Positions 1 through 64,000 of a stretch of 64,000 nt of DNA are shown here, piece after piece. The stretch lies in contig JBBRWO010000003.1 of the NCBI GenBank assembly GCA_038249135.1, positions 1,860 to 65,859 of the forward strand, given 5' to 3'. The DNA is from Coriobacteriia bacterium. GTDB lineage: Bacteria; Actinomycetota; Coriobacteriia; Anaerosomatales; JAAXUF01. How positions within the stretch are numbered: position 1 is the stretch's first letter; the number at the start of each line of letters is the position of its first letter. The notes under the pieces are model-generated. The model ran no database searches, was not told where the DNA came from, and saw only the letters and a program-made list of their open reading frames with translations. The position numbers and the translations under genes were made by a program.

Positions 1-658
1 CGGACTCGGCAAGCGGGCGCCCCATCCCTGCATGCCGATCGATCAGGATCGGCAACATGCCTACTGCACGTGCGCCAAGAACGTCGGCATAGTGGTGGTC
101 GCCTACGTGCGCGCACTCTTCCGGCCGCACGCCCAGACGCTCACATGCGAGCTCGAATATGCGTGGATCCGGTTTGTGCAGGCCCACCTCGGCAGACGAG
201 ACGATGGTGTCGAGCAACGGCGCGATTCCCATGCCGTCCATCAGACCCGTCAGCCTCTTGTCCCAATTCGAGATCAACCCGATCGCCAGACCTCGACTGC
301 GAAGCCGGCGAAACGCCGGGACGACATCCCCATAGGCGCGCCAGCGCTCGGCGCAGCCAAACTCCTCATACACACGTAGCGCTATGCGCTCAGCTTCTTC
401 CTCGATGCCCAGTTCGCGACAGAGTAGTGAGTACATACCGATCCACACCTGGGAGGTCTGCGCTTCATCGGTCCAGAAGGTGTCGTCGGATCGATAGCGA
501 TCCTCGTAGAACTCGTCGACCAGGGGCATCAATGCGTCAATCGCATGCAGGTCGTGAACATGCCCTTCCTCGGCGAGTATCTGGCGGCACACCTCGCTCA
601 CACTGGGGTGCGGGAAGAGAAGCGTGTTGCCCACATCGAAGAAGACGGCGCGCAGCAT
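1..658 (-). CDS. HAD-superfamily hydrolase (IA-like); 3' end runs off the left edge of the window
   Basis: Absent from the ORF track because it has no stop in the window. My minus-strand translation from ATG 658 gives MLRAVFFDVGNTLLFPHPS...GLISNWDKRL...GLHKPDPRIFE...HVGDHHYADVLGA. HAD motifs I (FDVGNT), the conserved Lys (HKPDP) and IV (GDxxxD) are present, and there is no in-frame stop down to position 1. Confidence 0.75.
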   Translation of the reverse strand, partial: MLRAVFFDVGNTLLFPHPSVSEVCRQILAEEGHVHDLHAIDALMPLVDEFYEDRYRSDDTFWTDEAQTSQVWIGMYSLLCRELGIEEEAERIALRVYEEFGCAERWRAYGDVVPAFRRLRSRGLAIGLISNWDKRLTGLMDGMGIAPLLDTIVSSAEVGLHKPDPRIFELACERLGVRPEECAHVGDHHYADVLGARAVGMLPILIDRHAGMGRPLAES

Positions 659-667
659 CTACATCGC

Positions 668-1237
668 CTAGTCGAGCCAGACAGTGTCGTCCGGCTTGAC
701 CGGAGGACTCGCCGGCACAATGTCCGAAGGGTAGCCCAAAGCGATGATGGATACGACTTCATCGAACTCAGACAGTCCCAAAACGACCGCCAAATCTCCC
801 TTGACCCAGTAAGAGAATGTGACGTTGCAGGCACCAAGTCCCTCGTTCGTCGCCGCAAGCAGCAGGTTCTCTATTGCGGCGCCGACAGACAGATGCCTGT
901 TCAAGGCCTCGAACTCGGCGCTCGAGCGCGGAGCGGACACCGCCACGAGTACGGGAGCATGACCCAACGACGAGTACCACGCGACTGCCGCCTCATAGCG
1001 CTCGGGTCCGAGAGCATCCATGTACTCAGACAGATGGACAGTCGACTGCGCGACCACCTCACCGAGCCTGGCGCGAGTATCGCCCTGGGCAATGGTGAAA
1101 CGCCAAGGCTGCTCGTTCATCGAGGACGGCGCCTTCTGCGCGGCATCGACAATTCTCTCAAGCACGGCGCGCTCAATGCCGCGGTCGTCAAAATCGCGAA
1201 TCGACTGGCGCGCTTCGATTGTCTCCCAGAAGTCCAT
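668..1237 (-). CDS. nitroreductase-family oxidoreductase
   Basis: ORF 668..1306. MDFWETIEARQSIRDFDDR...APSSMNEQPWRFT is typical of the nitroreductase family. Start moved to ATG 1237, which has an AGGGAGA RBS just upstream; the longer starts overlap the upstream gene or lack an RBS. Confidence 0.85.
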   Translation of the reverse strand: MDFWETIEARQSIRDFDDRGIERAVLERIVDAAQKAPSSMNEQPWRFTIAQGDTRARLGEVVAQSTVHLSEYMDALGPERYEAAVAWYSSLGHAPVLVAVSAPRSSAEFEALNRHLSVGAAIENLLLAATNEGLGACNVTFSYWVKGDLAVVLGLSEFDEVVSIIALGYPSDIVPASPPVKPDDTVWLD

Positions 1238-1259
1238 CTGTCTCCCTGGTGTCATTTGT

Positions 1260-2378
1260 TCATCGTGCGAAAACGAGCACTCGCTCGCACACCGTCTGCA
1301 CGGCATCCCGCTTACCTAGCGTACCAGCATTGGCAACCATCTGGGTCAGTCGCTCGGGATGCGTGGACAAGAACTTCACCTTCTCCACCGCATCTGATTC
1401 GTCCCGAGAAAGCAGCGCCACTCCGTTGTTGACGAGCGCATCAACGGTACGGGTCTCATGTCCGGGCACCGGACCGAGGATGACGAGCGGCAGACCGACC
1501 GCGAGAGCCTCTGCGAGAGCGATCCCGCCGGCATGCGCGACAAGCACGTCGGATCCGCGCATGAGCGCAGGCATCTCCTCGGTGAACCCGAACACTCGCA
1601 CCAGCCCGGTCTTCTCGGAAACCGCCATGAGGCGTCTCTGAACGCGAGCATTGGCGCCTGCAGCCGCCATCACCTGGATTCCTGCCGAGGCGAGCTCTGC
1701 GGCAATGTGGTCGGAGTCGACCTGAGGAGATGCGGTCGCGAGCAAGAGCGCCGTGAACCTGTCGGCGATGCCGAGATATTTGCGCAGCCCCGGCCCCGTC
1801 GCGCCTGCCGAGAACTTGTCGGCCACCGGCACGCCCGAGACGATGATGCGATCCCACGGAGTGCCTCCAACCGCGAGTTCGTCACGCACATCACGGCTCG
1901 GCACGAAGAACAGGGCCGTGGTCGGATGAATCCAACTGTCGCGTGCGTCGAAGTCGGTCACTACGCTCACTGCGGAGAATGACCTGTCCGCGCTGAGTTC
2001 TGCCGCCACACCAGCCGCGATCGGCGAGGTCGAGATGACGACATGAGGGTCGTGTGCGGAAAGATATTCGGCTATACGATCGAGGCCTCCCGCGGCCAGA
2101 CCCGACATCACTTGGTTCTGTGGTCCCAGCCGAGTCATCCGAGCGAGATCCCCGCGGCCAGTCGGGAAGAACTCCGAGCCTTGTTGATAGGCGAACTTGG
2201 CGAGCACGTTCACGTTAGGCATGAACTGCGCGAGCGGATCGACGACGGTCAGCTCGACTGTGTCGGAGCCTCGCGTCTGGTAGTACGCAGCGATTGATTC
2301 CGCCACACCATGCGCTGCCCCACCGTATGACGCCGAAAAGACCACGACACGCGTGGCACCGGATGCACGTTGCGCCAT
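1260..2378 (-). CDS. GT28/MGDG-synthase-like glycosyltransferase (diacylglycerol glycosyltransferase-like)
   Basis: 372 aa. The N-terminal VVVFSASYGGAAHGVAESI and the C-terminal AHAGGIALAEALAVGLPLVILGPVPGHE resemble MurG/UgtP-type GT-B enzymes. ATG 2378 shares one base with the TGA of the upstream gene. Confidence 0.75.
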   Translation of the reverse strand: MAQRASGATRVVVFSASYGGAAHGVAESIAAYYQTRGSDTVELTVVDPLAQFMPNVNVLAKFAYQQGSEFFPTGRGDLARMTRLGPQNQVMSGLAAGGLDRIAEYLSAHDPHVVISTSPIAAGVAAELSADRSFSAVSVVTDFDARDSWIHPTTALFFVPSRDVRDELAVGGTPWDRIIVSGVPVADKFSAGATGPGLRKYLGIADRFTALLLATASPQVDSDHIAAELASAGIQVMAAAGANARVQRRLMAVSEKTGLVRVFGFTEEMPALMRGSDVLVAHAGGIALAEALAVGLPLVILGPVPGHETRTVDALVNNGVALLSRDESDAVEKVKFLSTHPERLTQMVANAGTLGKRDAVQTVCERVLVFAR

Positions 2379-3163
2379 CAGCCTTTTCCGCCGCCGCGAT
2401 GTTTGACAAGTCGCACGAGCGTGCCTCCGCCAACGGGCTTCTCGAACTCGACGCGGTCTGTGAGGGCGCGCATGAACGCGACTCCTCGCCCGCTTGGCGC
2501 GTACACATCGCTTGACCGTGACGGCGTGCCATCGAACCCGGTACCGAAGTCGATGATCTCGAGAACGACACGATCGGCGTACGCGATAACCCGCACGTCC
2601 ACGTTCGCCTCACCATCGGCTGGCGATCCGTGACGAACAGCGTTGGCCAAAGCCTCGCCGAGCGCCACCCTCATGTCGAAGACCGCAGATTCCGCGAAGC
2701 CTAATGGCTGAATCAACTGGCAGACCTCTTCGCGCATTGTCCCGAGCCGGTCCACGCTCGCATTCATCTCAAGCTCGCGGCGCCAAAGCTCCTGTGCCGG
2801 CTCACTTGAAAGTCCAAGTCCCTCGAGCGCTCCCTCAACGTTAGGACTCATCGCCAGAGTCGAGGCGACGGTGATAAGGCCGGACAGCTCAAGAATCCGC
2901 GTGATGTCCCGATTCGCGCTCGCAAGTACCATGCGTCCGCCACTGGGGCGCAGTTGATGGTCGAGCCATACCAGAAGCCCGAGCGCCGAACTGTCCGCAT
3001 AGACGACGTCGCTCAGATCGAGAACGAGGTGAGCGCAGCCGCCGTCAATAGCGTTGCCTAGATCCCGGCGCAGTTCCGGAACCATCGCTATGTCGATATC
3101 GCCAGACAGGCGCACCACGCACGACCGAGGGCTGTCATGCTTCTCCAGTTCGAAACTAGACAT
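2378..3163 (-). CDS. fused anti-sigma-factor antagonist (STAS) and RsbW/SpoIIAB-like serine kinase (HATPase_c)
   Basis: From ATG 3163: MSSFELEKH...VRLSGDIDIAMVPELRRDL...DLSDVVYADSSALGLLVWL is a STAS domain with the DSS phospho-serine motif. It is followed by GEALANAVRHG (N-box) and IIDFGTGFD (G1 box). ATG 3163 overlaps the stop of the upstream phosphatase gene (ATGTCTAG). Confidence 0.8.
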   Translation of the reverse strand: MSSFELEKHDSPRSCVVRLSGDIDIAMVPELRRDLGNAIDGGCAHLVLDLSDVVYADSSALGLLVWLDHQLRPSGGRMVLASANRDITRILELSGLITVASTLAMSPNVEGALEGLGLSSEPAQELWRRELEMNASVDRLGTMREEVCQLIQPLGFAESAVFDMRVALGEALANAVRHGSPADGEANVDVRVIAYADRVVLEIIDFGTGFDGTPSRSSDVYAPSGRGVAFMRALTDRVEFEKPVGGGTLVRLVKHRGGGKG

Positions 3164-6100
3164 CCTTGGGGCTACCCACTTCCATCTGGGGCTGCGTAAT
3201 CTCACCGACGCCTTCGCGCACTCGAAGAACCAACACCGCCACATCGTCACGCAGTTCCGAGCGAACGAACCGTCGGACTGACACCAAAAGACGCTGCGCG
3301 ACCTCATCGGCAGTCCCGCCGACCTGTAAGGCAGCATGTACCCGCTTCTCGCCGAAGAACTCGGCTCCACTTCTCGCTTCCGTGACACCGTCGGTATAGA
3401 GCAGCACCATGTCGCCTGGTTTCATCGGTACCACCTGCTCCCCATAGACCACTTCACTCAGCGCGCCGAGAAGCGGACCTGTGGCAGCGAGCGATATGCA
3501 CTCACCGTCGTTGGCCTCCTGGAGAAGGCCCGCCGGATGCCCGCCGCTCGCCCACTTCAGCACGCCACGTCGCGGATCGTAACGGCCGACCCAGAGCGTC
3601 ACGATGTCGCTCGGGTCGCCCGTCTCGGTGACCATGCGGTTGATCTCGCCGAGAATGCGAGCTGGAGAGAACCCGGCCGCCGCAAGCGAGCGAACAGAGT
3701 ACTTGATCATCGACGTCTTGGTCGCAGCAACCACGCCCTTGCCGCACACGTCGGCGATGGCGAACAGTATGCCGCCGTCCGCGCTGCGGAAGAGATCGTA
3801 ATAGTCGCCACCGATCTCAGCGTCACCGCCCGCGGGCGCGTACACGCTTCCCGCTTCAACCTCGTCGAACTCCGGCAGAGCACCGGGAAGAATCGACCGC
3901 TGCAGGATGCTCGCCACCTCGTGCTCGCGGCTGTACAACCGCGCGGTGTCGATTGCGAGCGCGGCCTGCGACGCGAACGTCTGCAACGTGGCCTGATCCT
4001 CTTCGGAGAACGCGCCGACCTCCGCAGAGAAGACCGTCAGTACGCCGATCGACCGTCCACGGGCCAACAGAGGCACAGCGAGGAGCGAGCGCAGGCCATG
4101 AGCGGCCGCGTCTCCGGCGATGCCGCCCATCCCCGCGTGCAGGTCCTTGTACGTCGCAGGAACTCCGGTGGTGAACACGTAACCAGGGATATCATCGGAG
4201 GGCGTGAACACTCGGTCCACCAGGTCGGGCGACACCGCTCCACGAGCCATCGCCGTGGTGATGGTCCGCCGCCGCTGATCATAGGTCATCAACGCCAGTG
4301 CATCCGCCGAGAGAATCTTCTGCACCACATCGAGCACGCGATTGAGAACCACGTTCACCTGGAGAGAAGATCCGACCGCCTGGCTGATTCTGAAGATGGT
4401 CTCCAGGTTGTTAGCGCGTACGACCGCCTGCTCGTACAGGTAAGCATTCTCGAGCGCGAGCGCGAGCTCATTTGCAACTGAAGTAGCAAGTTCCGCATCC
4501 CGACGAGACCCCAGCAACTGCGGCAAAGCAAGACCAAGCACGGCACCATGCAGCTTGTCGAGGGCAACCGGAACGAGCATGAGTCGCTCTGCCCCGGTCT
4601 TGTCGATGAACGCATCGGCAGATGGGTCCTCCCCCCGCTTCACGACCAACGGCCGCACGCTTTCACCTGGTGCAAACCGGCGCAGTGCAAGGTCGAGGAG
4701 GTTTGCATCAAACGAGTGGTCAGCCGCGGGCGGCAGGCCAAGCGCGGAACGGGATGCAAATGCGAAGGTCGCCTCTTTCGCCCCAAACAGATCGGCAACG
4801 ATGAGTTCGATTTCGTGGAGCGTGTCGCTCAGCCCATCAGGACGCGCCAGACGCTCAGCGATTTCACGCAGCCCGTCAGACACCCGACGCGACTCCGTCT
4901 CGATAGCAAACAGCCGCGAATTCTGTACAGCGACGGCCGCCTGCGCCGAGAAGGTCCTGACCATCTCGCGCTCCGCCTGCGAGGTGTCTTGCTCGGATTC
5001 CAGCAGCACAACAACCGCGCCCAGGGTCTCGCGACCCGCGATGAGCGGGGCGACCAACGCGCAGCGACCAGCCTCGCCCAGACCGGGCAGCTCAGAGGCG
5101 ATGCTCTCGGGCCTCGCGGCATACACCACCGGCTCAGAGTCGGTGAGCGCCGTGGCGAGCCATCCATCGGAGTAGGCATCAATCGCCGACACGTAGCCCA
5201 GTTCCACCCCACGCACCCGCACCGGGACAAGCCAGCGGCCGTCACGATCAAGCAGATAGACCGCCGCAGTACCCGGTCCCACGATGTGCCCCATCGCCGA
5301 CAGAATGCCGTCAAGCACCTGGTCCAGTTGCGATGCACTGGCAAGCAGTTGCGAAAGATCGTGCAGGGCGTTGAGTCGAAGCGCTACCGCATTGAACGCC
5401 TTGGCAACCTGCCCGATCTCGTCATCGCGGTCCTCAGAAATCGGCTTGACGTATGAGCCCTTCGCCGCACGATACGCTGCATCTTCCAGATCGCGGAGTG
5501 GTGCCACGAGTCTGCTCGAGATGAGCCATGCTGCAAGCAGTGCAGTGATGCCGCCGACAATCAGGACCAGCAGAGACGGGGCGACCGCGCCAGCGGTTTC
5601 AACCACGCCGACATACCGCGGCTCGAGAATCACGAGCCTCAGATCGACCCCTTCTACACCCCGGATGTCCTTGTAGTGGCCGGCGAGAGGCATGCCTTGC
5701 GCGACGGGAACGGTCACATCTCCAGCGCCCGGCACCTGCGACACCCAAACGGCCCCTCGCATGCGAAGCCCCTTTGTTGCGCCAACGCTGAACAGGGACG
5801 CGCCGTTTTGAAGCACCACGACCACGCGGCCATCCCCAACCCGGGCATTGGCGATGGTCGCCCTGAGGAACGAGGTGTTCACCTTCTCAAGAATCACGAC
5901 CGGTTCACTGCCGCCGAGGAATACAGTTCGAGTCAGCCAGAGTGATCGTGTGCCCGAGGTGTCCACACTCGAGACGAAGCCCGTGGCACCTCGGAGCGCA
6001 GCGCCGTAGGCAGACCGTGCCGCTCGCGGCACCACAGTACGAGTGCCGGGCGCACTTGCGACAACGCGTCCGCGCGTATCCACCACATCAATCTCGGAGA

Positions 6101-6413
6101 TCAGACCGTCAGATGAGTCTCGAAGTATCGAGATTCGCTCAGCTATCACGGCCGCCTCGGTCTGACCCGCAACCGCGTTCGCGACTCGTGATGCGTTGGC
6201 ATCAACAGACTGCAACCGAGACAAGATGGCGTCCTCAGTGGCCTGAAGATATGCCTCATCTCTGGCGGCGATCTGCCGCTGAGCAAGATTCGAGACCCCA
6301 ACGACCGCCACCGTGCCGGAGACGACTACAGTCGCAACTCCGATCAACAGCGTCAGGCTCATGATGCGGCCAGCGAGCCGCCCCGGTCTGCGAGCGATCC
6401 TCGTCATCCGCAC
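3156..6413 (-). CDS. membrane sensor PP2C (SpoIIE/RsbU-type) serine phosphatase with extracytoplasmic domain, HAMP and multiple GAF domains
   Basis: 1085 aa. It has an N-terminal TM helix, a periplasmic-type region of about 240 aa and a second TM helix. Then come HAMP (APLRDLEDAAYRAAKGSY...IGQVAKAFNAV), about three GAF-like blocks and a C-terminal PP2C signature (IGGDYYDLF...FAIADVCGKGVVAA...LLYTDGVTEA). Confidence 0.85.
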   Translation of the reverse strand: MRMTRIARRPGRLAGRIMSLTLLIGVATVVVSGTVAVVGVSNLAQRQIAARDEAYLQATEDAILSRLQSVDANASRVANAVAGQTEAAVIAERISILRDSSDGLISEIDVVDTRGRVVASAPGTRTVVPRAARSAYGAALRGATGFVSSVDTSGTRSLWLTRTVFLGGSEPVVILEKVNTSFLRATIANARVGDGRVVVVLQNGASLFSVGATKGLRMRGAVWVSQVPGAGDVTVPVAQGMPLAGHYKDIRGVEGVDLRLVILEPRYVGVVETAGAVAPSLLVLIVGGITALLAAWLISSRLVAPLRDLEDAAYRAAKGSYVKPISEDRDDEIGQVAKAFNAVALRLNALHDLSQLLASASQLDQVLDGILSAMGHIVGPGTAAVYLLDRDGRWLVPVRVRGVELGYVSAIDAYSDGWLATALTDSEPVVYAARPESIASELPGLGEAGRCALVAPLIAGRETLGAVVVLLESEQDTSQAEREMVRTFSAQAAVAVQNSRLFAIETESRRVSDGLREIAERLARPDGLSDTLHEIELIVADLFGAKEATFAFASRSALGLPPAADHSFDANLLDLALRRFAPGESVRPLVVKRGEDPSADAFIDKTGAERLMLVPVALDKLHGAVLGLALPQLLGSRRDAELATSVANELALALENAYLYEQAVVRANNLETIFRISQAVGSSLQVNVVLNRVLDVVQKILSADALALMTYDQRRRTITTAMARGAVSPDLVDRVFTPSDDIPGYVFTTGVPATYKDLHAGMGGIAGDAAAHGLRSLLAVPLLARGRSIGVLTVFSAEVGAFSEEDQATLQTFASQAALAIDTARLYSREHEVASILQRSILPGALPEFDEVEAGSVYAPAGGDAEIGGDYYDLFRSADGGILFAIADVCGKGVVAATKTSMIKYSVRSLAAAGFSPARILGEINRMVTETGDPSDIVTLWVGRYDPRRGVLKWASGGHPAGLLQEANDGECISLAATGPLLGALSEVVYGEQVVPMKPGDMVLLYTDGVTEARSGAEFFGEKRVHAALQVGGTADEVAQRLLVSVRRFVRSELRDDVAVLVLRVREGVGEITQPQMEVGSPKDV

Positions 6414-6450
6414 CCCCGCCCCTGGTCATCGGTCACCACGTCAATCAAGC

Positions 6451-6479
6451 AGTGCCATCGTACTGCATCGTACGGCACT
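6451..6479 (-). promoter_or_regulatory. hairpin / 8-nt direct repeat between ccdA and the phosphatase gene
   Basis: AGTGCC (6451-6456) and GGCACT (6474-6479) are reverse complements. They flank the direct repeat CATCGTAC-TG-CATCGTAC (6456-6473). The element could be a terminator after ccdA or a regulator site for the next gene. Confidence 0.3.
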
Positions 6480-6495
6480 AGGGCGTGAGCGCGGG

Positions 6496-7215
6496 CTAGA
6501 ACGAGGGCACAGCCGAAGTAAGCCAGTTGGCCAGCACTCCCAGCTGCCCGGTGAAGATAAGTAGTCCGATCGCAACGAGCATCGCGCCGGCGACGCGGTT
6601 CACGATGAGCGAGTGACGGTTGAGCCACGCGAGCAGAGGCTTCACGCGACCGAACAGCAGGGCAACGAGCAGAAACGGTATCCCGAGACCGAGTGAATAC
6701 ACAAGCAGCAGGAGCGCACCATTGGAAACGCTCCCCGTGGCTGCGGCCAACGCGAGAATGGTCCCTAGGATCGGCCCGACACACGGCGTCCAGCCGGCGG
6801 CGAACGCCATCCCCATGACGAGCGATGCGCCCCGCCCGAAGGATCGAGCGCGACCCATGTCGGCACGAGCCTCACCGTACAGGCCGGGAATCTTGATGAA
6901 GCCGAGCATGAAGATGCCAAAGAGCACGACGGCGACTCCGGCAATGCGCTCGACAACCTGTCGATACTCGACAAGGAGCTGTCCAACGACTGAAGCGGAC
7001 GCACCGAGGGCGACGAATACCAGTGAGAACCCGACAACGAAAAGAGCTGCGGGAACGAGGACCTTTGAAGATGACCGCTCAGAGTCCGCGAGCTGTGTCG
7101 TAGTCATCCCTGTCATGAACGACAGATATCCGGGAATCAACGGGAGGACGCACGGAGAGAGAAATGACAACAGCCCTGCGGTGAACGCAGCGACATAGCT
7201 CACGGAACCACTCAC
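6496..7215 (-). CDS. ccdA: cytochrome c biogenesis thiol-disulfide transporter CcdA (DsbD-like membrane core)
   Basis: 239 aa polytopic protein. FLSPCVLPLIPGYLSF and GWTPCVGPILG are the two conserved CcdA/DsbD Cys-Pro motifs. GTG start at 7215 with an AAGGGTGG RBS. Confidence 0.85.
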   Translation of the reverse strand: MSGSVSYVAAFTAGLLSFLSPCVLPLIPGYLSFMTGMTTTQLADSERSSSKVLVPAALFVVGFSLVFVALGASASVVGQLLVEYRQVVERIAGVAVVLFGIFMLGFIKIPGLYGEARADMGRARSFGRGASLVMGMAFAAGWTPCVGPILGTILALAAATGSVSNGALLLLVYSLGLGIPFLLVALLFGRVKPLLAWLNRHSLIVNRVAGAMLVAIGLLIFTGQLGVLANWLTSAVPSF

Positions 7216-7258
7216 GAACTACCACCCTTCAGCAACCAGTACGAACATGGCACTCAAC

Positions 7259-7276
7259 TATACCCCACTGGGTATA
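7259..7276. promoter_or_regulatory. CsoR-type operator-like palindrome upstream of ccdA
   Basis: TATACCCCACTGGGTATA has arms ATACCC/GGGTAT. It closely matches the palindrome in the csoR-CDF intergenic region (14290-14306) and lies 44-61 nt upstream of the ccdA start. Confidence 0.4.
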
Positions 7277-7301
7277 TATTCGCGAGTGCTTCCAGCTGCT
7301 G

Positions 7302-7523
7302 TCAGGCGAGCTGCTCGGCGTCGTACCCTACGCTTCGAATGGCATCTATGATCTGCTCGACAGTGATGACGTCGTCGTCAAAGCGCACAACGGTGTCGCC
7401 GGTCGCGTGATCGGTTCGAACGTCGGCCACTCCTTCGAGCTCGCCAACCGTAAGGTCCACCAGCATCGAGCACGAAGTGCAGTGCAGCCCTGAGGTCACG
7501 AGATTCGCGGTCACTTCACTCAT
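7302..7523 (-). CDS. heavy-metal-associated (HMA) domain metallochaperone-like protein
   Basis: MSEVTANLVTSGLHCTSCSMLVDLTVGELEGVADV... shows the ferredoxin-like HMA pattern with a CxxC (CTSC). ATG 7523 is preferred over 7532 because the GAGGGAG RBS is 9 nt upstream. Confidence 0.8.
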   Translation of the reverse strand: MSEVTANLVTSGLHCTSCSMLVDLTVGELEGVADVRTDHATGDTVVRFDDDVITVEQIIDAIRSVGYDAEQLA

Positions 7524-7851
7524 CAGGTGCATCTCCCTCGGATTTGATGTTCCCGCAGTACGGGCACATGCGCCAATCCTGCATCATCGCGGCGTCGCAG
7601 GAACCACACCGTACCATCACGGGCGCCGAGCGGTCTTCATGATTACGGTGAGATGACAACAGCGCCCAGCTCAACAGCACTACCAGGCCGGTCGCGATGG
7701 CGGGTATAACCCAGCCCAGACCAGCGCCTTGTGGGAGTGCGTAACGGTCAGCGTCGGCGAAAAGGGTAAGCCCCAAGGCCAGCAAGACACCCGTCACAAC
7801 GAGACCCGAGAGAAGGCCTGCTAGTGCGCGTGTCGCCGGACGAGATGTCAC
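7516..7851 (-). CDS. small membrane protein with C-terminal zinc-ribbon (CxxC...CxxC)
   Basis: Two hydrophobic helices are followed by VRCGSCDAAMMQDWRMCPYCG. Start moved to GTG 7851 (AGGGAG RBS 7 nt upstream). The 28 codons upstream in the track ORF are Arg/Pro-rich and contain a sigma-54 promoter match. Confidence 0.6.
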   Translation of the reverse strand: MTSRPATRALAGLLSGLVVTGVLLALGLTLFADADRYALPQGAGLGWVIPAIATGLVVLLSWALLSSHRNHEDRSAPVMVRCGSCDAAMMQDWRMCPYCGNIKSEGDAPDE

Positions 7852-7893
7852 TCGGAAGCTCCCTGGCAGAGGGCATGGACGTAACCGCCGAGG

Positions 7894-7909
7894 TGCAATC
7901 GGTGTGCCA
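7894..7909 (-). promoter_or_regulatory. sigma-54 (-24/-12) promoter
   Basis: The minus strand reads TGGCACACCGATTGCA, an exact match to TGGCAC-N5-TTGCA. It sits in the 94-nt gap between the EBP gene stop (7946) and GTG 7851, in the correct orientation. Confidence 0.65.
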
Positions 7910-7945
7910 ACATCCGCAGAGCGCGCCAGACGCATCTCCGAGAGG

Positions 7946-9295
7946 TCAGAGTCCTAGCCGCTGCATGCGCGCTTCAAGCGTCTTGGCGGTGAGCCCCAGA
8001 AGCTTCGCTGCCTTGGGAACAACGCTCCCCGCGCGGTCAAGCGCCTGCCTCACCAAGTCAAGCTCGACCTCCTCGAGGTCGACCCCGTCTTCCGGTAGCG
8101 TGAATCCGCTGGTCGCACGGTCGAACCCACCCAGTCCGGCACGCACCTCGCCCGGAAGATCGGAAAGCTCTATCTCATCGCCGTGCGACAGAATGATGAT
8201 GCGCTCGATGGTGTTCTCAAGCTCTCGAATGTTCCCTGGCCACTGATAGCGAGCAAGCGCCTCCATGGCCGCGGGCGAAATCCGCTTGGCGCCTGCCTTG
8301 AACTTCTCGAGGAAGTGGGCGACGAGAAGCGGAATGTCCCCGCTGCGGTGACGCAACGGCGGCAGCGTCACCGGAACCACGTTGAGGCGATAGAAGAGAT
8401 CCTCTCGGAAGGCTCCGTCAGCGATCAGTTGCTGGAGGTCCTGGTTCGTGGCGGCGACCACCCGAACGTCGACATCGATACTGCGGGTTCCGCCGAGACG
8501 CTCGAAACTGCGCTCCTGCAAGACTCGAAGCAGCTTGACCTGCGTCGCCGACGAGATGTCGCCGATCTCATCGAGGAACAACGTGCCCCCGTTCGCGAGT
8601 TCGAACCGCCCGGGCTTCGCTGTGACCGCTCCGGTGAACGCGCCCTTCTCGAACCCGAAGAGCTCGCTCTCCAGCAGAGTCTCAGGCAGCGCACCCGCGC
8701 TCACGGACACAAACGGCTTGTTGGCCCGATCAGAAAGGTTGTGGAGAGCGCGCGCGATGAGCTCCTTGCCCGTACCTGACTCGCCGTAGATCATGACCGT
8801 GGCCAGCGTCGGTGCCACCTTCTGCACCGTCTCGAGCACCGCCATCATGCCGGCGTCTGATGCCACGATTCCTTCGACGTCGTACTCACGGTCCAACTCG
8901 CTTCTCAGGCGAACCACCTCAGCGGCGAGTCCCGAGTACGTGAGCGCCTTATCGATGGCGAGCTTGAGCTCTTCGAGGTCGAATGGCTTGGTCAGGTACT
9001 CGCTCGCGCCGGCCTTCATCGCCTCGACGGCCGTCGCCACATTGCCGTGCGCAGTCAGCATGATGATCGGGAACTGAAGGCCTTTACTCCGAACGGTACG
9101 AAGCACCTCCATGCCGTCTTTGCCCGGCATCCGGTGGTCGAGCACCATGACATCGGGCTCCTGGTCCGAGATGATCGAGAGCGCCTCAACGCCGTCGGAC
9201 GCCTCGAGGACCTCGTAGCCATCGCCCGAGAGCGCCTGGCCGAGAACCCATCTCATGTTCTTCTCGTCATCAACAATGAGCACGCGCTTGCCCAT
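7946..9295 (-). CDS. sigma-54-dependent response regulator (NtrC/AtoC family: REC + AAA+ + Fis-type HTH)
   Basis: The receiver domain is VLIVDDE...[13 protein letters not shown]. Walker A is GESGTGKE, the sigma-54 contact loop is [15 protein letters not shown], and the C-terminal HTH is [16 protein letters not shown]. Confidence 0.92.
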
Positions 9296-9306
9296 GTGGG
9301 TCCCCT

Positions 9307-10842
9307 TTACTCGTCCAGTGCCGCCGGCAAGGTCACGTTGAATACCGTGCCATCCGGAGAACTCTCTACTTCGATTCTACCTTCGTGCTCGTCAATGATC
9401 CTGTGAACTATCGTCAGGCCAAGTCCGGTGCCTTCGGCCCGCTTGGTGGAGAACGGGTCGAACACCTTAGGTAGATCCTCCGGCGCGATTCCCGGGCCAC
9501 TGTCGGCTACCGACACTTGTACGTACTCACCGCTCGCGCGAGTGGCGATGATAATGGTTCCGCCGTCGTCACCCATCGCTTGCACGGCGTTGGTGACCAG
9601 ATTCAGAAACACTTGCTTGAGCTGATCGGGGTCGCCATCAACGAGCGGGAGGTCGTCGGCGAGCCGTTGCTCGATTCGGACGTCGGACTGACGCGCGAAC
9701 CGAGTAGTGAAGAGTACTACGTCCTGCAAAAGCTCGTTGAGGTCAGCACGGACCAGCGTGGGTTTGCTGGGTCGGCCGAAGTCCAACAACGCCTTGATGA
9801 CCTTGTCCAGTCGATCGATCTCTTGCTTGATGACCTCTGCCGCGTCGTGAATGCGCGCCGCGTCGCATTGCGCATCCTCGAGCAGTTGTACGCTGGCTCT
9901 GATGACCCCAAGCGGGTTGCGGACCTCGTGCGCAACGCCGGCGGTCAACTCGCCCATGGCAGCAAGACGGTCCGCCCGAATGAGCTGATCGGTCAACGCC
10001 TTTATGTCTGAGACGTCTTCGAGTGTCACGACAGCCCCAAGCACTGTGCCACCGACGGCACGCATCCGCGACGTCGAAGATTGCACGTGAACCTCACGTC
10101 CTGAAGACGTGGTCAGCGTTCCCTCGCGTAGCGCCAGAGGTAGCCGACCCGCCAAGACCTTGTCGACATCGCCGGAAATTCCACCGTCTTCGCGAAACAG
10201 GAGCGAGATCGGCCGAGGGACCATCTCGAACTCGGACATGCCGAGCATCCGCTCCGCAGCAGGGTTGGCCGTGGTCACAGAACCATCCGGGCCCACCGTA
10301 AGCACCCCCGAGGTAATCGATCTGAGAATCGACTGGGTGTAATCCTGGATGTTGATGAGCTGGATCGCCCGCTCTTCGAGCTTCTTGTACGCCTCCTCGA
10401 GCTGCAAAGAGAGCTGACGCAAGTCGCGCGTCTTGTTCTCCTCTGTGTCGCGAAGCGCACCGAACAGCACGCCCACCGCGATAAACGATGCAACCTCCAG
10501 GACGCTGGCAAAGCCGGTGCTCATCGGAAGACCCAGGGTGGTTCGAGAATGGATCGCAAACGGCAGCGAGGCGGCAAGCGCGACGGCGAAGCCACCCCGA
10601 CGACCGAAAACGTACGCCGCGTAGATGATAGGAACGTAGTAGAGCCGCTGGTACAGGAGGTGCATCTGCGCACTTCCAACCCCTGACCCGGCCAGAAGGT
10701 GCAGTGCCGAGACTCCGATCAGCATCACGACGATGATCAGCGTCGCACGAACCTCGCGCGCCCTCTGCGCGTCGGCCATGGCGGGTGCGCCTTCGGTCGC
10801 GAGCTGCGGTCGCTTCGGCAGCCCGGCGCGCTCCCCTGTCAT
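9307..10842 (-). CDS. membrane sensor histidine kinase (multi-TM N-terminus, PAS, HisKA, HATPase_c)
   Basis: H-box [17 protein letters not shown]-box [12 protein letters not shown]-box DSGPGI...GTGLGL. ATG 10842 overlaps the rpoN stop as ATGA. Confidence 0.88.
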
Positions 10843-12239
10843 CTGCGGCGCCTCGCCCAAGACGGCTCGATGTGCAGTTCCTCGCGATACTTCGCTACCG
10901 TACGCCGCGCCACGGTAACGCCCTCGTCGGACAGCATCTCAGCGAGTCGCTGATCCGAGAGCGGCTTGGCGACATCTTCCGCCAGCACGAGTTCGCGCAA
11001 CCGCTGCTTGATACTGGTGGCGGCCACGTCCATGCCACTCGTCGTCCGGTATCCGCCGCTGAAGAAGTGCTTGAGCTCGAAGAGGCCATAGGGCGTGGCC
11101 ATGTATTTGCCGGTTACCCCGCGGGAGACGGTCGACAGGTGTACGCCGATCTCCACGGCGACGTCCTCGAGTCGCAGCGGACGCAACAGCCCGTGCCCGT
11201 CCTCGAAGAACTCGAACTGCACCTCGAGGATGATCTGCGTGATCCGCGTGACCGTGTCCTTGCGCCGATCGACGTTCTTGATGAAACTCTCCGCCGAGCG
11301 GATCTTGTCCTTCAGGTACTTGCGTGTCTCGTCATCTGCCGAGGAACCGCTGCGCAGCATCGACCGATACCGCGGGGACACGCGCAACGTGGGAATCGCT
11401 TCGTTGTTCGAGGTGATGACCCACTCATCGTCGAAGCGACGAATCGTCACGTCCGGCACGATGTAGCCCGGCGAAGGTCCGGGAGAAAACGCTCCGGCCG
11501 GTCTGGGGTTGAGGACTTTGAGAATCTCAACCAGTCGCCGGACCTCGGCCTCATCGACCTTCAGCGCTCGCGCGACCTTGCGATAGTGGTTGGCGGCAAC
11601 ATCATCGAGATGCTCGCGCACGATGACGAGCAGCAACGGCTCCTCGATGTCGAGTGACTCGAGCTGAAGACGCAACGCTTCTGCGAGGTCGCGCGCGCCA
11701 ACCCCCGGCGGATCGAGTTGCTGAACCGCGCGAAGTCCCTCCTCGGCCTCGGCGAGGGTAACGTCAACGAGTTTCGCGACTTCCTCGAGCGAGCCGACAA
11801 AAAATCCGTCCTTGTCGAGCGACCCGACCACGGCCTTCGCCGCATTCTCGACATCCTCGGTGACGTCAAGCAAGGAAAGCTGCTCGAGCAGATAGTCGTC
11901 GAACGACTGAACGCCGCCGACAAAGTCCTCAGTGTTGGTCTGCTCGGCGTTAGGGTCGCGGGGCGCACTCTGGTCGGTGGTGTCGAGATCCTCATACATC
12001 TCGAGCCACTCGTCCCACGAACGCTCGTCGACCGGCTCCTCAGGAGCCTCTTCACCCTCAGCGGGCTCACTGTCGGTCTCGTCAACCTCGAGGACCGGGT
12101 TCTCGAGCATCTCGACTTCGATCATCTGCTGAAGCTCTGTAACGGGCATGGCGAGTATGGCCAGTCCCTGATACACCTGCGGGGACAGCGTCACTTTCTG
12201 GCGAAGGTCTGATCGCTGCGAGAGTTCCAAAGTACTCAC
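10839..12239 (-). CDS. rpoN: RNA polymerase sigma-54 factor
   Basis: 466 aa with a Gln/Leu-rich region I, an acidic region II and the C-terminal RpoN box ARRTVAKYREEL. Confidence 0.93.
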   Translation of the reverse strand: MSTLELSQRSDLRQKVTLSPQVYQGLAILAMPVTELQQMIEVEMLENPVLEVDETDSEPAEGEEAPEEPVDERSWDEWLEMYEDLDTTDQSAPRDPNAEQTNTEDFVGGVQSFDDYLLEQLSLLDVTEDVENAAKAVVGSLDKDGFFVGSLEEVAKLVDVTLAEAEEGLRAVQQLDPPGVGARDLAEALRLQLESLDIEEPLLLVIVREHLDDVAANHYRKVARALKVDEAEVRRLVEILKVLNPRPAGAFSPGPSPGYIVPDVTIRRFDDEWVITSNNEAIPTLRVSPRYRSMLRSGSSADDETRKYLKDKIRSAESFIKNVDRRKDTVTRITQIILEVQFEFFEDGHGLLRPLRLEDVAVEIGVHLSTVSRGVTGKYMATPYGLFELKHFFSGGYRTTSGMDVAATSIKQRLRELVLAEDVAKPLSDQRLAEMLSDEGVTVARRTVAKYREELHIEPSWARRRR

Positions 12240-12277
12240 CCCCGGTGAGTAGGCCGCTCAATGGCGTCGGCGGAGCT

Positions 12278-12293
12278 TGCAAAAAGTATACCA
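12278..12293 (-). promoter_or_regulatory. sigma-54 (-24/-12) promoter upstream of rpoN
   Basis: The minus strand reads TGGTATACTTTTTGCA, with GG-N10-GC spacing and a full TTGCA -12 box. It lies about 40 nt upstream of the rpoN start, just downstream of the hairpin that follows the EamA gene. Confidence 0.55.
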
Positions 12294-12342
12294 CCGTGAG
12301 CTTTCCCCTGGCCGCGAGGGGCTGCGAGGATTGTGTGTGGAA

Positions 12343-13365
12343 TCACTCCTGTGGCGGCAGGATGGGCACCGGCTGCCGCTCGGGCAGCTGGACCACCGCG
12401 ATCGCTGCGATGACGAGTGCTCCGCCCAGGATCTGTACCGGGCTCAGCGCCGTGCCGAACAGGAAGTACGCGCCGATAGCCGCCAGCACCGGCTCAACGG
12501 TCGACGTCACCGTCGCGTTGGTGGGCGCGATGTGGCGCAACGCGGTCAGGAAGGCCGCGAAGGGAACAATCGTGCTCACCACGGCGATGAACAGAACAGC
12601 AACGGCCGTCTTCACATCCAGAAGGAGCGAGAGAACCGGCTTCACACCAAGCACCGCGAACCAGAACACACTCGCGAACGCGAGCCCCCAGACCAGTGTC
12701 GTATACGGCGGATAACGGCGAGCCGCGACCGAACCCATCAGGGAGTATGCCGCGAAGAACACCGCCGAAAGCAGTCCCCAGAGCACTCCCGTGGGCGGGA
12801 TGGAGAGACCGTCGCCGCCTATGGCGCCGACCACCAACGCACACCCGAGAACCGACAGCGCGACGCCGACAGGTAGTGCCCATGTCAGCTTGTGTCGCAG
12901 GAAGAGCACACTGAACGCGAGCACCAGTACCGGGGCGAGATATTCAAGCAGAATCGCGGTCGCGGGATCGTGTGTGATCGAGATGGTCTTGAAGTACGTG
13001 TAGTGGACCATGGCCAATCCGGCAACTCCGAACACCGCGAAGAACGGCACTTCGCGCAGTTCTATTCGCAAGTCGCGACGGCGAAAGACAGCCAAGTACG
13101 CCGCCAGCAGTACAAACGCGCTGAATGCGCGGGCGCCGGACAGCACGGTCGGCTCGACCACCATGCCGAGCGGGGCGACCAGCCACGCATTCGTGGCAAG
13201 CGACGGCGTAGTGAACAGCCAATCAGCTGTCAAACCTCCGGTCGCCCAGCAGGCAGCCGCCAGCAAAGCCAACAGATACCCCCGGAGCGCCGACTGTTTG
13301 AGAGGGCCCGCCTTACGCGCCTGAGCCACGGGACTCCTCGGCGGTCTTGGCCTTCTGATAGTCAT
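12343..13365 (-). CDS. EamA/DMT-family transporter
   Basis: About 10 hydrophobic helices in two repeated halves, typical of EamA. The start is uncertain because the longest ORF overlaps the 3' end of the CDF gene. Confidence 0.8.
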   Translation of the reverse strand: MTIRRPRPPRSPVAQARKAGPLKQSALRGYLLALLAAACWATGGLTADWLFTTPSLATNAWLVAPLGMVVEPTVLSGARAFSAFVLLAAYLAVFRRRDLRIELREVPFFAVFGVAGLAMVHYTYFKTISITHDPATAILLEYLAPVLVLAFSVLFLRHKLTWALPVGVALSVLGCALVVGAIGGDGLSIPPTGVLWGLLSAVFFAAYSLMGSVAARRYPPYTTLVWGLAFASVFWFAVLGVKPVLSLLLDVKTAVAVLFIAVVSTIVPFAAFLTALRHIAPTNATVTSTVEPVLAAIGAYFLFGTALSPVQILGGALVIAAIAVVQLPERQPVPILPPQE

Positions 13366-14257
13366 CGTAAGGCTCGAGGTGGGCGATCACGTCGACGATC
13401 TGCTGATACTGCTCGGCAAGGGTGAGCTCCACCTCTTCTGCGATGTCGTGCCCCTCCGCGACGGTGGCCTCGGGGTCGACCTGCACGTGTAGATCCACAT
13501 ACACCTCGGCCTCAGAACCACGCGTTCGGATGTGATGGCAGCCCAAGACACCGGGAACCGAGATCGCGACCGCGCAGATATCGTCGGCTGGTATGCGCAT
13601 GGAGTCCGAGAGGGTCGCACTGGCATGACGGAACACTCCCCATGCGGTGTACACGATCGCGCACGTCACCAGCAAAGCGACAATCGGGTCGGCCAGGGGG
13701 AAGCCAAGCTTCACCAACACGAGGCTGACGATGACTCCGATGCTGACGAGTGCGTCAGATCCGGTGTGGCTTGCGTCGGCGACCAGGATCGAACTGCCCA
13801 GTCTGTGACCGACCCGGCGTTCCCAGAACGTGACGCCTAGATTGACAGCAAGCGTGCCGAGCATGACCACAAAGGACATGGCGGTGACCGTCGGGGGCTC
13901 ACCGCCACTCCTGAGTCCGGCAATGGCCTCGCTGCCGATTCGATACGCAGCAAACAGGAGCATCGCACCGATGACCGCGGATGCGTAGGTCTCGTACTTG
14001 CCATGCCCGTACGGGTGGTCCTCGTCGGCAGGACGACCGGCAAAGCCCATACCGACGAGGCCAACGACATTGCTCGCTCCGTCGAACAGGGAGTGAAAAC
14101 CGTCAGCCTGCATTGCGGTAGAGCCGCTGATCGTTCCCCACACGAGCTTAGCCAATGCGACAGCGACGTTCAGGAACAGAATTATCCAGAGAATCCGCTT
14201 GATCTCGCGGATTCTGCCCTCACCAGCCGCTGCGTTTGCTGGTCGTGTGTAGCCCAC
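13313..14257 (-). CDS. cation diffusion facilitator (CDF) divalent-metal efflux transporter
   Basis: HxxxD motifs are present in TM2 (FHSLFD) and TM5 (SHTGSD), with a C-terminal cytoplasmic domain. Start moved to GTG 14257 (GGAGGGGGA RBS) because the longer ORF would read through the operator palindrome. Confidence 0.85.
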   Translation of the reverse strand: MGYTRPANAAAGEGRIREIKRILWIILFLNVAVALAKLVWGTISGSTAMQADGFHSLFDGASNVVGLVGMGFAGRPADEDHPYGHGKYETYASAVIGAMLLFAAYRIGSEAIAGLRSGGEPPTVTAMSFVVMLGTLAVNLGVTFWERRVGHRLGSSILVADASHTGSDALVSIGVIVSLVLVKLGFPLADPIVALLVTCAIVYTAWGVFRHASATLSDSMRIPADDICAVAISVPGVLGCHHIRTRGSEAEVYVDLHVQVDPEATVAEGHDIAEEVELTLAEQYQQIVDVIAHLEPYDDYQKAKTAEESRGSGA

Positions 14258-14289
14258 GCTTCCCCCTCCGTGATACTGGCTTGCTGTGA

Positions 14290-14306
14290 ATACCCCTAGG
14301 GGGTAT
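14290..14306. promoter_or_regulatory. CsoR-family operator palindrome in the divergent CDF/csoR intergenic region
   Basis: ATACCCCTAGGGGGTAT has 7-bp arms ATACCCC/GGGGTAT. It lies 33 nt from the CDF start and 51 nt from the csoR-like start. A weaker second site, GTACCCGAGGGGAC, is at 14333-14346. Confidence 0.55.
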
Positions 14307-14356
14307 AGTGTCTGCGTAAGAGAGAGCATACCGTACCCGAGGGGACTGGGCTAACC

Positions 14357-14653
14357 ATGACCGAGATCAATGCGTTGATCGCCGATGAGGCCGAGCGGAC
14401 AAAGATCATCAACAGGCTTCGCCGACTCGAAGGTCAGATCCGTGGGCTGCAAACGATGATCGAATCGGGCAAAGAATGCGACGCCGTACTCACGCAGGTG
14501 ATGGCTGCGAAGTCGGCACTGAACCAAGTGGGACTGCACATCATCGGCCACTCAATGAAGCGTTGTCTGATCGACGATAGCGCAGAGACCCGTGATGAGG
14601 TCATCGACCAGGCGATAGCTACCTTCCTCAAGTACTCGAACTGCGTCAAGTAG
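14357..14653 (+). CDS. CsoR/RcnR-family metal-sensing transcriptional repressor
   Basis: 98 aa. INRLRRLEGQIRGLQTMIE...ECDAVLTQVMAAKSAL...HIIGHSMKRC is the DUF156 helical-bundle pattern with its Cys/His ligands. Confidence 0.88.
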   Translation: MTEINALIADEAERTKIINRLRRLEGQIRGLQTMIESGKECDAVLTQVMAAKSALNQVGLHIIGHSMKRCLIDDSAETRDEVIDQAIATFLKYSNCVK

Positions 14654-14662
14654 CCTGATTCC

Positions 14663-15901
14663 ATGCAGGAAACAACGGCCATATGGATCGCGCTCATCGT
14701 GGCGGCTTTCGCTCTCGGCGGTTGCACAGTGGCAATTCTCGTTGTTCGTCGCTCGGCCGAGCCGATCTTCGGGGCCCTCGGAATCGGTGCGCTCCTGACA
14801 GGTGGATGGGCCTTCGCGCTCATCAGCGAGTCTTACACGCGACTCGATGCCGTGATGTACGCGCTCGCCTTAGCGCTCGCTGCTGCGATCGGCGGTTACG
14901 CGCTCGCCTCCACGCTGCTTGGAATACTCGCACGCACCGACCCGGCACCGGTTCCCGGAGTCGAACTTGGGCCCGACACAGGCCAGGCGGCTCTCGTCAT
15001 TCTCGGCGAAGATGAGCCGTCGCTTTACGATGAAGGTGCTACAGCAACCGCGCTCGATCGGCTTTCAGATGCAGGGCTGCTGCACGCTTCTATCGCGATT
15101 CTCCCCTTCCTGTTCATGGCACAGAAGGCGCGATATCGCGCTGCGGGAGGCACGAGCCGAGCTGCCCGTCAGCTTGATTCGCTCGCTGAACATGTTGAAA
15201 CTTCGCTGGCGGCCTCGGCGTTCGGTCAGATCGGGTCAGCGTCCGTTGAGGGACGTCGTGGGCTTGAGCAGGCCGTGGTCGGGGCAGCGCAGCGGGGATT
15301 CCGCCGGATAGTCGTCGCCGAGGCGGTCGTGGGGGCGTCACTCGAGCTGGACCGTGGTAAGCGCCGCGTCGATGCGTTAAGACTCGCCGACCACGGCGTG
15401 CACGTGGCCTACACCGACGCGTTGTCGGACTCCGACCGGATTGCCGCTCTGGTGGCGATGCGGATCGTCGATGTTTCCGGTGACGCCACCGCGACCGGGG
15501 TCGTCCTCGTGGGTGCAGCGCAGCCGGATGTTCACTCGAAAGACCGACGTGAGTTCGACGAGCAGGAATTGTCATTCCTGAGCCGTGTGAGAATGCGACT
15601 GATCGAGCGCGGACTCGCCGAGACGCACGTCCGAATCGCCTGGATCGAGTGGCGCGCACCGGACGTTACGTCAGCCGTACGACATCTCGCGGCACTGGGG
15701 TGCTTGAGAATCGTGGTCTCCCCTGCGTGCTTCCCGCTCGACACGATCCAGTCCACGCTCGACATCGAGATCGCCGTACGACAGGCGAGATTGGACCCCT
15801 CGGTTGCCGTGGTGAAACTCAACGGCTACGCGAGTGACCCTGCATTCGCCGAGGAGCTGAGAGGTCGCGCGCTTCATGCCTTGGCCAGCGTCGGTTCCTA
15901 G
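14663..15901 (+). CDS. membrane-anchored class II chelatase-like (ferrochelatase/CbiX fold) protein, possibly non-catalytic
   Basis: Three to four N-terminal TM helices are followed by two Rossmann-like halves. Blocks such as VVLVGAAQPDV and LRIVVSPACFPLDTIQSTLD align by eye to ferrochelatase SAHSLP and VPVGFVADHLE. The gene starts 9 nt after the csoR-like stop. Confidence 0.4.
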   Translation: MQETTAIWIALIVAAFALGGCTVAILVVRRSAEPIFGALGIGALLTGGWAFALISESYTRLDAVMYALALALAAAIGGYALASTLLGILARTDPAPVPGVELGPDTGQAALVILGEDEPSLYDEGATATALDRLSDAGLLHASIAILPFLFMAQKARYRAAGGTSRAARQLDSLAEHVETSLAASAFGQIGSASVEGRRGLEQAVVGAAQRGFRRIVVAEAVVGASLELDRGKRRVDALRLADHGVHVAYTDALSDSDRIAALVAMRIVDVSGDATATGVVLVGAAQPDVHSKDRREFDEQELSFLSRVRMRLIERGLAETHVRIAWIEWRAPDVTSAVRHLAALGCLRIVVSPACFPLDTIQSTLDIEIAVRQARLDPSVAVVKLNGYASDPAFAEELRGRALHALASVGS

Positions 15902-15912
15902 ACCCTAGCCGA

Positions 15913-16635
15913 CTACTTCGCCTTACAGCGCTCCCAGTTCCACGATTGCATCCGACGAATCTGCGGATAGCGAACTGCGTAGCGCAGCGCCACCGACAGG
16001 CCGCCTCGGGCTGCTTCTGCACGGGTCTCGAGATTGTCGATGCTGGTTCGCAGGTCCTCGACGCTCGTGCCACGAAAGACCGTGTAGCCCTTGCCGATCG
16101 CCTTGCACACATGGGCGTCTGAGCCGCCGGTCGCGGCGATACCCTGCCCACCGGCAAACGCCTGAGCGGCAAGCTTGTTGGCATAGATGAGGTACGGCGA
16201 AGAGTTGTAGACCTCGAGCGCTTTGAACGCCAGATCGTTGATTGCTCCGCCGACACTGTTCAGCCCAAAAGGTCCGAACGCCTGATTGGCGAACGGGTGT
16301 GCGATAACCGCGACGCCGCCCTGCTCCTCGATCGCGCGGATGGTGTCTGCAGCCGACATGCCTGCAGGCACGTCCTCCTGGAGGAACAGCCCGAGAATGT
16401 GGCCGGCCTTCGACGAGACTTCTTCGCCAATGACGACCTCGAAGTCGTAAAGCTCCGAGAGCGACTTCGCGAAGAGCGCTCCCTCGATGGTGTTGTGGTC
16501 GGTGATCGCGATGACGTTGAGGTCGGTGTGGTTCTGCACGTACTCCATGATCTCGGGAATCTTCGCCAGACCGTCGCTGTGGTCTGAATGAATGTGCAGA
16601 TCAGCCTTGCCCCATAGTTCGGCTTGTGTGCTCAC
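15913..16635 (-). CDS. PHP-domain metal-dependent phosphoesterase
   Basis: ADLHIHSDHSDG...VIAITDHNTIEGA...AHPF...GGSDAH are the PHP His/Asp motifs. GTG start at 16635. Confidence 0.8.
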   Translation of the reverse strand: MSTQAELWGKADLHIHSDHSDGLAKIPEIMEYVQNHTDLNVIAITDHNTIEGALFAKSLSELYDFEVVIGEEVSSKAGHILGLFLQEDVPAGMSAADTIRAIEEQGGVAVIAHPFANQAFGPFGLNSVGGAINDLAFKALEVYNSSPYLIYANKLAAQAFAGGQGIAATGGSDAHVCKAIGKGYTVFRGTSVEDLRTSIDNLETRAEAARGGLSVALRYAVRYPQIRRMQSWNWERCKAK

Positions 16636-16700
16636 GATTGAATGAGTCCCCTCGCCTTGTGAGTCGTGGTCCGCGACTCATTGATAGCCGGTATCCGATA

Positions 16701-16716
16701 AGCAAGGCGCGAACCA
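16701..16716 (-). promoter_or_regulatory. sigma-54 (-24/-12) promoter upstream of the PHP gene
   Basis: The minus strand reads TGGTTCGCGCCTTGCT, with GG-N10-GC spacing and a TTGCT -12 box. It is in the 203-nt intergenic region, about 65 nt upstream of GTG 16635. Confidence 0.5.
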
Positions 16717-16838
16717 ACTGCGTATCTGCCCCCTCGCGATGCCAAGACTAGTATCGGCGAATCAGCTAGCGTGCTACACCCACGTCTCGGCGAACGGTCG
16801 CATTGGCAAGACGAACGCACGCATGCTGCGATGAGCAG

Positions 16839-17996
16839 TCACTCTGCTCGGTTCGCCCACGCATGCAGACGGGCGACACCCTCGCGAAGGTTTTCGATAT
16901 CGGTTCCGTAGCTGAACCGCAAGAAGCCCTCGCCGCCGTCACCAAAGTCGATACCCGGAGCACAAGCCACTCCCGCCTCCTCGAGCAGGCGACGGCACAG
17001 TGCCAGCGAATCACTCCCCCACACACGAGCGTCGGCGAACACGTAAAACGCGCCACATGGCTCGCAGTCGATCCTGAGTCCGAGCTCCCGCAACGCAGGA
17101 ACCAGGTACTGGCGTCGCTGATCGTAGATCGCGCGCATCCGCGCAACATCCGGCTTCGCCTCGGTCAGTGCGGCGACAGCCGCGTGCTGCACAAACGCAT
17201 TGGCCGCGAGGAAGAAGTTCTGCTGGATCTTCTCACACGCCCTGACGAACTCCGGAGGTGATATCAGATAGCCGAGACGCCAACCGGTCATCGCGTAGGT
17301 CTTGGAGAAGCCGTTCAGCACGAATGCCCGGTCCGTGTATGACAGAATCGTTCGGTCGGGCCCGCAGAAGTCGAGTCCGTGATAGATCTCGTCACTTGCG
17401 ATGTAGACTCCGGTCTCCTCGGCTATCGAGGCGAGCGCGGCGAGATCACCATCCCCGAGCACCGCCCCGGTCGGGTTGCCCGGTGAGTTGATCATGATGG
17501 CCTTGGTGCGCGGACCGATGGCGGCGCGAATCTCCTCCGGTCGGCAACGAAAGCCGTCGGACGCCCGAGCCGGTACAAGCTTGGGCACGCCGCCGAGGAA
17601 GTTCACGTAGTTGGGATACGCCGGATAGCAGACGTCGGGCATGACGACTTCGTCGCCCGGGTCGAGAAGCGCGCCAAAGAGTAGCAGCATCGCCGGTGAG
17701 GTCCCCTGGGTCACGACGATGTTGTCAGGATCGACGGTGACGTCGTAGTGCTCGGCGTAATGTGCGGTCAACGTAGTGCGCAACAGCGGCAGCCCGAGCG
17801 ACTGCGTGTAGTGAGTGCTCCCATCCGCCATCGCGGTCTCAGCGGCACGCATGATGACATCGGGGGTCGGAAAATCCGGGTCACCGATCTCAAGGCGGAC
17901 GATGCTGCGTCCCTCTGCCTCAAGCTCCTTGGCGCGCGCCACCAGATCCATGACCACGAACGGCCGGATCGCCTGCGCCCTACGAGATACCTCCAT
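16839..17996 (-). CDS. class I/II pyridoxal-phosphate-dependent aminotransferase (aspartate aminotransferase-like)
   Basis: 385 aa. The PLP-lysine motif is NGFSKTYAMTGWRLGY and the substrate Arg is in LRFSY. Confidence 0.9.
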   Translation of the reverse strand: MEVSRRAQAIRPFVVMDLVARAKELEAEGRSIVRLEIGDPDFPTPDVIMRAAETAMADGSTHYTQSLGLPLLRTTLTAHYAEHYDVTVDPDNIVVTQGTSPAMLLLFGALLDPGDEVVMPDVCYPAYPNYVNFLGGVPKLVPARASDGFRCRPEEIRAAIGPRTKAIMINSPGNPTGAVLGDGDLAALASIAEETGVYIASDEIYHGLDFCGPDRTILSYTDRAFVLNGFSKTYAMTGWRLGYLISPPEFVRACEKIQQNFFLAANAFVQHAAVAALTEAKPDVARMRAIYDQRRQYLVPALRELGLRIDCEPCGAFYVFADARVWGSDSLALCRRLLEEAGVACAPGIDFGDGGEGFLRFSYGTDIENLREGVARLHAWANRAE

Positions 17997-18011
17997 TGGG
18001 TGGTGCTCCTC

Positions 18012-19292
18012 TCAGCGGTGAGCGCGGTAGATGGCAGTGGCGGCCTTGCCGAGCGCTTCCAGCCGTCGCAAGTCCGAGAAGGACAGGTCGCGAGTCGCAA
18101 CCACCTCGTGCGGCGGCTGCGCGTCGAACACGAGCCCGAACTCCTCGGCACGCTCCCACAGTTCGGTGCCGGGCAGCACATGCAGGGTCGAGATCTGGAC
18201 GGCTCCGGGGTCCGAGGCAATCGCGAAATCGATGCCGGCGACCACGTCTTCGATCGTGTCCCCTGGCAGCCCGACGATGAGATCGCTCTCGACGCTGATG
18301 CCCGCATCGCGACACGCCTCGACGCCGCTGACAAACGCTCGGGGATCGAACCGACGATGACACGACGCAAGCGCGAGCTCGCCGACACTCTGAGGGCCCG
18401 TCTCAACGCTCACGACGCCCGCTCGGACGAGTTGGGCAGCCTCGGCGGCACCAATGCGCTCGATGTCCACCTCAACGGTATGGAGCCTCACACCGCGCCG
18501 TACGTGGGGCGCAAGTGAGTCCGAAAGCCAGGTGAGCCGCTCAGGGGTCAGATTGAATACGGGGTCGATGAAGGAGAACGTCTTCACCCCTGCCGAGACG
18601 ATAGCGTCGATCTCCGCCGCGATTCGCGTCTCAGAGAAGCGGCGAACACGGCCATAGCCTTTGCCTTCGAAGCAGTAGGAGCAGGAATGGGGGCAACCGC
18701 GGTAGCCTTCGATGTACGTCGAACCCTCGGCCGGCACGAGAACGCCGGTCAGATAGGGCGACGGAATCTCATCGAGGTCGGTGATCAGTCGGCGGTCGGG
18801 TGCGGAGACCACACGACCTTCTCGGCGGGCGGTGACGCCTTCGACACGCGTGATGTCAGCGTTCTTAAGCTGCGCGCTCAACAGTTCTGCGAAGGTGGCT
18901 TCCCCTTCGCCGCGCACGATGGCCGTGACGGCCGGCTGCTCGGCCAGGACCTGCTCCGCGATCGGACCGACCTCGGGACCGCCGAGGACTATGACCGTGC
19001 CGGGCCGGGCGGCGCCGATGAGACGTGCGGCTTCGAACACGGCGCGTGCGTTCCAGCACACCACGGAGAAGGCAACGACATCCGGCTCAAGTGCGAGCGC
19101 ACGATAGGCGATCCACCAGGGGTCGAGATCGGTGTCCAGCTCGAGCGTAGTGAAACCGACGCCGGAGAGCCGCGGATCGTTCTCCGCGTAGGCCCTGACG
19201 TAGCCCAGCGCGAGCGAGCGGTATCCGGGTGACGAGACGCCCACAAGTGCGACCTTGAACCGCACGGGTCGAGGAATCCGGATGCGCGTCAT
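18012..19292 (-). CDS. B12-binding-domain radical SAM enzyme
   Basis: The N-terminal Rossmann-like B12 domain (VALVGVSS...DVVAFSVVCWN...VIVLGGPEV) is followed by the CxxxCxxC cluster GCPHSCSYCFEG. ATG 19292 overlaps the upstream stop as ATGA. Confidence 0.85.
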   Translation of the reverse strand: MTRIRIPRPVRFKVALVGVSSPGYRSLALGYVRAYAENDPRLSGVGFTTLELDTDLDPWWIAYRALALEPDVVAFSVVCWNARAVFEAARLIGAARPGTVIVLGGPEVGPIAEQVLAEQPAVTAIVRGEGEATFAELLSAQLKNADITRVEGVTARREGRVVSAPDRRLITDLDEIPSPYLTGVLVPAEGSTYIEGYRGCPHSCSYCFEGKGYGRVRRFSETRIAAEIDAIVSAGVKTFSFIDPVFNLTPERLTWLSDSLAPHVRRGVRLHTVEVDIERIGAAEAAQLVRAGVVSVETGPQSVGELALASCHRRFDPRAFVSGVEACRDAGISVESDLIVGLPGDTIEDVVAGIDFAIASDPGAVQISTLHVLPGTELWERAEEFGLVFDAQPPHEVVATRDLSFSDLRRLEALGKAATAIYRAHR

Positions 19293-20014
19293 GAGGCGTC
19301 CACCGAAAGCGAGAACGGCGCGACCGCATGTAGGTGCGACCGAGGAGTTCTTGCGGGATCGACGCCTGTCACGGATACCCACACGCCGTTGACCAACCCG
19401 GTGTCGATGGCCGCAGAGACCCAGTCTTCAAACCCCGGAGTGCCGGCAGTCGCAGGCGACGCGGCGATCTCTACCGCAAGCGCGCCTGCACGCGTGAGCG
19501 CCATGACCGTCGCGGGGAGTTCCGGGAGATTGTGGCTGCACGCAGGCACGATGCCGGTGAACGCAACGGCAGCACGCGATGTCCGCGCCGCGGCGAGAAA
19601 GCTCGCGAGACCCGACTCTGCCGCGTCGAACAGCCCGGGGCGGGACGCAAGCGCGTCGTGCGCCTCGGCGGTGCCCGCTAAACGAACTACTTGGAGATGC
19701 CTTACGCCCGCAGCGAGGACTCCCTCGGCGTTGCCGGGAATCGAGAGCGCTCCGGCGTCGGTTCGAAGGCCGATGCGCTCGATGCCGGCGGCAGCAGCGT
19801 TCGCCGCGATGGCAGGAAGCTCCGGATGCGAGAACGGTTCCGGACCGGTGAACAACACATTGGGACCGGGCCCGCCTGACCAGGCGTCCACAGCATCACT
19901 GACGACACCGCGAATGACCTCGGCCGAGAAGAACTCGCGCTCGGTCTGGGCAGCGCATCGCACACACGCGCATGCAGAACCACGCCCCAGGGGAATCTCA
20001 ACAAAACGAATCAC
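19289..20014 (-). CDS. hypothetical protein, radical-SAM-like fold with non-canonical Cys triad
   Basis: 241 aa. The N-terminal GSACACVRC is CxCxxC rather than CxxxCxxC, followed by LFTGPEPFSHPELP (GGEP-like) and alternating beta/alpha-like segments. GTG start with a GAGAGGAG RBS. No motif gives a firm family assignment. Confidence 0.45.
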   Translation of the reverse strand: MIRFVEIPLGRGSACACVRCAAQTEREFFSAEVIRGVVSDAVDAWSGGPGPNVLFTGPEPFSHPELPAIAANAAAAGIERIGLRTDAGALSIPGNAEGVLAAGVRHLQVVRLAGTAEAHDALASRPGLFDAAESGLASFLAAARTSRAAVAFTGIVPACSHNLPELPATVMALTRAGALAVEIAASPATAGTPGFEDWVSAAIDTGLVNGVWVSVTGVDPARTPRSHLHAVAPFSLSVDAS

Positions 20015-20065
20015 GCGATGCTCCTCTCCGAAGTCAGTTTAGCGCAGCGCGACCTCGAGAAGCGC

Positions 20066-20097
20066 GAGAGGCCCTCCCGTTACCGGAAGGGCCTCTC
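20066..20097 (-). terminator. hairpin downstream of tRNA-Leu
   Basis: GAGAGGCCCT...AGGGCCTCTC is a 10-bp GC-rich stem 12 nt past the tRNA 3' end. No clear U-tract follows. Confidence 0.4.
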
Positions 20098-20108
20098 GGA
20101 AGTGACTT

Positions 20109-20194
20109 TGGTGTCGAAGGAGGGATTTGAACCCTCACGAGGTTGCCCTCACTAGGCCCTCAACCTAGCGCGTCTGCCGTTCCGCCACTTCGAC
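20109..20194 (-). tRNA. tRNA-Leu (anticodon GAG), 86 nt with long variable arm and encoded CCA
   Basis: Manual cloverleaf: acceptor GTCGAAG/CTTCGAC, 3-bp D stem, anticodon stem CTAGG/CCTAG with loop TTGAGGG. The variable arm is GAGG-GCAA-CCTC, the T arm GAGGG-TTCAAAT-CCCTC, followed by A-CCA. Confidence 0.9.
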
Positions 20195-20251
20195 GTGGTC
20201 TATCCCGCAAGGGACAGCGAGAGAGAGTATAACAACCCGTTCTGCGCTCGG

Positions 20252-21343
20252 CTACCCCTTGTTTTCCGCGACGTGGGGAGCGATGACACTGCCCTTGGGC
20301 AACCCGCCCAACGCGGCCTTCACCGCCGCTTCGCTGACGATCGGCTTCATCTCGATATCGATCGGGAACGGCTTGGCGAAATGGCACGCCGCCGAGTGTC
20401 CGGGCTCGATCTCCTTGAGCTCCGGGCACTGCTCGGCACAGATCGGGAACTGTGCGATCGGGCAGCGTGTGTGGAAGCGGCAGCCGGTCGGCGGATCGAT
20501 CGGGCTGGGAGGATCGCCGGGCAGCAGGATGCGCTGACGTGTGCGCTGGACCCTGGGGTCCGGAACCGGCACCGCTGACAGCAGGGACTGCGTATAGGGG
20601 TGGCTCGGCTCGCTGTACAGCATCTTCCAGTCCGCGATCTCGACGATCTTGCCCAAATACATGACAGCAACACGATCAGAGATGTGCTGAACGACCGAGA
20701 GGTCATGAGCGATGAAGACGTACGTGAGATTGAACTCCGCCTGCAGGCGCACGAGGAGGTTCAGCACCTGGGCCTGAATCGAGACGTCGAGCGCCGACAC
20801 GGGCTCATCAGCGATGATCAGCTTGGGCTTGAGCGCGAGCGCACGCGCTATGCCGATGCGCTGACGCTGTCCGCCCGAGAACTCGTGCGGATAGCGGTGT
20901 ATGTGCTCGGGATTCAGGCCGACGACCTCAAGCAGGTTCTTGACCTCGGCCTCACGAGCGGCCCCGGTGCCAATGTTGTGAATCACCAACGGCTCCGAGA
21001 CGATCTCACCGATGGTCATGCGCGGGTTGAGACTCGCGTACGGGTCTTGGAAGATGATCTGCACGTCACGGCGATATGCCTGCAGGTCGCGTCCCTTGAG
21101 AGACAACGCATCGCGACCGTCGAAGACGACCGATCCCGAGGTGGGTTCGATGAGACGAATGAGGCAGCGGCCCATTGTCGACTTGCCGCAGCCCGACTCT
21201 CCTACCACGCCGAGCGTTTCGCCGCTATTCACAGAGAATGAGATGTCCGCAACTGCGGAGACCTTCTTTCCGCCGCGAGAGAACACGCCCTGCTGAACCG
21301 GGAACTCCTTGGTGAGGTTCTCTACTCTGAGAAGCTCGCTCAT
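20252..21343 (-). CDS. peptide ABC transporter ATP-binding protein (OppF/DppF-type)
   Basis: Walker [10 protein letters not shown], signature FSGGQRQRI, Walker B LIIADEP and a C-terminal oligopeptide-type extension with Cys residues. ATG 21343 overlaps the upstream stop (ATGA). Confidence 0.9.
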
Positions 21344-22362
21344 TGCGCGTTCACCCCCGCACAAGCCATTTCATTTCGCGTGAATCCGGGATCACCGGCG
21401 AAGTGACACGCGGCGACGTGGGAACCCTCGATGGGCCGCGATGCGGGAACCTCGACACGACACCGCTCCTTCGCGTACGGGCAGCGGGGGTGGAACGAGC
21501 ATCCATTCGGTACCTGAATCAGACTGGGTGGCTGACCCTTGATTGGGCATAGCTCGCCCTTCTCGGTCATGTCGTGACGAGGCAGTGAGTCAATCAGCCC
21601 CCACGTGTACGGGTGGCTCGGCTTGTAGAACACCTCGTCGACAGTGCCGTACTCGATGGCTTTGCCGGCATACATGACCAAGATGCGGTCGGCCATGTCG
21701 GCGACCACGCCCAGATCGTGAGTGATCATGATGATTGCGCTGCCGGTCCGCTGCTGCAACTCCTGCATCAGCTCGAGAATCTGCGCCTGAATCGTGACGT
21801 CGAGAGCCGTCGTGGGCTCATCGGCGATGAGGATGTCGGGATCACAGGCGAGCGCCATGGCAATCATGACGCGCTGGCGCATGCCGCCCGAGAACTGGTG
21901 TGGGTAGTCCTTCACGCGTGACTCGGGGTGCGGAATGCCGACCATCTCAAGAAGCTCCGTCGCACGATTCCATGCGTCGGACTTGCTAAGTTTCTTGTGG
22001 AGCATCAGCGGCTCTGCGAGTTGGTGCCCCACGCGGTACACGGGATTAAGCGATGTCATCGGGTCTTGGAAGATCATCGCGATACGGTTGCCGCGAATCG
22101 CGCGCATCTTGTCCTCCGACAGGGTGAGGAGCGATTCGCCGTTGAAGCGGACATCGCCGCCCTCGACCTTACCCGGAGGCATCGGAATCAGGCGCATCAT
22201 AGTCATCGCGGTGACCGACTTGCCGGAGCCCGATTCCCCTACTACACCAATCGTCTCCCCCTTGTTCAGGGTGTAGGAGACACCGTCAACGGCCTTGACG
22301 ACTCCGTCACGGGTATGGAAGTACATCTTGAGGTCTTCAACGACCAGGAGGTCAGTGGCCAT
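21340..22362 (-). CDS. peptide ABC transporter ATP-binding protein (OppD/DppD-type)
   Basis: Walker A GESGSGKS, signature FSGGMRQRV and Walker [13 protein letters not shown]. Confidence 0.9.
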
Positions 22363-22364
22363 AC

Positions 22365-23339
22365 CTAATCCTTCATCTTAACGTCGAGGGCATCGCGCAG
22401 GCCGTCACCAAGCAGCACGAACGCCAGCACGGTGGTGAGGATTGCGAAGCCCGGCCACAGCATCAGCCAGGGCGCGGTCGTCATGAATTTGGTGGATGCG
22501 TTGATCATGTAGCCCCACGAGGGAGTCGGAGGCTGGATTCCCATTCCTAGGAAGCTGAGTGCCGCCTCTGTCAGGATGGCACCGCCGATCGACATGGTTC
22601 CGTAGACGATGATCGGCGCAACGGAGTTCGGCATGATGTGCCTGGACATGATGCGCACGTCACTCGCACCCAGTGCCCGAGCAGCCTGAACGTAGTCCTG
22701 GGACTTCACGGAAAATATCGAACTACGAAAGACTCGCGCGATACTCGGCCAGCCGAGAACGCCGATTGCGATGAAGACGTTGATGAACCCGGGACCCAGA
22801 ATGGCAACCAAGGCGATTGCGAATAGCGTGTAGGGGAAGGCGAAGAACACATCCGCCGTTCGCATGATCAGCGTGTCCGTGAACCCGCCGTAGTACCCGC
22901 CCAAAGCGCCGAGCACCAGCCCGATCACGATGGAGATCGCAGTCGCGATCAGACCAACGGCCAGCGAGAAGCGGGCGCCATATACGACGCGAGCGAACAC
23001 GTCGCGCCCCAAGTCGTCGGTTCCGAACGGATGCGCCAGCTGCGGTGGCAGCAGTCGATCCACTGTGAGCGTTTGCGTATTGATGGTAATCGGATCGCCA
23101 AAGCGCTGAGGTACCCAGAGATCTGCGCTGATTGCCGCAATCACCATGATGATGATCCAGATGATCGCCGCAATGGCGAGACGGTTCTTACGCAGCCTAT
23201 GCCACGCGTCACCAAGTAGGGTGCGGCTTGGGCTTGCCGACAATGCGTCGTATGCAGTATCCGCAGCAGCTGTCGCCTCGGCGGTTTTGCGATCCTGTTC
23301 CTGCTGCATCTGAGGAGAATCCTTCTTCATGTCGGTCAC
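22365..23339 (-). CDS. peptide ABC transporter permease (OppC/DppC-type)
   Basis: Six-TM BPD_transp_1 permease with the EAA-like loop YVQAARALGASDVRIMSRHIMPN. Confidence 0.9.
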   Translation of the reverse strand: MTDMKKDSPQMQQEQDRKTAEATAAADTAYDALSASPSRTLLGDAWHRLRKNRLAIAAIIWIIIMVIAAISADLWVPQRFGDPITINTQTLTVDRLLPPQLAHPFGTDDLGRDVFARVVYGARFSLAVGLIATAISIVIGLVLGALGGYYGGFTDTLIMRTADVFFAFPYTLFAIALVAILGPGFINVFIAIGVLGWPSIARVFRSSIFSVKSQDYVQAARALGASDVRIMSRHIMPNSVAPIIVYGTMSIGGAILTEAALSFLGMGIQPPTPSWGYMINASTKFMTTAPWLMLWPGFAILTTVLAFVLLGDGLRDALDVKMKD

Positions 23340-24316
23340 GCCTCCTCACCCCCGCCGTAACGAATGCGCGGATCGAAGAATGCGTAGCTGATATCGACGA
23401 GCAGGTTGATGATCATGACGACCACCACGATGATCACGACGCCGCCCATAACGACAGGCCAGTCTCGGCGAACGACTGCGTTGTAGATCTCATTGCCGAC
23501 GCCCGGCCAGTTGAAGACCGTCTCGGTGAGGATGGCACCGGACATCATGGCGCCGAAGTCGATGCCGATGAACGTGATGACGGGAATCATCGCGTTCTTG
23601 ACAGCGTGGCGCCACAGGACCGCGTTGGCGGACAGGCCCTTGGCGGTGGCGGTTCGGATGTAGTCCTGGCTCATGACCTCAAGCAGCTGACTTCGCATGA
23701 TGCGCGCGGCGTACGCCGTGGAAACCGACGCGAGTGTGATAGCCGGCAAGATCAGATACACCCAATGCGGGAACGGCGCACCCGGCCCACCCGCGCCTGA
23801 CATAGGCAAGTAGAAGGCGTCAGTGGTCCAGTCCTTCAAGTAGATGCCGAAGAACATCTGGAAAAGCGTGCCGAGCCAGAACACGGGCAGCGACACGAGA
23901 ATTGACGTAGAGAGCGTGACCAACACATCGGCGAAACTGTAGCGTTTGACCGCCGATATCATGCCGGCCCCGATACCGAAGATGATCTCGATGATGATCG
24001 CAGCGAGAGCGAGCTGCATCGTGTAGGGAAACTTGTCGAGCAACATGTCCTTTACGGGACGACCGCGCATGAGCGACTGACCCAGGTCACCGTGTGCGAG
24101 ACGGTTCACGTACATCCCGTACTGCACGATGAGTGGCTTGTCGAAGCCATACTCGGCGCGAATCTGGTTGTAGACCGCAGGAGATATCTCGCGTTCTCCG
24201 GTGATCATCTTGACGGGATCGCCCGGCACTACCGCTGTCATGAGGAAGAGCAGCACCGTGACCCCGATGAAGACCGGAACCATCTGTAAGATGCGGCGTC
24301 CAATGTACTTGAGCAT
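23336..24316 (-). CDS. peptide ABC transporter permease (OppB/DppB-type)
   Basis: N-terminal MLKYIGRRILQMVPV and the EAA loop DYIRTATAKGLSANAVLWRHAVKNA. Confidence 0.9.
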   Translation of the reverse strand: MLKYIGRRILQMVPVFIGVTVLLFLMTAVVPGDPVKMITGEREISPAVYNQIRAEYGFDKPLIVQYGMYVNRLAHGDLGQSLMRGRPVKDMLLDKFPYTMQLALAAIIIEIIFGIGAGMISAVKRYSFADVLVTLSTSILVSLPVFWLGTLFQMFFGIYLKDWTTDAFYLPMSGAGGPGAPFPHWVYLILPAITLASVSTAYAARIMRSQLLEVMSQDYIRTATAKGLSANAVLWRHAVKNAMIPVITFIGIDFGAMMSGAILTETVFNWPGVGNEIYNAVVRRDWPVVMGGVVIIVVVVMIINLLVDISYAFFDPRIRYGGGEEA

Positions 24317-24362
24317 GAATGATCCTGGTTCTAGGAAGGGACTAGTCCGAGATACAAACCGT

Positions 24363-24402
24363 CCGGCAGGACGCCCACCACGTTGGGCGGACGCCCTGCC
24401 GG
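24363..24402 (-). terminator. intercistronic stem-loop between the binding-protein gene and the permease genes
   Basis: The outer stem is CCGGCAGG...CCTGCCGG (8 bp) and the inner stem GCCCA/TGGGC. It is flanked by AAA and TTTTT and lies 32 nt past the SBP stop. This is the classic position for a partial terminator or mRNA stabiliser in opp-type operons. Confidence 0.5.
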
Positions 24403-24433
24403 TTTTTCGGTCGCTATCCTCGGTGCGAGTGCT

Positions 24434-26128
24434 TTACTTCGCAGCGCCGTCGGTGACCCAGCACTTATCCAGTGCTGCGAGACCCATCGGGCTGTAGTAC
24501 AGGTTGCTCACGCGAGCGGCACCCACGTGGCGATGTGCGTAGTACATCATCGGCACAACCGGGTTGGTTGCCTGAACCGTGGCATCGATCGCCTGGTATG
24601 CGGCGATGCGCTTGGCCTCGTCACCCTCCTGACGTGCAGCGACAAGTGCAGCGTCGACTGCGGGATCCACGAAGGCCGATTTGTTGTCGCCGGACTTGGA
24701 ATCGAAGATCGGATACAGGAAGTTGTCGAAGATCGGGTAGTCAGCGATCCAGCCAAGACGGCCGATCGAGAACTTGCCCTCGTCGAGCTGCTTCAGATAC
24801 TGCGCCCACTCGGCGCCCTGGAGCTTGCTCTTGATGCCGACCTTCGCGAGGTCGGCCTGGACGAGCTGCATGATGTCCTCGTGGCCGGAGCCCGAGTTGA
24901 AGGACAGCGTCAGCTCGGGAAGACCCTTGCCCTCGGGGAAGCCAGCGGCGGCAAGTGCGGCCTTGGCACCCTCGACGTCATAGCGGGCGTCCTTCCACGT
25001 GCCGTCTTCGTAGCCGACGACACCAGGAGGAACGATGTTGGTAGCGGGCTTGCGAGTGCCCTCGAAGATCGAGTCACAGATGGCCTGGCGGTTGATCGCG
25101 AGGTTGATCGCCTTGCGAACGTCCGGGTTGGCGAGCGACTTATCCTTGTTGTTCAGAACGATGTAGTAGACGGCGGTCTCAGCACCGAGCAAAACCTGCT
25201 TGCCGGAATTGACGGTGTAGCCGTCGGGGGCCTCGCCAAACTGCTCGACTGTGGCCTTGACCTGGCCGCTGGGGATCGAGGTGAAGTCGACGGTCCCGGC
25301 CTGGAACTCACGGAACGCGGTCTCCTCGTCCTTGAAGATCGAGAAGTTCACGGCGTCGAGGTTGGCCTTCTCGCCGTAGTAGTCCTCGTTGCGGGCGACC
25401 TTGATGTACTGGTCGTGCTTCCACGGCTCAGTCATCTTGAACGGGCCGTTACCCACAGGCATCTCAGCGAAAGCGACATTCTCGCCGTTCATGTCGACGC
25501 CCTTGGCTACCGCGTCTGCGGGAACCGGAGCGAGCGCGGGGTGCGCTGCGACATACGGGAAGTCAGCGAACGGCGCATCCAGCGTGACCTCGAACGTGAG
25601 GTCGTCGACGGCCTTGACGCCGGCGAGCGTGGTTGCCTTGCCGTCCTGCAGGTCGGCGTAGCCCTTGACCGCAGCCAAGTGGTAGCTGATGACCGACGGA
25701 TCCTTCGGATTCGTCTTAGGATCGGAGATGCGAGTCCATGCGAACACGAAGGACTCAGCGGTGACAGGCGTGCCGTCGTGGAACTTGGCGCCCGGGACCA
25801 GCTTGAAGGTGAAGACGGAGTTGTCGGCGTTCGCAGTCCAAGACTCTGCTGCGGCAGGTACGACGGTGTTCGTCTTGGTGTCCACGGTCGTCAGGCTGTC
25901 GAACAGCATCTGCTCGACGTTGGTGCCCTCAGACTCCTGAGTGTTGTACGGATCGATGTAAGCGGGCTCGTTGATGTAGTAGTTGAGCGTCCCGCCCTTG
26001 ACTGCCTTGGCTTCAGCCGGCTTGTCGGTCGTTCCTGTGGTCTTGGGCGAACATCCGCTCGCAGCCACTGAAACAGCCAGGCCAAGCACAAGCATCAGTG
26101 CGAGAGCCTTGCGTGATTTACTATGCAA
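24434..26128 (-). CDS. ABC transporter substrate-binding lipoprotein, family 5 (OppA/DppA-type peptide/nickel binding)
   Basis: Start moved to TTG 26128 (GAGAGGAGG RBS 6 nt upstream). This gives HSKSRKALALMLVLGLAVSVAASGC, a lipoprotein signal peptide with a lipobox. The body has the SBP_bac_5 pattern. Confidence 0.88.
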   Translation of the reverse strand: MHSKSRKALALMLVLGLAVSVAASGCSPKTTGTTDKPAEAKAVKGGTLNYYINEPAYIDPYNTQESEGTNVEQMLFDSLTTVDTKTNTVVPAAAESWTANADNSVFTFKLVPGAKFHDGTPVTAESFVFAWTRISDPKTNPKDPSVISYHLAAVKGYADLQDGKATTLAGVKAVDDLTFEVTLDAPFADFPYVAAHPALAPVPADAVAKGVDMNGENVAFAEMPVGNGPFKMTEPWKHDQYIKVARNEDYYGEKANLDAVNFSIFKDEETAFREFQAGTVDFTSIPSGQVKATVEQFGEAPDGYTVNSGKQVLLGAETAVYYIVLNNKDKSLANPDVRKAINLAINRQAICDSIFEGTRKPATNIVPPGVVGYEDGTWKDARYDVEGAKAALAAAGFPEGKGLPELTLSFNSGSGHEDIMQLVQADLAKVGIKSKLQGAEWAQYLKQLDEGKFSIGRLGWIADYPIFDNFLYPIFDSKSGDNKSAFVDPAVDAALVAARQEGDEAKRIAAYQAIDATVQATNPVVPMMYYAHRHVGAARVSNLYYSPMGLAALDKCWVTDGAAK

Positions 26129-26206
26129 CTGTTGCCTCCTCTCACCGAAAAACGGTGTGTTTCGGTCGCCGAGACAGCCGTTCTTGTGGCGGCTCGGTCG
26201 ACCCCC

Positions 26207-26222
26207 TGCCCTGTGTGTGCCG
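26207..26222 (-). promoter_or_regulatory. weak sigma-54-like -24/-12 candidate upstream of the peptide transporter operon
   Basis: The minus strand reads CGGCACACACAGGGCA. GGCAC and the GG-N10-GC spacing are correct, but the -12 box is GGGCA rather than TTGCA. It is about 80 nt upstream of TTG 26128. Confidence 0.25.
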
Positions 26223-26427
26223 CACACCGCCCGGGTATGGCGCGCGGAACACACATGAGTGTCCCGCTTCACGAATAGAATGGCAAGCGATATCACCCAG
26301 CTGACCAGCGCAAATCTGCATGATATTCAGCTCGAAATGCATAACGCCGCGCCCTTTACGGCGCTAACCGTGAATAGGACGCGGCGTAAGTTCGCCGTAA
26401 ACCGATACGCGAAACGGTGAAATGGGG

Positions 26428-26673
26428 CTAGATGGCTTTGGGATAGACCACCATGAGCACGAGCAAACTGACACCGAAAGCGATAGCAAACCCGATTGTG
26501 ATGCGGTCAAGGTTGCGCTCGATGATGCTCGTGCCACTCGAAGTCGGGTTGAGGCTACCGCTGAGCATGTCAGAAAGTCCGGTGCCCTTGCCTGAGTGCA
26601 GCAGCACGAAGACGATGAGCCCGACCGACGAGACAGCCCACACCAGCAGGGCGAGAACGAGTAGCGGATTCAC
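26428..26673 (-). CDS. secG: preprotein translocase subunit SecG
   Basis: Two TM helices flank the SecG signature LLHSGKGTGLSDMLSG. GTG 26673 has an AAGGAG RBS 6 nt upstream, while the longer track ORF overlaps gpmI. Confidence 0.8.
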   Translation of the reverse strand: MNPLLVLALLVWAVSSVGLIVFVLLHSGKGTGLSDMLSGSLNPTSSGTSIIERNLDRITIGFAIAFGVSLLVLMVVYPKAI

Positions 26674-26729
26674 GTGATGCTCCTTGTGTCTAAGCAGGCA
26701 ACGGACGGCGGTTTGCCGAGCGCGGTGAA

Positions 26730-28250
26730 TCAGTATACCAGCAGACTGCGACCCGTCCACTCTTCAGGCTGCGAGATGCCGATCAACTCAAGCAGGGTTG
26801 GTGCCACATCGGCCAACGATCCACCATCTGCAAGCGCGGCAACTCCGTCGCTGACACAAACGAGCGGCACCTCACATAGCGTGTGTGCCGTGAAGGGAGT
26901 GGCTCCGTCGGCCGCGATCATGGACTCCGCGTTTCCGTGATCCGCAGTGATGAGCGCGACGCCGCCGCGTGCCTTGATCGCTGCCACAACATCGCCGACC
27001 GCCGAATCCACGGCTTCCACCGCCTGTACCGCCGCCGAGAACACGCCTGTGTGCCCGACCATGTCGCAGTTCGCGAAGTTGACGATGTACACGTCCGCCT
27101 CATCGGCGGCTATTGCGTCCACGAGGCGCTGGGTTACCCCTGGTGCGCTCATCTGCGGCTGGAGATCGTACGTGGCGATCTTGGGGCTCGGAACCAGTGC
27201 TCGGACCTCTTCTGCCTTGGGTTCTTCGACGCCGCCGTTAAAGAAGAAGGTGACGTGTGCGTACTTCTCGGTCTCCGCGATGTGGAACTGCCGGAGGCCC
27301 TGCTCGGAAAGCACGTCGGCGAGGACGTGCTGCGGGAACTCCTTGGGAAATGCCACGGGCGCAGGGATCGTGGGGTCGTACTCCGTGAGACACACAAAAC
27401 GGACGACGGGTCGGACCGGACGATCGAATCCTTCAAAGGTGGGGTCGGTGAACGCACGGGAGATCTCACGAGCGCGGTCAGGACGGAAGTTGAAGAAGAT
27501 CATCGCGTCGCCATCGCGAACGGCGGCGGGTGCCGTGACCGTCGGGACAACGAACTCGTCGGTGATTCCCGCAGCATACGAGGCCACAACCGCTTCAGCC
27601 GCGCTGGCAGACGGTACGCCCTGACCCAGAACGATCGCGCGCCATGCCTTTTCCACGCGGTCCCAGCGGTTGTCGCGATCCATGGCGTAGAAACGTCCCA
27701 TGACCGATGCGATGCGGCCGATGCCGAGGTCGGACATGATGGCTTCAAGCTGCTCGACGTACCCCAGGCCACTCTTCGGGGGCACGTCTCGGCCATCGAG
27801 GAACGCGTGCACGAACACCTCGGTCGCGCCTCGCGTCTTCGCCATCTCGATCAGGGCGTAGAGGTGCTCCTGATGGCTATGCACTCCCCCATCCGAGAGG
27901 AGGCCCATGAAGTGCACAGCGCGGCCATCGGCCACTGCACCATCGATGGCGTCGGCCAGAACCGGGTTCTTGAGAATCGAGTGGTCCGTAACCGCCAGAT
28001 TGATGCGGGTGAGCTCCTGGTAGACCACTCGGCCGGCTCCCATGTTGAGGTGGCCCACCTCGGAGTTGCCCATCTGGCCCTCCGGCAGGCCGACTGCGAG
28101 GCCAGACGCTTTCAGCCGCGTAACCGGCCACCTCGCGAAAAGCGCGTCGAGGTTGGGTGTTCGAGCAGCAGCAATGGCGTTGCCGGGACCGGGCTCGGCG
28201 ATGCCGAACCCGTCCATGACAACGAGAACTGCCGGAAGGTTCCGTGTCAC
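26730..28250 (-). CDS. gpmI: 2,3-bisphosphoglycerate-independent phosphoglycerate mutase
   Basis: 506 aa. VVMDGFG...GNSEVGHLNMGAGR...TADHGNAE are the iPGM motifs. Confidence 0.93.
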   Translation of the reverse strand: MTRNLPAVLVVMDGFGIAEPGPGNAIAAARTPNLDALFARWPVTRLKASGLAVGLPEGQMGNSEVGHLNMGAGRVVYQELTRINLAVTDHSILKNPVLADAIDGAVADGRAVHFMGLLSDGGVHSHQEHLYALIEMAKTRGATEVFVHAFLDGRDVPPKSGLGYVEQLEAIMSDLGIGRIASVMGRFYAMDRDNRWDRVEKAWRAIVLGQGVPSASAAEAVVASYAAGITDEFVVPTVTAPAAVRDGDAMIFFNFRPDRAREISRAFTDPTFEGFDRPVRPVVRFVCLTEYDPTIPAPVAFPKEFPQHVLADVLSEQGLRQFHIAETEKYAHVTFFFNGGVEEPKAEEVRALVPSPKIATYDLQPQMSAPGVTQRLVDAIAADEADVYIVNFANCDMVGHTGVFSAAVQAVEAVDSAVGDVVAAIKARGGVALITADHGNAESMIAADGATPFTAHTLCEVPLVCVSDGVAALADGGSLADVAPTLLELIGISQPEEWTGRSLLVY

Positions 28251-29035
28251 TCGGCGAACTCCGAAGCGGTCTTGACCATCGAGAAGAATGATTTCGCCTC
28301 GAGCGCGGCCCCGCCGACGAGCGCGCCATCGATGTCGGGCTCCGGCAGGAACAGCATGATGTTCTCGGGTTTGGCCGAGCCGCCGTACAGAACGCGCATC
28401 TGTATCGCGACAGGCTGGCCGAAGAGCGCTCCGAGCGTGGCGCGAATCGAACGGCAGACATCGTTGGCGGCTTCAGGCGTGGGCGTGAGTCCGGTGCCGA
28501 TCGCCCATATCGGCTCGTAGGCGACAACGATAGCTGCAGCCTGCTCGGCGGTGATGCCCTCGAGTGCTCCCCGAATCTGGCCGCGGACGAAGGTGTCGGT
28601 GTCGCCCGCGTCCCTGATCTCGAGCGTCTCCCCGCAGCAGACGATTGGCGTTATCCCGACTGCCAGAAGTGCCTTGACCTTGCGGCTCACGGTCACGTCG
28701 GTCTCACCGAACATCTCACGACGCTCCGAATGGCCCACGATGCAGTAGTCGCAACCGACATCGGCGAGCATCCGCGGTGCGATTTCGCCAGTGAATGCGC
28801 CCTCTGTCTCCCAGTGCACGTTCTGCGCGGCGAGTTTGAGCGCAGAGTGATCGAACTCGATGGCGGTCTGAACCGACTTGAGATCGATGAACGGTGGGCA
28901 CACGACGGCCTCGACCGCCGAGGCGACTTCAGGTGCATCGGCCATCAGGTCATTGACCGCCTGAACGAGTACTACGGCCTCGCCGGGCGTCTTGAACATC
29001 TTCCAGTTGCCGGCGATCATCGGCTTGCGTGCCAT
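28247..29035 (-). CDS. tpiA: triosephosphate isomerase
   Basis: From ATG 29035 (GGGGAG RBS): [14 protein letters not shown]...VGHSERR...[10 protein letters not shown]...YGGS. Confidence 0.93.
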
Positions 29036-29152
29036 GTAATCGCTCCCCTCTCGCCGCGATTGCGCGGCATGTCGTAGGAATCCGGTCTGTCGATGGGCGC
29101 GCGAACCGCCGGACCGCCTGGTTGAGGCGAACGGCGACATGTGGGCCCAATC

Positions 29153-30340
29153 TTATGCGTCGAGCAGCGCTTCCACGCCAGGCAGAGGCGCCCCCTCAAG
29201 CAGCTTCATACTGGCGCCACCACCCGTGGACACGAAGGTGACACGCTCCTCAAGGCCGAACTTCTTGAGCGCAGCTACGGAATCGCCCCCTCCGATGACC
29301 GAAACCGCGCGATTGTTGCGCGCCACAGCGGCGGCGACCTCGCGGGTTCCCGTCTCGTACGGCTTCATCTCGAACACGCCCATGGGACCGTTCCAGAAGA
29401 TGGTCTTGGCATCCGAGATCGCGCCCTTGAAGAGCTCACCCGATGTCGGGCCGATGTCGAGGCCCATCATGTCCGCGGGAATCTCCTCGCGGCCGACGAT
29501 GCGGATCTCGGCATCCTCGGCGAACGCGTCAGCGACCACAAAGTCGACCGGGAGCATGATGTCGACGCCCTTCTCGGCGGCCTTGATGAGCATCTCCTTG
29601 GCGGGCTCCACCCAGTCCGGCTCGACGATAGAGGTACCGATCTCGAGGCCCTTTGCGCGCAGGAACGTGAACGCCATGCCGCCGCCCACAATCAGCGTGT
29701 CGACGCAGTCGAGTAGCTTGTCGATAACGCCGAACTTGTCCGAGACCTTCGAGCCGCCGAGGATCGCGACGAACGGGTGCTCGGGGTCGGCGAGCATGGC
29801 CGTGAGCGTTTCGACCTCGCGGGCAAGGAGCAGACCGGCGTAGGCCGGCAGAAACTCCGCGACGCCAGCGGTCGATGCGTGCGCGCGATGCGCAGCGCCG
29901 AACGCGTCGTTCACGTACACGTCTGCGAACGCCGCGAGCTGACGCGCGAACGCGGGGTCGTTGGCCTTCTCGCCGGGATTGAACCGCACGTTCTCGAGCA
30001 TCAGGACCTCGCCGTCGACCATGCGCTCCACGGCCTCCGTCGCATCCGGACCCACCGTCTGCGGCACGAAGGTGACGTTTCGGCCGATGAGACGTTGCAG
30101 CGTGCGACGCACGGGACGCAGCGAGTACTGCGGATCAGGCTCGCCTTTGGGACGGCCGAGATGGCTGATGATGATCACCTTCGCGCCACGGTCCATCAGG
30201 TAGCGAAGTGTGGGGAGTGCAGCGCGGACACGAGTGTCGTCGGTCACGGCCCCATCGGCTAGCGGTACGTTGAAATCCACGCGTACGAGTACGCGCTTGC
30301 CTGCGACGTCAGCGTCTTTCACGGTCTTCTTCGAGAACAT
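29153..30340 (-). CDS. pgk: phosphoglycerate kinase
   Basis: KRVLVRVDFNVP...SHLGRPKG...GGGD...STGGGA motifs in 395 aa. Confidence 0.95.
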   Translation of the reverse strand: MFSKKTVKDADVAGKRVLVRVDFNVPLADGAVTDDTRVRAALPTLRYLMDRGAKVIIISHLGRPKGEPDPQYSLRPVRRTLQRLIGRNVTFVPQTVGPDATEAVERMVDGEVLMLENVRFNPGEKANDPAFARQLAAFADVYVNDAFGAAHRAHASTAGVAEFLPAYAGLLLAREVETLTAMLADPEHPFVAILGGSKVSDKFGVIDKLLDCVDTLIVGGGMAFTFLRAKGLEIGTSIVEPDWVEPAKEMLIKAAEKGVDIMLPVDFVVADAFAEDAEIRIVGREEIPADMMGLDIGPTSGELFKGAISDAKTIFWNGPMGVFEMKPYETGTREVAAAVARNNRAVSVIGGGDSVAALKKFGLEERVTFVSTGGGASMKLLEGAPLPGVEALLDA

Positions 30341-30419
30341 GCACTCCTCCGGGCATCTACGCTCGACGGGGCTCCGGGATCTCCGGAGCCCCGTCGGTGG
30401 GTACTGGATGGTCTGCGCG

Positions 30420-31463
30420 CTAGCTCATCATGAGCTTGGCGAGGTCTTTCACGCGATTCGAATAGCCCCACTCGTTGTCGTACCAGGACAGGCACTTCAC
30501 GAACGTGCCCTCTCCGCCCATCACCATAGTCTGGAGCGAGTCGAAGACCGACGATGCAGGGTTGCCCACAACGTCGATGGAGACGATGGGATCCTCGCAG
30601 TACTCGAGGTAGCCCTTCATCGGACCTTCGGCTGCAGCCTTCATCGCCGCATTGATGGTCTCCTTGGTAGCGGGACGCTCAAGCTGGGCGACGAGGTCGA
30701 CGACCGAGCCGTCCGGTGTGGGAACGCGGACCGACATGCCGTCGAGCTTGCCCTTCATGTCCGGCAGCACGAGGCCGATGGCCTTGGCGGCACCGGTGGA
30801 GGTCGGGATCATCGACACCGCGGCGGCACGCGCACGACGGAGGTCCTTGTGCGGCGAGTCGAGGATGATCTGGTCGTTGGTATAGCTGTGGATGGTGTTC
30901 ATGAAGCCCGACTTCAGGCCGAATGTGTCGCGCAGCACCTTGGCGAACGGCGCCAGGCAGTTCGTCGTGCATGAGGCGTTCGAGACGATGAAGTGCTTGT
31001 CGGGATCGTACTGGTCGTCGTTGACGCCCATGACGATGGTGATGTCCTCGTTGCTCGCAGGCGAAGAGATGATGACGCGCTTGGCACCGGCGTCGATGTG
31101 GGCCTTGGCCTTGAGAGCATCGGTGAAGAAGCCGGTGGACTCGACCACGAGGTCGACGCCCAGCTCGCCCCAGGGCAGGTTGGCGGGGTCGCGCTCAGAG
31201 AGCACCTTGACGACGCGCGTGCTGCCCATGGTCTGGCCGCCATGCTCGAGTGCGTGGACTTTGAAGCCATCCTCGACGACCTCGACCTTACGGCTGAACT
31301 TGCCATGGACCGAGTCGTACTTCAGCAGGTGCGCGAGCGTCTTTGAATCAGTCAGGTCGTTTACCGCGACGACTTCGACTGCAGGATCGTTTTCCATGGC
31401 ACGAAACACGAGGCGCCCGATACGTCCGAACCCATTGATACCGACTTTGATAGTCAAGCTCAT
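30420..31463 (-). CDS. gap: type I glyceraldehyde-3-phosphate dehydrogenase
   Basis: [12 protein letters not shown]-binding motif, active site [12 protein letters not shown], and C-terminal WYDNEWGYS. Confidence 0.95.
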
Positions 31464-31557
31464 CCCTCCTCGGATGCGGCCGCACCGTTGCGGCCATCAC
31501 ACACACGACAGTTATCTCACGCCACGCGAAAGCACTACGCGCCGGCGTCACTACCCG

Positions 31558-32508
31558 TTACCCCGTGGCGGGCCCGCTTTCGGCCGCAAGTTCCGCCGCC
31601 ATCTCTTCGATGCGACGCACCCTATGATACACAGCCGACTTGGTCAGCGGGGGGTCTGCGAGTTCGCCCAGTTCACGAAGGGAAGCCTCAGGATTCGCGA
31701 GCCTAAGCTCCGCCAGTTCCCCGAGTGCAGGAGGCAGGTTCTCGATGCCCCTGGCCGCGAGCAGCGCGTTGATCGCTTCGACTTGGTAGACGGCGGCCTC
31801 AGCGGTCTTCTGCTGATTCGCGATCTCAGCGTTGACCAGACGGTTCACGTCATTACGCATCGATTTGATGATGCGAACGTCTTCTGTGCGGAGCAGTGCG
31901 CGGTGCGCTCCGACAAGGGCCAGGAAGTTCACGATCGGCTCGGCACCCTTGAGGTACACAGCGTAGGTACCGCGACGCTTGGCCAGCCTCGCATCGACCT
32001 CGAACCGAGCCATCAGCTTGACGAGGTCCTCAGCGAGCTGCTCGGTCTCAGCGGTGAGTTCGAAGTGGAAGTCACCATGCGGATCGGCGACGAATCCGCC
32101 ACCAAGGAACGCCCCGCGCAAATAGCTGATAGCGCAGCAGTCCTTCTTGACCAGTTTGGGATCGATTCCGAGTGAGAATCCGTCGTCCCCTACGATGCCC
32201 AGTTCATCGAGAGCCTCGCTGAGATGAGGCTGAGTGGGAACGGTGATCAGGTAGTTGTTGGTCTTGTGCAGCACGCTGCGACGGACCGTGAGTTCAGTCT
32301 TGAGCCCGTATATTCCGTGCAGCAACTTGATGACCGCGCGCGCGACCGGCGCGGTCTCCGTGGCTACCTCGAGGCGATAGCGGTTGGGCCCACTGAAGTA
32401 GAGCGTCCCCTCGATACGCACGAGCGCCGCGAGCTCCGCCTTGCGGCAGCACTGCCGTTTGGGCTCTATGCGAGAGAGCTCATCCTTGACCTCGGCGGTG
32501 AACGACAC
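31558..32508 (-). CDS. whiA: DNA-binding sporulation/cell-division regulator WhiA
   Basis: SFTAEVKDELSRIEPKRQCCRKAELAAL is a degenerate LAGLIDADG scaffold, with a C-terminal HTH (SAVYHRVRRI). GTG 32508 shares one base with the yvcK stop. Confidence 0.92.
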   Translation of the reverse strand: MSFTAEVKDELSRIEPKRQCCRKAELAALVRIEGTLYFSGPNRYRLEVATETAPVARAVIKLLHGIYGLKTELTVRRSVLHKTNNYLITVPTQPHLSEALDELGIVGDDGFSLGIDPKLVKKDCCAISYLRGAFLGGGFVADPHGDFHFELTAETEQLAEDLVKLMARFEVDARLAKRRGTYAVYLKGAEPIVNFLALVGAHRALLRTEDVRIIKSMRNDVNRLVNAEIANQQKTAEAAVYQVEAINALLAARGIENLPPALGELAELRLANPEASLRELGELADPPLTKSAVYHRVRRIEEMAAELAAESGPATG

Positions 32509-33470
32509 TATGCGAGCACCCTTTCGAGGACACGGCACAGCGCTTCACGCGAGTGCCTGACGGGATCGGCGGGGTCGGCGAGGTCCGCTGCAACGACCGT
32601 CGGTCCCAGATCGATGATTCGGGCGCCAATATCGTCGTCGAAAGCGACCGGTTCGACTCGGGCGTCATCATCGCACAGGTGAGCGTGGCATGGCTCGGGT
32701 TCGTGCACGACAACGGTGTCGATTCCACCGGTCAGACCGTGCTCGACGAGCGCGGCCACGTGGTCAGCGGCATCCAGACCGCCGGTCTCGCCGCGCATAT
32801 TGGCTACATTGCACACGTACACGCGCGTGGCCGCTGAGTCGCGGACAGCTCGGGCGATATCTGCGACTAGGAAGTTAGGGATGATGCTGGTGTAGAGCGA
32901 GCCGGGGCCGATGACGATCACGTCGGCGTCACGAAGTGCCTCAAGCACCGGTGGGTAGGCGTCGGGCTCTGATGGCACCAAGTGAACGCAAGCAAGCGGC
33001 TCAGGGTTCACCGCGAGTGTCGCCTGACCCGAAACGTTGGAGCCAGCGCGGTCGGTCCCGTGCAGCGCAACATCTGCCAGCGTGGACGGCAGAACGCGAC
33101 CTCTGACACGCAGGTACTGACCCGCCGTCTCGATGGCCTGCGGAAACGAGCCCGTCAGATCAGCAAGGGCGGCAAGTATCAGGTTGCCCAGCGCGTGACC
33201 GGCGAGACCCTCGCCGTGAGGGAACCGGTACTGGAACACCTGCGCCAGCACACCCTGGTCTTCCTCGGCGAGTGCGACCAGACAGTTTCGGATATCACCG
33301 GGGGGAAGCATGCCGAGCTGCGTGCGCAGCAGCCCCGATGAGCCGCCGTCGTCAGCCATCGTCACCACGGCGGTCGTGTCGAAACCGAGGTCGGCCAGAC
33401 ACCGCAAGACGCTCGGAAGTCCGGTTCCCCCACCTATGGCGACGGCGCTACGCCCTGTACCGATGCTCAC
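32508..33470 (-). CDS. yvcK: gluconeogenesis factor YvcK / CofD-like UPF0052 protein
   Basis: AIGGGTGLPSVLR...GPGSLYTSIIPN motifs, in the conserved position between rapZ and whiA. Confidence 0.9.
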   Translation of the reverse strand: MSIGTGRSAVAIGGGTGLPSVLRCLADLGFDTTAVVTMADDGGSSGLLRTQLGMLPPGDIRNCLVALAEEDQGVLAQVFQYRFPHGEGLAGHALGNLILAALADLTGSFPQAIETAGQYLRVRGRVLPSTLADVALHGTDRAGSNVSGQATLAVNPEPLACVHLVPSEPDAYPPVLEALRDADVIVIGPGSLYTSIIPNFLVADIARAVRDSAATRVYVCNVANMRGETGGLDAADHVAALVEHGLTGGIDTVVVHEPEPCHAHLCDDDARVEPVAFDDDIGARIIDLGPTVVAADLADPADPVRHSREALCRVLERVLA

Positions 33471-34378
33471 GCGCGATCCCTGTCGCGGCCGATATCCCGA
33501 TGGTTCACGGCGACGCGATAACCCGACTCGAGCAGGTAGGCTGCGGTGGTCTCAGCCAGGGCGACGCTGCGATGCTGCCCGCCCGTGCACCCGAGCGCGA
33601 CGGCAAGATGGTGCTTGCCTTCTTGGATGTAGCCGGGAACCACGGTATCGAGCAGCGGCAGCCACCGCTCGAGAAACACGGCGGTCTCAGGCTTCCCGAG
33701 AACGAACTCCCGGACCGGAGCGTCAATCCCGGTGAAGGGGCGAAGCTCTGGGTCGTAGTACGGATTGGGCAGGAAACGGACGTCCATCACGATGTCGGCA
33801 TCGATCGGGACGCCGTACTTGAAGCCGAACGAGGTGACCATGATGAAGAGTGTCTGGACCAGTGACTCCGAGAAGAACCGCTCGCGAATCTGCTCGCGCA
33901 GGGCACGGGGCTTGAGAGAGGTGGTGTCGATAACGACGTCGGCACGTGCCCGGATTGTTCCGAGCGCGCTCCGCTCAGCGCGGATCCCATCGAGGATCGA
34001 TTGACCGTCGTCGCACAGCGGGTGCGGACGACGCGTCTCCTTGAAGCGACCGAGCAGTGTGGAATCATCGGCCTCGAGGAACAACACACGATTGTCGATG
34101 CCGCGATCATCGAGCCGCTTGAGTTCACCGGCAAGCTCGGCAAAGAACCCATGGGCGCGTACGTCACACACGACCGCGAGGCGTCGCACGCGACTGTCGG
34201 GCAGCTCGGCGAGGTCGACCATCTGCGGAATGAAGCTGGGCGGCAGGTTGTCGATGCAGAAGTAGCCCATGTCCTCGAACGTGTGGATGGCCTCGGAGCG
34301 ACCGGCGCCGGACATACCCGTGATCACGACGATCTCAGGATGCGGTGCCCCCTGCTCGGTTGAAACGGCGTCGTTCAA
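33467..34378 (-). CDS. rapZ: RNase adapter / nucleotide-binding protein RapZ (YvcJ)
   Basis: P-loop ITGMSGAGRS, FCIDNLP, and C-terminal GCTGGQHRSV. TTG start with a GGAGGGGG RBS. Confidence 0.92.
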   Translation of the reverse strand: MNDAVSTEQGAPHPEIVVITGMSGAGRSEAIHTFEDMGYFCIDNLPPSFIPQMVDLAELPDSRVRRLAVVCDVRAHGFFAELAGELKRLDDRGIDNRVLFLEADDSTLLGRFKETRRPHPLCDDGQSILDGIRAERSALGTIRARADVVIDTTSLKPRALREQIRERFFSESLVQTLFIMVTSFGFKYGVPIDADIVMDVRFLPNPYYDPELRPFTGIDAPVREFVLGKPETAVFLERWLPLLDTVVPGYIQEGKHHLAVALGCTGGQHRSVALAETTAAYLLESGYRVAVNHRDIGRDRDRA

Positions 34379-34492
34379 CGGGCCCCCTCCGGTGCGGCGT
34401 GACAGTGCGTGGACTTCAGTATACCGCCGAGACTGACACGCGCGACGAGCCTCTACGGCGATTCCATGGCCGTCACCCCCGAGAGCGTCGAA

Positions 34493-37400
34493 TCAGCGCC
34501 AGTGCTCGAATCCATCCCTGAGTCGCCGTTGTGTCTGGGAGAGCATCTGTCGCTGCCGCTCCCACGTCAGCGCGATGACGAGCATCGCAGTGCCGACCAG
34601 GCCGAGAACCAGCCACCACACGCTTGCGAGGTACGTGAACGAGCGCCAGCCGACCACGACCACAAGTGCGCCGGCCGCCCCGAACAGGTAGGCACGCACC
34701 TTGAGAATCACTCCCGCTGCGATTGCAACGAGCGCGAGGCCAACCGCCCACACGAGGTCGCTGAATCCCGCAGCGCCCATCGGAGCGGTAAGCGCGATCA
34801 ACGCCGGCATCCCCACGCCCACTGCAACGGTCGCGATATCGAGCGCAACGGGAACGGTGCGCTCGAAGGCCCTGGATGCGTACAGATAGCCCATGGCAGC
34901 GAGGTAGGCTGCCACAGCCGTCGTGTAGACCTGGAACGTGGTGACATCCCAAGCGGAGAACTCCACGCACGCAGCCACTAGAAGCAGCGCCCATCCCACG
35001 TACGACACGGCCTCGACTTTCCAGAGGTGCGACTGTGTGATGACGTAAGCAGCCGCGATCGTGAAGCACAGGGCGACACCTTGGCGACCAAACTCCGTCC
35101 ATGAGGGCGGCTCGAACATCAGACCGGTCGCCGCCTCTCCGGCGATACTCAATGCAACGAGAAATCCGACGCCGACAAGCCCGGCCAGTGCCACTGCCTG
35201 GCCGACGCGTGCAAGGCGACCGTCACGCCCCGTGACACCGAGCGCCGACGGGAGTCCGAGGCCCCCTGCGGCGACACCGAGAACGATGATCGTGACCCAC
35301 GACGAAGGGCCGATTGCCGAGACACCCGCGACCACAGCGGCGAACCCGACGAGTGCCGCTGCGAACGACAGCCACTGCTCGCGGGTCGAGAATGCTGCGC
35401 CGACCCACGCCAGCGAGGCCAGAGCCAGCGAACCACAGAGCGGCCAATCGGTCGCCCCCATTGCCGCAGCGGTCGTAGCCGCCCCTGCCGCCGCGACCGC
35501 GAACCACTGAGCCTTGGGCGTCCAGCGGTCACGCAGGGCCACACCGACCAACGCGAGCACCGCGCCGGCAGCCGTTGCCGCCAACCCTGCATCCCCCGGA
35601 AGTTCTCGGAAAGCGAAGCCGGCGAGCCCGGCAGCAAGCACACCACCGGCCGCAGCGATCGCCGCAGAGGCCTGCGGGCCTGCCAGCACGGCATCAACCG
35701 TGAAAACCGCCGAGAAGCCGAGCGCGAGTGCCGCCATCGAGCCCGACGACGGGTTGGCCCTGAATGACTCGGCGACCACGCCACCAACCAGTAGTGCGAT
35801 CGCGATGCCACGCATCGTCCAGCCGAACGCCTCAGCAGGAGCTCGGTAGAACCGCTCGACCCGGGCACGTACGGCGAGCCAGGCGGCCGTCACGCCCAGC
35901 AGCACGAGCGCGTACATCGGCGAGGAGAGGTCCGGCAGCAGCCATGCGCAAAGCGCCGCCGCCGCGTACAGCGACCAGAGCGCGGACCCAAACGCTGCGA
36001 AGGGACCGCGGCGAATCAGACAGCTCAGCGCCCAAGCGACCAGTACCCAAGCCGCGAGCATGACGTCTGCCGAAGGGACGGCGATGGCCGTGAGCGGGAC
36101 ACCTGCCCCCACAAGCGGCACGAGAATCGAGGAAAGCACCAGCCCTGCATTCCCGCCGACTCGCAGCACGCCAGAGGTCTCTATCACGCTCGCCGAGGAC
36201 GCCGAATGGTCAACGAACCCGTCGGCCAACCCGTTTGTGAGTCTGTCGGCGAGAACCGAAGCCAGCGTCCACGTGACTGCGAGCCCAGCCAGCACGGCGA
36301 CCCCGACGGGATCGGTCGCGTGGAGCAGTTCGAGCGCGCTGGTTGCAGCAAGCAGCTCCATGCCGAGCGCCGCAATCGCGAAGGGGGTACCCGCGCGGCG
36401 TAGGGCGATCAGCGTATACATCGCGGTCACCAGGACGAGACAGCCGACCCCGAGCCACGACGGCATGCCGGGCTGAAGAAGCATCACAAACAGCGGCAGC
36501 TGGATAGCACCTGCGATCCAGCGAGCGTTGTCACGCTGCAACAGCGTGCTGCGAAGCACGACCCCCGCGCCGGCCAGCGTGACAGTGGCGGCGCTCGCGG
36601 CGCTGACGAGCGAACTCGTCCCGACGGCGAGGGCGTCTGCCGCGATACCCATCGCAGCGCCAACACTCACCACCGGAGCCGCCCACAGAAGCACCTGCGC
36701 GAGCGAGGCGAACGAGTCGTCGTCGTGAGCCCGCTCGGCGACGAGTTGCCACAGCAGCGCAATCACGGCTATTCCCGCGAGCCGCACCGGATTCTCAAGA
36801 TGCAGACCCGCTGCCATCAACCACCACCAGCCCACTTGAGCCGCTGCACCGGCAATGCCATAGAAGCGGTCGCCGAGCCGCACCTCGGTGAGCCAGTACA
36901 CCGCCGAGCACACCAGCAGCGCCACAGCCCACGGGAACGGTCCTTCGAGCCGCCAACCGTCAATGACTATCCAACAGTCGAACAACAGCATCGCCGAAGC
37001 GACCACCGTGAGCGCCACGCTACCCGCCCGGAGGTCGAGTTTGGTGCGAGCGTAATGCCCCGCCGCGTAGAACACCGCCGTCAGCGCGCCGAGAAACGCA
37101 AGGCGCAAACCCGGCCCGGTGGAGCTCCACACCGCGAACGCGAAGATGCCGGACGCCACGATGACCAGAAACGCTCCGAGGAACAGCAGAACCGTCGTCC
37201 AGCTGATCGGTTCGCGAACTCGGGCCGGCATCTGTGAGACTGTCTGCGTCACCGCAGGACCTGGCACCGCGCCACGAGAAGCGTAGTCGCCCGCGGGTGA
37301 CGCCGTGCCGGGAATCCGCGGACTCGTCTCGGCAACCGCTGGTGGCCGGTAGGCTCCCGTGATGATGACGATGAGGTCTTCTCGGCGGGCGAGGTAGCGC

Positions 37401-37585
37401 GGCGCGAGCGCCTCGTAAGACGCCATCGGGACCTCGCCTCGCTCGACCGCGCGTGCGATCTGATCAAGAAAGTAGTCGATGCGTCCGAGTTCGTTCTGCT
37501 CTGCGAGATGCGGCCGCACGTCCCCCACGGGAACCCCCTCGTTCGACAGTGGAATGCGAGTACAGGATACCCTGCCGCGGCTCAC
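34493..37585 (-). CDS. large polytopic membrane protein of unknown function (about 1030 aa, more than 20 hydrophobic segments)
   Basis: A soluble N-terminal region of about 130 aa is followed by near-continuous Ala/Leu/Gly/Val-rich TM-like segments to the C-terminus. I recognise no catalytic motif. GTG 37585 overlaps the uvrC stop (GTGA). Confidence 0.7.
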   Translation of the reverse strand: MSRGRVSCTRIPLSNEGVPVGDVRPHLAEQNELGRIDYFLDQIARAVERGEVPMASYEALAPRYLARREDLIVIITGAYRPPAVAETSPRIPGTASPAGDYASRGAVPGPAVTQTVSQMPARVREPISWTTVLLFLGAFLVIVASGIFAFAVWSSTGPGLRLAFLGALTAVFYAAGHYARTKLDLRAGSVALTVVASAMLLFDCWIVIDGWRLEGPFPWAVALLVCSAVYWLTEVRLGDRFYGIAGAAAQVGWWWLMAAGLHLENPVRLAGIAVIALLWQLVAERAHDDDSFASLAQVLLWAAPVVSVGAAMGIAADALAVGTSSLVSAASAATVTLAGAGVVLRSTLLQRDNARWIAGAIQLPLFVMLLQPGMPSWLGVGCLVLVTAMYTLIALRRAGTPFAIAALGMELLAATSALELLHATDPVGVAVLAGLAVTWTLASVLADRLTNGLADGFVDHSASSASVIETSGVLRVGGNAGLVLSSILVPLVGAGVPLTAIAVPSADVMLAAWVLVAWALSCLIRRGPFAAFGSALWSLYAAAALCAWLLPDLSSPMYALVLLGVTAAWLAVRARVERFYRAPAEAFGWTMRGIAIALLVGGVVAESFRANPSSGSMAALALGFSAVFTVDAVLAGPQASAAIAAAGGVLAAGLAGFAFRELPGDAGLAATAAGAVLALVGVALRDRWTPKAQWFAVAAAGAATTAAAMGATDWPLCGSLALASLAWVGAAFSTREQWLSFAAALVGFAAVVAGVSAIGPSSWVTIIVLGVAAGGLGLPSALGVTGRDGRLARVGQAVALAGLVGVGFLVALSIAGEAATGLMFEPPSWTEFGRQGVALCFTIAAAYVITQSHLWKVEAVSYVGWALLLVAACVEFSAWDVTTFQVYTTAVAAYLAAMGYLYASRAFERTVPVALDIATVAVGVGMPALIALTAPMGAAGFSDLVWAVGLALVAIAAGVILKVRAYLFGAAGALVVVVGWRSFTYLASVWWLVLGLVGTAMLVIALTWERQRQMLSQTQRRLRDGFEHWR

Positions 37586-39447
37586 TCCGCGTGGAGGACG
37601 GCGTGGACCTCCTCGGCGACCTCTCGAGGGATGCCCGGTGTGGCGGCCAACTCCTCGAGGGAGGCCTCTCGCATTCGCTTCACGCTGCCGAACGCCTTGA
37701 CCAGCGCCTTCTTGCGAGTCGGGCCGACGCCGGCGATGTCGTCGAGGACGCTGGCGGTCATCGCCTTGCCGCGCAACTCGCGGTGATAGGTGATCGCGAA
37801 GCGGTGCGCCTCGTCGCGGACGCGCTTGACGAGGTACAGCGATGGGCTGCCCGCTGGCAGGACGACGGGCAGCTCGGTCCAGGGGACGAACAGCTCCTCT
37901 TCGCGCTTGGCGAGACCCGCGACCGGGATTTCGGCAAGACCGAGCTCTGCGAGCACCTCGCGCGCCGCCGTGAGCTGGGGTTTTCCGCCGTCCACGATGA
38001 CGAGGTCGGGGCGCTTGCCGAAGCGGCCATCGGCCATGCGTTCGGGCGAAAAGCGTCGGCGGAGCACCTCCCCCATCATGGCGAAGTCGTTCGCCTCGCC
38101 GGTGTCGAGCTTCACTTTGAAGCGGCGGTAGCTTTTAGTCTCGCTGCGGCCGCTGGCGAATACCACCATCGAGCCGACCGAGTGGGTCCCATGCAGTGTC
38201 GAGATGTCGTAGCACTCGATACGCAGCGGTGGCGCTGGGAGTGCCAAGGCGCTCTCGAGCTGCAGCATCGCGGCATTGAGGCGGTCCTCGTCGTAGCGCG
38301 TACGGACCTTGAAGCGCATGAGTGTGTGGCGGGCGTTGACCTCGGCGAGTTGAAGGAGGTCTTTGCGCTCGGCACGCTGGGGAACGGTGAGGCGAACACG
38401 CGCGGCTCCGGCGGGGCGAAGCGAGCTCAGCCACTCCTCGACGGCGTCGGCGTCCTCGGGCAGCTCGGGCAGGACGATCTCGCGGGGAATCTGCGGGCCA
38501 TCGGCGTAGTAGCGCAGGAGGAAGCCGTCGACGAGCTCAGCCAGCGAGACGTCGAGACCCTTGTCGAGCACGAACTCGTTGCCGACCAGCACGCGGCCTT
38601 CACGGACGACGAACACGTGCACGCCAGCGACGGTCTCTTCACGGAAGAAGCCGACAACATCCATGTTGAGCGGCCGAGACGAGACGACCTTCTGCTTCTG
38701 GCGCAGCACGCGCACAGCCTCGAGGCGGTTGCGGTAGCGGGCAGCAGACTCGTAGTCGAGGTCGTCGGACGCCTCACGCATGCGGCGGTCGAGCTCGACT
38801 TCGAGGTCGTCGTGCTTTCCGCCGAGGAAGCCGGCGATGCGCGTAACGTTCTCGGCGTACTCCTCGGGCGTGATGGCGCCGACGCACGGTCCGGGACCGA
38901 GACCGACGTGGTAGTCGAAACAGGCACGAGTCGTCGGAGCGCCGTCGTGGGCGTTGACGCGCTTCCACTCGGCGCAGGTCGCGCGGCATATCGGCACGAT
39001 GCGGCGCACGGTGTCGATGGTGTCGCGAGCGGCTCGGGAGTCTGTGTAGGGGCCGAAGTACCGCGTGGTCGCGACGTGCTTCTCGCGCGTGAATTTGATC
39101 GCCGGGTACGGGTCGCCCAGGGTCAGCGCGATGAACGGGTAGCTCTTGTCGTCACGGAAGTCGACGTTGTAGGGCGGGTCGAACTGCTTGATGAGGTTCT
39201 TCTCCAGCACGAGCGACTCGACCTCCGTGGCGGTAACCACGTAGTCGTAGCTCACAACCTGCTCCATCATGAGCGGGATCTTCTCGCGGTCGTCGTGACC
39301 CTGCACGTACTGCTTCATGCGCTTGCGCAGCGACTTCGCCTTGCCCACGTACAGCACGGAACCATCCGCCGACTTCCACAGGTAGACGCCCGGTGAGTCG
39401 GGGACGTTGCCGATCTGCTCGGCTATGGAGGGCAGGTTGCTGGCCAT
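37582..39447 (-). CDS. uvrC: excinuclease ABC subunit C
   Basis: GIY-YIG N-terminus (PGVYLW...VLYVGKAKSLRKR), a UvrBC domain and a C-terminal (HhH)2 domain. Confidence 0.95.
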   Translation of the reverse strand: MASNLPSIAEQIGNVPDSPGVYLWKSADGSVLYVGKAKSLRKRMKQYVQGHDDREKIPLMMEQVVSYDYVVTATEVESLVLEKNLIKQFDPPYNVDFRDDKSYPFIALTLGDPYPAIKFTREKHVATTRYFGPYTDSRAARDTIDTVRRIVPICRATCAEWKRVNAHDGAPTTRACFDYHVGLGPGPCVGAITPEEYAENVTRIAGFLGGKHDDLEVELDRRMREASDDLDYESAARYRNRLEAVRVLRQKQKVVSSRPLNMDVVGFFREETVAGVHVFVVREGRVLVGNEFVLDKGLDVSLAELVDGFLLRYYADGPQIPREIVLPELPEDADAVEEWLSSLRPAGAARVRLTVPQRAERKDLLQLAEVNARHTLMRFKVRTRYDEDRLNAAMLQLESALALPAPPLRIECYDISTLHGTHSVGSMVVFASGRSETKSYRRFKVKLDTGEANDFAMMGEVLRRRFSPERMADGRFGKRPDLVIVDGGKPQLTAAREVLAELGLAEIPVAGLAKREEELFVPWTELPVVLPAGSPSLYLVKRVRDEAHRFAITYHRELRGKAMTASVLDDIAGVGPTRKKALVKAFGSVKRMREASLEELAATPGIPREVAEEVHAVLHAE

Positions 39448-39453
39448 GGTCGG

Positions 39454-42399
<2,946 letters not shown>

Positions 42400-42465
42400 A
42401 ACCTGGTCCTTCCTCGCGGTGAGAATGTCGGTAATCCCCTATTGTACGCCCCCTGCCAACCCGCG

Positions 42466-42509
42466 GAAACGTTCACGCCCGCGACACCGTGCCGAAACAC
42501 TCCCGCAAC
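42466..42509 (+). promoter_or_regulatory. candidate GlnR/OmpR-type binding array upstream of amt
   Basis: Four xxxAC pentamers repeat with an exact 11-nt period: TTCAC(42472)-n6-GACAC(42483)-n6-GAAAC(42494)-n6-GCAAC(42505), plus GAAAC at 42466. This resembles the actinobacterial GlnR box gTnAC-n6-GaAAC. The array lies about 100 nt upstream of ATG 42606. Confidence 0.35.
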
Positions 42510-42605
42510 AAAGCCCCCGTACGGTTGCCAAGTCATCTGCCGACGTCTCTTGGAAATACGGCCGAAACCGACCGAGAGACTCAACAAGAAGTGAGGAGGA
42601 CGACG

Positions 42606-43844
42606 ATGCCTGAGATCAACTCCGGCGACACAGCCTGGCTGTTGGCATCTGCCGCCCTGGTGCTGTTCATGACTCCGGGGCTCGCAGCGTTCTACGGTGG
42701 CATGGTTCGGCGCAAGAACGTGCTGGATACGACGTTGCAGAGCTTCTTCGCTATGGGCCTGATCGGTGTGTTGTGGGCGGTCGTGGGATACTCCCTCGCT
42801 TTCACCACGATCGAGGGTCCGCTGGCTCCGTTCATCGGCGGCCTGAGTTTCGCCGGTCTGAACGGAATCGGCGGAACGGTGCACGAGTTGGCCGGCTCGA
42901 TTCCCCAGTCCGTGTTCGCCATGTTTCAGGGAATGTTTGCGATCATCACCGTCGGCCTCATCACGGGTGCCGTCGCTGAGCGCATGAAATTCAAGGCGTA
43001 CGTCGCCTTCGCGCTCCTGTGGTCGCTCTTCGTCTACTCTCCCCTCGCCCACTGGGTGTGGCAGCCGAGTGGCTGGCTGTTCAAGCTGGGCGCGCTCGAC
43101 TTCGCGGGCGGAACCGTCGTGCATATCTCCTCGGCAGCTGCCGCGGTGGCAGCGGCGATCGTACTGGGACGTCGCAAGGGGTACGGCAAGGACAAGTTCC
43201 ACCCGCACAACCTCACCATGACGGTGATGGGCGCCGGCATCCTGTGGTTCGGCTGGTTCGGCTTCAATGCCGGCTCCGCCTTGACCGCCGGTGACCTCGC
43301 CGGTACCGCGTTCCTCAACACCAACATCGCCGCAGCAGCCGCGGTCCTCACCTGGACCGGCATCGAGTGGATGCGTGCCGGCAAGCCTACCGCGCTCGGC
43401 GCCGCCTCCGGCGCCGTGGCCGGCCTCGTCGCGATCACTCCCGCGTGTGGGTTCGTCGAGCCGTGGGCCGCACTGCTCATCGGTGGCATCGCCGGAGTCG
43501 CCTGCTACTACGGCCTCAGCATCAAGGGCAAGCTCAAGATCGATGACGCGCTCGACGTTCTGGGTATCCACGGCGTAGGCGGTACGCTCGGCGCGATTCT
43601 GACCGGCGTCTTCGCCACAAGTTCGGTGAACAGCGCGATCACCGGCGGTGCGCTGTATGGCAACGTGAACCAGCTCTGGATCCAGATCGTGGGCGTCGTG
43701 GCTGCCTGGGCGTTCTCGTTCGCGGTCAGCATGATTCTGCTGTACGCGATCAAGGCCGTCATGGGTCTGCGCGTCGACGAAGACGCCGAGATTCGCGGAC
43801 TCGACCTCTCGGAGCACAATGAAGAGGGTTACATCCTCGACTAG
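42606..43844 (+). CDS. amt: ammonium transporter
   Basis: From ATG 42606 (GAGGAGGA RBS): INSGDTAWLLASAALVLFMTPG...DFAGGTVVHISS...VHGVGGTLGAILTG, which are the Amt/MEP signatures. Confidence 0.93.
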   Translation: MPEINSGDTAWLLASAALVLFMTPGLAAFYGGMVRRKNVLDTTLQSFFAMGLIGVLWAVVGYSLAFTTIEGPLAPFIGGLSFAGLNGIGGTVHELAGSIPQSVFAMFQGMFAIITVGLITGAVAERMKFKAYVAFALLWSLFVYSPLAHWVWQPSGWLFKLGALDFAGGTVVHISSAAAAVAAAIVLGRRKGYGKDKFHPHNLTMTVMGAGILWFGWFGFNAGSALTAGDLAGTAFLNTNIAAAAAVLTWTGIEWMRAGKPTALGAASGAVAGLVAITPACGFVEPWAALLIGGIAGVACYYGLSIKGKLKIDDALDVLGIHGVGGTLGAILTGVFATSSVNSAITGGALYGNVNQLWIQIVGVVAAWAFSFAVSMILLYAIKAVMGLRVDEDAEIRGLDLSEHNEEGYILD

Positions 43845-43864
43845 CGCGAGCATCAACCACATGA

Positions 43865-44230
<366 letters not shown>

Positions 44231-44231
44231 C

Positions 44232-46538
44232 ATGCGCTCCTATCTCGCGGCACGTGAGACGCTCATCTCCTCGGCGACACCGAGCGTGGATGCGGCTCGT
44301 GCACTCGCAGCACTGACCGACGACGCCGTCCGGGAACTCACCCGGGCGGCTTCGTCGCGCTCAGTGGGGCGTGTGGCCGTGGTGGCGCTGGGTGGCTGGG
44401 GCTCAGGCGCACTGCTGCCGTCGAGCGACCTCGACCTGCTACTGCTCTCGGACTCCTCCGCCGAAAAGTTGAAGCCGTTTGTGGAAGCGGTGCTGTATCC
44501 GCTGTGGGATGCGGGGCTGGAGGTGGGTCACCAGGTCCGCTCCCCCCGTGAGCAGCAACACGCCATTCGCGACGATCTGACGACTCGCACCGCCGCGCTG
44601 ACCGGCCGAGTGCTTTCCGGCGAGGCCGATTGGGCTCAGCGTGCGCTCGCCACCGGCGCGGCAGATGCAGCGAAGCACGGCCGCGCGATCATTGGAGAGC
44701 TACAGGCCCGTCCGCGACCCGGATCACCGTATCTCCTCGAGCCCGACCTCAAGGACGGCACCGGCGGCCGTCGCGACTACGACGAACTCACCTGGACCGC
44801 GGCGATACTGAGCGGAAGCGTGTGCCACGACCCGAGTCTGCTGGTGGAGCTCGGCCTCCTCTCCGCCGAGGAGTACGAAGCGCTTTCGCGCCACGCGGAT
44901 ATCGTCACGGCGGCCCGGTTCGAACTCGCCCGCACCGGAGGTGGCAACTTCCTTTCCCTCGACGCGGCCGATTCGCTCGTTCACTGCGATGCCGATGCCG
45001 TGCAACTCGCGTTGGCTGAGACCGCGCTGCTCCTCGATCGTGCACGCGAGCGTGTGGTGCAGCGGGTGGGTGCGCCGCGAGGGGGATCAGCACGTGGCGC
45101 CTCGGGGCCCGGCCCGGAGCCGTCCGTCGCGCTCAGCGCCGGCCGGTTGGCTCCGGCCGACGTCTTCTCGCTGCTGGATGCCGGCGAGTCCTCGCGACCA
45201 GCGCTCGAACTCGCTGCCCAGTCCGGCGGACTCGATTCGCTTCTCCCGGGAATGCGCGACCTGATGACGACCAGACGGTCGGGGCTCGGACACGAACTCA
45301 CCGTCGGCGCGCACTCGCTGCGAGCGGCCATGCTGTGCGCGCACCCGCATGACGATGGCGCGCTCCGTGCATCCCTCCAATCACTCGACAGCCCTCGCGT
45401 GCTCCAGGTCGCGGCGTTGGCGCACGATTGTGCCAAAGCAGTCCCCGGACCCGGCCACGCCGAGCGAGGCGCTGAGCCCGCTCGTGAGACCGCTCTGCGC
45501 TTCGGCCTCACCGCCGAGCATGCCGAAGACGTCGCAGCCCTTGTTCGCATGCATCTACTTCTCCCCGAGACCGCGACGCGCGCAGACCTCGACGACGAGG
45601 ACGCAATCCTCTCGGCGGCAGGGCTGGTCGGACGCCGAGAACTCGTTGCACCACTCCACCTGCTCACCGCTGCCGACTCGATGGCGACCGGTCCGACCAC
45701 GTGGACCCCGTGGTTGAGCACGCTGGTCAGCGCTCTGGTGGCCCGGCTCGACACTGCGCTGTCCGACGAGGTCGACGGCGCGGGAATCGCCAGCCGGAGC
45801 GCTACCGTTCGCGAACAGGCACTTACGCTCACACCCATCGCCTTGGACGGGCAACGCGCCTTCATCGAACATGCGCCGCTCAGGTACCTCGCCAACCGCA
45901 CCGCCGAGGAGGTTGTGAACCACGCGCGGCTTGTCGCCTCGCTTTCGGGTTCCGCAAGCGCCACGGACACGCACATCTCGGTTGCCGCGGGACCAGCGCC
46001 CGACACATTCGCCGTCACCGTGGTCGCCACCGACAAGCCGGAACTGCTCGCGCGCATCGCTGGCGCCATGGCGCTCGCGGGTCTCGACATCCTGGCCGTC
46101 GATGCGTACGGCGCGATCGGCGGCATCGCGCTCGACACCTTCGTGGTCACATCGGCAACGCGTCGAGCGGTCAGCACCGACACGTTCTCCAACCTCGACC
46201 GGCTGCTGTCCGCTGCGTTGCGCGACCGTCTCGAGCTGCGGACTCGACTGACCGAGCGGCAGCGCCACTACCCCGCCAGCGCGAGCGGCCCGATCACCGT
46301 GCAAGCGTCGTCATCAGGATTCGATACCGCGGTGCACATCGTCGCCCCCGATCGCCCGGGGCTCCTCCACGACCTCGCGTCGGCTGTCTCGGCGTGCGAT
46401 CTCAGCATCCGCTGGGCGAAGGTGCTGACGGTGGATGGTGTGGCGACCGATACCTTTCACGTGGTCGACAGCACCGGCAATCGCCTCGACGACGGAGTGA
46501 TCGGCCACCTGGTGATGCGTCTGCGAGAAGTTCGCTGA
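44232..46538 (+). CDS. glnD: [protein-PII] uridylyl/adenylyl-transferase GlnD
   Basis: ATG lies 1 nt after the glnK stop. It has a nucleotidyltransferase motif (GGWGSGALLPSSDLDLLLL), an HD region and two C-terminal ACT-like repeats. Confidence 0.88.
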   Translation: MRSYLAARETLISSATPSVDAARALAALTDDAVRELTRAASSRSVGRVAVVALGGWGSGALLPSSDLDLLLLSDSSAEKLKPFVEAVLYPLWDAGLEVGHQVRSPREQQHAIRDDLTTRTAALTGRVLSGEADWAQRALATGAADAAKHGRAIIGELQARPRPGSPYLLEPDLKDGTGGRRDYDELTWTAAILSGSVCHDPSLLVELGLLSAEEYEALSRHADIVTAARFELARTGGGNFLSLDAADSLVHCDADAVQLALAETALLLDRARERVVQRVGAPRGGSARGASGPGPEPSVALSAGRLAPADVFSLLDAGESSRPALELAAQSGGLDSLLPGMRDLMTTRRSGLGHELTVGAHSLRAAMLCAHPHDDGALRASLQSLDSPRVLQVAALAHDCAKAVPGPGHAERGAEPARETALRFGLTAEHAEDVAALVRMHLLLPETATRADLDDEDAILSAAGLVGRRELVAPLHLLTAADSMATGPTTWTPWLSTLVSALVARLDTALSDEVDGAGIASRSATVREQALTLTPIALDGQRAFIEHAPLRYLANRTAEEVVNHARLVASLSGSASATDTHISVAAGPAPDTFAVTVVATDKPELLARIAGAMALAGLDILAVDAYGAIGGIALDTFVVTSATRRAVSTDTFSNLDRLLSAALRDRLELRTRLTERQRHYPASASGPITVQASSSGFDTAVHIVAPDRPGLLHDLASAVSACDLSIRWAKVLTVDGVATDTFHVVDSTGNRLDDGVIGHLVMRLREVR

Positions 46539-46592
46539 CCTTGAGGTCGCCCAAGCGGTACGATTGACCCCCACGCTGCCAAGGAGGCGCGC

Positions 46593-47156
46593 ATGCCCAT
46601 CTACACCCGCCGAGGAGATCGCGGCGACACCTCACTCGCCGACGGAGCCCGCATCAGCAAGACATCCATTCGTGTGGAGGCCTACGGCACCGTCGATGAA
46701 GCCAACAGCGCCGTGGGCTTCGCGCGCGCAGCGGTGACCGACCAAGAACTCGACGACGTGCTGCGCTTTGTCCAGCAGCGGCTCTTCAACTGCAGTTCGT
46801 CGCTCGCAACACCTGCCGAGAGTCACACCGACACAACGCCGGTCATCGACGCAGCCGACATCGCGTTCCTGGAATCCGCGATCGATAGCTTCATGGAGTG
46901 CTCGGGTCCGCTGACGCACTTCGTGATCGAGGGCGGCTGCGAACCCGCCTGTCGACTTCACATCGCGCGGGCCATCACGCGCCGAGCAGAACGCCGCCTT
47001 GTCGCCCTTGCGGCCGAGAGCGACATTGACGTACAGGTCGAAGCGTTCGTGAACCGGCTGTCAGACCTGCTGTTTGCGTGCGCACGCTACGCGAACCATC
47101 TCGCCGGGATCACCGAAGAGATGTGGGACCCGAACGCGGCACGTCCTGAGCTCTAA
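46593..47156 (+). CDS. PduO-type ATP:cob(I)alamin adenosyltransferase
   Basis: MPIYTRRGDRGDTSL...EAYGTVDEANS...HFVIEGG are family hallmarks. Confidence 0.88.
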   Translation: MPIYTRRGDRGDTSLADGARISKTSIRVEAYGTVDEANSAVGFARAAVTDQELDDVLRFVQQRLFNCSSSLATPAESHTDTTPVIDAADIAFLESAIDSFMECSGPLTHFVIEGGCEPACRLHIARAITRRAERRLVALAAESDIDVQVEAFVNRLSDLLFACARYANHLAGITEEMWDPNAARPEL

Positions 47157-47164
47157 CGGGGCAA

Positions 47165-47404
47165 CTAGCCGTGCCCGAGCGTCTTGGTGATCGTCTCGTA
47201 CTCGTCGGCGATCTTCTCGCCTTCGCCTTCGCCCTTGTGATAGTCGGGCGTGGCCGACTCCCCGCCCATCGCCTTGTCCATGTCTCTGGGTGTGACCGGA
47301 CCAGCCAGCGTGTCGCCGCGGCGAATCTGCCCTTTGATCGCGAAGAAGAACGCTATCAGCGCACCGATTACGACCACTACCCAGAATATTTGCAGACCCA
47401 ACAT
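47165..47404 (-). CDS. small single-TM protein with acidic C-terminal tail (hypothetical)
   Basis: ATG 47404 has a GGAGG RBS 7 nt upstream. MLGLQIFWVVVVIGALIAFFFAI is the TM helix and the rest is hydrophilic. No homology recognised. Confidence 0.5.
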   Translation of the reverse strand: MLGLQIFWVVVVIGALIAFFFAIKGQIRRGDTLAGPVTPRDMDKAMGGESATPDYHKGEGEGEKIADEYETITKTLGHG

Positions 47405-47525
47405 GGTGCAGCCTCCGTAGTCGCGAACCGGCCGTATGGCCGGAATCATTCTCGGTGAGTACATTCCCGAGATGCGCAGCAGGTATACTTCAGATTCCGT
47501 CACTTCACAGAGGGGTACGGCACAC

Positions 47526-48347
47526 GTGTCAGCTGCCGAGAAGTACACCGCGCTCCTGGCTCGGCTGCAGGAGCTCAACAGCGTTCTGGTCGCCTACTCG
47601 GGCGGCATCGACTCCACTCTTTTGGCATTCGCCTCGCACGCGGCGCTCGGCAATCGCACGGCCGCCGTGCTGGCCTCCTCGAACACGTATCCCGAAAGAG
47701 AGTGCGTAGGCGCTCGTGAACTCGCCGCCGCGCTGGGATTTCGTCTACTCGAGGTCGAAACGTCGGAGTTGGCCGATCCCGCGTTCGCGGCCAATGCTCC
47801 CGACCGGTGCTTCCACTGCAAGACCGAGCTGTTCAGTCTCCTCGCTCGCGTTGCCGATCGCCACGGTCTCACATTCGTGGCAGACGGCAGCAACGCTGAT
47901 GATCGTAATGACCACCGCCCCGGGCGCCAGGCCGCTGCGGGCCTGGGCGTCGTGAGCCCGCTCGCGGAAGTCGGGCTCACCAAAGCCGAGATCCGCCACC
48001 TGGCTCATGAACTCGGACTCCCTAACTGGGACAAGCCTTCTATGGCCTGCCTCGCGTCACGCTTCCCCTATGGCGAGCGCATCACCGACGACGGTCTTGA
48101 GCGCGTTGCGGCAGCCGAGGATGCTTTGGTAGACCTCGGCATCGCGCAGTTCCGAGTGCGGGCCCACGGCGACGTGGCACGAGTAGAGATCGCGCCCATG
48201 GAATTGGATGCCTCTTGGGCACTTCGCTCCCAGATCGCAGACGCCATGCGGGATGCGGGCTTTGCGTACGCCGCGATCGATCTCGATGGCTATCGCAGCG
48301 GCTCGATGAACGAGGTACTCTCGGCCGAAGAGCGCGTCGAGGGGTAA
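47526..48347 (+). CDS. larE: PP-loop ATP pyrophosphatase, LarE-like sulfur transferase
   Basis: The PP-loop is VLVAYSGGIDSTLLA. The motif MACLASRFPYGERIT matches the LarE Cys loop. GTG 47526 is chosen by alignment of the N-terminus to the LarE architecture. Confidence 0.75.
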   Translation: MSAAEKYTALLARLQELNSVLVAYSGGIDSTLLAFASHAALGNRTAAVLASSNTYPERECVGARELAAALGFRLLEVETSELADPAFAANAPDRCFHCKTELFSLLARVADRHGLTFVADGSNADDRNDHRPGRQAAAGLGVVSPLAEVGLTKAEIRHLAHELGLPNWDKPSMACLASRFPYGERITDDGLERVAAAEDALVDLGIAQFRVRAHGDVARVEIAPMELDASWALRSQIADAMRDAGFAYAAIDLDGYRSGSMNEVLSAEERVEG

Positions 48348-48352
48348 CGTCT

Positions 48353-49708
48353 CTACCCCGCCAGCTCTCGCAGCATGGCACGAATCGCAGCAGGCATGCG
48401 CTGTTGCAGCCGCACCGGATCCATCATCTGCTGCGCGATGAGCTTGGTCGCGAACGGCTTGGCCGCCTCGGTGATATCGATGTCGGGATAGAGCGCCCGT
48501 GCCACTCCCTCGACCGTGACCAACGCCTTGATGAGCAGGCCGTAGCCCATCGGCACCTCGACGCGCTCGTCATTCATGATGCGCAGAAACCCGATCGCGA
48601 AGCCGCGAACATCGCGCGGTGCATCTGCGAGCGTCTCGGCCATGACCTCGCCAACACGCTGCCGGACCCTCGCGCGAGCCGCCTCGGGCACCACCAGCCC
48701 CAGCTTCGCCGAGTACGCCAATGCCCGGTCAGCGTCTCCGTACACGGTCGCGGTGAGGAACTGCGCGATCGCGTCACGCTGCTCGGGCGCTGTCTCACCC
48801 ACAATGCCGAAGTCGAGGTAGCAGATACGGCCATCCGGGGTCACGAACATGTTGGCGGGGTGCAGGTCGGCATGGTAGCGACCTGTCACGAGAACCTGAC
48901 GCATGAACACGTCGGCGCCGTGGACCGCGAGTTCTCGCCCATCGATGCCTGCCCGCGCCGCCTCGTCGAGCTCCGAGAGCCTCCAGCCATCCACGAACTC
49001 CATCGCCAGCACCCGCCGAGACACGCGCGGCCACACAATTCGCGGCACGAACACGACGGGATCGCCGGCGAAGTCGAAGGCGAAGCGATCGGCGACGCGC
49101 GCCTCGTTGCGCAGGTCGCACTCCGATGCCAGCGTGCGCGAGAACTCGGCGAACAGCGCTGGCAGGTTGAAGCGCTTCAGCGCGGTGAACCGTGCGAGTC
49201 GCTCGATGGCGGGCGCAGCGGCGGCGATGTCAGCGAGGATGCTCTCCTCGACGCCGGGACGCACGACCTTGATCGCAAGCGGCGTCCCCGCCGGCAGCAC
49301 GTCGCCCACAACCGGACGGTACTCCTCGGCCAGCGTGGCGCGGTGGACCTGCGCGATGGATGCCGAGGCGACCGGAGTGTCCTCGAAGCTCGCGAACAAC
49401 TGCTCGGGGTCGCGGCCAAAGTCGGCGCGAATGACACGGCGGATGGCGTCGGCGGGCATCGCAGGGACGTTGTCGCAGAGGAACTCCATCTCAAAGACCC
49501 ACTCGGCGGGAAAGATGTCGGGGCGTACCGAGATGAGTTGGCCCAGCTTGATCCACGCCGGTCCCAGGTCCTGAAATGCGAGCCGAAGCTGCCGTGCTGT
49601 GGCTGCGCGGCGAGTGGTGGCGGGCGCGAGCCCGAACCGAGCAGCCGCGATCGCCTTCCAGCCGCGAGACCATGCCACGGCCGCGATGCGTCCCCCGCGT
49701 GAGGCCAC
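48353..49708 (-). CDS. ABC1/UbiB-family atypical kinase
   Basis: LGPAWIKLGQLISVRPDIFP...ASIAQVH...HADLHPANMF are ABC1 motifs. GTG 49708 is the first start after the upstream stop at 49713. Confidence 0.85.
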   Translation of the reverse strand: MASRGGRIAAVAWSRGWKAIAAARFGLAPATTRRAATARQLRLAFQDLGPAWIKLGQLISVRPDIFPAEWVFEMEFLCDNVPAMPADAIRRVIRADFGRDPEQLFASFEDTPVASASIAQVHRATLAEEYRPVVGDVLPAGTPLAIKVVRPGVEESILADIAAAAPAIERLARFTALKRFNLPALFAEFSRTLASECDLRNEARVADRFAFDFAGDPVVFVPRIVWPRVSRRVLAMEFVDGWRLSELDEAARAGIDGRELAVHGADVFMRQVLVTGRYHADLHPANMFVTPDGRICYLDFGIVGETAPEQRDAIAQFLTATVYGDADRALAYSAKLGLVVPEAARARVRQRVGEVMAETLADAPRDVRGFAIGFLRIMNDERVEVPMGYGLLIKALVTVEGVARALYPDIDITEAAKPFATKLIAQQMMDPVRLQQRMPAAIRAMLRELAG

Positions 49709-49712
49709 GACG

Positions 49713-50072
49713 CTACTTCCCGCCGTCAGCGATCGGGTCGGTCCTTGCGAGCAGCGCGTCGAGCGATGCCTGCATCGACTCGAGTCGTCCGCGCATCTCG
49801 GCGACCTCGAATGTGAGACCGTCCAGGTGTTGCGAGACGTCGGTGCGCGAACCCGCCGGCTCGGCACCTCCCGATGCCAGCTCGGCCTTGAGCTGCTCCT
49901 TACGCTCAGCAATCATCGCCGAGAGCCCGTCCACGAACGCCTCGGGTCCGGCGTCCATGCCCCCGGTCTCCTGGCCTTCTCCCCGTGTCACAGCCGCCTT
50001 CCAGCCCTCGTCCGCCGTTTCATGCACCAGCGCCCACGAGGCCATGAATCGCATAAAGTCGTCGTTGTTCAC
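49713..50072 (-). CDS. hypothetical coiled-coil protein
   Basis: 119 aa. The ATG directly abuts the ATPase stop. The C-terminal half has a heptad-like pattern (LDGLTFEVAEMRGRLESMQASLDALL). No family recognised. Confidence 0.45.
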   Translation of the reverse strand: MNNDDFMRFMASWALVHETADEGWKAAVTRGEGQETGGMDAGPEAFVDGLSAMIAERKEQLKAELASGGAEPAGSRTDVSQHLDGLTFEVAEMRGRLESMQASLDALLARTDPIADGGK

Positions 50073-52310
50073 CTACGCCCTCCTCTTCTCTTGTGCGGTA
50101 TTCGCCGAACGTCGCCCACTTCCCGCCGATGACTTCGCTAGGAGGCGCATCCCGTTCGCGATCACCAACAATGCCACGCCTGTGTCGGCGAAGACTGCGA
50201 GCCACATGTTGGCGTACCCGAACACGGCCGCCGTCAGCACCGCCACCTTCACCGCCACCGAGAACACGACGTTCTGGCGGATGATTGCAAGCGTGCGGCG
50301 ACCCAACGCGAAGAAGCCCGGCAGAGCCGTGAGATCGTCGGCCATCAGCGCAACGTCGGCCGTCTCCAATGCCGTGTCGGAACCGACCGCGCCCATCGCG
50401 ATGCCGATGTCGGCCGCAGCAAGCGCGGGCGCGTCGTTCACGCCGTCCCCGACCATCGCCACGACTCCCCAGCGCTCCTTGAGCCGATGCACGGCCGCGA
50501 CCTTGTCGGCGGGCAGGAGCCTCGCCATGTGCGAGGCCAGCCCGAGCCGGTGCGCGACCGCGGCGGCAGTCCGTTCGTTGTCGCCGGTCAGCATCACCAG
50601 GTGCTCGATACCACCCTGCTGGAGCGCCGCAATCGCATCGGGTGCCTCCGCGCGTGCCGCATCAGCCACGCCGAGGAACCCGAGCGGTGCGTGACAGTCC
50701 TCGGCCAGAACAAGAATCGTCATCCCGGCGTTCTCGGCCTCTTCGACGAGGGTCGCGAGCTCCGGTGGGATGCGCACAAGCTCCTCGGCGAAGACCGGGC
50801 TGACAAGGTGGAGTCGGCGGCCATCGACGGTGCCGCTGACTCCGCGGCCCGGCTGCTCCACGACATCGGTTGCAGGCCTCATCGAGAGCTGGACCCGCTG
50901 CGCCTCGACGAGCACCGCGCGAGCGAGCGGATGGGTGGAGTTGGCTTCAAGCGACGCGGCAAGCGCTAAGACCTCATCAGCGTCGAGCATGTCCTCGGCG
51001 TGGACTCGGCGCACGAACGGACGACCGGCCGTCAGGGTCCCGGTCTTGTCGAACGCGATCGCTCGTACACGCGCAGCCTGCTCAAGGAACGCGCCGCCCT
51101 TTACCAGGACGCCATCGCGCGCGGCCCTCGAAATCGCGCTCACAAGCGTGACCGGAGTCGAGATGACGAGTGCGCATGGACATGCCGCGACGAGCACAAC
51201 CAGCGAGCGATAGAACCACTCGGACCAGACGGTCAGATCGTTGACCGGCGTGAAGTGAACCGCTGCAGAGATCAACGGGCCGCCAACCGCTACGACCACT
51301 GCGAGCCCGACCGCGAGGGGCGTGTAGACGCGACTGAAGCGATCCACTACGAGTTGAACCGGGGCGCGGGCCGCCTGAGCCTCTTCGACCTGGAAGACGA
51401 TGCGAGCGAGTGTAGAGTCTTCCGCGCTCGCGGTGACCGTGATCTCGAGCAACCCACTGGTGTTGAGGGAGCCCGCGTACACCGCGTCACCCACCGCCTT
51501 ATCGGCGGGCATCGGCTCGCCTGTGATCGGCGCCTCGTCGACCGCAGAGAACCCGACAGCGATCGTGCCGTCCAATGCGATCCGCTCGCCGGGCCTGACG
51601 ATGATAACCTCGCCGACCGAGACCGCCGCCGGGGAAACTTCGACTATCGTCGAGTCACGGCGCACTCGCGCAATCGGGGGCGCCAACGACATCAGGTCGC
51701 GAATCGAGCTGCGCGTGCGAGCCAGCGCGCGCGACTCAAGCCATCCTCCCAGCGCAAAGAGGAAGACAACGGTCGCGGCCTCAGAGTACGCCCCGATACC
51801 AAACGCGCCGATGACCGCAATCATCATGAGCACGTTCATATCCACGCTACGAGCTCGCACAGAAGCGACCGCACGCGGCCCGAGCAGGCTGAAGCCCATG
51901 AGCACCGCGAGCAGGTAAGTCGCGGTCGACGCAGCCGGCGAAACTCCAGCGAGTGCCCAGCCAGCAAGTGACAGCGCGCCGGACCCGACAACCGCTATCG
52001 TCGTGCGATTGCGCGCCATCCACGGCCGGGAATCAGGCGTGCCCGAGGGCTCGCGCGCCTCGCCGACCGCCACGATCCCGTGACCCGAGCGCTCGACCAC
52101 CGCGACGACGCGCGCGCGCGGATCGTCCTCGGGTTCGTATTCGATCAACAGGGTGCCACTCGCGTAGTTCAGGTCCGCCGAGACCACCCCGGGGACCAGC
52201 GATACGGACTTAGCCACGGTCCGCGCGCAGTCGGGTCAATCAAGCCCCGTGATATGCCACACCTCGTGCGGGTAGGCGCCCGAGATGTCTACCCCACTCA
52301 CGCGCGTCAT
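50073..52310 (-). CDS. P1B-type heavy-metal (Zn/Cd/Pb-like) translocating ATPase; N-terminal HMA domain interrupted by in-frame TGA at codon 25
   Basis: CPC in TM6 (VAACPCALVIS), DKTGTLT, STHPLA, GDGVNDAP and a ZntA-like TM7-8 (VKVAV...AVFADTG). The track ORF starts at GTG 52217. The same frame continues upstream through TGA (52236-52238) to ATG 52310, which overlaps the arsR stop. Confidence 0.9.
52236..52238 (-). other. in-frame TGA at the first Cys position of the HMA GLD-C-PDC motif (Sec candidate or nonsense mutation)
   Basis: The frame reads ...EVWHITGLD-TGA-PDCARTVAKSVSLVPGVV.... Cys would be expected here in a GxDCxxC metal-binding loop. Confidence 0.6.
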
Positions 52311-52711
52311 CTGTCGACCCTTTGGTGAGGAAGGTGCTCGGCTGCGTGCGCGAGACCTTGGTCGAGCAGCGCTGTCACGTGGTCATCCGCAAGCCGGTAG
52401 ACCGCACGGTTCCCGTCTCGGCGAAACACCACCAAACCGCGGTCCCGTAACAGCCTCAATTGGTGACTGACCCCCGACTGGCTGATGCCGCATACCTCGG
52501 CGAGGTCGCAGACGCAGAGCTCTGTTACCGAGAGCGCGTCGAGGATACGCAGCCGCGTCGGGTCCGACAACGCCGAGAAGATCGCGGTGGTCGCTCGAAC
52601 CAGCGGTTCATCGGCCAATCGTACACGCGCGACAGCAACCGCCGTACAATCGATGATCGTTGCAGCGCACGCGCCCTCGGTGATAGAACCGGTACCCGCG
52701 TCCCTGCTCAC
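52307..52711 (-). CDS. ArsR/SmtB-family metal-responsive repressor (CadC/CzrA-like)
   Basis: The winged HTH is LSDPTRLRILDAL...ELCVCDLAEVCGISQSGVSHQLRLLR, with an alpha3 CVC site. The C-terminal DDHVTALLDQGLAHAAEH is alpha5-like (DxH-x10-H). N-terminal Cys residues are also present. Confidence 0.9.
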   Translation of the reverse strand: MSRDAGTGSITEGACAATIIDCTAVAVARVRLADEPLVRATTAIFSALSDPTRLRILDALSVTELCVCDLAEVCGISQSGVSHQLRLLRDRGLVVFRRDGNRAVYRLADDHVTALLDQGLAHAAEHLPHQRVDR

Positions 52712-52725
52712 GACACGCTCCTATC

Positions 52726-52747
52726 TGAACGAATGCTCATATGTTCA
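52726..52747. promoter_or_regulatory. candidate ArsR/SmtB operator
   Basis: TGAACGAATGCTCATATGTTCA is a TGAAC-N12-GTTCA inverted repeat with a CATATG core, 15 nt upstream of the arsR GTG. Confidence 0.35.
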
Positions 52748-52769
52748 TGCAACCATAGCATAGAGCAAA

Positions 52770-52794
52770 GGAGACGACCCACTGGGTCGTCTCC
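52770..52794 (-). terminator. stem-loop terminator after the Cys-rich gene
   Basis: GGAGACGACCC-ACT-GGGTCGTCTCC is a perfect 11-bp stem, followed on the minus strand by TTTGCTC. It lies 33 nt past the stop at 52827. Confidence 0.55.
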
Positions 52795-52826
52795 GAATAC
52801 GAACAGAGAACATGGGGAGCTGGCGT

Positions 52827-53198
52827 CTAGCGCATGCCGTACTCATCAATCAACGGGTCGTATGCCTGAACGTTCCAGTCGATTTGCAGGGAGCGAAGGC
52901 GGTTGTAGTACTCCTCTTCGTTGTATTCCTTGTTGAGAATGTGGAACCGAGCGCCATTGAGCCCTACGCAGTAGGCGCAGTCACGGCAATCCACGCACTG
53001 GACACACTCGATCAAGCTGTCGCAGTTGTGACAGCCGATGCAGGCACGCGCGTTGTAGGTGTAGTTGCAGTTGCGGGTCGCCTCCACGTTGAAGCAGCCG
53101 TAGTTATTCATCGCATCGCGGTCATGGGTATGCTCAACTTTGAGCCGAGACCACTCGCGTGCGTGTGCAGCCTTGTCCAACATCGCAGCCCTTCCCAT
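52827..53198 (-). CDS. small cysteine-rich protein (12 Cys within about 50 residues), unknown function
   Basis: ...NYGCFNVEATRNCNYTYNARACIGCHNCDSLIECVQCVDCRDCAYCVG... has CxxC spaced every 3-6 residues. It is followed by an acidic/aromatic tail (NKEYNEEEYYNRL). The local DNA is visibly more AT-rich than its surroundings. Confidence 0.55.
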   Translation of the reverse strand: MGRAAMLDKAAHAREWSRLKVEHTHDRDAMNNYGCFNVEATRNCNYTYNARACIGCHNCDSLIECVQCVDCRDCAYCVGLNGARFHILNKEYNEEEYYNRLRSLQIDWNVQAYDPLIDEYGMR

Positions 53199-53291
53199 TC
53201 GCTCGCTGGTTCGAATAGCGTATCACCGTGCGCAACGACGCGCATTGGAGATTTCGCGGTACGATGAGCGCAAACCACTGAGGGAGTTCAC

Positions 53292-53945
53292 ATGTCACCG
53301 AACGCGAAGTTCTGGACCGCAGCGATCGCCGCTGGCCTGATCGGAGTGCTCGTGGGTGCCGGAGCCGTCTGGGCAGTAAACCGGCAATCGGCTCCTCGGC
53401 CCGTAGCCGCCGACACACTAGAAATCGATGCACTGAGGGCGACAGTCGACCAGAAGGACCAGCTCATCGCGAGCCTCACCGAGAAGTACAACTCGGCGAT
53501 CGCAAGCGCCTCGGTAACGGCGACCACGACCGCCGAGGTCACGACAACGAGCGGGACCACCAAGCAGTTCACGTTCATCAAAGACGTGACCATCAAGGGC
53601 GGCAAGACCACCATAAGCGCCGACTTCGCACAGTTTCTGACCGGGAAGGCTGCGGCCGACTCCGCGACCGCGCATGGCGACGAGTCCCCTCCCCCCAACG
53701 ATTACTACATCGCAAACGACAACAAAAAGTTGCGCACGCTTCCCGTGAAGTCAGGCATCAAGGTATCGTTGACGGCGCTTGACGATGGCACCAGCGATCC
53801 CGAGGGGTACAAGGTGTCGCTATCGAAGTGGGCGGGCTACTATGCCGCGCCCACGCCGGACACTGGCAGCATCACGGGCGGTCCGTACTGGATCACGATC
53901 ACTAACAGTGTCGTGACGGCGATCGAAGAACAGTACACGCCGTAG
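53292..53945 (+). CDS. membrane-anchored extracytoplasmic protein (hypothetical)
   Basis: N-terminal TM anchor FWTAAIAAGLIGVLVGAGAVWAV, a short coiled-coil, a Thr/Ala-rich linker and a beta-rich domain of about 120 aa. An RBS GAGGGAG precedes the ATG. Confidence 0.55.
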   Translation: MSPNAKFWTAAIAAGLIGVLVGAGAVWAVNRQSAPRPVAADTLEIDALRATVDQKDQLIASLTEKYNSAIASASVTATTTAEVTTTSGTTKQFTFIKDVTIKGGKTTISADFAQFLTGKAAADSATAHGDESPPPNDYYIANDNKKLRTLPVKSGIKVSLTALDDGTSDPEGYKVSLSKWAGYYAAPTPDTGSITGGPYWITITNSVVTAIEEQYTP

Positions 53946-53972
53946 CAGCGCACGCCGTAGCGTGATGCGTGC

Positions 53973-53988
53973 GGGGACGTGAGTCCCC
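53973..53988. terminator. hairpin between convergent genes
   Basis: GGGGAC-GTGA-GTCCCC lies between the stop at 53945 (+) and the uvrB stop at 54015 (-). Confidence 0.4.
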
Positions 53989-54014
53989 TGCGGCTCGAGC
54001 CCGCGCGGTTGCGA

Positions 54015-56120
54015 CTATCGTCTCTTACGTCGTCCGTAGTCGCTGCCCTTGCGAGCGCCCTTCTTCAGCCGAGCCAAGACCTCATCGGTCGGGGTCGACT
54101 CCACCTCGGCCCGCAGCTTGACGACCTGATCGCGCAGTCTGGCCGCGGCCTCGAAATCGAGTGACTCGGCTGCGTGCGACATATCCTCCTCGAGCGTGGC
54201 GATGAGCCGCATGACCTCATCGAGTGGCATCTTCGCGAGTTCCTTCGCCGCCTCCGCAGCGGTGGTGAGTTGCGAATCGCCCTCGTGCATGTACTGCACT
54301 ATGTCCGCGATCGCCTTACGGATCGTCTGCGGCTCGATACCGTGCTCGGTGTTGTACGCGACCTGCCTTTCTCGGCGGCGATTGGTCTCGTCGATTGCGA
54401 GTCTCATCGAGTCAGTCACCTTGTCGGCATACATGATGACCTGGCCTGAGACGTTTCTGGCCGCGCGGCCGATGGTCTGGATCAACGATCGGTGGTTGCG
54501 GAGAAAGCCCTCTTTGTCGGCGTCGAGGATCGTGACCAGCGACACCTCCGGCAGGTCGAGTCCTTCGCGCAGCAGGTTGATGCCCACGAGGACATCGAAC
54601 TCCCCCGCCCGCAGATCGCGCAGGATCTCGATGCGCTCGAGCGTGGCGATATCGGAGTGCAGGTAGCGGACACGTATGCCCTGCTCGAAGAGGTAGTCGG
54701 TCAGATCCTCTGACATCTTTTTGGTGAGTGTGGTGACGAGTGTGCGCTCGTCGACTGCGGTGCGCGCTTTGATCTCCGCAATCAGGTCGTCCACCTGGCC
54801 CTTTACGGGACGCACGACTATCTGCGGGTCGACAAGACCCGTCGGCCGGATGATCTGCTCGACGATCTGGTCAGCAACTCGCATCTCATAGTCGCCCGGC
54901 GTCGCCGAGACGTAGATAAACTGCGGGATGCGCGCTTCGAACTCGTCGAAACGTAGCGGCCGGTTGTCGAGCGCGCTGGGGAGCCGGAACCCGTGCTCGA
55001 CCAGCGTGAGCTTGCGGCTGCGGTCGCCCTCATGCATGCCGCGAATCTGCGGGAGCGTGACGTGCGACTCGTCGATGATGGTGAGGAAGTCGTCGCCAAA
55101 GTAGTCGATGAGTGTGTTGGCCGGCTCGCCTGGCTCACGACCATCGAGGTGGCGCGAGTAGTTCTCGATGCCGCTGGTGAAACCCATCGTCTCGAGCATC
55201 TCGAGGTCGTAGTTCACACGCATTTCGAGCCGCTGGGCTTCGAGCAGCTTCCCGTCGGCCTTGAGCTCCTTGAGGCGCTGCGTGAGCTCGTCCTGGATGG
55301 TCCCGAGCGCCTTCTGCAATTTGGTCCGTTCGGTGACGTAGTGAGTGGCCGGCCAGATGGGCAGCTCATCGAAGGTGGTGAGCACCTCGCCCGTCAGCTG
55401 GTCAACCTCCGCAACGGTCTCGATCTCGTCCCCAAAGAACTCCACCCGCACGGGATGGTCTGCGTACGGCGGGAACACGTCGAGCACATCGCCCCGCACC
55501 CGGAACGTCCCACGCGACAAGTCGTAGTCGTTGCGATCGTACTGAATGCCGATGAGTTCCTGGATCAGGTCGTCGCGATCCATAGTCTTGCCAGCGCCGA
55601 GGAACACAGCCATTCCAGCGTAGTCTTCGGGTGAACCGATACCGTAGATGCAGCTCACGCTGGCAACAACCACGACGTCCTTGCGAGACAACAACGCGGC
55701 GGTCGCAGCGTGACGCAACTTCTCGACCTCGGCGTTGATCGAAGCGTCCTTCTCGATGAAGGTGTCGGTCGACGGCACGTATGCTTCCGGCTGGTAGTAG
55801 TCGTAGTAGCTCACGAAGTAGACGACTGCGTTGTCCGGCAGGAACTCCTTGATCTCGCTGGCGAGCTGCGCGGCGAGCGTTTTGTTGGGGGCCATGATGA
55901 GCGTCGGCTTCTGAACCTGCTCGATCACTTTGGCCATAGTGAAGGTCTTGCCCGAACCAGTGACACCGAGCAGCGTCTGCGAGCGCAGACCGTCCTTCAC
56001 GCCCCGGCTCAGCTCGGCGATTGCAGCAGGCTGATCGCCAGACGGCTCAAACGGCGCGACGACTCGGAAAACATGGGTTGTCTTCGGTGTGTTCTTGGGG
56101 GTGCTCTTCGAGTCGCTCAC
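54015..56120 (-). CDS. uvrB: excinuclease ABC subunit B
   Basis: Helicase motifs ([12 protein letters not shown]), a beta-hairpin region and a C-terminal UVR domain ([12 protein letters not shown]). Confidence 0.96.
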
Positions 56121-56132
56121 ATGCGGCCTTTC

Positions 56133-56696
56133 CTAGAATGCGTCAGGGTAGAGCTCCGTGTACCGGTCCTTGCCCCGCATCACACGAAGCACGTAATGGC
56201 GAGTCTCCGGAAACTCGATCGCAGCACGAATATCCCCGCCCTTGGCCTTCCACTCATCAGCATGACGCAGCCCGGCGTTGTAGGCGGCGAGTACGGTCTC
56301 GATCTCATGGTAGCGATTGACCAGATAGCGCAGGTACGCGGTGCCGTACTCGATATTGACAGCGGGGTCTGACAAGGAGTCGACGGGGAACTTCTCCTCG
56401 TCTACATCGCCGCTGCGCGCGAGGTCTTCGGCTGTGGACGGCAGGACTTGCATCAGGCCGACTGCACCGGCAGCCGAACGCGTGTCAGGCTTCCATTTGG
56501 ACTCCGCATTGATCACTGCCGCGATGAGGTAGGGACTGACCTCGTGTCTGGCCGAGGATTCGGTGATCGCTTGAGAGAACGCCAGCGGATAGTAGAATCG
56601 CTGCCAAGACGCGGGACCACGCAGGTACAGGAAGGTCGCGCCCGCCAGAACAACCACGATAGCGAACAGCGTGAGGCGAATCGGTGTGCGGCTCAC
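56133..56696 (-). CDS. lytic transglycosylase (SLT domain) with N-terminal membrane anchor
   Basis: AVINAESKWKPDTRSAAGAVGLMQVLPSTA...YNAG are the SLT catalytic Glu-Ser and AVGLMQ motifs. Confidence 0.85.
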   Translation of the reverse strand: MSRTPIRLTLFAIVVVLAGATFLYLRGPASWQRFYYPLAFSQAITESSARHEVSPYLIAAVINAESKWKPDTRSAAGAVGLMQVLPSTAEDLARSGDVDEEKFPVDSLSDPAVNIEYGTAYLRYLVNRYHEIETVLAAYNAGLRHADEWKAKGGDIRAAIEFPETRHYVLRVMRGKDRYTELYPDAF

Positions 56697-57310
56697 CGCA
56701 CACCACCGTCGACGACGTACTCCTCCCAGAAGCGCTCGAGCGCCGAGGTGAAACGCTCGATGGAGCCGTCGTTGACGATCAGGACCTCGGCGAGCTCAGC
56801 GCGTTGGGCATCGGTTGCCTGGGATCGCATGCGCCGTGCAACGTCATCGGGCGCCATTCCTCGCTCGACTGCGCGAGCCGCCCGTACTGATTCGGGACCC
56901 ACGATGGCAACCACGATATCGGCGAGCTCGCCAAAGACGGGAGCCTCTGCGAGAAGTGGAACCTCGAGTACGATCACGGGTGGCGGCGCCTGAAGCAATC
57001 GCATGTCGGCGATGGAGGGACCCACCTCACGAACGACGGCGGGGTGCACGATGGCATTGAGACGCCGAGTCGCGTCGGGGCTCGCGAATGCCGCGCGCGC
57101 AAGTGCAGGTCGGTCCAGGCGACCATCAGCGAGCAGCACTTCGTCGCCACCGAACTCCTCGGCAACTCGCGCGAGCAACGACGTACCGGGGGCCAGCAGC
57201 CGGGCGGCGATGTCGTCGAGGTCGAGCGCGACGGCACCTCGCTCGCGGAAGAACTCCGCTGCGGTCGACTTGCCGGCACCGAGGCCGCCTGTGAGAACGA
57301 GTACTTGCAT
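56693..57310 (-). CDS. coaE: dephospho-CoA kinase
   Basis: The P-loop is LTGGLGAGKST, with DADxxA-type motifs. It sits in the conserved position after rpsA. Confidence 0.9.
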   Translation of the reverse strand: MQVLVLTGGLGAGKSTAAEFFRERGAVALDLDDIAARLLAPGTSLLARVAEEFGGDEVLLADGRLDRPALARAAFASPDATRRLNAIVHPAVVREVGPSIADMRLLQAPPPVIVLEVPLLAEAPVFGELADIVVAIVGPESVRAARAVERGMAPDDVARRMRSQATDAQRAELAEVLIVNDGSIERFTSALERFWEEYVVDGGVR

Positions 57311-57371
57311 ACTCTATGGGTACCACAGGTGCGCCACAAAGCCCACATGAAACCTAAGGAGTTCACAAAAG

Positions 57372-57406
57372 AAGGGCCGAATCGGCGTGATGCCGACCCG
57401 GCCCTT
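57372..57406 (-). terminator. rho-independent terminator after rpsA
   Basis: AAGGGCCG...CGGCCCTT is the outer stem, with inner stem TCGGC/GCCGA. It is followed on the minus strand by CTTTTGTG and lies 26 nt past the rpsA stop. Confidence 0.6.
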
Positions 57407-57431
57407 CAGGCGATTCAGGTGATGCGAGGTG

Positions 57432-58958
57432 CTACTCGGCAGCCTTCTCGGCGGACTCGTCGGCTTCCTCGACGGGAGCTTCCTCGGCGACCGGCTCGGC
57501 TTCCTCGGGGGTCTCCTCGGCGGCAGCTTCCTCGGCGACCGGCTCGGCCTCCTCGGCGACAGCTTCCTCGACGACCGGCTCGGCTTCCTCGGCTACAGCT
57601 TCCTCGGCGACCGGCTCGGCTTCCTCGGGGGTCTCCTCGGCGACAGCTTCCTCGGCAACCTCAGCCTCGGCGGCGGGGGCTTCCTCGGCAACCTCAGCCT
57701 CGGCGGCGGGGGCATCCTCGGTCTCTACGACCTCGGCAGCAGCGTCTTCGGCAACGGGCTCGCCCTCGACGGCGTCGACTGCGACGGCATCATCGGCGGA
57801 CTCGTCATCGGCGGGCTCTTCCGTACCGCCCGTGATCTCGATCTCGATGCCGAGGGTCTCGGCAGCGGCGCGCATCGAAAGCGAGATGCGACGACGCTCG
57901 AGGTCGACGTCCTGGACCTTGACGTGGACCTTCTGGCCCACAGCGGTGACCTGGTCGGGAGTCTCGACGTGGCCCTTGGCCATCTCGGAAATGTGCACGA
58001 GGCCTTCGACGCCATCGCCCAGCTCGACGAATGCGCCGAACGGAACCAGCTTGGTGACGGAGCCCTCGATGATCGAGCCGACCGGGAAGTTCTTCACGAG
58101 CATCTTCCACGGGTCTTCCTGAGTCTGCTTGAGGCCCAGGGAGATACGCTCGCGGGAGAGGTCGACGTCGAGCACCTGGACGTTGACCGGATCGCCGACC
58201 TTGACGACCTCGGACGGGTGGTTGACGTGGCTCCAGGAAAGCTCGGAGATGTGCACGAGGCCGTCGATGCCGCCGAGGTCCACGAACGCGCCGAAGTCGA
58301 CGATGCTCGAGACGTTACCCGGCAGGATCATGCCCTTCTGCAGCTTGCCGAGGATCTCGGCACGCTCATGCTTGCGACCCTCTTCGAGGACGACGCGGCG
58401 TGAAAGGACGACGTTGTTGCGGTTGCGGTCCATCTCGATGACGCGCGCTTCAAGGCGGGTGCCGGTGTAGGCGGCGAGGTCCTTGACGCGACGGAGGTCG
58501 ACGAGCGACGCAGGCAGGAAACCGCGCAGGCCGATGTCGAGGATGAGTCCACCCTTGACGACCTCGATGACCTCGCCTTCGACGTTCTCGCCGGAGGTGA
58601 ACTTCTCTTCGATCTTGGTCCAGGCGCGCTCGTACTCTGCACGCTTCTTGGAAAGGATCAGACGGCCATCCTTGTCCTCCTTCTGGAGAACCAGGGCCTC
58701 GATCTCATCGCCGCAGGAAACGATATCGGCGGGATTGGCATCTTTGCGGATCGACAGTTCGCGGGCCGGGATGACACCCTCGGACTTGTAGCCGATGTCC
58801 AGGAGCACTTCGTCGCGCTCAACTTTGACAACGACACCGCTGACAAGGTCGCCCTCATCAAAATCGGTCATCGTACCGTCGATGAGAGCATGCATTTCCT
58901 CATCGGTGTACTGGCGCTGCTCGACGATAGAGCTGCCGGTGTTTTCGAACTCAGTCAT
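57432..58958 (-). CDS. rpsA: 30S ribosomal protein S1 with long acidic repetitive C-terminal tail
   Basis: Four S1 OB-fold repeats (GxVxxVxxFGAFVDLGGIDGLVHISE-type) are followed by a tail of about 140 aa made of E/A/P/V. Confidence 0.93.
   Translation of the reverse strand: MTEFENTGSSIVEQRQYTDEEMHALIDGTMTDFDEGDLVSGVVVKVERDEVLLDIGYKSEGVIPARELSIRKDANPADIVSCGDEIEALVLQKEDKDGRLILSKKRAEYERAWTKIEEKFTSGENVEGEVIEVVKGGLILDIGLRGFLPASLVDLRRVKDLAAYTGTRLEARVIEMDRNRNNVVLSRRVVLEEGRKHERAEILGKLQKGMILPGNVSSIVDFGAFVDLGGIDGLVHISELSWSHVNHPSEVVKVGDPVNVQVLDVDLSRERISLGLKQTQEDPWKMLVKNFPVGSIIEGSVTKLVPFGAFVELGDGVEGLVHISEMAKGHVETPDQVTAVGQKVHVKVQDVDLERRRISLSMRAAAETLGIEIEITGGTEEPADDESADDAVAVDAVEGEPVAEDAAAEVVETEDAPAAEAEVAEEAPAAEAEVAEEAVAEETPEEAEPVAEEAVAEEAEPVVEEAVAEEAEPVAEEAAAEETPEEAEPVAEEAPVEEADESAEKAAE
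57447..57716 (-). repeat. imperfect in-frame tandem repeats encoding (AEEAEPVAEEAV)-like units
   Basis: The block cagcttcctcggcgaccggctcggcttcctcgggggtctcctcggcg recurs about 120 nt apart. Two adjacent 30-nt copies of cttcctcggcaacctcagcctcggcggcggggg are also present. All lie inside the rpsA 3' end. Confidence 0.7.
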
Positions 58959-59178
58959 TACGTGGACCCCTTTTCAATCTCGGGGCCCCGGTCATGCCTC
59001 GTCGCCTACAGTTACGTCAGTCTCGGGTACAGGACATCTCGTCGCCGATAGGATCTGCTACATGTCTCCGGGGGCCAACAGGACTTCGCGACCTCTGCGA
59101 GCCTTCTGCGCGTAGATAGTCGAATCCGAAGTGTACCGCACGGTTCGTGCTCACGCCACTACACGGTTCCGGGCGTGT

Positions 59179-59595
59179 CTACGGGTTCGGCTCTCCTATG
59201 AGTCGTACGTCAGTGAAGCCGGCGTGGGCACGACGATCAGCGGAAACCAGCTCCCCGCCGAGAAGGACGGCAAGCGCCGGCGCCAGAGCATCGTAGAACG
59301 TACATCCGAGCAGAGCACATTGACGCGCGGTCTGCCCCACCAGCTCATCGGAGAGAGGATGAATCTCAATCTGAGCGAGGGCAACCGCTTCCCACGCCGG
59401 GATGATCTCCCTCACGCCAAACTGCCGATTCACGATGCCGAGCAACTCTGTCACGAAATGCTCCGCGACGAGGAGCACAACCGTGCCTTCGGCGTGCTGG
59501 TCCAGCAGTGCGCGCGCTTGAGCCGAGCCATGCTCTTCACGAAACCACTTCACCCCGACTGAGGCATCCAAGGCGATAGGGGTCGTGGAGCTCAC
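59179..59595 (-). CDS. vapC: PIN-domain ribonuclease toxin (VapC-like)
   Basis: 138 aa. Conserved acidic residues have PIN spacing (IALDASV, LVAEHF, TFYDAL, VSADRR). The start overlaps the stop of the upstream small ORF. Confidence 0.8.
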   Translation of the reverse strand: MSSTTPIALDASVGVKWFREEHGSAQARALLDQHAEGTVVLLVAEHFVTELLGIVNRQFGVREIIPAWEAVALAQIEIHPLSDELVGQTARQCALLGCTFYDALAPALAVLLGGELVSADRRAHAGFTDVRLIGEPNP

Positions 59596-59810
59596 GTGGT
59601 CCGGCTTCCATCGGCTTGATCCTTCACGGAATCCGGCCTAGACGAAGTAGGGTCATCGCTCTCCCGCAGTTCGCGAAGAATCTCCAAGCTTGGCCTGTCG
59701 TCCAGCACCGGCCGGGCGCCAATCTCCCGCATCCGCGCGATCGCGCACTCGACACCCTGCCGCCGCGCCGCTGCGGAATCTGCATCGCGGCGCGCGGTGA
59801 GATACCCCAC
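59592..59810 (-). CDS. putative antitoxin of the VapC-like toxin
   Basis: 72-aa ORF (GTG start) that overlaps the PIN gene start by 4 nt. The call rests mainly on size and position, since no clear RHH/AbrB motif is seen. Confidence 0.45.
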   Translation of the reverse strand: MGYLTARRDADSAAARRQGVECAIARMREIGARPVLDDRPSLEILRELRESDDPTSSRPDSVKDQADGSRTT

Positions 59811-59843
59811 GGATGCTTCGCGAATGGCGTCAAGAGTTCCTGC

Positions 59844-62800
59844 CTAGTGACAACTCGCACATGCTGGCGCGACGCCACCCAGCGGCTTCTCGTAGACATC
59901 GAAGCGATCGACGGTCACGTTCGTCGCGCGAGCGTACTGGCTCTTCGTCCCTTTCACCTTCACCGTGAGCGTGTGCGTTCCCGGAGCGAGCGCTCTGCTC
60001 CTGTACACCTCGACCTGGTTGCGGGTGATGTCGGAATACAGGTCAACGGTTCCTTGCGAGACGCCGTCGATGAGGACCTCGGCGAAACCACGGTAGGGGT
60101 CGTTGTCGGCGCGGATGGCGATCTGCTCTCCGGTGAACTGGACGGAGAGTGTCGAACCGGTGACATTGGACTGCTTCTGCTGTCCGGCGGTGTAGGACTG
60201 CGATGTCTGCACCCTCCACGTTCCGGTGGTGGTGACGGTGTTGGCCAGGTAGCGGTTGGCCGGGGACGCGGCATGGCTGCGTTCCTCGAGGAAGCGGGCC
60301 GATGTGTCGGCGACCTGGCTGGTCGAGTGGCACAGCGGACCGCCGCAGGTCACCGACTCGCTTGCAACGTGGCTGTCAGCAGTCTGGTCACCGTCGTCCA
60401 CACCTCGTGACGTGGGACCGACCCACGGTGTGGCCGAGGTCATCGTCGACGCATGCCCGGAGTGCGTGGCCGACACCGAACCCTCGTGACACGCCACGCA
60501 TGCGGCAACGGCGTGGCATGAGCCACACTTCGAGACCGAGGTGTCGACTCCGGCAGGCCAGGTAGCCTTGGAGTGGATGACGTGGAGCGCAGCGACACTG
60601 GTCTCTTGCGAGGCCGAGAACGCGAAGACGCCGAACGTGTCGATGTAGCGCGGCACCCCGGACGTAGAGGACGCTCCCCAGCCGGGATGGCAGGAGGCGC
60701 CGCAGTTTGCGTCGCGGTTGTGATAGGGATGAGTGCCTGCGAGCGACTCGTCGTGGCACTTTCGGCACGCGGTAGCGTAGTTCACCGGAGCGACCGAGAA
60801 CCCGTGGGGATCAGCGGCCGACGCTCCCCCATGGCACGCGCCGGTCTGGCAGTTCTTGTCCCACACGGTGAACGAACCGCGAGGACCACCATCGGCGTGA
60901 CAGGCCTGGCATCCGGCTGCGGCCGACGAGCTGGTCGACTTGGCGTGCTCAACGACCAACTCGGCCGAGTGGCACTTCGCACACGCGGTGCGGTCGTCCG
61001 AGGCTATGAACTGGGATGCAGGATGCGCGTGCCCCTCGTGGCAATCGAAACATGTGGTCTGATCATCGGTCTCGATCTCGTCGAGCTTCATGCTTGCAGT
61101 GAAGATGTTCTCCGGGAGCGATGGTGGCTCGAGGACGAATCGTACCGCCTCGGCAGGGGGATTGAAGGTGAGGACTGTGTCCACCTTTGAAATGTCGGTC
61201 GGAGGGTAATACAGCGGCGCCGAGTACCGAGACGTCCATACCCCGTTCGAGAGCGCCTCGACCTTGACGACGGAACGCACCTTCACGGTAAGCCGCAGCC
61301 TGGCGGAGGTGATGCGGCCGGAGTCGGGCGCGAAGCTGGTGCTCTCCCATCGCTTGTTCGTGAAAGCGACTTCTGTGGAGCGCAGGTTGGCGCGGTAGAC
61401 CTGTGCTTTCATCGAATCAGGATCCGACGCCGAGTGACATGTGGCGCAGGTGAGCGCGTTGCCTCCCGCGTCGCGAGCCGACTGCTTCGCGTGCTCGCGG
61501 GTCAGAACCGCGTCGTGACATGCATCGCATCCTTGCCCGCCGAACGCGACCCGATGATCGGCGGGGATGTCATGCGGACCGACACGCGGACTCAGCGGAT
61601 TCACCACTTGGTGGCAGTACGTGCAGTCAAGTGCCTCACGGGGCGCATTGACCGCGTACTTCGAAGCGTCGGAACGATCCTTGTAGGAATACGAGAAGGT
61701 CCCGCCGTGATCCCCATCAACGGGGCGGATGTAGGCAGGTGCCGGCCACGAGGCCATGGTGTTTCCAGCAGATCCATAGCGGTGACATGCGTCGCAGTGC
61801 CCCAACCCGGACACGGTGAGTCCCCCTTGCTCGTGGCAAAGGAAGCAGCGGTTGTCCTGGTGGTAGTTGTCCCCGAACGTGGTGTTGTGGACGTCGTCGA
61901 ATCCACCTGAGCCGGGAAGATCCTTGTAGGAGGTGGAGTTGTACACCTCACGGTCGGTGTAAGTTGGTCCGCGATGACAGCCTTTGCAGGCATCGTTGGC
62001 ATCGTCCACATAGGGCATGTCGACGAAGCCGGTCACGTCGAAGTCCCATGACGCGACCTTGGTCAACTGCTTACTGCTCCGAATCGAAACGTCGACATGG
62101 TGCGAACCCGACGTCAAGCGCTGTTTAAAGCGAATCTCGGCATGTGTATCGGAGAGACTCATCGCAACCGAGGGCGTGACGGGCTTGCCGTCCACGGTCA
62201 TGACAACGGTCGTAGGCCCCAAGCCGTCGGGCTCGTCGAAGTCGACCGCGATGAGCGGCGTGTCAGTGGTCAGCACGCTTCCCGCCGCCGGCGTGATGTT
62301 GCTCGCCTGTGGCTCGACACCCACGTAGAAGTTCCAGTCGTTGGTCTTGTCGGTGTACGCGCTGTACGACGACTCGAACCCGTGGACGTCCTCTGCCATG
62401 ACCCTCACGTTGTGGGTTGTCCGGGGAGTGAACGCCGTGCCCTCATGAGTCACGAGATACCCACCGTCGATGGAAGTCGCGACGTGAGGGACTAAGACGT
62501 TGTCCACATAGAACCGAATCGTGTCCGAGCTCACTCCCGAGCTATCCGTCACCCTCGCCGAGATAACGGGAGTCGTCGATCCTGTTGATCCCCCGTACGC
62601 GGGCTGCTTGGACCCGACCGCAGGACGATCCTTCACGTATGAGATCGACCACGTGACTTCCGCACGCGTCCCGAGTGTGTCAAGAACCGACAACTCGACC
62701 GAGATCGGTCCGCCCTCGGGGAACGCCGGGCCCAGCGCGTACGTGAGAATCCCGTGACTGTGCTCCCATTCGGTTCCGGCCCATTCATCGGACCAAGAGA

Positions 62801-64000
62801 GTTGCGGCACCGCCGTCACGATTTGCCCCGACGGCAAGGTGAGCTTCAGGCTCTGTGAGCCCTCGGCAATCCCGTCGGCGTCGAATACTCTCGCCTGGAT
62901 ACTCCCATAATCCGTGAGTGCCCCGTCCGAGGGTGCGAGCGAGCTGAATGCGGGTGCAGCTGGCAGGTCGACGTGAAAGCTCCACGTCGCCTCCGCCGGT
63001 GCGCCCACGTTGTCCGTACATGACACGCGCACCTCGTGCGGGCCGTCCACGAGCTCAGCGAGCGGCTTGGCCGCAATCGAATACCCCTGAGCGACGGGCG
63101 TGAGCGTAACGGGAAGATCGATGCCGTCCACCCGCATCGTCACCGAATCCGCGTCTATTCCTGCCGAAGAGTCGACGAAGGTGACCGATATCGTAGGCTG
63201 CACGGATGACTGGTGGACTCCCTGCGCGGGAGAAGGGTGGCTCCACACCGGAAATCCGGCGATGGCCATGAACCGGCGGGTGTAGGTCCGCGACACCCCT
63301 AGGCTGTCGGCGACGGTGATCGCAGAGTCGAATACCTGGCCATCCGCGGGATTGGCGACAGCGGTACTGATGGTGAGCGCGGTGTCCGCGGCCGAGTACG
63401 CCGTCCAGGGCGTAACGGTACGCGTGGTCGTGTTCACTGAGTCGCTCATGCGAACAATGAGTGAAGATCGGTCGATCGCATCATCATCGGCTAGGCCGAT
63501 ATACCGACTCACGGAAGGCTGGATCCAGCTGACGGGTTCTCCCATGTCGTCGTAGGTCCAGTAGCCCCCGCTCATCACCGCGAATCCGGAAGATGCGCTG
63601 TCAGATGTGATACGCGGAGCATTGTTGGTCTCCGCACGCGAAAAGATCCACGACCGCGTCACGAGATGCCCCGCCCGGTCGGCGGCAGTGACAGTCACGC
63701 CATGGTTCCCTATGGCGAGAGGGAGCGATGGCACGTAGGTGAGCCGGTAGCCCGATGCGACCGTTACGACGGAGGGAGTCACAAGTTGCCCGTCGACCGT
63801 CATCAGGATGGATTCAGGGGCGATGCCGCTTCCGGTATCAATGAGGTCGGCGAAGATCGGCCTCTGCGGATCCCACACCTCGGTTCGTGGGCCCCATGCA
63901 GACACCTGCGGAAACGTCTCATCGACGGTGAAACCCCACGATGCGTTCGCCGTATTGCCTACACCGTCCCGAGCTCCGAGGGTGACGGTGTAGTCGCCGT
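59844..64000 (-). CDS. giant extracytoplasmic multiheme c-type cytochrome with N-terminal Ig-like (Big_5-like) repeats; 5' end beyond the right edge of the window
   Basis: The frame stays open from 63905 to 64000 (GDYTVTLGARDGVGNTANASWGFTVDETFPQ...). At least six modules of about 100 aa end in W-x-F (ASWGFTV, RSWIFS, ATWSFHV, VTWSISY, NDWNFYV, ASWDFDV). The C-terminal 714 aa carry 13 CXXCH plus CX4CH, CX3CH and CX4CH variants, and the protein ends in ...PACASCH-stop. Confidence 0.85.
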   Translation of the reverse strand, partial: GDYTVTLGARDGVGNTANASWGFTVDETFPQVSAWGPRTEVWDPQRPIFADLIDTGSGIAPESILMTVDGQLVTPSVVTVASGYRLTYVPSLPLAIGNHGVTVTAADRAGHLVTRSWIFSRAETNNAPRITSDSASSGFAVMSGGYWTYDDMGEPVSWIQPSVSRYIGLADDDAIDRSSLIVRMSDSVNTTTRTVTPWTAYSAADTALTISTAVANPADGQVFDSAITVADSLGVSRTYTRRFMAIAGFPVWSHPSPAQGVHQSSVQPTISVTFVDSSAGIDADSVTMRVDGIDLPVTLTPVAQGYSIAAKPLAELVDGPHEVRVSCTDNVGAPAEATWSFHVDLPAAPAFSSLAPSDGALTDYGSIQARVFDADGIAEGSQSLKLTLPSGQIVTAVPQLSWSDEWAGTEWEHSHGILTYALGPAFPEGGPISVELSVLDTLGTRAEVTWSISYVKDRPAVGSKQPAYGGSTGSTTPVISARVTDSSGVSSDTIRFYVDNVLVPHVATSIDGGYLVTHEGTAFTPRTTHNVRVMAEDVHGFESSYSAYTDKTNDWNFYVGVEPQASNITPAAGSVLTTDTPLIAVDFDEPDGLGPTTVVMTVDGKPVTPSVAMSLSDTHAEIRFKQRLTSGSHHVDVSIRSSKQLTKVASWDFDVTGFVDMPYVDDANDACKGCHRGPTYTDREVYNSTSYKDLPGSGGFDDVHNTTFGDNYHQDNRCFLCHEQGGLTVSGLGHCDACHRYGSAGNTMASWPAPAYIRPVDGDHGGTFSYSYKDRSDASKYAVNAPREALDCTYCHQVVNPLSPRVGPHDIPADHRVAFGGQGCDACHDAVLTREHAKQSARDAGGNALTCATCHSASDPDSMKAQVYRANLRSTEVAFTNKRWESTSFAPDSGRITSARLRLTVKVRSVVKVEALSNGVWTSRYSAPLYYPPTDISKVDTVLTFNPPAEAVRFVLEPPSLPENIFTASMKLDEIETDDQTTCFDCHEGHAHPASQFIASDDRTACAKCHSAELVVEHAKSTSSSAAAGCQACHADGGPRGSFTVWDKNCQTGACHGGASAADPHGFSVAPVNYATACRKCHDESLAGTHPYHNRDANCGASCHPGWGASSTSGVPRYIDTFGVFAFSASQETSVAALHVIHSKATWPAGVDTSVSKCGSCHAVAACVACHEGSVSATHSGHASTMTSATPWVGPTSRGVDDGDQTADSHVASESVTCGGPLCHSTSQVADTSARFLEERSHAASPANRYLANTVTTTGTWRVQTSQSYTAGQQKQSNVTGSTLSVQFTGEQIAIRADNDPYRGFAEVLIDGVSQGTVDLYSDITRNQVEVYRSRALAPGTHTLTVKVKGTKSQYARATNVTVDRFDVYEKPLGGVAPACASCH

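Follow-up and report, generated by a model that had tools for sequence, protein, structure and literature searches.

The window, by which we mean the whole 64-kb stretch of DNA analysed here, holds one sigma-54 gene (rpoN) and one gene for an NtrC-type activator (EBP), separated by the gene for a membrane-bound PAS histidine kinase and followed by genes for a small Zn-ribbon membrane protein, a CopZ-like HMA protein and a CcdA/DsbD-type transporter (Table 1). The rpoN product scores 410.7 bits against TIGR02395 (cut-off 277), and the activator combines a receiver domain, an AAA+ domain that carries GAFTGA and a Walker A motif (GESGTGKE), and a Fis-type HTH. Kinase and activator genes lie 11 nt apart and form a syntenic pair in approximately 60 loci, and the kinase is presumed to be the partner of the activator. 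For the kinase sensor region, the only match was a sub-threshold one to DUF4118 (E 0.83), and the closest NCBIfam models of the protein are AtoS and ZraS. Since the scores are below the cut-offs throughout (AtoS 351 against 646 and ZraS 218 against 479 for the kinase, AtoC 490 against 714 and ZraR 385 against 760 for the activator), the pair is not an equivalog of AtoSC or ZraSR. In the relative EMTCatB1, the part of the gene table examined contains one EBP-type and one sigma-54 annotation.

Table 1. Features at the locus, with positions in the window and the evidence for each.
Feature	Position	Strand	Evidence
CcdA/DsbD-type thiol-disulfide membrane transporter	6496..7215	minus	Pfam DsbD_TM, DsbD_2
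CsoR-type palindrome ATACCCAGTGGGGTAT	7257..7276	minus	right arm enters -10-like TATAGT 7262-7257, ~40 nt upstream of ccdA
CopZ-like HMA protein, 73 aa, motif GLHCTSC	7302..7523	minus	Pfam HMA, E 1.7e-12
Zn-ribbon membrane protein (111 aa), promoter-proximal gene	7516..7851	minus	Pfam Zn_ribbon_3 and DZR, below cut-offs
Non-coding gap, EBP stop to Zn-ribbon start, 94 nt	7852..7945	minus	ATG unconserved, indels, 111-aa homologues
Shine-Dalgarno AGGGAG, 7 nt before GTG 7851	7859..7864	minus	GGGGAG in relatives
Extended conserved promoter block GGATGTTGGCACACCGATTGCACCTCGGCG	7886..7915	minus	alignment of 8 close relatives, variable flanks on both sides
Sigma-54 promoter core TGGCACACCGATTGCA	7894..7909	minus	exact consensus, conserved syntenic position in 66 loci
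NtrC-type response regulator/EBP	7946..9295	minus	Pfam Sigma54_activat (PF00158) E 3.1e-70, Response_reg, HTH_8
Membrane PAS histidine kinase	9307..10860	minus	Pfam PAS, HisKA, HATPase_c; overlaps rpoN end
rpoN (sigma-54)	10839..12239	minus	Pfam AID, CBD, DBD (PF00309, PF04963, PF04552); RpoN box ARRTVAKYR
Second sigma-54-like element (candidate) TGGTATACTTTTTGCA	12278..12293	minus	38 nt upstream of rpoN GTG
CDF metal exporter and EamA permease, directly upstream of rpoN	12343..14257	minus	Pfam; conserved synteny
Second CsoR-type palindrome ATACCCCTAGGGGGTATAGT	14290..14310	.	intergenic, CDF gene on one side, divergent csoR-family gene on the other
CsoR/RcnR-family repressor, 98 aa	14357..14653	plus	Pfam PF02583 E 1.7e-24, 86.5 bits

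Downstream of the activator stop codon (TGA 7948-7946, minus strand), the minus strand carries a -24 block, TGGCAC at 7909-7904 with GG at 7908-7907, and, after a 5-nt spacer, a -12 block, TTGCA at 7898-7894 with GC at 7896-7895. All 11 specified positions of the sigma-54 consensus are matched, and the GG and GC dinucleotides are 10 bp apart. The exact motif TGGCAC-N5-TTGCA occurs once in the window, where 100 dinucleotide-preserving shuffles give an expectation of 0.04, and no match with a single mismatch is present anywhere in the 64 kb. The exact match that had been claimed at this place from the sequence alone (the sequence-only reading) is thus correct in letters and in position, and it is the sole one in the window. 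Sites with 2 mismatches number 17 (15.3 expected), which is chance level, and these were rejected as further sigma-54 sites, their gene context also being inconsistent.

The core overlaps an open reading frame (7516..7935) that a mechanical ORF list starts at ATG 7935, which raises the alternative that the motif is a chance match within a real 139-aa coding sequence. Relatives lack this ATG and have +1 and -1 indels within the supposed first 28 codons, while GGGGAG and the GTG are conserved; their homologues cover 80% of the long frame and are called at 109-111 aa. In addition, the motif is retained in 66 loci amid varying surroundings. The alternative is vanishingly improbable and, in practice, refuted: by this comparison, the 139-codon frame is an over-call and GTG 7851 is the true start. 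This is the start that the sequence-only reading had preferred, and the 94-nt intergenic region and the AGGGAG 7 nt ahead of the GTG that it described are likewise confirmed in the sequence. With this revision, the annotation is put right for a small membrane protein often missed, over-extended or truncated by gene callers; in the EMTCatB1 annotation, no gene is called between the activator and HMA genes.

In close relatives, the motif is found at the same place in 12 of 12 contigs, with spacers ACCGA, AACGA, AGCGA, ACTGA and ACCTA. Within the 94-nt gap, conservation among 8 close relatives is confined to the promoter block and the Shine-Dalgarno/start region. In a set of 75 related loci, non-redundant and comprising 780,137 bases searched on both strands, the slightly relaxed motif TGGCAY-N5-TTGCW has 66 matches, compared to a mean of 1.2 and a maximum of 4 in shuffles, and every one of the 66 is placed between the activator stop codon and the Zn-ribbon gene, with none elsewhere in the 780 kb. 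Across these 66 loci, the letters of the spacer change, but its length and the two blocks (-24 and -12) are invariant. The only cluster-bearing locus without a match (L024) is on a contig that starts at the ribosome-binding site. The distance from TTGCA to the first start codon that has a Shine-Dalgarno sequence is 36-45 nt in most of 61 loci. Because the motif is kept in related genomes, the site is more than a chance occurrence. The gene order EamA-rpoN-HK-EBP-ZnR-HMA-CcdA-SpoIIE is itself retained in approximately 60 species-level genomes and, judged from these genomes, an order-level clade of uncultured Coriobacteriia, Anaerosomatales-like members of the Actinomycetota, shares a conserved module made up of rpoN, kinase, activator, promoter, Zn-ribbon gene and HMA gene.

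We consider it about 80% probable that 7909-7894 (minus strand) is a functional sigma-54 promoter that serves the Zn-ribbon and HMA genes from the gap behind the NtrC-type regulator gene. An intact rpoN and an NtrC-type activator adjoin the site and are conserved with it in relatives, in line with the -24/-12 promoter beside an activator gene that had been proposed. RNA polymerase carrying sigma-54, whose gene is three genes upstream, would form a closed complex at the site. The activator, phosphorylated by the adjacent PAS histidine kinase, would then open this complex through its AAA+ domain with the GAFTGA loop. Transcription would begin near 7883, giving a leader of about 30 nt with the Shine-Dalgarno site. 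Folding of 7885-7830 gave -12 kcal/mol (z = +0.9), no better than shuffles, and hence no sign of leader RNA structure.

The binding sites of the activator had been expected at 7910-8100, but none was found there. Neither third-codon-position information from 52 activator genes nor the synonymous variation of 8 close relatives revealed a conserved patch within the final 180 codons, and synonymous sites towards the 3' end of the gene showed no excess conservation. A search for 7-mers shared by the regions upstream of the Zn-ribbon and rpoN promoters returned only GC-rich noise. Inverted repeats at 8055-8091 and 7953-7986 were rejected as candidates because they are inside the activator coding sequence, which explains them; 8055-8091 encodes the 13-residue stretch immediately ahead of the activator HTH. 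A degenerate or displaced site is possible.

RNA evidence comes from assembled metatranscriptome contigs of EMTCatB1 (locus L078), which have flat depth and carry no strand. The Zn-ribbon and HMA genes form a discrete and abundant RNA unit at a contig depth of 75-414, compared to 0-6 for the activator gene and 7 for ccdA. Published TPM values, over three conditions, are 354/326/230 for HMA, 99/32/89 for the activator and 123/26/54 for ccdA (PMC7943316 supplement), i.e., HMA is high in all three and does not track the activator mRNA. At its upstream side, the unit ends at L078 position 5700 or 5701 in two independent studies, and both carry fold-back chimeras of the sort usual at genuine RNA ends. 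From these ends it is 24 nt downstream to the -24 element and approximately 49 nt downstream to the predicted start (about 5750), so that the start near 7883 put forward in the sequence-only reading is unconfirmed. Contigs of this kind would not reveal a further start at the predicted site, as their depth is flat and they lack strand.

The contig ends raise the alternative that Zn-ribbon/HMA mRNA stems mainly from elsewhere, although the sigma-54 site is genuine: most transcripts would start about 24 nt ahead of the -24 element, either from a second promoter or by processing of a rpoN-kinase-activator transcript, leaving the sigma-54 site to contribute a conditional burst or, as a bound closed complex, to modulate read-through. 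The agreement of the two studies, the chimeras and the high HMA level in all three conditions are in favour of this, as is the finding that intrinsic terminators are absent from the cluster, including the interval between the activator gene and the promoter. However, no TANNNT -10 element was found upstream of 5700, and the stretch from the stop codon to the promoter block is unconserved in close relatives. Depth is zero upstream of 5701 and 414 downstream, which processing alone hardly explains, and the supporting contigs are themselves strandless and of flat depth. We regard this upstream origin as unlikely, and retain the sigma-54 site as the probable promoter of the two genes.

With regard to the extent of the transcript, the HMA start codon, ATG 7523, overlaps the end of the Zn-ribbon gene (8 nt shared), and both genes follow the conserved promoter. 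Most likely, the promoter drives a two-gene unit for the Zn-ribbon membrane protein and the CopZ-like protein, as had been anticipated, and the suggestion that ccdA possibly belongs to the same unit is mostly unsupported. Immediately before ccdA, a CsoR-type palindrome is fused to a -10-like hexamer; 37 of 64 loci have a palindrome of this type ahead of ccdA, in 29 of the 37 with a TATNNT-like hexamer, and the arrangement probably constitutes a separate ccdA promoter. One long operon, running on through ccdA, a GAF-PP2C phosphatase and a STAS/anti-sigma kinase fusion, would be compatible with the common direction and synteny of all these genes and with the lack of an intrinsic terminator within the cluster. 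It is made quite improbable by the ccdA operator and by the RNA of EMTCatB1, in which depth falls from 75 to 7, i.e., approximately 10-fold, at the end of HMA, and TPM decreases from 354 (HMA) to 123 (ccdA) and 40 (phosphatase).

The first product of the two-gene unit has a C-terminal CxxC-N10-CPYC ribbon, which we propose to be cytoplasmic, preceded by two predicted helices; the CxxC...CxxC arrangement is kept in 60 of 61 orthologues. An AlphaFold model (mean pLDDT 66) has helices at residues 5-35 and 48-74 and a small ribbon, and comparison with solved structures returned only weak matches to L32-type ribbons (E > 0.05). FlgZ (HP0958) is a Zn-ribbon protein reported to stabilise RpoN (PMC3372290). 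A FlgZ-like role was rejected for the present protein, since its Pfam matches are Zn_ribbon_3, DZR and Zn_ribbon_15 only, without DUF164; FlgZ is soluble and has a DUF164 coiled coil and a C4 ribbon, in contrast to the two long predicted helices here.

The second product scores 47.9 bits against PF00403 (cut-off 24.8) and is also called at 73 aa in relatives. It has the single-domain HMA fold of ~70 aa with an N-terminal CxxC metal site that characterises CopZ-type proteins, and scores below the cut-off of the NCBIfam CopZ models (47.6 against 91). C-x-S-C is present in 65 of 65 orthologues, within the invariant motif G-M/L-H-C-x-S-C.

On both sides, the module is flanked by genes with predicted CsoR-family operators, a CDF exporter beside csoR upstream and ccdA downstream. 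The CDF gene (13313-14257, likely start GTG 14257) is followed by the EamA permease gene (12343-13365), and a predicted operator with a GC-rich pseudo-palindromic sequence, ATACCCCTAGGGGGTAT, lies 50 nt before csoR. The PDB matches of the CsoR-family protein are InrS and CsoR. Its C41 and C70 align with the ligand cysteines, while the ligand His aligns with Ser66, next to His65.

From this gene content, the module likely serves a stress response to soft metals, most likely Cu(I), or to thiols or persulfides. The metal/thiol theme of the sequence-only reading fits this context well (HMA protein, CcdA, CsoR-family repressor with operators, CDF exporter, and Cu-type ATPases in relatives). In three relatives (L031, L032 and L036), the Zn-ribbon gene is followed by P1B ATPases (CPC, YN, MxxSS) and DsbD_2-cupredoxin fusions. 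A copper or soft-metal/thiol stress role is favoured because a Cu(I)-type P1B ATPase thus occupies the sigma-54-driven position in some relatives; copper is not established as the signal, because the CsoR-family protein has Ser at the ligand His of Cu(I)-CsoR. That same Ser66, with C41 and C70 kept, would suit a protein akin to the persulfide sensor CstR, and hence a module that answers reactive sulfur or thiol stress instead of copper. CcdA is a thiol-disulfide carrier whose best NCBIfam match, far below the cut-off, is the TsoB rhodanese/DsbD model, and the organisms come from anoxic, sulfidic settings. Against this, the ATPases behind the Zn-ribbon gene are of the Cu(I)-type P1B-1 class and are accompanied by cupredoxin domains, the CxxC of the HMA chaperone is invariant, and the adjacent His65 could still bind metal. 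A response to sulfur stress in place of copper is possible but doubtful.

Metal and sulfur stress are known themes of sigma-54 control, ZraSR and FisR being precedents. In Escherichia coli, ZraS/ZraR is a sigma-54-dependent two-component system for metal stress that activates the adjacent small envelope-stress gene zraP. The present module would likewise be a sigma-54-dependent two-component system with a small target gene adjacent, but it lacks a ZraP-like periplasmic target and its NCBIfam scores are below cut-off. The statement that such a regulon is not a classical sigma-54 role does not hold well, given precedents such as CorSR for copper (PMC3707914). CorSR of Myxococcus xanthus consists of a kinase and a sigma-54-dependent regulator beside the curA copper operon (PMC3707914). 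CorR and the activator described here have the Pfam set PF00072, PF00158 and PF02954 in common. Both systems adjoin metal-handling genes with predicted sigma-54 promoters, which in Myxococcus are copper genes (cupredoxin protein, multicopper oxidase, P-type ATPase), and there too part of the cluster answers to a further regulator that is not sigma-54-dependent. The likeness is one of domains and gene context, and there are differences: CorS has a predicted periplasmic sensor domain, whereas the present kinase has membrane helices and a cytoplasmic PAS only; the targets here are a Zn-ribbon membrane protein and a CopZ-like protein; and the Myxococcus cluster lacks rpoN, in a proteobacterial host with many activators. 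The CsoR-copZA operons of Bacillus, Mycobacterium and Streptomyces (PDB 4m1p, 4adz, 2hh7) resemble the locus in their CsoR-family repressor, in a GC-rich TACCC-N-GGGTA-type palindrome overlapping the -10, and in nearby genes for a CopZ-like chaperone and Cu-ATPase. Here, however, the chaperone gene has a sigma-54 promoter in front of it in place of the CsoR operator, which is found ahead of ccdA and of the CDF/csoR pair, and the ligand His is off its canonical position.

A second sigma-54-like element upstream of rpoN is a candidate site of sigma-54 autoregulation, judging by its recurrence: NGGTAY-N5-TTGCW is present upstream of rpoN in 44 loci (47 matches in total, 3.2 from shuffles). Tentatively, and on balance not the reading we would bet on, the sigma-54 of this clade may be single-purpose, as part of a self-contained cassette in which a single kinase and a single activator accompany rpoN and a single consensus promoter serves the two-gene metal/thiol unit, the whole being autoregulated through the second site and nested in a CsoR-family regulon. 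It would then be among the smallest sigma-54 regulons in a free-living bacterium. Borrelia and Chlamydia also have sigma-54 with very few, or single, activators (PMC3162934), but these are host-associated, with reduced genomes and different targets. According to a 2025 survey, Actinomycetota are effectively without functional RpoN, and high G+C was proposed to make sigma-54 promoters hard to distinguish from background (PMC12316311); an earlier survey likewise reports sigma-54 as absent from Actinomycetota (PMC3162934). Our literature search found sigma-54 linked to neither Coriobacteriia nor Anaerosomatales. The genome studied here has 62% G+C and, within the 64-kb window, rpoN, one activator and one perfectly discriminated promoter. 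If single-purpose, the system would be a clear exception to both the absence of functional RpoN and the view on discrimination at high G+C (PMC12316311). The module offers a compact natural system for the study of sigma-54 in a monoderm, high-G+C setting, and links sigma-54 to a CsoR-type metal/thiol circuit.

Matches to the window sequence among environmental datasets were from DNA metagenomes only, and runs for a peat relative (L064) gave only stray matches. The genomes that carry the module are labelled Coriobacteriia or Actinomycetota, and include some Mb-scale contigs and one complete chromosome.

At the promoter, downstream of the activator gene, the minus strand reads GGATGT-TGGCAC-ACCGA-TTGCA-CCTCGGCG. 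The window coordinates (see table) bear out the 94-nt gap, the 7-nt spacing and the remaining positions proposed in the sequence-only reading. TGGCAC-N5-TTGCA occurs once in 64 kb (0.04 expected from shuffles) and has no additional one-mismatch sites in the window, while two-mismatch sites are at background (17 versus 15.3 expected). Downstream of the activator gene, the minus-strand order is promoter, Zn-ribbon membrane protein, HMA protein and CcdA, and a STAS/HATPase_c_2 fusion comes after the PP2C phosphatase. The activator, rpoN and HMA genes are each present once in the window.

Coordinates of features in the window, and RNA depth (run X7) along the related EMTCatB1 locus L078
Feature	Position	Strand	Remarks
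HAMP-GAF-GAF-PP2C phosphatase	3156-6413	minus	
CcdA	6496-7215	minus	
HMA gene	ATG 7523	minus	8-nt overlap with preceding stop; 73 aa, same in relatives
GTG start, Zn-ribbon gene	7851-7849	minus	
Shine-Dalgarno AGGGAG	7864-7859	minus	
TTGCA	7898-7894	minus	
TGGCAC	7909-7904	minus	
Activator stop TGA	7948-7946	minus	
NtrC-type activator	7946-9295	minus	Sigma54_activat E 3.1e-70, GAFTGA, receiver domain, HTH_8
Membrane PAS histidine kinase	9307-10860	minus	
Sigma-54-like element TGGTATACTTTTTGCA	12293-12278	minus	38 nt before rpoN start
EamA permease	12343-13365	minus	
CDF exporter	13313-14257	minus	
Second palindrome ATACCCCTAGGGGGTATAGT	14290-14310		between CDF gene and divergent 98-aa gene
CsoR/RcnR-family repressor, 98 aa	14357-14653	plus	PF02583, E 1.7e-24
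L078 activator gene			depth 6, dropping to 0 across last 185 nt
L078 RNA	5701-5832		depth 414
L078 RNA	5803-6324		depth 75
L078 RNA	6311-6562		depth 7
Remainder of 12-kb L078 locus			depth 0-50

Homologue-encoding contigs, supplemented by hits from scanning species-representative genomes, supplied 81 loci. The names given in their record titles are Coriobacteriia, Actinomycetota, Anaerosomatales and Coriobacteriaceae bacterium EMTCatB1; contigs of 0.6-1.8 Mb carry several loci and a complete chromosome carries one. The order EamA-rpoN-kinase-activator-Zn-ribbon-HMA-CcdA-SpoIIE is conserved in approximately 60 of the 81, with identities of 72-98% for the activator and only 27-90% for the Zn-ribbon protein. 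In the 71 loci scored, the best match to the consensus sits 8-95 nt downstream of the activator stop, without mismatch in 54 and with one in 15, the variant then always being TGGCAT. After removal of 6 redundant loci, TGGCAY-N5-TTGCW has 66 matches on both strands of the remaining 780,137 bases, all 66 at the activator/Zn-ribbon-gene position (block shuffles: mean 1.2, maximum 4). Only one locus bearing the cluster has no match, and its contig begins at the ribosome-binding site. Invariant -24 and -12 blocks at a fixed spacing, with free spacer letters, are the pattern expected of a protein-DNA site and not of a conserved coding sequence or RNA structure. The site is a real, deeply conserved sigma-54 promoter. 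In one close relative (L007:4500-5848) the activator gene is split into two called genes (303 and 144 aa), which may reflect a frameshift or assembly error; the promoter is intact there, as are the genes that follow it.

The gene model downstream of the promoter required correction. As a query, the 139-aa ORF retrieved 11 homologues covering only approximately 80% of it, most called at 109-111 aa. In an alignment of 8 close relatives, the stretch 3' of the activator stop is variable, has +1 and -1 indels and lacks the upstream ATG. Conserved in that alignment are the promoter block, GGGGAG and GTGACATCTCG. The distance from TTGCA to the first ORF preceded by a Shine-Dalgarno sequence is 36-45 nt in most of 61 loci, and the product of this ORF, approximately 110-120 aa long, contains two hydrophobic segments as well as C-x-x-C ... 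W-R-M/L-C-P-Y-C-G. Taken together, these data reject the 139-aa ORF and confirm GTG 7851 as the Zn-ribbon start, as had been proposed.

Membership of ccdA in the same unit, earlier considered possible, finds little support. The HMA-ccdA gap contains ATATACCCAGTGGGGTATAGT (7257-7276), a TACCC-N-GGGTA palindrome whose right arm continues into a -10-like hexamer, TATAGT, an arrangement found upstream of ccdA in 37 of 64 loci. Together with the csoR-family gene beside the second palindrome, this makes it most likely that ccdA is under its own repressor-controlled promoter, and RNA depth in L078 falls from 75 to 7 at the end of HMA. Aligned to solved CsoR/InrS structures, the repressor keeps both ligand cysteines (C41, C70) and has Ser66 at the canonical ligand-His position, adjoining His65, so that its sequence is compatible with sensing of either Cu(I) or persulfide. 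The mechanical 338-aa CDF ORF (13313-14329, minus) extends across the second palindrome; since relatives' calls are 314 aa and the Shine-Dalgarno-like GGAGGGGGAA precedes GTG 14257, it is an over-call.

No RNA runs containing the window sequence were found, and we used biocathode metatranscriptomes containing L078. Mean TPM for EMTCatB1 (closed circuit/open circuit/BrES; PMC7943316 supplement) are 99/76/77 for rpoN, 72/17/40 for the kinase, 99/32/89 for the activator, 354/326/230 for HMA and 123/26/54 for ccdA. With the contig depths, these values support a separate, strong Zn-ribbon-HMA unit. The contigs end just short of the HMA stop (L078:6324-6330; stop at 6335-6337, followed by a long hairpin containing the palindrome). 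The predicted sigma-54 start was not confirmed: the upstream ends, with fold-back chimeras in both contigs, lie at 5701 (X7) and 5700 (X8, a run from an unrelated study), 24 nt upstream of the -24 element, versus approximately 5750 predicted. As the contigs are flat in depth and strandless, this end may be a second promoter (no -10 element was found upstream of 5700), a processing site or the 3' terminus of an antisense transcript. In EMTCatB1, the hypothetical gene 1d0285, which precedes rpoN by three positions, has TPM of 1128 closed, 110 open and 244 BrES (PMC7943316 supplement).

Activator-gene conservation, shared k-mers and inverted repeats revealed no activator binding site near the promoter, including the upstream activating sites anticipated at 7910-8100. 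Likewise, no structure was found on folding the leader and no terminator in the cluster, and structural comparison of the Zn-ribbon protein gave nothing informative.

Upstream of rpoN, NGGTAY-N5-TTGCW is present in 44 loci, with only 3 matches elsewhere (47 in total, versus 3.2 expected from shuffles). A CATAAT or AATATAC hexamer precedes this element by 5-6 nt in many loci. The site suggests that rpoN may be autoregulated, positively or by occlusion.

Two surveys describe the sigma-54 system as lacking in Actinobacteria (PMC3162934; PMC12316311, adding a G+C argument). The Anaerosomatales description leaves sigma factors unmentioned, and the literature searched held no paper linking sigma-54 with Coriobacteriia. 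The element is of an ordinary kind; its host lineage and compact, self-contained layout are out of the ordinary. The kinase and activator are not equivalogs of AtoSC or ZraSR. Functionally, the nearest precedent is CorSR of Myxococcus, a sigma-54-dependent two-component system controlling a copper cluster in which sigma-54 promoters are predicted (PMC3707914).

G-M/L-H-C-x-S-C is present in all 65 HMA orthologues and both CxxC pairs in 60 of 61 Zn-ribbon proteins, 33 of them with an extra cysteine upstream of the ribbon. Downstream of the Zn-ribbon gene, two relatives (L032, L036) encode a P1B ATPase with CPC, YN and MxxSS, the established Cu(I)/Ag(I) signature, and two (L031, L036) a DsbD_2-cupredoxin fusion. 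Combined with the presence of a CDF exporter, CcdA and a CsoR-family gene, these features point to a role in soft-metal stress, or alternatively thiol or persulfide stress, in keeping with the metal or thiol-redox theme proposed earlier. Insertions between the Zn-ribbon gene and ccdA (L031:6260-7300, L032:6144-8768, L036:6255-11315) comprise DsbD_2-cupredoxin fusions, an additional HMA and cupredoxin protein, and P1B ATPases with 1-3 HMA domains. Downstream of ccdA, the phosphatase and STAS/HATPase_c_2 fusion (2378-6413, minus) recur in nearly all relatives and look like a partner-switching module; ORF 2378..3388 has 336 aa in the window and 261-262 aa in relatives' shorter calls.

Follow-up and report, generated by a model that had tools for sequence, protein, structure and literature searches.

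The sigma-54 system of an actinobacterium of the order Anaerosomatales is probably built as a self-amplifying unit, in which rpoN, a membrane histidine kinase and an NtrC-type activator would be transcribed together from a promoter that sigma-54 itself recognizes. We base this suggestion on a stretch of 64,000 nucleotides (the window) and on its comparison with a syntenic locus of ~20 kb that is common to all 80 best genome matches, every one of them metagenome-assembled. [quoted passage not shown] The comparison lends support to this proposal, both through the operon and through the conservation of the promoter before rpoN (P1).

The operon and its host lineage

The open reading frames, coordinates and couplings of the sigma-54 module are as that reading gave them (Table 1). 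The rpoN stop codon (TGA 10841-10839) lies inside an ATGA whose ATG, at 10842, begins the kinase gene, and 11 nt separate the end of the kinase gene (9307) from the activator ATG (9295). Such a close, translationally coupled unit of three genes is seen well beyond the window, as their order and spacing are kept in 80/80 related loci. The extended order EamA-rpoN-kinase-activator is likewise present in 80/80, and the EamA gene is scored as syntenic in 73/80. Some details have to be changed. The start of rpoN had been placed at GTG 12239; TTG 12230 (463 aa) is more likely, because a ribosome binding site, GGGGGTGA, precedes it and most orthologues (462-464 aa) start there. The supposed hairpin behind the EamA gene has no folding advantage over shuffled sequence (z = -0.29), and no terminator-like site was found after that gene.

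RpoN passes the equivalog model TIGR02395 (410.7 bits, cutoff 277) and aligns over its full length to E. coli sigma-54, with an intact region I and an identical RpoN box (ARRTVAKYRE). The AAA+ domain of the activator has the GAFTGA motif (as EKGAFTGA) and the Walker motifs, and neither the window nor any of the loci has a second gene of this type. AtoC is the best named match of the activator; the best NCBIfam match of the kinase is AtoS, under the cutoff of that model. The kinase orthologue of the sister lineage has a faint DUF4118 match on record.

Table 1. Features of the rpoN neighbourhood (positions in the window)
Feature	Position	Strand	Description
CsoR/RcnR-type operator-like palindrome	7261..7274	.	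joined to a -10 box; precedes ccdA
CopZ-like heavy-metal-associated protein	7305..7523	-	72 aa; Pfam HMA 1.5e-12; second gene of P2 unit
ZnR, small membrane zinc-ribbon protein	7516..7851	-	111 aa from GTG 7851; first gene after P2
P2, TGGCACACCGATTGCA	7894..7909	-	exact consensus match; 36 nt after activator stop; predicted TSS near 7883
NtrC-type enhancer-binding protein	7946..9295	-	Pfam Response_reg, Sigma54_activat (3.1e-70), HTH_8
Membrane histidine kinase	9307..10842	-	~4 TM helices, PAS, HisKA, HATPase_c
rpoN (sigma-54)	10839..12239	-	Pfam Sigma54_AID, Sigma54_CBD, Sigma54_DBD; 466 aa from GTG 12239
P1, TGGTATACTTTTTGCA	12278..12293	-	GG 12292-12291, GC 12280-12279; predicted TSS near 12267
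Extended -10, TG-n-TATACT	12285..12293	-	overlaps P1 -24 box; candidate basal promoter, predicted TSS near 12278
EamA-family transporter gene	12343..13365	-	Pfam EamA 2.4e-33; directly upstream of module, context only
PHP-domain metallohydrolase gene	15913..16635	-	240 aa; Pfam PHP and PHP_C; predicted P3 target
P3, TGGTTCGCGCCTTGCT	16701..16716	-	65 nt before PHP gene start; predicted TSS near 16690

The source organism belongs to the Anaerosomatales (OPB41; Coriobacteriia, Actinomycetota). The related loci come from metagenome-assembled genomes (MAGs) labelled Coriobacteriia, Anaerosomatales or Actinomycetota, UBA2279 (namesake; family Anaerosomataceae) among them. These labels bear out the earlier view of the genome as actinobacterial, and the actinobacterial housekeeping synteny is confirmed by uvrA, uvrC, rapZ, yvcK, whiA, gap, pgk, tpiA, glnD, rpsA, coaE and uvrB.

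It might be argued that the contig is not actinobacterial at all, or that the module is a recent island, brought in by misbinning or by horizontal transfer from a Firmicutes or Gram-negative donor. Several MAG records are indeed labelled 'uncultured Eubacteriales bacterium', and the nearest RpoN sequences from outside the clade include some in Firmicutes-type and LPS-type contexts. We nevertheless find such an origin barely conceivable. The window joins the module to whiA-gap-pgk-tpiA, rapZ-yvcK, uvrABC and rpsA-coaE, the contigs reach 2.5 Mb (L014), and both the 20-kb synteny and the co-divergence of the module with its flanking genes are consistent: RpoN identity tracks flanking-gene identity with r = 0.76-0.86. 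GC content is uniform, and no compositional break was found at the module. RpoN identity is 67% for an in-clade representative and then at most 44% for all else. Beyond the clade and the related actinobacterial lineage, no RpoN is above 44%. Judged by these comparisons, the operon is ancient and vertically inherited within Anaerosomatales. In the sister lineage the rpoN-kinase-activator coupling, overlapping codons included, is kept at 43% RpoN identity, and its retention at such a distance speaks for a dedicated partnership.

Promoters of the locus

The -24/-12 element that had been seen before rpoN, TGGTATACTTTTTGCA (12293->12278), is located 38 nt upstream of GTG 12239 and reads as a clear phylogenetic footprint. 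Its box is found in 76/77 informative loci with a variable spacer and variable flanks; the core positions are invariant and the flanks carry ~0.1 bit. Strict matches to TGGYAY-N5-TTGCW number two in the 64-kb window (P1 and P2) against 0.04 expected, and all 137 of the 137 strict matches in 1.44 Mb of loci are P1 or P2. With a relaxed pattern, P1, P2 and P3 alone recur at syntenic positions. P2 has a perfect TGGCAY-N5-TTGCA in 65/68 loci, its spacer being highly variable, and GG-N10-GC plus TTGC, mostly as CGGTAC or CGGCAC-N5-TTGCT, stands upstream of the PHP gene in 67/69. The -24 box of P3 is weakened (TGGTTC) in the window's own clade. There are, then, three conserved -24/-12 promoters within 10 kb where the sequence-only reading had noticed a single one, P2 and P3 having escaped it. 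Its description of the module as self-contained can be kept in part: the unit is coupled and sits behind its own promoter, but it is not closed, since no fewer than two other conserved targets lie close by.

Sigma-54 and its activator cannot prime such a loop unaided, and the need for a basal promoter, which had been pointed out before, is answered by a candidate specific to P1. Counting any hexamer with at least 5/6 matches to TATAAT within -20..+5 of the -24 box, a -10 hexamer is present at P1 in 60/77 loci, at P2 in 1/66, at P3 in 1/67 and at 1% of random positions. It shifts to offset -11 (11 nt upstream) in those loci whose P1 -24 box is TGGTAC. One locus, L047, has no -24/-12 box at P1 yet retains GATAAT, and in the sister actinobacterial lineage rpoN is preceded by a -10 promoter alone (TGGTAGAAT or TGATACAAT). 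It seems that the P1 -24/-12 box arose on top of an extended -10 promoter that was there before it.

Could the P1 motif be just an extended -10 SigA promoter (TGnTAnnnT), with the TTGC an unrelated operator or a product of chance, and rpoN not under its own control? The sequence TGGTATACT does read as a good extended -10, and L047 and the sister lineage manage with a promoter of this type before rpoN. We think this very improbable, since TTGCW follows TGGTAY at exactly 5 nt in 76/77 loci and this spacing is unchanged in loci with the -10 hexamer displaced 11 nt upstream and a box reading TGGTACG. A strict match would arise by chance in a 200-nt region with a probability of ~4e-4 (calculated from the pattern), and two further genes of the locus have this bipartite motif in front of them.

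Another possibility is that sigma-54 at P1 acts mainly as a brake, its closed complex over the -10 hexamer repressing the SigA promoter. Such negative autoregulation would hold the level of sigma-54 steady, and the activator would make P1 fire little or not at all. Because the hexamer lies in the -24 box or not more than 11 nt from it in those 60/77 loci, two holoenzymes must compete at P1. Moreover, inverted-repeat enumeration, synonymous-site conservation, k-mer enrichment and within-genome word sharing revealed no upstream activator site at P1, nor at P2 or P3. There is also a precedent, as the single-copy rpoN of Rhizobium leguminosarum is negatively autoregulated according to work cited in PMC3538637. 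We nevertheless regard a predominant brake as unlikely. P1 has the same full-strength consensus as the gene-driving P2 and P3 (TTGCW, a preceding T tract, the right distance to the gene), a mere occluding site would need no such exact -12 element, and a transcript that holds both sensor and activator suits amplification. Both modes may coexist: the -10 hexamer falls under the footprint of sigma-54, which would therefore probably dampen the basal promoter as well while the activator is off.

Target genes and a putative circuit

The ZnR gene follows P2 in 65/66 loci and starts 36-50 nt past the -12 box. Its product has two TM helices and then a C-terminal C-x2-CG-x7-WR-x-CP-x-CG, which stays under the cutoff of Pfam Zn_ribbon_3. 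The homologue in the sister lineage has a perfect -24/-12 box and adjoins a cupredoxin gene, 5-7 kb from the operon. The CopZ-like gene, syntenic in 63 loci, overlaps the ZnR gene by 8 nt (ATGAGTGA), its ATG lying 2 nt ahead of the stop codon of ZnR; the best NCBIfam matches of its product are CopZ models, all under cutoff. Downstream, ATACCCC-N2-4-GGGGTAT is conserved in front of ccdA in many loci, and this palindrome probably marks the end of the P2 unit. In six loci a cluster of DsbD_2-cupredoxin, CopZ, cupredoxin and CopA genes stands between the ZnR gene and ccdA, and no CsoR-type operator of its own was found for it. The PHP protein behind P3 scores 97 bits against the NCBIfam CehA/McbA family metallohydrolase domain (cutoff 80).

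If these assignments are correct, the circuit could work as follows. The SigA-type -10 at or abutting the P1 -24 box would give low constitutive transcription of the operon and so prime the loop. Sigma-54 holoenzyme would then wait at P1, P2 and P3 as a closed complex until, on a signal, the kinase phosphorylated the receiver domain of the activator. This signal would most likely be copper, a thiophilic metal like it, or the resulting membrane or thiol stress; the link to copper comes from the gene neighbourhood (CopZ-like, cupredoxin, CopA), in which the HMA protein falls under the CopZ cutoffs. The activator would assemble and, spending ATP through its GAFTGA loop, open the three complexes. 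Firing of P1 would raise sigma factor, sensor and activator together, and P2 and P3 would be the output. That the same activator serves all three promoters is an assumption, made because of their proximity and because this is the sole activator in ~75 kb of unique sequence (the window and one syntenic 20-kb region).

On the same material the module could instead be one of many sigma-54 circuits in a cell that has a number of activators and an extensive regulon, rpoN standing beside one two-component system by chance. This is a serious possibility, to which we give somewhat less credit than to its opposite. Several activators are the rule in bacteria with sigma-54 (PMC3162934), and ~75 kb is too little to estimate the size of a regulon. 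What argues against it is the concentration of three conserved promoters within 10 kb of rpoN, with one activator gene seen, and the overlapping-codon coupling that is kept even at 43% RpoN identity. The operon seems to govern a small number of metal-related genes nearby.

Relation to known systems and to the phylum

The two-component operon ZraPSR is read from its own sigma-54 promoter and is in this way autoregulated (PMC12316311). Like ZraPSR of E. coli and Salmonella, which responds to zinc and envelope stress, the system described here combines a membrane kinase with an NtrC-type REC-AAA+-HTH activator, an adjacent sigma-54 promoter for a small accessory envelope protein and a connection to metals. 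Unlike there, the putatively autoregulated operon begins with rpoN. The kinase scores 218 against a ZraS cutoff of 479 and the activator 385 against a ZraR cutoff of 760; the accessory protein has two membrane helices, a cytoplasmic zinc ribbon and no ZraP/CpxP-type match, and the neighbours (CopZ, cupredoxin, CopA) point to copper instead of zinc.

There are other examples of rpoN behind a sigma-54 promoter of its own with a second source for priming. Rhodobacter capsulatus reads the rpoN of its nifU2-rpoN superoperon from a promoter that needs both sigma-54 and an activator, and priming comes from a weak second promoter or another sigma-54 source. The same arrangement and the same priming are described for prxS-rpoN2 in Rhizobium etli and Mesorhizobium loti (PMC3538637). 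Those, however, are second, specialised rpoN copies with NifA encoded elsewhere, and they are primed in part from rpoN1. Here the candidate priming promoter overlaps the -24 box, activator and kinase are in the rpoN transcript, and there is no nif context.

Borrelia and Chlamydia have a single activator (PMC3162934). Hk2-Rrp2-RpoN and the AtoS/AtoC-like CtcB-CtcC resemble the present system, whose kinase and activator also have AtoS and AtoC as best named matches, in having one two-component system, one activator and very few promoters (here, in ~75 kb scanned). In neither genus is rpoN known to have a -24/-12 promoter of its own or to lie in the two-component operon. Both are host-restricted diderms with reduced genomes, whereas the Anaerosomatales are free-living high-GC monoderms.

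Autoregulated ECF sigma operons are similar in placing a sigma gene and its signal partners behind a self-read promoter with a small local regulon. Protein family and mechanism are unrelated, as sigma-54 complexes are opened by an ATP-driven activator and not by release of an anti-sigma factor. CopRS/CusRS offer a possible functional analogy, a membrane kinase controlling copper chaperone or export genes; their regulators are of the OmpR type and act at sigma-70 promoters, and the copper signal proposed here derives from gene neighbourhood.

Papers from 2011 and 2025 describe the phylum as one without sigma-54 (PMC3162934; PMC12316311), just as the sequence-only reading had said. We found no papers discussing the sigma-54 genes of Anaerosomatales, to which databases already give gene names. 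To go by the loci compared, sigma-54 is universal in Anaerosomatales, a trait of the lineage rather than a peculiarity of a single genome. A conserved sigma-54 operon thus extends across a whole order of a phylum that is said in the literature to lack this sigma factor.

The sigma factor, its operon and three predicted promoters

RpoN has the three regions of a sigma-54: the activator-interacting region I, the core-binding domain and the DNA-binding domain. Each spans the full Pfam profile (PF00309, 1.3e-11; PF04963, 3e-53; PF04552, 1.2e-54), and the protein passes the NCBIfam equivalog model TIGR02395 with 410.7 bits against a cutoff of 277.35. Its alignment to E. coli sigma-54 (8f1i_M; E = 6.4e-79) covers the full length, and the RpoN box, ARRTVAKYRE, is identical there. 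The RpoN box (ARRTVAKYR) is the part of sigma-54 that recognises the -24 element. The activator has Response_reg (4.6e-33), Sigma54_activat (3.1e-70) and HTH_8 (1.7e-08) domains in Pfam, and its translation displays the GAFTGA loop and the Walker A and B motifs, including LFLDEIGD. Its NCBIfam scores fall below the cutoffs for named orthologues (AtoC 490 against 714, NtrC 447 against 559, ZraR 385 against 760). Judged by its domains and scores, it is an NtrC-family (group I) enhancer-binding protein without a named orthologue.

The sequence-only reading had described rpoN, kinase and activator as one unit with an ATGA overlap and an 11-nt gap, and coordinates, Pfam domains and TIGR02395 all agree with this. 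It had also called the module self-contained, behind a -24/-12 promoter of its own. The sequence that it gave for this promoter, TGGTATACTTTTTGCA, is present at 12293->12278 (P1), and the promoter stands. The word self-contained does not, since two further predicted promoters of this type, neither of them seen in that reading, have to be added: P2, before the zinc-ribbon gene, and P3, before the PHP gene.

Coordinates of the sigma-54 module, its predicted promoters and neighbouring features (positions in the window unless a sister-lineage contig, L085 or L087, is named)
Feature	Position	Strand	Remarks
P1	12293->12278	minus	TGGTATACTTTTTGCA; predicted promoter before rpoN
P2	7909->7894	minus	TGGCACACCGATTGCA; predicted promoter 36 nt past activator stop
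P3	16716->16701	minus	TGGTTCGCGCCTTGCT; predicted promoter; PHP-domain gene starts 65 nt downstream
EamA-family transporter gene	13365..12343	minus	first in gene order; 103-nt gap to rpoN
rpoN	12239..10839	minus	stop overlapped by kinase ATG in ATGA
Histidine kinase gene	ATG 10842	minus	Pfam PAS-HisKA-HATPase_c
Activator gene	9295..7946	minus	begins 11 nt past kinase gene
Zinc-ribbon gene	GTG 7851 to 7516	minus	111 aa; first gene after P2
HMA gene	7523..7305	minus	72 aa; best match CopZ; codons overlap zinc-ribbon gene
Operator-like palindromes	7261-7274; 14291-14305		ATACCCC-N2-4-GGGGTAT
Sister-lineage operon and zinc-ribbon/cupredoxin region	L085 1750-2764; L087 2709-3703, 9830-14183		

The 64-kb window contains two matches to the strict pattern TGGYAY-N5-TTGCW, where 0.04 are expected; P3 was detected there through a match with one mismatch. 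A scan for RpoN with one genome per species gave 151 relatives, and promoters were counted in the loci of the best 80 of them (65-97% identity), P1 wherever the upstream sequence is present (77 loci). P1 is kept in 76 of these 77, 72 times perfectly and four times with CGG at its start, while its spacers differ (ACTTT, ATAGT, GTTGT, GAGGT and others) and its flanks hold about 0.1 bit. At P2 a perfect TGGCAY-N5-TTGCA with an almost random spacer is found in 65 of 68 loci. P3 has GG-N10-GC and TTGC in 67 of 69 cases, usually as CGGTAC or CGGCAC-N5-TTGCT. Every one of the 137 strict matches in 1.44 Mb of loci is either P1 or P2, and with the relaxed pattern only P1, P2 and P3 recur in synteny. 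Calculated from the pattern, the chance of a strict match is about 4e-4 per 200-nt region. Sites so improbable argue that P1, P2 and P3 are real and under selection, and their GG-N10-GC form makes them the predicted cognate promoters of RpoN.

The remaining one-mismatch and relaxed matches in the window were rejected as intragenic; among them are matches without the GG or the GC and matches due to a conserved peptide. One match, TGGCACCAACCCTGCT at 26806->26791 (minus), is spaced correctly between GG and GC and reads CTGCT at the -12 box. It lies inside the end of the iPGM gene, with an opp operon downstream on the same strand whose oligopeptide-binding-protein gene is about 500 nt further on; this locus is outside the fetched loci.

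A SigA-type hexamer within P1 and other upstream signals

The -24 box is always TGGTAY at P1 (the four sites beginning with CGG aside) and always TGGCAY at P2, apparently because P1 also accommodates a SigA-type -10 hexamer. When such a hexamer is defined by at least five of six matches to TATAAT, with A2 and T6 fixed, within -20 to +5 of the -24 box, it is found at P1 in 60 of 77 loci, at P2 in 1 of 66, at P3 in 1 of 67 and at 1% of random positions (loci again from the best 80 of 151). If the box reads TGGTAT, the hexamer overlaps it and has TG in front, as in the extended -10 of the window (TG-G-TATACT, 12293..12285, minus). If it reads TGGTAC, there is a separate TATAAT or CATAAT 11 nt upstream. 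Similar-looking -10 boxes are fused to the CsoR-type operators of the lineage. A search for a classical -35/-10 promoter or a terminator in window positions 7200-12500 found none.

An rpoN gene behind its own sigma-54 promoter would still need some basal transcription, as the sequence-only reading had pointed out. The hexamer specific to P1 supplies a candidate: it appears to be a basal, priming SigA promoter of the extended -10 type. Since the footprint of sigma-54 must cover the hexamer, sigma-54 bound at P1 may also damp this overlapping promoter. One Anaerosomatales locus, L047 (9900-10010), is the only one without a -24/-12 box before rpoN, and it has retained GATAAT. This locus could serve as a natural test of the idea of two promoters.

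Four methods of looking for activator binding sites near the target promoters gave no shared or conserved one. When the inverted repeats upstream of P1 and P2 were listed, a single palindrome recurred, GAGGTCGAGCTCGACCTC. It encodes EVELDL and its third codon positions are unconserved, so it was rejected as a coding coincidence. Over the final 110 codons of the EamA and activator genes, synonymous sites contain no constrained run, k-mer enrichment returned words encoding the activator HTH and nothing else, and 8-10-mers common to P1 and P2 are shared within genomes to the same extent as across them. A motif AAYCTCCRC stands between the EamA stop and P1 in 12 of 77 loci and is subclade-specific (the window variant is CACACAATCCTCGCAG, 12320-12340, minus). 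Since P2 lacks it upstream, it does not qualify as an activator site common to both. The motif holds an anti-Shine-Dalgarno-like core, CCTCC.

The hairpin that had been thought to end the EamA gene is not supported (folding z = -0.29 against shuffles), and a hairpin in the rpoN leader is not significant (z = -0.99). GC-rich stem-loops of 7-10 bp do occur directly 3' of the -12 box of P1 in several loci (L006, L010, L016, L029, L031, L040 and others) with differing sequences. As a set they fold no better than shuffles (mean z about 0), and a conserved leader hairpin was rejected. No Rfam family matched in window positions 6000-14500.

Predicted target genes, metals and the sister lineage

A small gene begins 36-50 nt past P2 in 65 of 66 cases. 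It encodes a protein with two membrane helices and, at the C-terminus, a zinc ribbon (C-x2-CG-x7-WR-x-CP-x-CG), which the positive-inside rule would place on the cytoplasmic side. A search with this protein returned close relatives only, all without names. Further downstream, before ccdA, a palindrome resembling a CsoR/RcnR-type operator, ATACCCC-N2-4-GGGGTAT, continues directly as a -10 box (GGGTATAAT or GGGTATACT). This operator and -10 box suggest that the P2 unit in the window is probably just two genes, zinc-ribbon and HMA. Of 81 sequences (the window and the 80 loci, best of 151), 75 conserve the palindrome, in as many as three positions: in front of ccdA, where the CDF cation-efflux gene begins, and at another site still further upstream. 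Six loci have a copper cluster inserted after the zinc-ribbon gene, consisting of a DsbD_2-cupredoxin fusion, CopZ, a cupredoxin and a CopA ATPase, without an operator of its own. P3 is predicted to drive the gene downstream of it, which encodes a PHP metallohydrolase with a CehA/McbA-type domain.

Metal genes surround the module: the CDF transporter, with the same operator, the HMA gene and ccdA. From such a neighbourhood we infer that the system responds to copper or to a related metal stress.

Downstream of ccdA, window positions 1260-6413 (minus) encode a 1085-aa dCache-HAMP-GAF-GAF-SpoIIE phosphatase, a fused STAS and anti-sigma-type kinase protein, and an MGDG-synthase-like glycosyltransferase. 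In most loci the phosphatase and the STAS/kinase fusion are syntenic, and the pair resembles a partner-switching module.

Outside the clade, the closest RpoN proteins are 43-44% identical, and their own nearest relatives are Anaerosomatales proteins. A member of this sister lineage, RJQ54984.1, is labelled Actinomycetota bacterium. On the sister-lineage contigs rpoN, kinase and activator again have overlapping stop and start codons, and upstream of rpoN there is an extended -10 only (TGGTAGAAT or TGATACAAT); a third contig, of 70.7% GC, has TATACT and then TGGCACGTAGCGTGCT there. The zinc-ribbon homologue adjoins a cupredoxin gene 5-7 kb from the operon and has a perfect -24/-12 box, TGGCACACTTCTTGCT in L085 and the sole match in 21 kb in L087. 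Since this box is shared with the sister lineage, the comparison marks the zinc-ribbon operon as an old, core sigma-54 target. With a -10 alone before rpoN in that lineage, the -24/-12 box through which P1 would activate itself seems to have been added later, on top of a -10 promoter that was already there.

Inheritance, known systems and meaning

Anaerosomatales is an order of the Coriobacteriia in the Actinomycetota. It was formerly OPB41, and its family Anaerosomataceae corresponds to UBA2279 of GTDB (PMC9686372); a MAG named UBA2279 is among the loci (L078). The best 80 of the 151 relatives are all metagenome-assembled, some on contigs of up to 2.5 Mb, and most are labelled Coriobacteriia, Anaerosomatales or Actinomycetota. 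Looking up the RpoN and activator of the window as exact sequences gave no contig on record. Among the relatives, others carry the title 'uncultured Eubacteriales bacterium' (L001, L006, L008, L009, L012, L015, L016, L020, L026, L029, L034 and more). These match MAGs labelled Coriobacteriia in the whole 20-kb synteny and in RpoN (73-97% identity), and by this comparison the title looks wrong.

Recent horizontal transfer and misbinning were considered as explanations. The gene order is kept across loci: aminotransferase, PHP, a cbiX-like gene on the opposite strand, CDF transporter, EamA, rpoN, kinase, activator, zinc-ribbon, HMA, ccdA, SpoIIE-type phosphatase and STAS/kinase fusion. RpoN and the flanking genes diverge from the window together (their identities correlate with r = 0.76-0.86), and composition does not break across the window. 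Clustering at 50% identity leaves the clade one full-length representative in the library, at 67%, and the next best protein is at 44%. On synteny, co-divergence, composition and this gap in identity both explanations were rejected. Housekeeping genes lie alongside (uvrA, uvrC, rapZ, yvcK, whiA, gap, pgk, tpiA, glnD, rpsA, coaE and uvrB), which puts the module in the core chromosome. On this genomic evidence it is inherited vertically from the ancestor of the order and is not a recent island. In other near relatives outside the clade rpoN lies in an lptC-lptB-rpoN-hpf or rpoN-cggR-gap context.

Two long minus-strand ORFs of the window have no Pfam match at 1e-5: one of 1030 aa between uvrC and rapZ (34493-37585) and one of 526 aa (42309-43889). 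The latter may be false, lying opposite the ammonium transporter gene that the sequence-only reading placed there.

Two known systems invite comparison. Like ZraPSR, this one has a two-component operon and an adjacent small accessory gene, each behind a predicted sigma-54 promoter (P1 and P2). Kinase and regulator are not orthologous to those of ZraPSR (ZraS 218 against a cutoff of 479, ZraR 385 against 760), and the accessory protein matches no ZraP/CpxP-type family. With rhizobial prxS-rpoN2 it shares a -24/-12 promoter upstream of an rpoN-containing operon (P1, 76 of 77 loci); the prxS-rpoN2 type has a NifA activator site and a second, housekeeping copy of rpoN, and there are no nif genes in the window. 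What we describe is a known kind of system in a new form, in a phylum said to be without sigma-54.

That statement, made in the sequence-only reading, is found in the literature. Francke et al. (2011) report the sigma-54 system as absent from Actinobacteria (PMC3162934), and a 2025 survey finds Actinomycetota without functional sigma-54, reviews agreeing, and suggests that sigma-54 promoters cannot be used there because of the high GC content (PMC12316311). The description of Anaerosomatales is silent on sigma factors, and searches pairing sigma-54 or rpoN with Coriobacteriia found nothing relevant. Since the NCBI pipeline already annotates these proteins as sigma-54, the genes are in the databases and not in the literature searchable here. 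As a whole, the earlier finding is real and its interpretation holds; P2, P3, the candidate priming promoter and the evolutionary context are additions to it.

In a whole order with 58-70% GC, sigma-54 is intact, its activator is retained and the promoters are sharply defined, which contradicts both the claim of absence from the phylum and the argument from GC content. The layout is unusual: sigma factor, sensor and activator are on one transcript behind a composite promoter that appears, from its overlapping elements, to be read by two different sigma factors. This offers a compact natural model of an activator-dependent sigma factor that starts and amplifies its own synthesis. Cultured members of Anaerosomatales exist (PMC9686372), so the predictions are directly testable.

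A broader suggestion can be made, though we hold it to be rather doubtful. In Anaerosomatales and the sister lineage sigma-54 might have been reduced to a private, signal-specific factor, with a single rpoN, one kinase and one activator on one self-activating transcript, and serving a few nearby copper or envelope-stress promoters. The P1 box would then have been laid over the ancestral extended -10, sharing with it the bases TGGTA. If correct, this would be an ECF-like use of sigma-54, and two unrelated sigma factors would read the same few bases of DNA, the first to prime the loop and the second to amplify it.

Follow-up and report, generated by a model that had tools for sequence, protein, structure and literature searches.

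The N-terminal metal-binding domain of a heavy-metal ATPase gene in the window (the whole stretch of DNA analysed, 64 kb) contains an in-frame TGA that, judged from comparative sequence analysis, is almost certainly a conserved selenocysteine (Sec) codon with its own RNA hairpin. The gene very probably encodes a 745-residue CadA/ZntA-like P1B-2 exporter that starts at ATG 52310 and carries Sec25 in its heavy-metal-associated (HMA) domain, GLD-U-PDC replacing GLD-C-PDC, with SECIS-directed insertion. The initial annotation had offered either a Sec codon replacing the first HMA Cys or a fresh nonsense mutation; the former is supported by the orthologue column, by selection on the upstream codons and by a hairpin of the SECIS consensus type.

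A P1B-2 ATPase gene with an in-frame UGA

The full-length P1B-2 (CadA/ZntA-like) heavy-metal ATPase gene lies at 50073..52310 on the minus strand and comprises 745 codons plus a stop, with the predicted Sec at codon 25; the N-terminal end is missing from the automatic call (50073..52217, 714 aa). Read from ATG 52310, the minus-strand frame is M-TRVSGVDISGAYPHEVWHITGLD-TGA(52238..52236)-PDC-ARTV..., continuous with the ATPase called from GTG 52217; a longer readout of the same frame gives MTRVSGVDISGAYPHEVWHITGLD-TGA-PDCARTVAKSV..., and the predicted peptide spanning codon 25 is VSGVDISGAYPHEVWHITGLD-U-PDCAR. The UGA (52236..52238, minus strand) would be read as Sec at the first position of a U-P-D-C metal-binding motif (52238..52227). 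The GTG used as a start by the ORF callers (52215..52217, minus strand) is actually Val32 and falls within the apical loop of the SECIS-type hairpin described below. A check of the sequence bore out what the initial annotation had said of this region, namely that the TGA is in frame at codon 25, that the called start at GTG 52217 leaves an 89-nt gap to arsR, and that ATG 52310 overlaps the arsR stop as ATGA; the further ATGA junctions that it had listed (10839, 19289 and 21340) are all real. The overlap (52307..52310, minus strand) sets the ATPase ATG (52310..52308) over the arsR stop TGA (52309..52307) in a translational-coupling junction, and in at least 12 related loci, TGA-type as well as Cys-type, an A/GTGA overlap with the arsR stop is found 14, 24 or ~90 codons upstream of the U/C column. 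On this sequence evidence the gene is annotated too short at its N-terminus.

The N-terminal HMA domain (52080..52253, minus strand, residues 20-77) spans the UGA and matches Pfam PF00403 with E = 3.7e-9. With Cys placed at codon 25, residues 20-77 score 37.3 bits against a cut-off of 24.8, and in alignments to solved HMA domains, CopA (1p6t) and ZntA (1mwy) among them, codon 25 falls on the first Cys of GMTCxxC, as proposed in the initial annotation. Pfam further recognizes E1-E2_ATPase and Hydrolase domains, and a score of 575.8 bits with NCBIfam TIGR01525 (cut-off 346.25) identifies a heavy-metal P1B ATPase as defined by TIGR01525/COG2217. All motifs of the P1B-2 set are present: TGE (residues 263-265), CPC at the transmembrane metal site in TM helix 6 (51174..51182, residues 377-379), the phosphorylation motif DKTGT (51036..51050, residues 421-425), and N-x7-K (NVVFSVAVK, residues 680-688) together with D-x-G (ADTG, residues 708-711) within 50178..50273, all on the minus strand. 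We take N-x7-K and D-x-G to be signatures of the Zn/Cd/Pb (P1B-2) subgroup, an assignment that agrees with scores above the cut-off for the Cd-type family TIGR01512 (490 bits, cut-off 313.5) and below it for the Cu-type family TIGR01511 (366 bits, cut-off 397). By these features the protein is a CadA/ZntA-like P1B-2 ATPase, and it is the motifs, together with an ArsR/SmtB repressor, that suggest a specificity for Zn, Cd or Pb.

The repressor gene, arsR (52307..52711, minus strand, 134 aa), is the first gene of the operon and encodes an ArsR/SmtB-family metalloregulator with an ELCVCDL motif and N-terminal Cys residues, matching Pfam HTH_5 and NCBIfam NF033788 (101 bits, cut-off 55). An arsR gene also stands upstream of the ATPase in related loci. 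The imperfect palindrome TGAACATATGAGCATTCGTTCA (52726..52747, unstranded) precedes the arsR start by 15 nt and probably serves as the repressor's operator. A near-identical palindrome occurs upstream of arsR in the related locus L019.

Conservation of the UGA and of a SECIS-type hairpin

Codon 25 corresponds to the first Cys of GLDCPDC in seven related loci and 47 database homologues. TGA takes this position of GLD-C-PDC in 21 distinct relatives, with ATPases ~50-90% identical to that of the window; seven others carry TGT or TGC, and TAA or TAG occurs in none. The orthologue alignment that had been recommended as a check for Cys or Sec in this column thus returned TGA or Cys codons only, and the recurrence of TGA in 21 relatives is, on this evidence, no chance event. 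The TGA-type relatives come from independent assemblies and were found by looking up the exact sequences of homologous proteins or with downstream peptide probes, from which the TGA and the hairpin were excluded; a search with a narrow alignment gave 11 loci per collection (genome contigs and metagenome contigs), and the TGA-form loci from metagenome-assembled genomes (MAGs) include L001, L007/L014, L009 and L011. Among the MAGs with the TGA form are GCA_964388455.1 (contig CAYMAN010000020.1), GCA_030652355.1, GCA_964644675.1 and the one that contains the 1.37-Mb contig CAVXGS010000002.1. A look-up of contigs encoding two window ORFs found none on record, probably owing to start-codon differences. 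Within the sampled neighbourhood, the predicted Sec form and the Cys form occur about equally often.

Directly downstream of the UGA lies a bacterial SECIS-type hairpin (52199..52228, minus strand) with a lower stem GCG/CGC, an upper stem of 6 bp (GCGGAC/GUCCGU, 52224..52219 with 52209..52204) and a 9-nt apical loop, CGUGGCUAA (52218..52210), which begins 17 nt after the UGA and holds G22 and U23 (numbering from the first base of the UGA) at loop positions 2-3. The initial annotation had noted the hairpin as CGGAC-CGUGGCUAA-GUCCG, which is indeed found in the sequence, at a distance from the UGA of 12 nt (11 with the G-U closing pair) rather than 13 nt. It had also graded the hairpin as a weak SECIS candidate, a grading that we revise, as the structure fits the published bacterial consensus and is kept despite sequence change in relatives. 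This consensus consists of a 3-9 nt loop, a 4-16 bp stem, a G within the first two loop positions, a distance of 16-37 nt from the UGA and a minimum free energy of -7.5 kcal/mol or lower (PMC13188914). At -7.7 kcal/mol the upper stem is thermodynamically modest and right at the threshold (-11.4 kcal/mol with the lower stem), and the local fold does not exceed dinucleotide shuffles in stability (z = 0.11). Since the sequence is 63% GC, plain fold stability is uninformative, and consensus geometry was instead compared with synonymous recodings and Cys-codon controls.

By this comparison, each of the 19 TGA-type sequences tested has a consensus-fitting hairpin at a spacing of 17-18 nt, whereas synonymous recodings of the same peptides fit in only 3-36% of trials. 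Control CxxC sites with Cys codons pass in 3 of 25 cases and homologous GLDCPDC sites in none of nine (Fisher p = 2e-9 and 1e-7, respectively, values that overstate significance because the related sequences are phylogenetically linked). The hairpin occurs in four stem versions (CGGAC/GUCCG, CGCAC/GUGCG, GCGCGCC/GGCGCGU and GCGGUC/GGCCGC), and in one of the changes a G-C pair replaces A-U in compensatory fashion, with two amino acids altered. G22-U23 is retained in the apical loop of all four; since a conserved Val codon begins with these two bases, the retention adds no evidence of its own. No Rfam SECIS family matched, either in the window at gathering score or in 52120..52320 at E up to 10, which, bacterial SECIS elements being short and diverse, argues against those families and not against SECIS function. 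As this case shows, a hairpin of unremarkable stability can still be identified as a SECIS by means of synonymous recodings and Cys-type homologues.

The principal alternative to Sec is that the UGA is conserved and works without selenium, either by near-cognate read-through as Trp or Cys, or as a programmed stop that releases a 24-aa peptide, the hairpin then promoting re-initiation, possibly with a regulatory role. A point against Sec is that neither selA, selB, selD nor tRNA-Sec was detected in the 64-kb window (ARAGORN; Pfam/NCBIfam on 48 genes), its only tRNA being tRNA-Leu. When every window gene was scanned at both ends for an in-frame TGA accompanied by a SECIS-like hairpin, no other convincing candidate for a selenoprotein emerged. 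On the side of the selenium-free forms are also the leaky termination context that a C after UGA provides and the marginal energy of the hairpin. TGA terminates 19 of the 47 complete window genes and is therefore an ordinary stop that is not reassigned genome-wide. Against both selenium-free forms, the column alternates with Cys codons only, never with Trp or others, and SelB-type consensus geometry persists in all tested sequences through changes of stem sequence. Moreover, the PDCART residues between the TGA and the called starts are invariant or nearly so, Cys28 included (PDCAR is invariant), an HMA fold interrupted after its first strand would be unable to bind metal, and ATPases with the same UxxC pattern form a catalogued selenoprotein family in Sec-using organisms. 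We consider the two selenium-free forms, taken together, to be unlikely, and retain Sec as the preferred reading of the UGA.

Maintenance of the reading frame upstream of the UGA

The 24 codons upstream of the TGA differ between the window and L001 (87% identical) by nine synonymous and one non-synonymous changes, and between the window and L023 by five and one, a pattern of purifying selection; selection is thus seen on both sides of the TGA. The Gly at position -3 is encoded by four different codons and the Leu at -2 by three, both residues being invariant, and in many relatives an extra domain of ~70 aa precedes in the same frame. These data also support the proposed translation start at ATG 52310. 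The initial annotation had named degraded upstream codons in close relatives as a sign of pseudogenisation of the N-terminus; the codons are conserved instead.

According to that second, very improbable reading, a recent nonsense mutation would have left a pump that starts at GTG 52217 and lacks the Cys pair, the 24 upstream codons being in decay. ORF callers do choose this GTG, and ZntA-type pumps without the N-terminal domain stay active, which would make a truncated pump viable. Neither point accounts for a TGA shared across 21 sequences that span ~50-90% protein identity, nor for the low share of non-synonymous change and the absence of frameshifts and extra stops upstream. The presumed restart codon is unconserved as well, since the called N-termini of relatives vary (MAKSV, VAKSV, MLPGV, MVPGV, MGASV and MLCADV), and no Shine-Dalgarno-like sequence precedes GTG 52217, whereas ATG 52310 has AAGGG 7 nt upstream in addition to its coupling to arsR. 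A sequencing or assembly error at a TGC or TGT codon, one base away from TGA, has a negligible probability, as the same TGA is present in NCBI, ENA and JGI assemblies of other samples and in a Logan assembly of run SRR19962012 (99.95% identical over 9.7 kb), which may share the sample of the window. Given the TGA in 21 relatives and the conserved upstream codons, we reject re-initiation at GTG 52217 after a fresh nonsense mutation or sequencing error in favour of the Sec codon.

Truncated calls recur among homologues. Among the 120 closest database homologues, 47 (about 40%) begin just past the CxxC position, 8 of them TGA-type from their DNA and 39 assigned from a short N-terminus only; this is the pattern expected if gene callers stop at a Sec codon. 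One further short call, P0054, which looked like a truncated Sec-type protein, proved from its DNA to be Cys-type with a miscalled start; truncation alone is therefore no proof of Sec.

Proposed mechanism and significance

Translation would begin at ATG 52310 through coupling to the stop of arsR, the repressor gene upstream. At the UGA (52238..52236) the hairpin (52228..52199), with G22/U23 at its apex, is predicted to recruit SelB-GTP-Sec-tRNA(Sec), so that Sec would be inserted and termination avoided. The selenolate and the Cys28 thiolate, probably with Asp24, may then bind a soft divalent metal in a regulatory N-terminal domain of a pump that would export Zn, Cd or Pb, with whatever functional advantage Se may offer over S. 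A wider reading, for which we regard the case as evenly balanced, is that in an uncultured Coriobacteriia-like lineage Sec is a common, perhaps the prevailing, first HMA ligand, apparently exchanged with Cys some 10 times or more, the SECIS having been formed anew in at least four stem versions within a single helix-coding segment. If true, this lineage would offer a naturally replicated test of why a non-redox metal site selects for selenolate, and of how a SECIS co-evolves with the peptide encoded by the same segment.

In most selenoproteins Sec serves redox catalysis. In this Zn/Cd/Pb-type pump it is predicted to act as a metal ligand in the regulatory domain, and the Sec pump can be compared directly with close Cys-type relatives. 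There is also a consequence for annotation, as the window gene and the truncated homologues counted above are ~30-110 residues too short, because gene callers stop at the Sec codon. Such entries lack the metal-binding domain; correction restores the HMA domain and would mark the organisms as Sec users.

Comparison with known systems

The window gene almost certainly belongs, by its sequence motifs, to the already catalogued selenoprotein family 'Cation-transporting ATPase, E1-E2' (UxxC). This family is absent from the 2006 Genome Biology survey and is listed in 2007 (PMC1976440), 2008 (PMC2398784), 2022 (PMC9312934) and 2026 (PMC13188914), with 32 sequences in 25 organisms in 2016 (PMC5029168). 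Like the catalogued Sec-ATPases, the window protein is of the heavy-metal P1B type (above the TIGR01525 cut-off) with Sec predicted for the first Cys of CxxC, has abundant Cys homologues and has its SECIS-type hairpin within the coding region; at the level of motifs, U25-P-D-C28 is of the UxxC type of the published example ABB15669.1. Unlike them, it comes from uncultured Coriobacteriia-like actinobacterial MAGs without selenoprotein annotation, every database entry for its clade being an N-terminally truncated call. A literature search on Coriobacteriia and selenocysteine returned nothing useful.

Other predicted metal-handling selenoproteins comprise a putative mercuric transport protein (MerT-like), MerP, YHS-domain proteins and SaoB/SaoC (PMC13188914). 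As proposed here, these have Sec at a metal-ligand rather than a redox-catalytic position and a link to heavy-metal resistance (PMC13188914), although they are different proteins with different folds and without a P-type ATPase core.

The hairpin resembles the archetypal bacterial SECIS of E. coli fdhF in lying directly 3′ of the UGA within the ORF and in exposing an apical G-U. In fdhF this G-U is G23/U24, as against +22/+23 in the window. In one relative, L033, the resemblance extends to a GGUC loop. Relative to fdhF, the stem in the window is shorter (6 bp + 3 bp) and the loop in its class has 9 nt, and no bulged U was identified in the window hairpin.

Finally, the Cys-type ZntA/CadA pumps (E. 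coli ZntA N-terminal domain, 1mwy; Shigella ZntA, 4umv) have the same order of HMA domain, transmembrane helices with CPC, and DKTGT, and share N-x7-K, D-x-G and a metal site of the G-x-D-C-x-x-C type with Asp before the first ligand; cadCA operons likewise have an ArsR/SmtB repressor gene upstream. With the ZntA equivalog model NF033775 the window protein scores 520 bits against a cut-off of 1240, and it is therefore a relative and not an orthologue of ZntA, one in which the first thiolate ligand of the Cys-type pumps is predicted to be replaced by a selenolate.

Reading frame and gene start

The minus-strand frame that opens at ATG 52310..52308 reads MTRVSGVDISGAYPHEVWHITGLD, then TGA (52238..52236, codon 25), then PDCARTVAKSVSLVPGVVSADLNYASG..., with no further stop until 50073, and encodes a P-type ATPase of 745 codons. 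Its start overlaps the TGA stop of the preceding arsR-family gene (52711..52307, minus strand) as ATGA, as the initial annotation had noted here and at other junctions of the window, all of which are present in the sequence. The mechanical ORF list instead starts the gene at GTG 52217 (minus strand), which makes the ATPase 714 aa long and leaves 89 nt between it and arsR. If codon 25 is given as Cys, residues 20–77 match the Pfam HMA domain at 37.3 bits (cut-off 24.8), and in an alignment with HMA domains of known structure (CopA, ATP7B, ZntA) codon 25 falls on the first Cys of GMTCxxC; the frame and both comparisons agree with the earlier placement of the TGA at the first Cys of the HMA CxxC. 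An ATGA or GTGA overlap with the arsR stop occurs in at least 12 loci, TGA-type and Cys-type alike (relatives with TGA or with TGT/TGC at the codon-25 column), the overlapping start lying 14, 24 or ~90 codons 5′ of this column.

The ATPase and its genomic surroundings

In NCBIfam the ATPase exceeds the cut-offs for the heavy-metal P-type ATPase model TIGR01525 and the Cd-type model TIGR01512, and falls short of the one for the Cu-type model TIGR01511. It carries the motifs TGE, CPC (residues 377–379), DKTGT (421–425), N-x7-K and D-x-G, the last two being marks of the Zn/Cd/Pb P1B-2 subgroup. The gene 5′ of it encodes an ArsR/SmtB metalloregulator. An imperfect 22-bp palindrome, TGAACATATGAGCATTCGTTCA (52726..52747), lies 15 nt upstream of the arsR start and is probably the operator of the ArsR-family repressor; a near-identical palindrome is located 5′ of arsR at the related locus L019. 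Gene order is preserved across relatives (uvrB, small ORFs, arsR, ATPase, 119-aa ORF, ABC1 kinase gene, larE), and those relatives that are named are Coriobacteriia, Coriobacteriales or Actinomycetota MAGs. The 119-aa ORF (49713..50072, minus strand) directly follows the ATPase stop codon, has no Pfam or NCBIfam match and could belong to the operon as its third gene; an ORF of 113–143 aa holds this place in most relatives examined, followed by the ABC1/UbiB kinase gene, and is missing from the related loci L004–L006. Between uvrB and arsR, 52827..53198 (minus strand) encodes a very Cys-rich protein of 123 aa (…CIGCHNCDSLIECVQCVDCRDCAYCVGLNG…) with no family match, in a suggestive position beside a metal-resistance operon.

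Another small cluster for metal handling, the second in the window (6496..7946, minus strand), encodes a transmembrane protein of DsbD type (6496..7215), a 76-aa HMA protein whose Cys site, GLHCTSC, is ordinary (7302..7532), and, upstream, a small membrane protein with a zinc-ribbon-like CxxC…CxxC motif; its neighbours (7946..12239) are a sigma-54 gene, an activator and a PAS histidine kinase. A third metal-resistance locus (13313..14653) pairs a cation-diffusion-facilitator efflux gene (13313..14329, minus strand) with a divergent gene for a metal-sensing repressor of the CsoR/RcnR type (14357..14653, plus strand). Two very large minus-strand ORFs were also observed: 59844..63998 (>1384 aa, extending past the window end), with only weak matches to Big_13, CE2_N and a cytochrome c7-like family, and 34493..37585 (1030 aa), with no Pfam match whatever. 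Within the 64-kb window the only tRNA found was tRNA-Leu; there was no selA, selB or selD and no second selenoprotein candidate.

Conservation of the TGA codon

The 745-aa protein, with codon 25 given as Cys, served as query against the protein database. Its closest relatives (87% down to ~58% identity) are almost all ~680–730 aa long and without PF00403, their N-termini (MAKSV.., MLPGV.., MGASV..) falling directly after the CxxC position; GLDCPDC is present in remoter, longer relatives. We obtained the DNA of relatives by exact-protein look-up and by scanning genome and metagenome contigs, once per collection, with the peptide probes [PAE]GVVSADLN and [FY]ASG[TV]L[LM][VI]E[YF], which lie downstream of the TGA and the hairpin and thus do not bias the codon-25 result. 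This column holds only TGA (21 distinct sequences) or a Cys codon (TGT/TGC, 7), with TAA/TAG in none. The same TGA is present in the Logan assembly of run SRR19962012, which over 9.7 kb matches the window at 99.95% identity and may come from the same sample. One TGA-type metagenome contig (L030, 1201..1260) contains two neighbouring compensating single-base indels just 3′ of the TGA and reads …PDWRTHRGASV… where …PDCARTVGASV… is expected; the indels probably arose during assembly of this low-coverage contig.

A sequencing error, one of two alternatives in the initial annotation, is rejected by the recurrence of the TGA in 21 distinct sequences and in the SRR19962012 assembly. Nor is the codon reassigned, since 19 of the window's 47 complete genes end in TGA. 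The other alternative, a fresh nonsense mutation, fails on the same recurrence and on the conservation of the upstream codons, for which degradation had been proposed as a sign of pseudogenisation. Over the 24 codons from ATG 52310 to the TGA, the window differs from the related locus L001 (87% identical) by nine synonymous changes and one non-synonymous change, and from the related locus L023 by five and one. TGA-type sequences keep W-[RH]-[VI]-T-G-L-D ahead of the TGA while third codon positions vary (Gly −3: GGG, GGC, GGA, GGT; Leu −2: CTT, CTC, CTG), and many relatives have an extra ~70-residue domain with CxxC, in frame, 5′ of the TGA. Between the TGA and the called starts, P-D-C-A-R-T is invariant or nearly so, second Cys included, and the relatives' called N-termini share no conserved restart codon. 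These codon patterns indicate that the segment upstream of the TGA is translated. Codon −1 is GAT in 19/19 TGA-type sequences, in which GAC is elsewhere the commoner Asp codon, and the base 3′ of the UGA is C in every TGA-type locus; both may reflect a context requirement for recoding.

A SECIS-type hairpin follows the UGA

The hairpin reported in the initial annotation is present, its stem beginning 11–12 nt after the UGA rather than 13. The overall folding energy of the region was uninformative (z = 0.11 versus shuffles) and Rfam gave no match to the window's hairpin; thus, the geometry was tested against the published bacterial SECIS consensus, which has an apical loop of 3–9 nt, a stem of 4–16 bp, a UGA-to-loop distance of 16–37 nt, G in the first two loop positions, usually then G/U, and an energy of ≤ −7.5 kcal/mol (PMC13188914). 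The window element is GCGGAC / CGUGGCUAA / GUCCGU, with the loop beginning 17 nt past the UGA and an energy of −7.7 kcal/mol (−11.4 including the GCG/CGC lower stem). Each of the 19 TGA-type sequences examined passes, with spacings of 17–18 nt, versus only 3–36% of trials in which their peptides were randomly recoded with synonymous codons at clade usage, 3 of 25 distinct TGY-encoded CxxC sites from the same loci and the window (Fisher p = 2e-9), and none of the nine directly homologous GLDCPDC sites (p = 1e-7); the relatedness of the sequences makes these p-values look more significant than they are.

Four stem versions occur among TGA-type loci: CGGAC/GUCCG with a 9-nt apical loop, CGCAC/GUGCG with CGUGA (GUG in the related locus L013), GCGCGCC/GGCGCGU with GUU, and GCGGUC/GGCCGC with GGUC. 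One stem change is a double change from A-U to G-C that alters two residues (Thr to Ala, Ser to Gly). G22-U23 is found in the apical loop of all four versions, an invariance partly forced because they are positions 1 and 2 of a conserved Val codon, the GTG 52217 wrongly taken as the start by ORF callers. The SECIS of E. coli fdhF has G23/U24, close to G22-U23 here.

Proposed mechanism and comparison with known selenoproteins

In agreement with the initial proposal, the TGA/Cys column, the upstream codon conservation and the SECIS-consensus hairpin make it highly probable that UGA-25 is read as selenocysteine. Translation would start at ATG 52310, coupled to arsR, and the hairpin 3′ of UGA-25 would recruit SelB and Sec-tRNA(Sec) for the insertion of Sec. 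The HMA domain would then offer soft divalent metals a selenolate and a thiolate, together with Asp24, and modulate the pump, where selenium may have some benefit over sulfur. The GMDCAAC of ZntA parallels GLD-U-PDC here, with Asp ahead of the first ligand in both.

The selenoprotein family 'Cation-transporting ATPase, E1-E2' (UxxC) comprised 32 sequences from 25 organisms in 2016 (PMC5029168) and is included in the 2022 and 2026 reviews (PMC9312934, PMC13188914). The window ATPase shows the testable features of this family and, by these criteria, is therefore an unannotated addition to it, of modest novelty since the family is already catalogued. When the 120 nearest homologues are placed on a rough neighbour-joining tree, Sec-type and Cys-type sequences are interspersed and the state changes at least about 11 times, although most of the Sec states are inferred from truncated calls. 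This pattern fits the known dynamic Sec-Cys exchange. Two homologues, P0112 (locus L008) and P0118, have tandem HMA domains, the first with GLD-U-PDC (Sec) and the second with GLDCADC (Cys), and thus provide an internal Sec/Cys comparison within one polypeptide.

What the first reader, a model, noticed from the sequence alone, without database searches (positions are those of the whole stretch)
59844..64000. Giant Ig-repeat plus 13-16-heme cytochrome c, ending exactly on a CXXCH motif
The gene is open to the window edge, so the protein exceeds 1385 aa. The N-terminal two-fifths consist of at least six modules of about 100 aa that end in W-x-F after a D-x-x-G-N/H strand. This is the pattern of Big_5/SbsA-type Ig domains found in S-layer and cell-surface proteins. 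From residue 640 of the track ORF (nt 61988 downward) there are 13 canonical CXXCH motifs plus CQTGACH, CGASCH and CGGPLCH. Two beta-sandwich-like inserts of about 115-130 aa interrupt them (aa 830-945 and 1210-1340). The last three residues before the stop are C-H of CASCH, so a heme would sit at the extreme C-terminus. In a monoderm, actinobacterial-type organism, a cell-wall-spanning multiheme protein suggests extracellular electron transfer or metal/mineral reduction. ccdA is present 53 kb away, but no ResB/ResC (CcsBA) is in the window.
Basis: partly seen in the sequence, partly recalled or inferred. Interest (0 to 1): 0.75.

Follow-up and report, generated by a model that had tools for sequence, protein, structure and literature searches.

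The report
Secreted 16-heme, Ig-repeat surface cytochrome
This is a real gene for a very large secreted protein that carries about 16 iron-containing heme groups behind a stalk of seven Ig-like domains, from an uncultured relative of the Coriobacteriia; it most likely carries respiratory electrons through the thick cell wall to minerals outside the cell, and its last 340 residues are a widespread building block that no protein-family library describes.

Summary
The minus-strand frame 59844-63998 is open to the window edge (1384 codons) and ends ...PACASCH-stop. It holds 13 CXXCH plus CX4CH, CX3CH and CX4CH. Composition-matched shuffles give 0.03 CXXCH.

A 97%-identical metagenomic orthologue supplies the missing 5' end. 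The precursor is about 1501 aa and has a Sec-type signal peptide. dN/dS is 0.125.

The gene lies between polA and rpsA-coaE-uvrB in an actinobacterial-type genome. UvrB and RpsA are 74-80% identical to Coriobacteriia. OPB41/Anaerosomatales-like relatives of this class are already known to be rich in multiheme cytochromes and to reduce Fe(III).

New here: the last ~340 aa form a conserved module of seven heme motifs. A CBM-type beta-sandwich is inserted before the final CXXCH. The module recurs in at least 70 of the 150 best hits, including giants of over 4000 aa with 76-85 heme motifs. The same beta-sandwich, without hemes, is repeated in peptidoglycan hydrolases, so it is probably a cell-wall-binding domain. 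All 16 hemes have a conserved partner histidine.

Best reading: a wall-tethered electron conduit for extracellular electron transfer. This is inferred, not shown. It is a new variant of a known kind; interest 0.6.

The parts
59844..64000 (-). Cytochrome gene, 5'-truncated by the window edge. It has 1384 codons plus a stop in the window. About 116 codons (signal peptide and the start of Ig module 1) lie beyond nt 64000.
   Evidence: Open frame. The orthologue P0001/L001 is 97% identical and extends the N-terminus. dN/dS is 0.125.
62028..63998 (-). Ig-like stalk, aa 1-657: the end of module 1 plus modules 2-7. Each is about 95-125 aa, and most end D-x-x-G...W-x-F.
   Evidence: Internal alignment and BLAST between modules, E down to 2e-11. 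Pfam Big_13 at aa 281-344, above cutoff.
61434..61988 (-). Heme motifs 1-6, all CXXCH, at aa 671, 718, 735, 792, 824 and 851. Conserved distal His candidates are 704, 713, 764, 809, 815 and 836.
   Evidence: Pfam Cytochrome_C7 scores 22.7 bits, below the 24.8 cutoff.
61074..61403 (-). Insert 1, aa 866-975: a jelly-roll-like beta-sandwich between hemes 6 and 7.
   Evidence: AF2 gives an all-beta model, pLDDT 72. Foldseek finds only weak matches to CBM and viral jelly rolls, E about 1e-3. The insert is conserved in P0013, P0159, P0002 and P0008.
60897..61052 (-). Heme motifs 7-9, all CXXCH, at aa 983, 1006 and 1030. Partner His candidates are 990/992 and 1018.
   Evidence: Pfam Paired_CXXCH_1 is below threshold.
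59847..60878 (-). Conserved C-terminal module, aa 1041-1384. Its seven heme motifs are CX4CH 1050, CXXCH 1078, CX3CH 1099, CXXCH 1158, CXXCH 1167, CX4CH 1218 and CXXCH 1380. Its conserved His are 1065, 1090, 1093, 1139, 1142, 1179 and 1182.
   Evidence: The exhaustive HMMER search gave 5019 hits at E<=1e-3 and 256 at E<=1e-30. There are 72 full module copies among the best 150 hits. The first three hemes resemble the c7-type domain of GSU1996, 3ov0, at E 1e-3.
59886..60245 (-). CBM-type beta-sandwich, aa 1252-1371, inserted between heme 15 and the terminal heme motif. It is the putative cell-wall-binding domain.
   Evidence: Pfam CE2_N 5.9e-8, above cutoff. AF2 pLDDT 90-98. Foldseek matches 3nqh at 6.5e-10, plus MiXBM and CBM6/35/36. 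The same domain is repeated in Amidase_3, NlpC/P60, SpoIID and subtilase proteins.
59844..59861 (-). Terminal CASCH (aa 1380-1384) followed directly by the stop codon.
   Evidence: This motif is invariant in 72/72 module copies. The same stop is present in L001.
6496..7215 (-). ccdA-like thiol-reductant transporter. It is a possible part of System II cytochrome c maturation, but is not specific to it.
   Evidence: Pfam DsbD_TM 1.4e-18. Its neighbours are an HMA protein and a small Zn-ribbon membrane ORF, not ResB/ResC.

Best explanation
The gene encodes a secreted precursor of about 1500 aa. It is exported by the Sec pathway and cleaved after ...LFA. It then receives about 16 covalently bound, bis-His-ligated c-type hemes outside the membrane, added by a System II (CcdA/ResBC-type) machinery.

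The mature protein has three parts: an N-terminal stalk of seven Ig-like domains; a nine-heme segment interrupted by a jelly-roll domain; and a C-terminal heptaheme module. In that module the polypeptide leaves the heme core, forms a CBM-type beta-sandwich, and returns to bind the last heme with its final five residues.

The protein has no transmembrane segment, lipobox, LPXTG, SLH or CWB2 anchor. I therefore propose that the beta-sandwich holds it non-covalently on the peptidoglycan or a secondary wall polymer of this monoderm Coriobacteriia-like cell. The closely spaced low-spin hemes would then relay electrons from membrane-proximal donors through or along the wall to extracellular acceptors such as Fe(III) minerals, humics, electrodes or partner cells. 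The Ig stalk would act as spacer, lattice or adhesin.

Shown: the gene, its motifs, the export signal in orthologues, purifying selection, the module family, the fold of the beta-sandwich, and that domain's co-occurrence with wall hydrolases.

Inferred: heme loading, wall binding, the direction and partners of electron flow, and the physiological acceptor.
For: Motif count far above chance, with every Cys but one in a heme motif.

All 16 motifs are conserved in P0002 at 45% identity.

Signal peptides are present in L001 and P0002.

dN/dS is 0.125 in both halves.

There are 16 conserved non-motif His for 16 hemes. Within the module, a His about 7 residues after the terminal CXXCH (57/72 copies) and a His between module hemes 1 and 2 (all 8 modules that end on CXXCH, plus 2 others) never occur together. 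This indicates one ligand role filled from either side.

The beta-sandwich has a CBM-like fold.

Its non-heme paralogues are repeated 5-14 times in proteins with Amidase_3, NlpC/P60, SpoIID or subtilase domains. That is the architecture of a wall-targeting repeat.

Neither this protein nor its giant relatives have a TM helix, and the window protein has no LPXTG.

The host is actinobacterial-type and closest to Coriobacteriia.

Named relatives come from Actinobacteria MAGs, including HGW-Actinobacteria-7.

ResB sits next to module-bearing giants in L087, L093 and L097, and a CWB2 protein sits next to one in L089.

Literature: OPB41/Anaerosomatales encode 17-18 multihemes and one isolate is an obligate Fe(III) reducer (PMC9686372). 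Deep-branching Coriobacteriia-like MAGs are rich in large multiheme cytochromes and are enriched on anodes (PMC5520028; PMC7399161).
Against: There are no experimental data.

The gene stands alone in a housekeeping cluster (polA / rpsA-coaE-uvrB). The 64 kb window holds no partner cytochrome, quinol dehydrogenase, ResB or ResC.

The AF2 model of the heme core is poor (pLDDT 27-70). Whether the heme chain is continuous is therefore untested.

Wall binding rests only on domain co-occurrence.

His1342 inside the beta-sandwich, at first a candidate heme ligand, is equally conserved in 536/553 non-heme copies. It therefore says nothing about heme contact.

The host lineage is inferred from 74-80% identities to Coriobacteriia, not from a marker phylogeny.
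Confidence: 0.6

Rival explanations
1. Same protein and location, but electrons flow inward. It would take up electrons from Fe(II) minerals, cathodes, reduced humics or a syntrophic partner.
For: Bis-His multiheme chains are reversible conduits; this is established for the Mtr/Pio/MtoA families. Nothing sets a direction.
Against: Cultivated members of the nearest described lineage use H2 or formate as donors and Fe(III) or sulfur compounds as acceptors (PMC9686372). No carbon-fixation or oxidase context lies near the gene.
Confidence: 0.12
2. A catalytic multiheme oxidoreductase acting on a soluble or colloidal substrate such as polysulfide, sulfite, nitrite or hydroxylamine. One of the beta-sandwich domains would shape an active site at a heme, as the Ig-like domain does in MccSep/ExtKL.
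For: Multiheme enzymes with a beta-sandwich that contributes to the active site exist (PMC13510729). A relative of the host lineage respires sulfur and thiosulfate. The terminal heme lies next to the beta-sandwich in sequence.
Against: Every heme has a conserved partner His. The cytochrome region has no spare Cys, no in-frame UGA, and no CXXCK motif. The sequence shows no similarity to NrfA, HAO, OcwA, MccA, TsdA or MccSep in PDB, Pfam or NCBIfam. The conserved residues of the beta-sandwich are shared with non-heme copies.
Confidence: 0.08
3. Mainly a structural surface protein (S-layer-like lattice or adhesin). Its hemes would serve as a charge reservoir or for redox sensing or detoxification, not as a respiratory exit.
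For: The N-terminal half is seven Ig-like domains, as in S-layer proteins and adhesins. The gene is not clustered with respiratory genes.
Against: The heme-bearing half is under the same purifying selection as the Ig half. The heme module is the widely conserved part, while the Ig stalk is found only in P0001, P0002 and P0008-like proteins.
Confidence: 0.12
4. The CXXCH motifs do not bind heme (they would be metal-binding or disulfide motifs), or the gene is a decaying pseudogene.
For: The window holds no maturation genes other than ccdA.
Against: Shuffles give 0.03 motifs. The CX3CH and CX4CH variants are invariant in 72 copies. dN/dS is 0.125. Relatives score above the cutoff for Cytochrome_C7. 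ResB lies next to relatives.
Confidence: 0.03

Closest known systems
Multiheme cytochromes of OPB41/Anaerosomatales and related Coriobacteriia-like MAGs (for example PKQ14990.1 of HGW-Actinobacteria-7, and Coriobacteriales S27)
   Same: Same host type. The nine-heme first half with its jelly-roll insert matches P0013/P0159 at E 1e-109. The lineage is known for many large multiheme cytochromes and for Fe(III) and anode respiration.
   Different: Those reports count CXXCH motifs per genome. None that I found describes the domain anatomy, the heptaheme/beta-sandwich module or the Ig stalk. The full Ig-plus-16-heme architecture has only two close relatives among 5.8 billion proteins.
Wall and surface cytochromes of Gram-positive Fe(III) reducers: Thermincola CwcA (TherJR_1122) and OcwA (PDB 6I5B), and Carboxydothermus OmhA
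   Same: They are secreted multiheme cytochromes of monoderm cells, proposed to carry electrons across or at the peptidoglycan. OmhA is surface-exposed and only weakly bound to the envelope (PMC7829351; PMC6703420).
   Different: There is no detectable sequence relationship; neither the A1 nor the A2 profile hits 6I5B or NrfA-type chains. Those proteins have 6-11 hemes and no Ig stalk. OcwA belongs to the NrfA/ONR lineage, whereas here all hemes have a partner His. Here a CBM-like domain is built into the heme module.
GSU1996-type 'nanowire' cytochromes built from c7-type triheme domains (PDB 3OV0; Pfam Cytochrome_C7)
   Same: The first three hemes of the module align to a c7-type domain, including the CH-x-G ending (E 1e-3). 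Relatives pass the Pfam cutoff. Both have a modular, repeat-built heme chain.
   Different: The window protein itself is below the Pfam cutoff (22.7 against 24.8). GSU1996 is periplasmic in a diderm and has no beta-sandwich or Ig domains.
MtrC/OmcA/MtrF outer-surface decahemes
   Same: Heme domains alternate with beta-rich domains in a surface-exposed terminal reductase.
   Different: The window protein has no hit to PF22113, and relatives are below the cutoff. The beta domains have a different fold (split barrel there, CBM jelly roll here). Those proteins are lipoproteins docked on a porin complex in diderms.
S-layer/multiheme fusion proteins of ANME archaea and Methanoperedens giants
   Same: Very large multiheme cytochromes joined to envelope-forming or envelope-binding domains. 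They are proposed to wire a non-conductive envelope (PMC5520028; PMC9012536 listed).
   Different: They are archaeal. No homology was tested or found. This is analogy only.

Membership tests
c-type multiheme cytochrome (generic) | Several CXXCH (or CXnCH) heme-attachment motifs, far above chance | tested here: met
   13 CXXCH plus 3 CX3-4CH. Shuffles give a mean of 0.027. All are conserved in P0002.
c-type multiheme cytochrome (generic) | Export signal, because heme is attached outside the cytoplasm | tested here: met
   The signal is not in the window because the 5' end is cut. It is present in the 97% orthologue L001 and in P0002.
c-type multiheme cytochrome (generic) | A distal axial ligand available for each heme | tested here: met
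   16 conserved non-motif His for 16 motifs. The tail His and the H1065 His are mutually exclusive across 72 module copies.
c-type multiheme cytochrome (generic) | A cytochrome c maturation system in the same genome | tested here: inconclusive
   ccdA is in the window. No ResB or ResC is in the window. ResB lies next to relatives in L087, L093 and L097. The rest of the genome is not available.
c-type multiheme cytochrome (generic) | Covalently bound heme on the protein | not testable with these tools
   Needs a heme stain, MS or spectroscopy.
Pfam Cytochrome_C7 (PF14522) / GSU1996-type c7 arrays | Score at or above the gathering cutoff of 24.8 bits | tested here: not met
   22.7 bits for the window protein. 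Relatives P0008, P0009, P0013 and P0019 score 29-39 bits. The profile against 3ov0 gives E 9.5e-4. The protein is c7-like in part but not a curated member.
MtrC/MtrF family (PF22113) | Match to the pentaheme domain II/IV model | tested here: not met
   No hit for the window protein. P0013 scores 28.3 and P0009 20.6, below the cutoff of 30.
OcwA / NrfA-ONR lineage | Sequence similarity to solved members (6I5B, NrfA) and a non-His-ligated catalytic heme | tested here: not met
   The PDB profile searches list no such chain. Only NrfB appears, at E 0.2-0.65. There is no CXXCK motif, and all hemes have a partner His.
Bacterial Ig-like domain Big_13 (PF19077) | Score at or above the cutoff of 27 bits, in repeated modules | tested here: met
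32.6 bits at aa 281-344. Seven mutually alignable modules.
CE2_N / CBM-type jelly roll (PF17996) | Score at or above the cutoff of 27.9 bits, and a jelly-roll fold | tested here: met
   33.2 bits. AF2 pLDDT above 90. Foldseek matches 3nqh at 6.5e-10, plus CBM6/35/36 and CE2 N-domains. Carbohydrate or wall binding itself was not tested.
Known Gram-positive surface anchors (LPXTG/sortase, SLH, CWB2, LysM, lipobox) | Presence of the motif or domain | tested here: not met
   No Pfam hit. No LPXTG and no hydrophobic segment. No Cys in the L001 signal peptide.

The most novel reading that the evidence does not exclude
The ~340-aa heptaheme module with its built-in CBM-like beta-sandwich would be an undescribed 'conductive wall anchor'. 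In this reading the heme-loaded cell-wall-binding unit docks a whole family of monoderm extracellular cytochromes in the peptidoglycan. The family runs from this 16-heme Ig-stalk protein to wires of over 4000 aa with 76-85 hemes. The window protein would then be a heme-bearing, S-layer-like surface component that makes the actinobacterial wall conductive.
Probability: 0.35. Interest if true: 0.75.

Novelty: new variant of a known kind. Interest (0 to 1): 0.6.

Why it matters
How monoderm bacteria move respiratory electrons across 20-40 nm of non-conductive peptidoglycan is understood for only a few Firmicutes cytochromes. Coriobacteriia-like subsurface Actinomycetota are abundant in iron-reducing sediments, aquifers and anode biofilms. 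So far their cytochromes have only been counted, not dissected.

This gene gives a concrete anatomy that can be tested. It also points to a conserved module, present in hundreds of uncharacterised proteins, that may be the piece attaching such wires to the wall. If that is confirmed, the module would be a useful genomic marker for extracellular electron transfer in monoderms. It would also be a compact target for structural work, because its final heme is ligated by the C-terminal residue of the chain.

Tried and rejected
(1) The GTDB genome scan with the full-length alignment found no relative. Its two peptide patterns came from the Ig region. The second and last scan went to UvrB, for taxonomy.

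(2) The word-indexed protein search with the module alone returned nothing, not even the 97% orthologue. With the 25-sequence module alignment it returned two fragments. The family was seen only with the exhaustive HMMER search. Most family members could therefore not be used in the context look-up.

(3) I tried to recover the window's own 5' end through exact look-ups. rpsA is not on record. coaE is on a 1.5 kb contig only. The N-terminus therefore comes from the orthologue L001.

(4) I first took His1342 in the beta-sandwich to be the seventh distal ligand. I rejected this because it is equally conserved in 536/553 heme-free copies. The His at 1065 or in the tail fits better.

(5) The AF2 model of the module has a heme core of low confidence, so no statement on heme packing is possible.

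(6) Insert 1 gave only generic jelly-roll matches at E about 1e-3, so I assign it no specific family.

(7) NCBIfam has no family for this protein. PDB sequence searches find no solved multiheme relative beyond weak c7, NrfB and STC similarity.

(8) The weak Pfam hits Shr-like_HID, CopC, PKD and magnetochrome are all below cutoff and I did not use them.

(9) The plus-strand ORFs that overlap the gene are treated as shadows. The minus frame has GC3 of 0.76 and dN/dS of 0.125.

(10) The ORF 59624-59899 is not an antitoxin. The real antitoxin remnant is in another frame.

Full report
OBSERVATION. On the minus strand the frame ending at 59844 is open for 1384 codons up to the window edge, and its last residues are ...GGVAPACASCH followed by a stop. 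The ORF lister's start at 63905 is only the first in-window GTG. Of 33 cysteines, 32 lie in these motifs. In 2000 shuffles of the same residues the mean was 0.027 CXXCH and the maximum 2. The minus frame has GC3 of 0.76, typical of genes in this 62-67% GC window.

THE MISSING 5' END. The first protein search found two true homologues among 5.8 billion clusters. P0001 is 97% identical (JGI metagenome 3300009083). P0002 is 43-45% identical (ENA sediment metagenome).

In the P0001 contig (L001) the called start is a TTG, but the frame is open upstream to an ATG 34 codons earlier. That ATG is preceded by GGGGTAGGG. The extension reads MRGASIGARLPAAAMIAVAVSLTAPPQLFA|DTVG. P0002 begins MRLRRVGLGGLITALATCSLLACLGVSAASA|DTLG. 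Both have a positive n-region, a hydrophobic core and an A-x-A-like site before a conserved DT(V/L)G, which is the pattern of a Sec signal peptide.

The full precursor is therefore about 1501 aa, and the window lacks about 116 codons. Between the window and L001 there are 90 synonymous and 36 non-synonymous differences. dN/dS is 0.125, and is the same in the Ig half and the heme half. The gene is functional and under constraint.

ANATOMY.
(i) Ig-like stalk. Seven Ig-like modules of 95-125 aa align with one another, with BLAST E-values down to 2e-11. Five end in W-x-F. Pfam recognises Big_13 above its cutoff, not Big_5.

(ii) First heme segment. Residues 658-1040 carry nine CXXCH. After the sixth there is a ~110-aa insert, which AF2 models as an all-beta jelly roll (pLDDT 72). 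It has only generic CBM and viral jelly-roll matches. This whole segment, insert included, is conserved at E 1e-109 in P0013/P0159. P0159 is PKQ14990.1 of 'Actinobacteria bacterium HGW-Actinobacteria-7'.

(iii) C-terminal module. Residues 1041-1384 are a module that the exhaustive HMMER search revealed as widespread. That search gave 5019 proteins at E<=1e-3 and 256 at E<=1e-30 among 1.84 billion representatives. Among the best 150, 70 proteins carry 72 full copies.

The module has seven heme motifs. In all 72 copies the CXXCH at 1078, 1158, 1167 and 1380, the CX3CH at 1099 and the CX4CH at 1218 are invariant. So are His 1090, 1093, 1139, 1142, 1179 and 1182.

Between the sixth and seventh motifs lies a 120-aa beta-sandwich. 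It hits Pfam CE2_N above cutoff and is modelled at pLDDT 90-98. It matches CBM-type jelly rolls: 3nqh at 6.5e-10, the xanthan-binding MiXBM, CBM6/35/36 and CE2 N-domains. The first three hemes of the module resemble a c7-type triheme domain of GSU1996 (E 1e-3).

THE C-TERMINAL HEME. The module ends on (V/I)AP-x-C-x-x-C-H everywhere. When it is the last element of a protein, the chain stops either right there (eight module copies besides the window and P0001) or eight residues later, ending ...H-W. When the module comes first, directly after a signal peptide, the chain continues into dozens more heme motifs.

One regularity supports real heme binding. Of the 72 copies, 57 have a His about seven residues after the terminal CXXCH and none between module hemes 1 and 2. 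All eight copies that stop on CXXCH (and two others) have the reverse, a His at the position of window His1065 in 'HGF'. None has both. The two histidines thus appear to fill the same ligand position.

With His1065 the window protein has 16 conserved non-motif histidines for 16 heme motifs, nine in the first segment and seven in the module. That fits bis-His, low-spin electron-transfer hemes. It leaves no obvious open catalytic site. I first assigned His1342 of the beta-sandwich as a ligand, but dropped this because it is just as conserved in 536 of 553 heme-free copies of the domain.

WHAT THE BETA-SANDWICH IS LIKELY FOR. The same domain without hemes occurs 5-14 times per protein in many other hits. 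I scanned ten of these with Pfam. Two carry N-acetylmuramoyl-L-alanine amidase, two NlpC/P60, one SpoIID, one a subtilase and one a cohesin. One cluster is named 'cell wall-associated NlpC family hydrolase' by its source. Repeats of a non-catalytic domain attached to peptidoglycan hydrolases are the hallmark of wall-targeting domains in monoderm bacteria; this is established for LysM, SH3b, CWB and SLH.

Neither the window protein nor any of 32 relatives examined has a hydrophobic segment after the signal peptide. The window protein has no LPXTG, SLH, CWB2 or lipobox. A non-covalent wall anchor is therefore needed, and the beta-sandwich is the candidate. This step is inference.

HOST AND CONTEXT. 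Downstream on the same strand lie a PIN toxin, rpsA, coaE, an SLT transglycosylase and uvrB. In L001 polA lies upstream. The order polA-[gap]-rpsA-coaE-(SLT)-uvrB recurs in Actinomycetota genomes. The polA-rpsA gap is variable, and here it holds the cytochrome. UvrB is 74% identical and RpsA 75-80% identical to Senegalimassilia, Collinsella and other Coriobacteriia, against about 60-66% to other Actinomycetota.

The rest of the window is housekeeping: whiA-yvcK-rapZ-uvrC-uvrA, gap-pgk, an Opp transporter and amtB-glnD. A ccdA-like gene is present at 6496-7215, beside an HMA protein. No ResB/ResC and no second cytochrome are in the window.

In metagenomic loci that carry the module (GC 57-69%), ResB lies next to the giant cytochrome in three cases. 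Glycosyltransferases, a CWB2 protein, a subtilase and Lgt are also nearby. All three relatives that carry an organism name are Actinobacteria/Actinomycetota MAGs.

LITERATURE. Deep-branching Coriobacteriia-like Actinobacteria with many large multiheme cytochromes were reported from Horonobe sediments (PMC5520028) and from an anode biofilm, where Coriobacteriales S27 has 37 of them (PMC7399161). The first OPB41 isolates (Anaerosomatales) encode 17-18 multihemes, and Parvivirga hydrogeniphila is an obligate Fe(III) reducer (PMC9686372). Wall and surface cytochromes of Thermincola and Carboxydothermus are the characterised monoderm models (PMC6703420, listed; PMC7829351). I found no description of the Ig-stalk architecture, of the heptaheme/beta-sandwich module, or of this beta-sandwich as a wall-binding domain. 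Absence from this library is not proof of absence.

MECHANISM AND RIVALS. The best-supported reading (0.6) is a Sec-exported cytochrome, matured by System II and held non-covalently on the wall. Its 16 low-spin hemes would relay electrons towards extracellular acceptors, and the Ig stalk would act as spacer, lattice or adhesin.

The same conduit running inward cannot be excluded (0.12). A mainly structural or capacitor role is possible (0.12), but the heme module is the conserved part of the family. A catalytic multiheme enzyme, by analogy with MccSep where an Ig-like domain completes the active site (PMC13510729), is disfavoured (0.08). Every heme has a partner His, there is no spare Cys, Sec or CXXCK, and there is no similarity to any catalytic multiheme family. 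A non-heme protein or a pseudogene is very unlikely (0.03).

COMPARISON AND NOVELTY. In function it resembles the Gram-positive wall and surface cytochromes (CwcA, OcwA, OmhA). In construction it resembles modular c7-type 'nanowire' cytochromes and, by analogy, the S-layer/multiheme fusions of ANME archaea. It is not a member of any curated family that I tested. Cytochrome_C7 scores just below cutoff, MtrC and OcwA/NrfA are not met, and NCBIfam has nothing. Only the accessory domains (Big_13, CE2_N) pass their cutoffs.

It is therefore a new variant of a known kind. The kind (surface multiheme cytochromes in monoderm, Coriobacteriia-like Fe(III) reducers) is known. The architecture and the conserved conductive-anchor module are not described. 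I score interest at 0.6. The most novel reading still open is that the module is a general heme-loaded wall anchor defining a large family of monoderm electron wires. I give that a probability of 0.35, and it would deserve about 0.75 if true.

Noticed in passing
window 59596-59843 (minus strand), compared with L001 9424-9847: The RHH antitoxin gene directly downstream of the cytochrome is truncated. A 159-nt deletion relative to the 97%-identical contig L001 removes the ribbon-helix-helix N-terminus (MAESVAKVTISLPVDLLEQ...). The partner PIN toxin ORF (59179-59595, Pfam PIN 5e-9) is intact.
   Followed up: partly
window 7946-12239 (minus strand): A sigma-54 gene (rpoN, 10839-12239), an NtrC-type sigma-54 activator (7946-9295) and a PAS histidine kinase (9307-10860) sit in an actinobacterial-type genome. 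To my knowledge sigma-54 is rare in that phylum.
   Followed up: no
window 34493-37585 (minus strand): A 1030-aa polytopic membrane protein with many predicted helices and no Pfam hit at all. It lies between uvrC and rapZ.
   Followed up: no
window 6496-7935 (minus strand): The ccdA-like gene is followed upstream by a 76-aa HMA (heavy-metal-associated) protein and a 139-aa membrane ORF with a C-terminal zinc ribbon, not by ResB/ResC. A P-type metal ATPase lies at 50073-52217. The ccdA may therefore serve metal or thiol homeostasis rather than cytochrome maturation.
   Followed up: partly
Relatives: L087 1619-11767; L090 9779-21019; proteins P0020, P0030, P0055: Proteins that begin with the same module reach 4475 aa with 76 CXXCH plus 8 CX3-4CH (P0020). 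Another has at least 3383 aa with 67+18 motifs and is cut by the contig end (L087). Most complete ones end in a conserved C-x4-C-x2-H...TP(Y/I/V)WP-COOH motif and have no TM segment.
   Followed up: partly
protein P0077 (724 aa), residues about 387-416: Two modules lie in tandem and share one CXXCH. The terminal heme motif of the first, with its following His (CTGCH-TRH), is also the first motif of the second. This suggests the unit is circularly defined.
   Followed up: partly
L001 4817-4840 (outside the window, about 80 nt upstream of the cytochrome start codon): A perfect 8-bp inverted repeat, ATGTATGC-N8-GCATACAT, lies in the polA-cytochrome intergenic region. It may be an operator for a regulator.
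   Followed up: no
window 52827-53222 (minus strand): A small Cys-rich ORF holds a single CIGCH inside a run of C-x2-C and C-x-C motifs. It has no signal peptide and no Pfam hit. It is probably a metal-binding protein, not a cytochrome.
   Followed up: no
metagenomic loci L086, L090, L095, L097, directly upstream of the giant cytochromes: A conserved ~210-230-aa protein with an N-terminal hydrophobic segment and no Pfam hit precedes the module-first giants in four loci. It may be a dedicated partner.
   Followed up: partly
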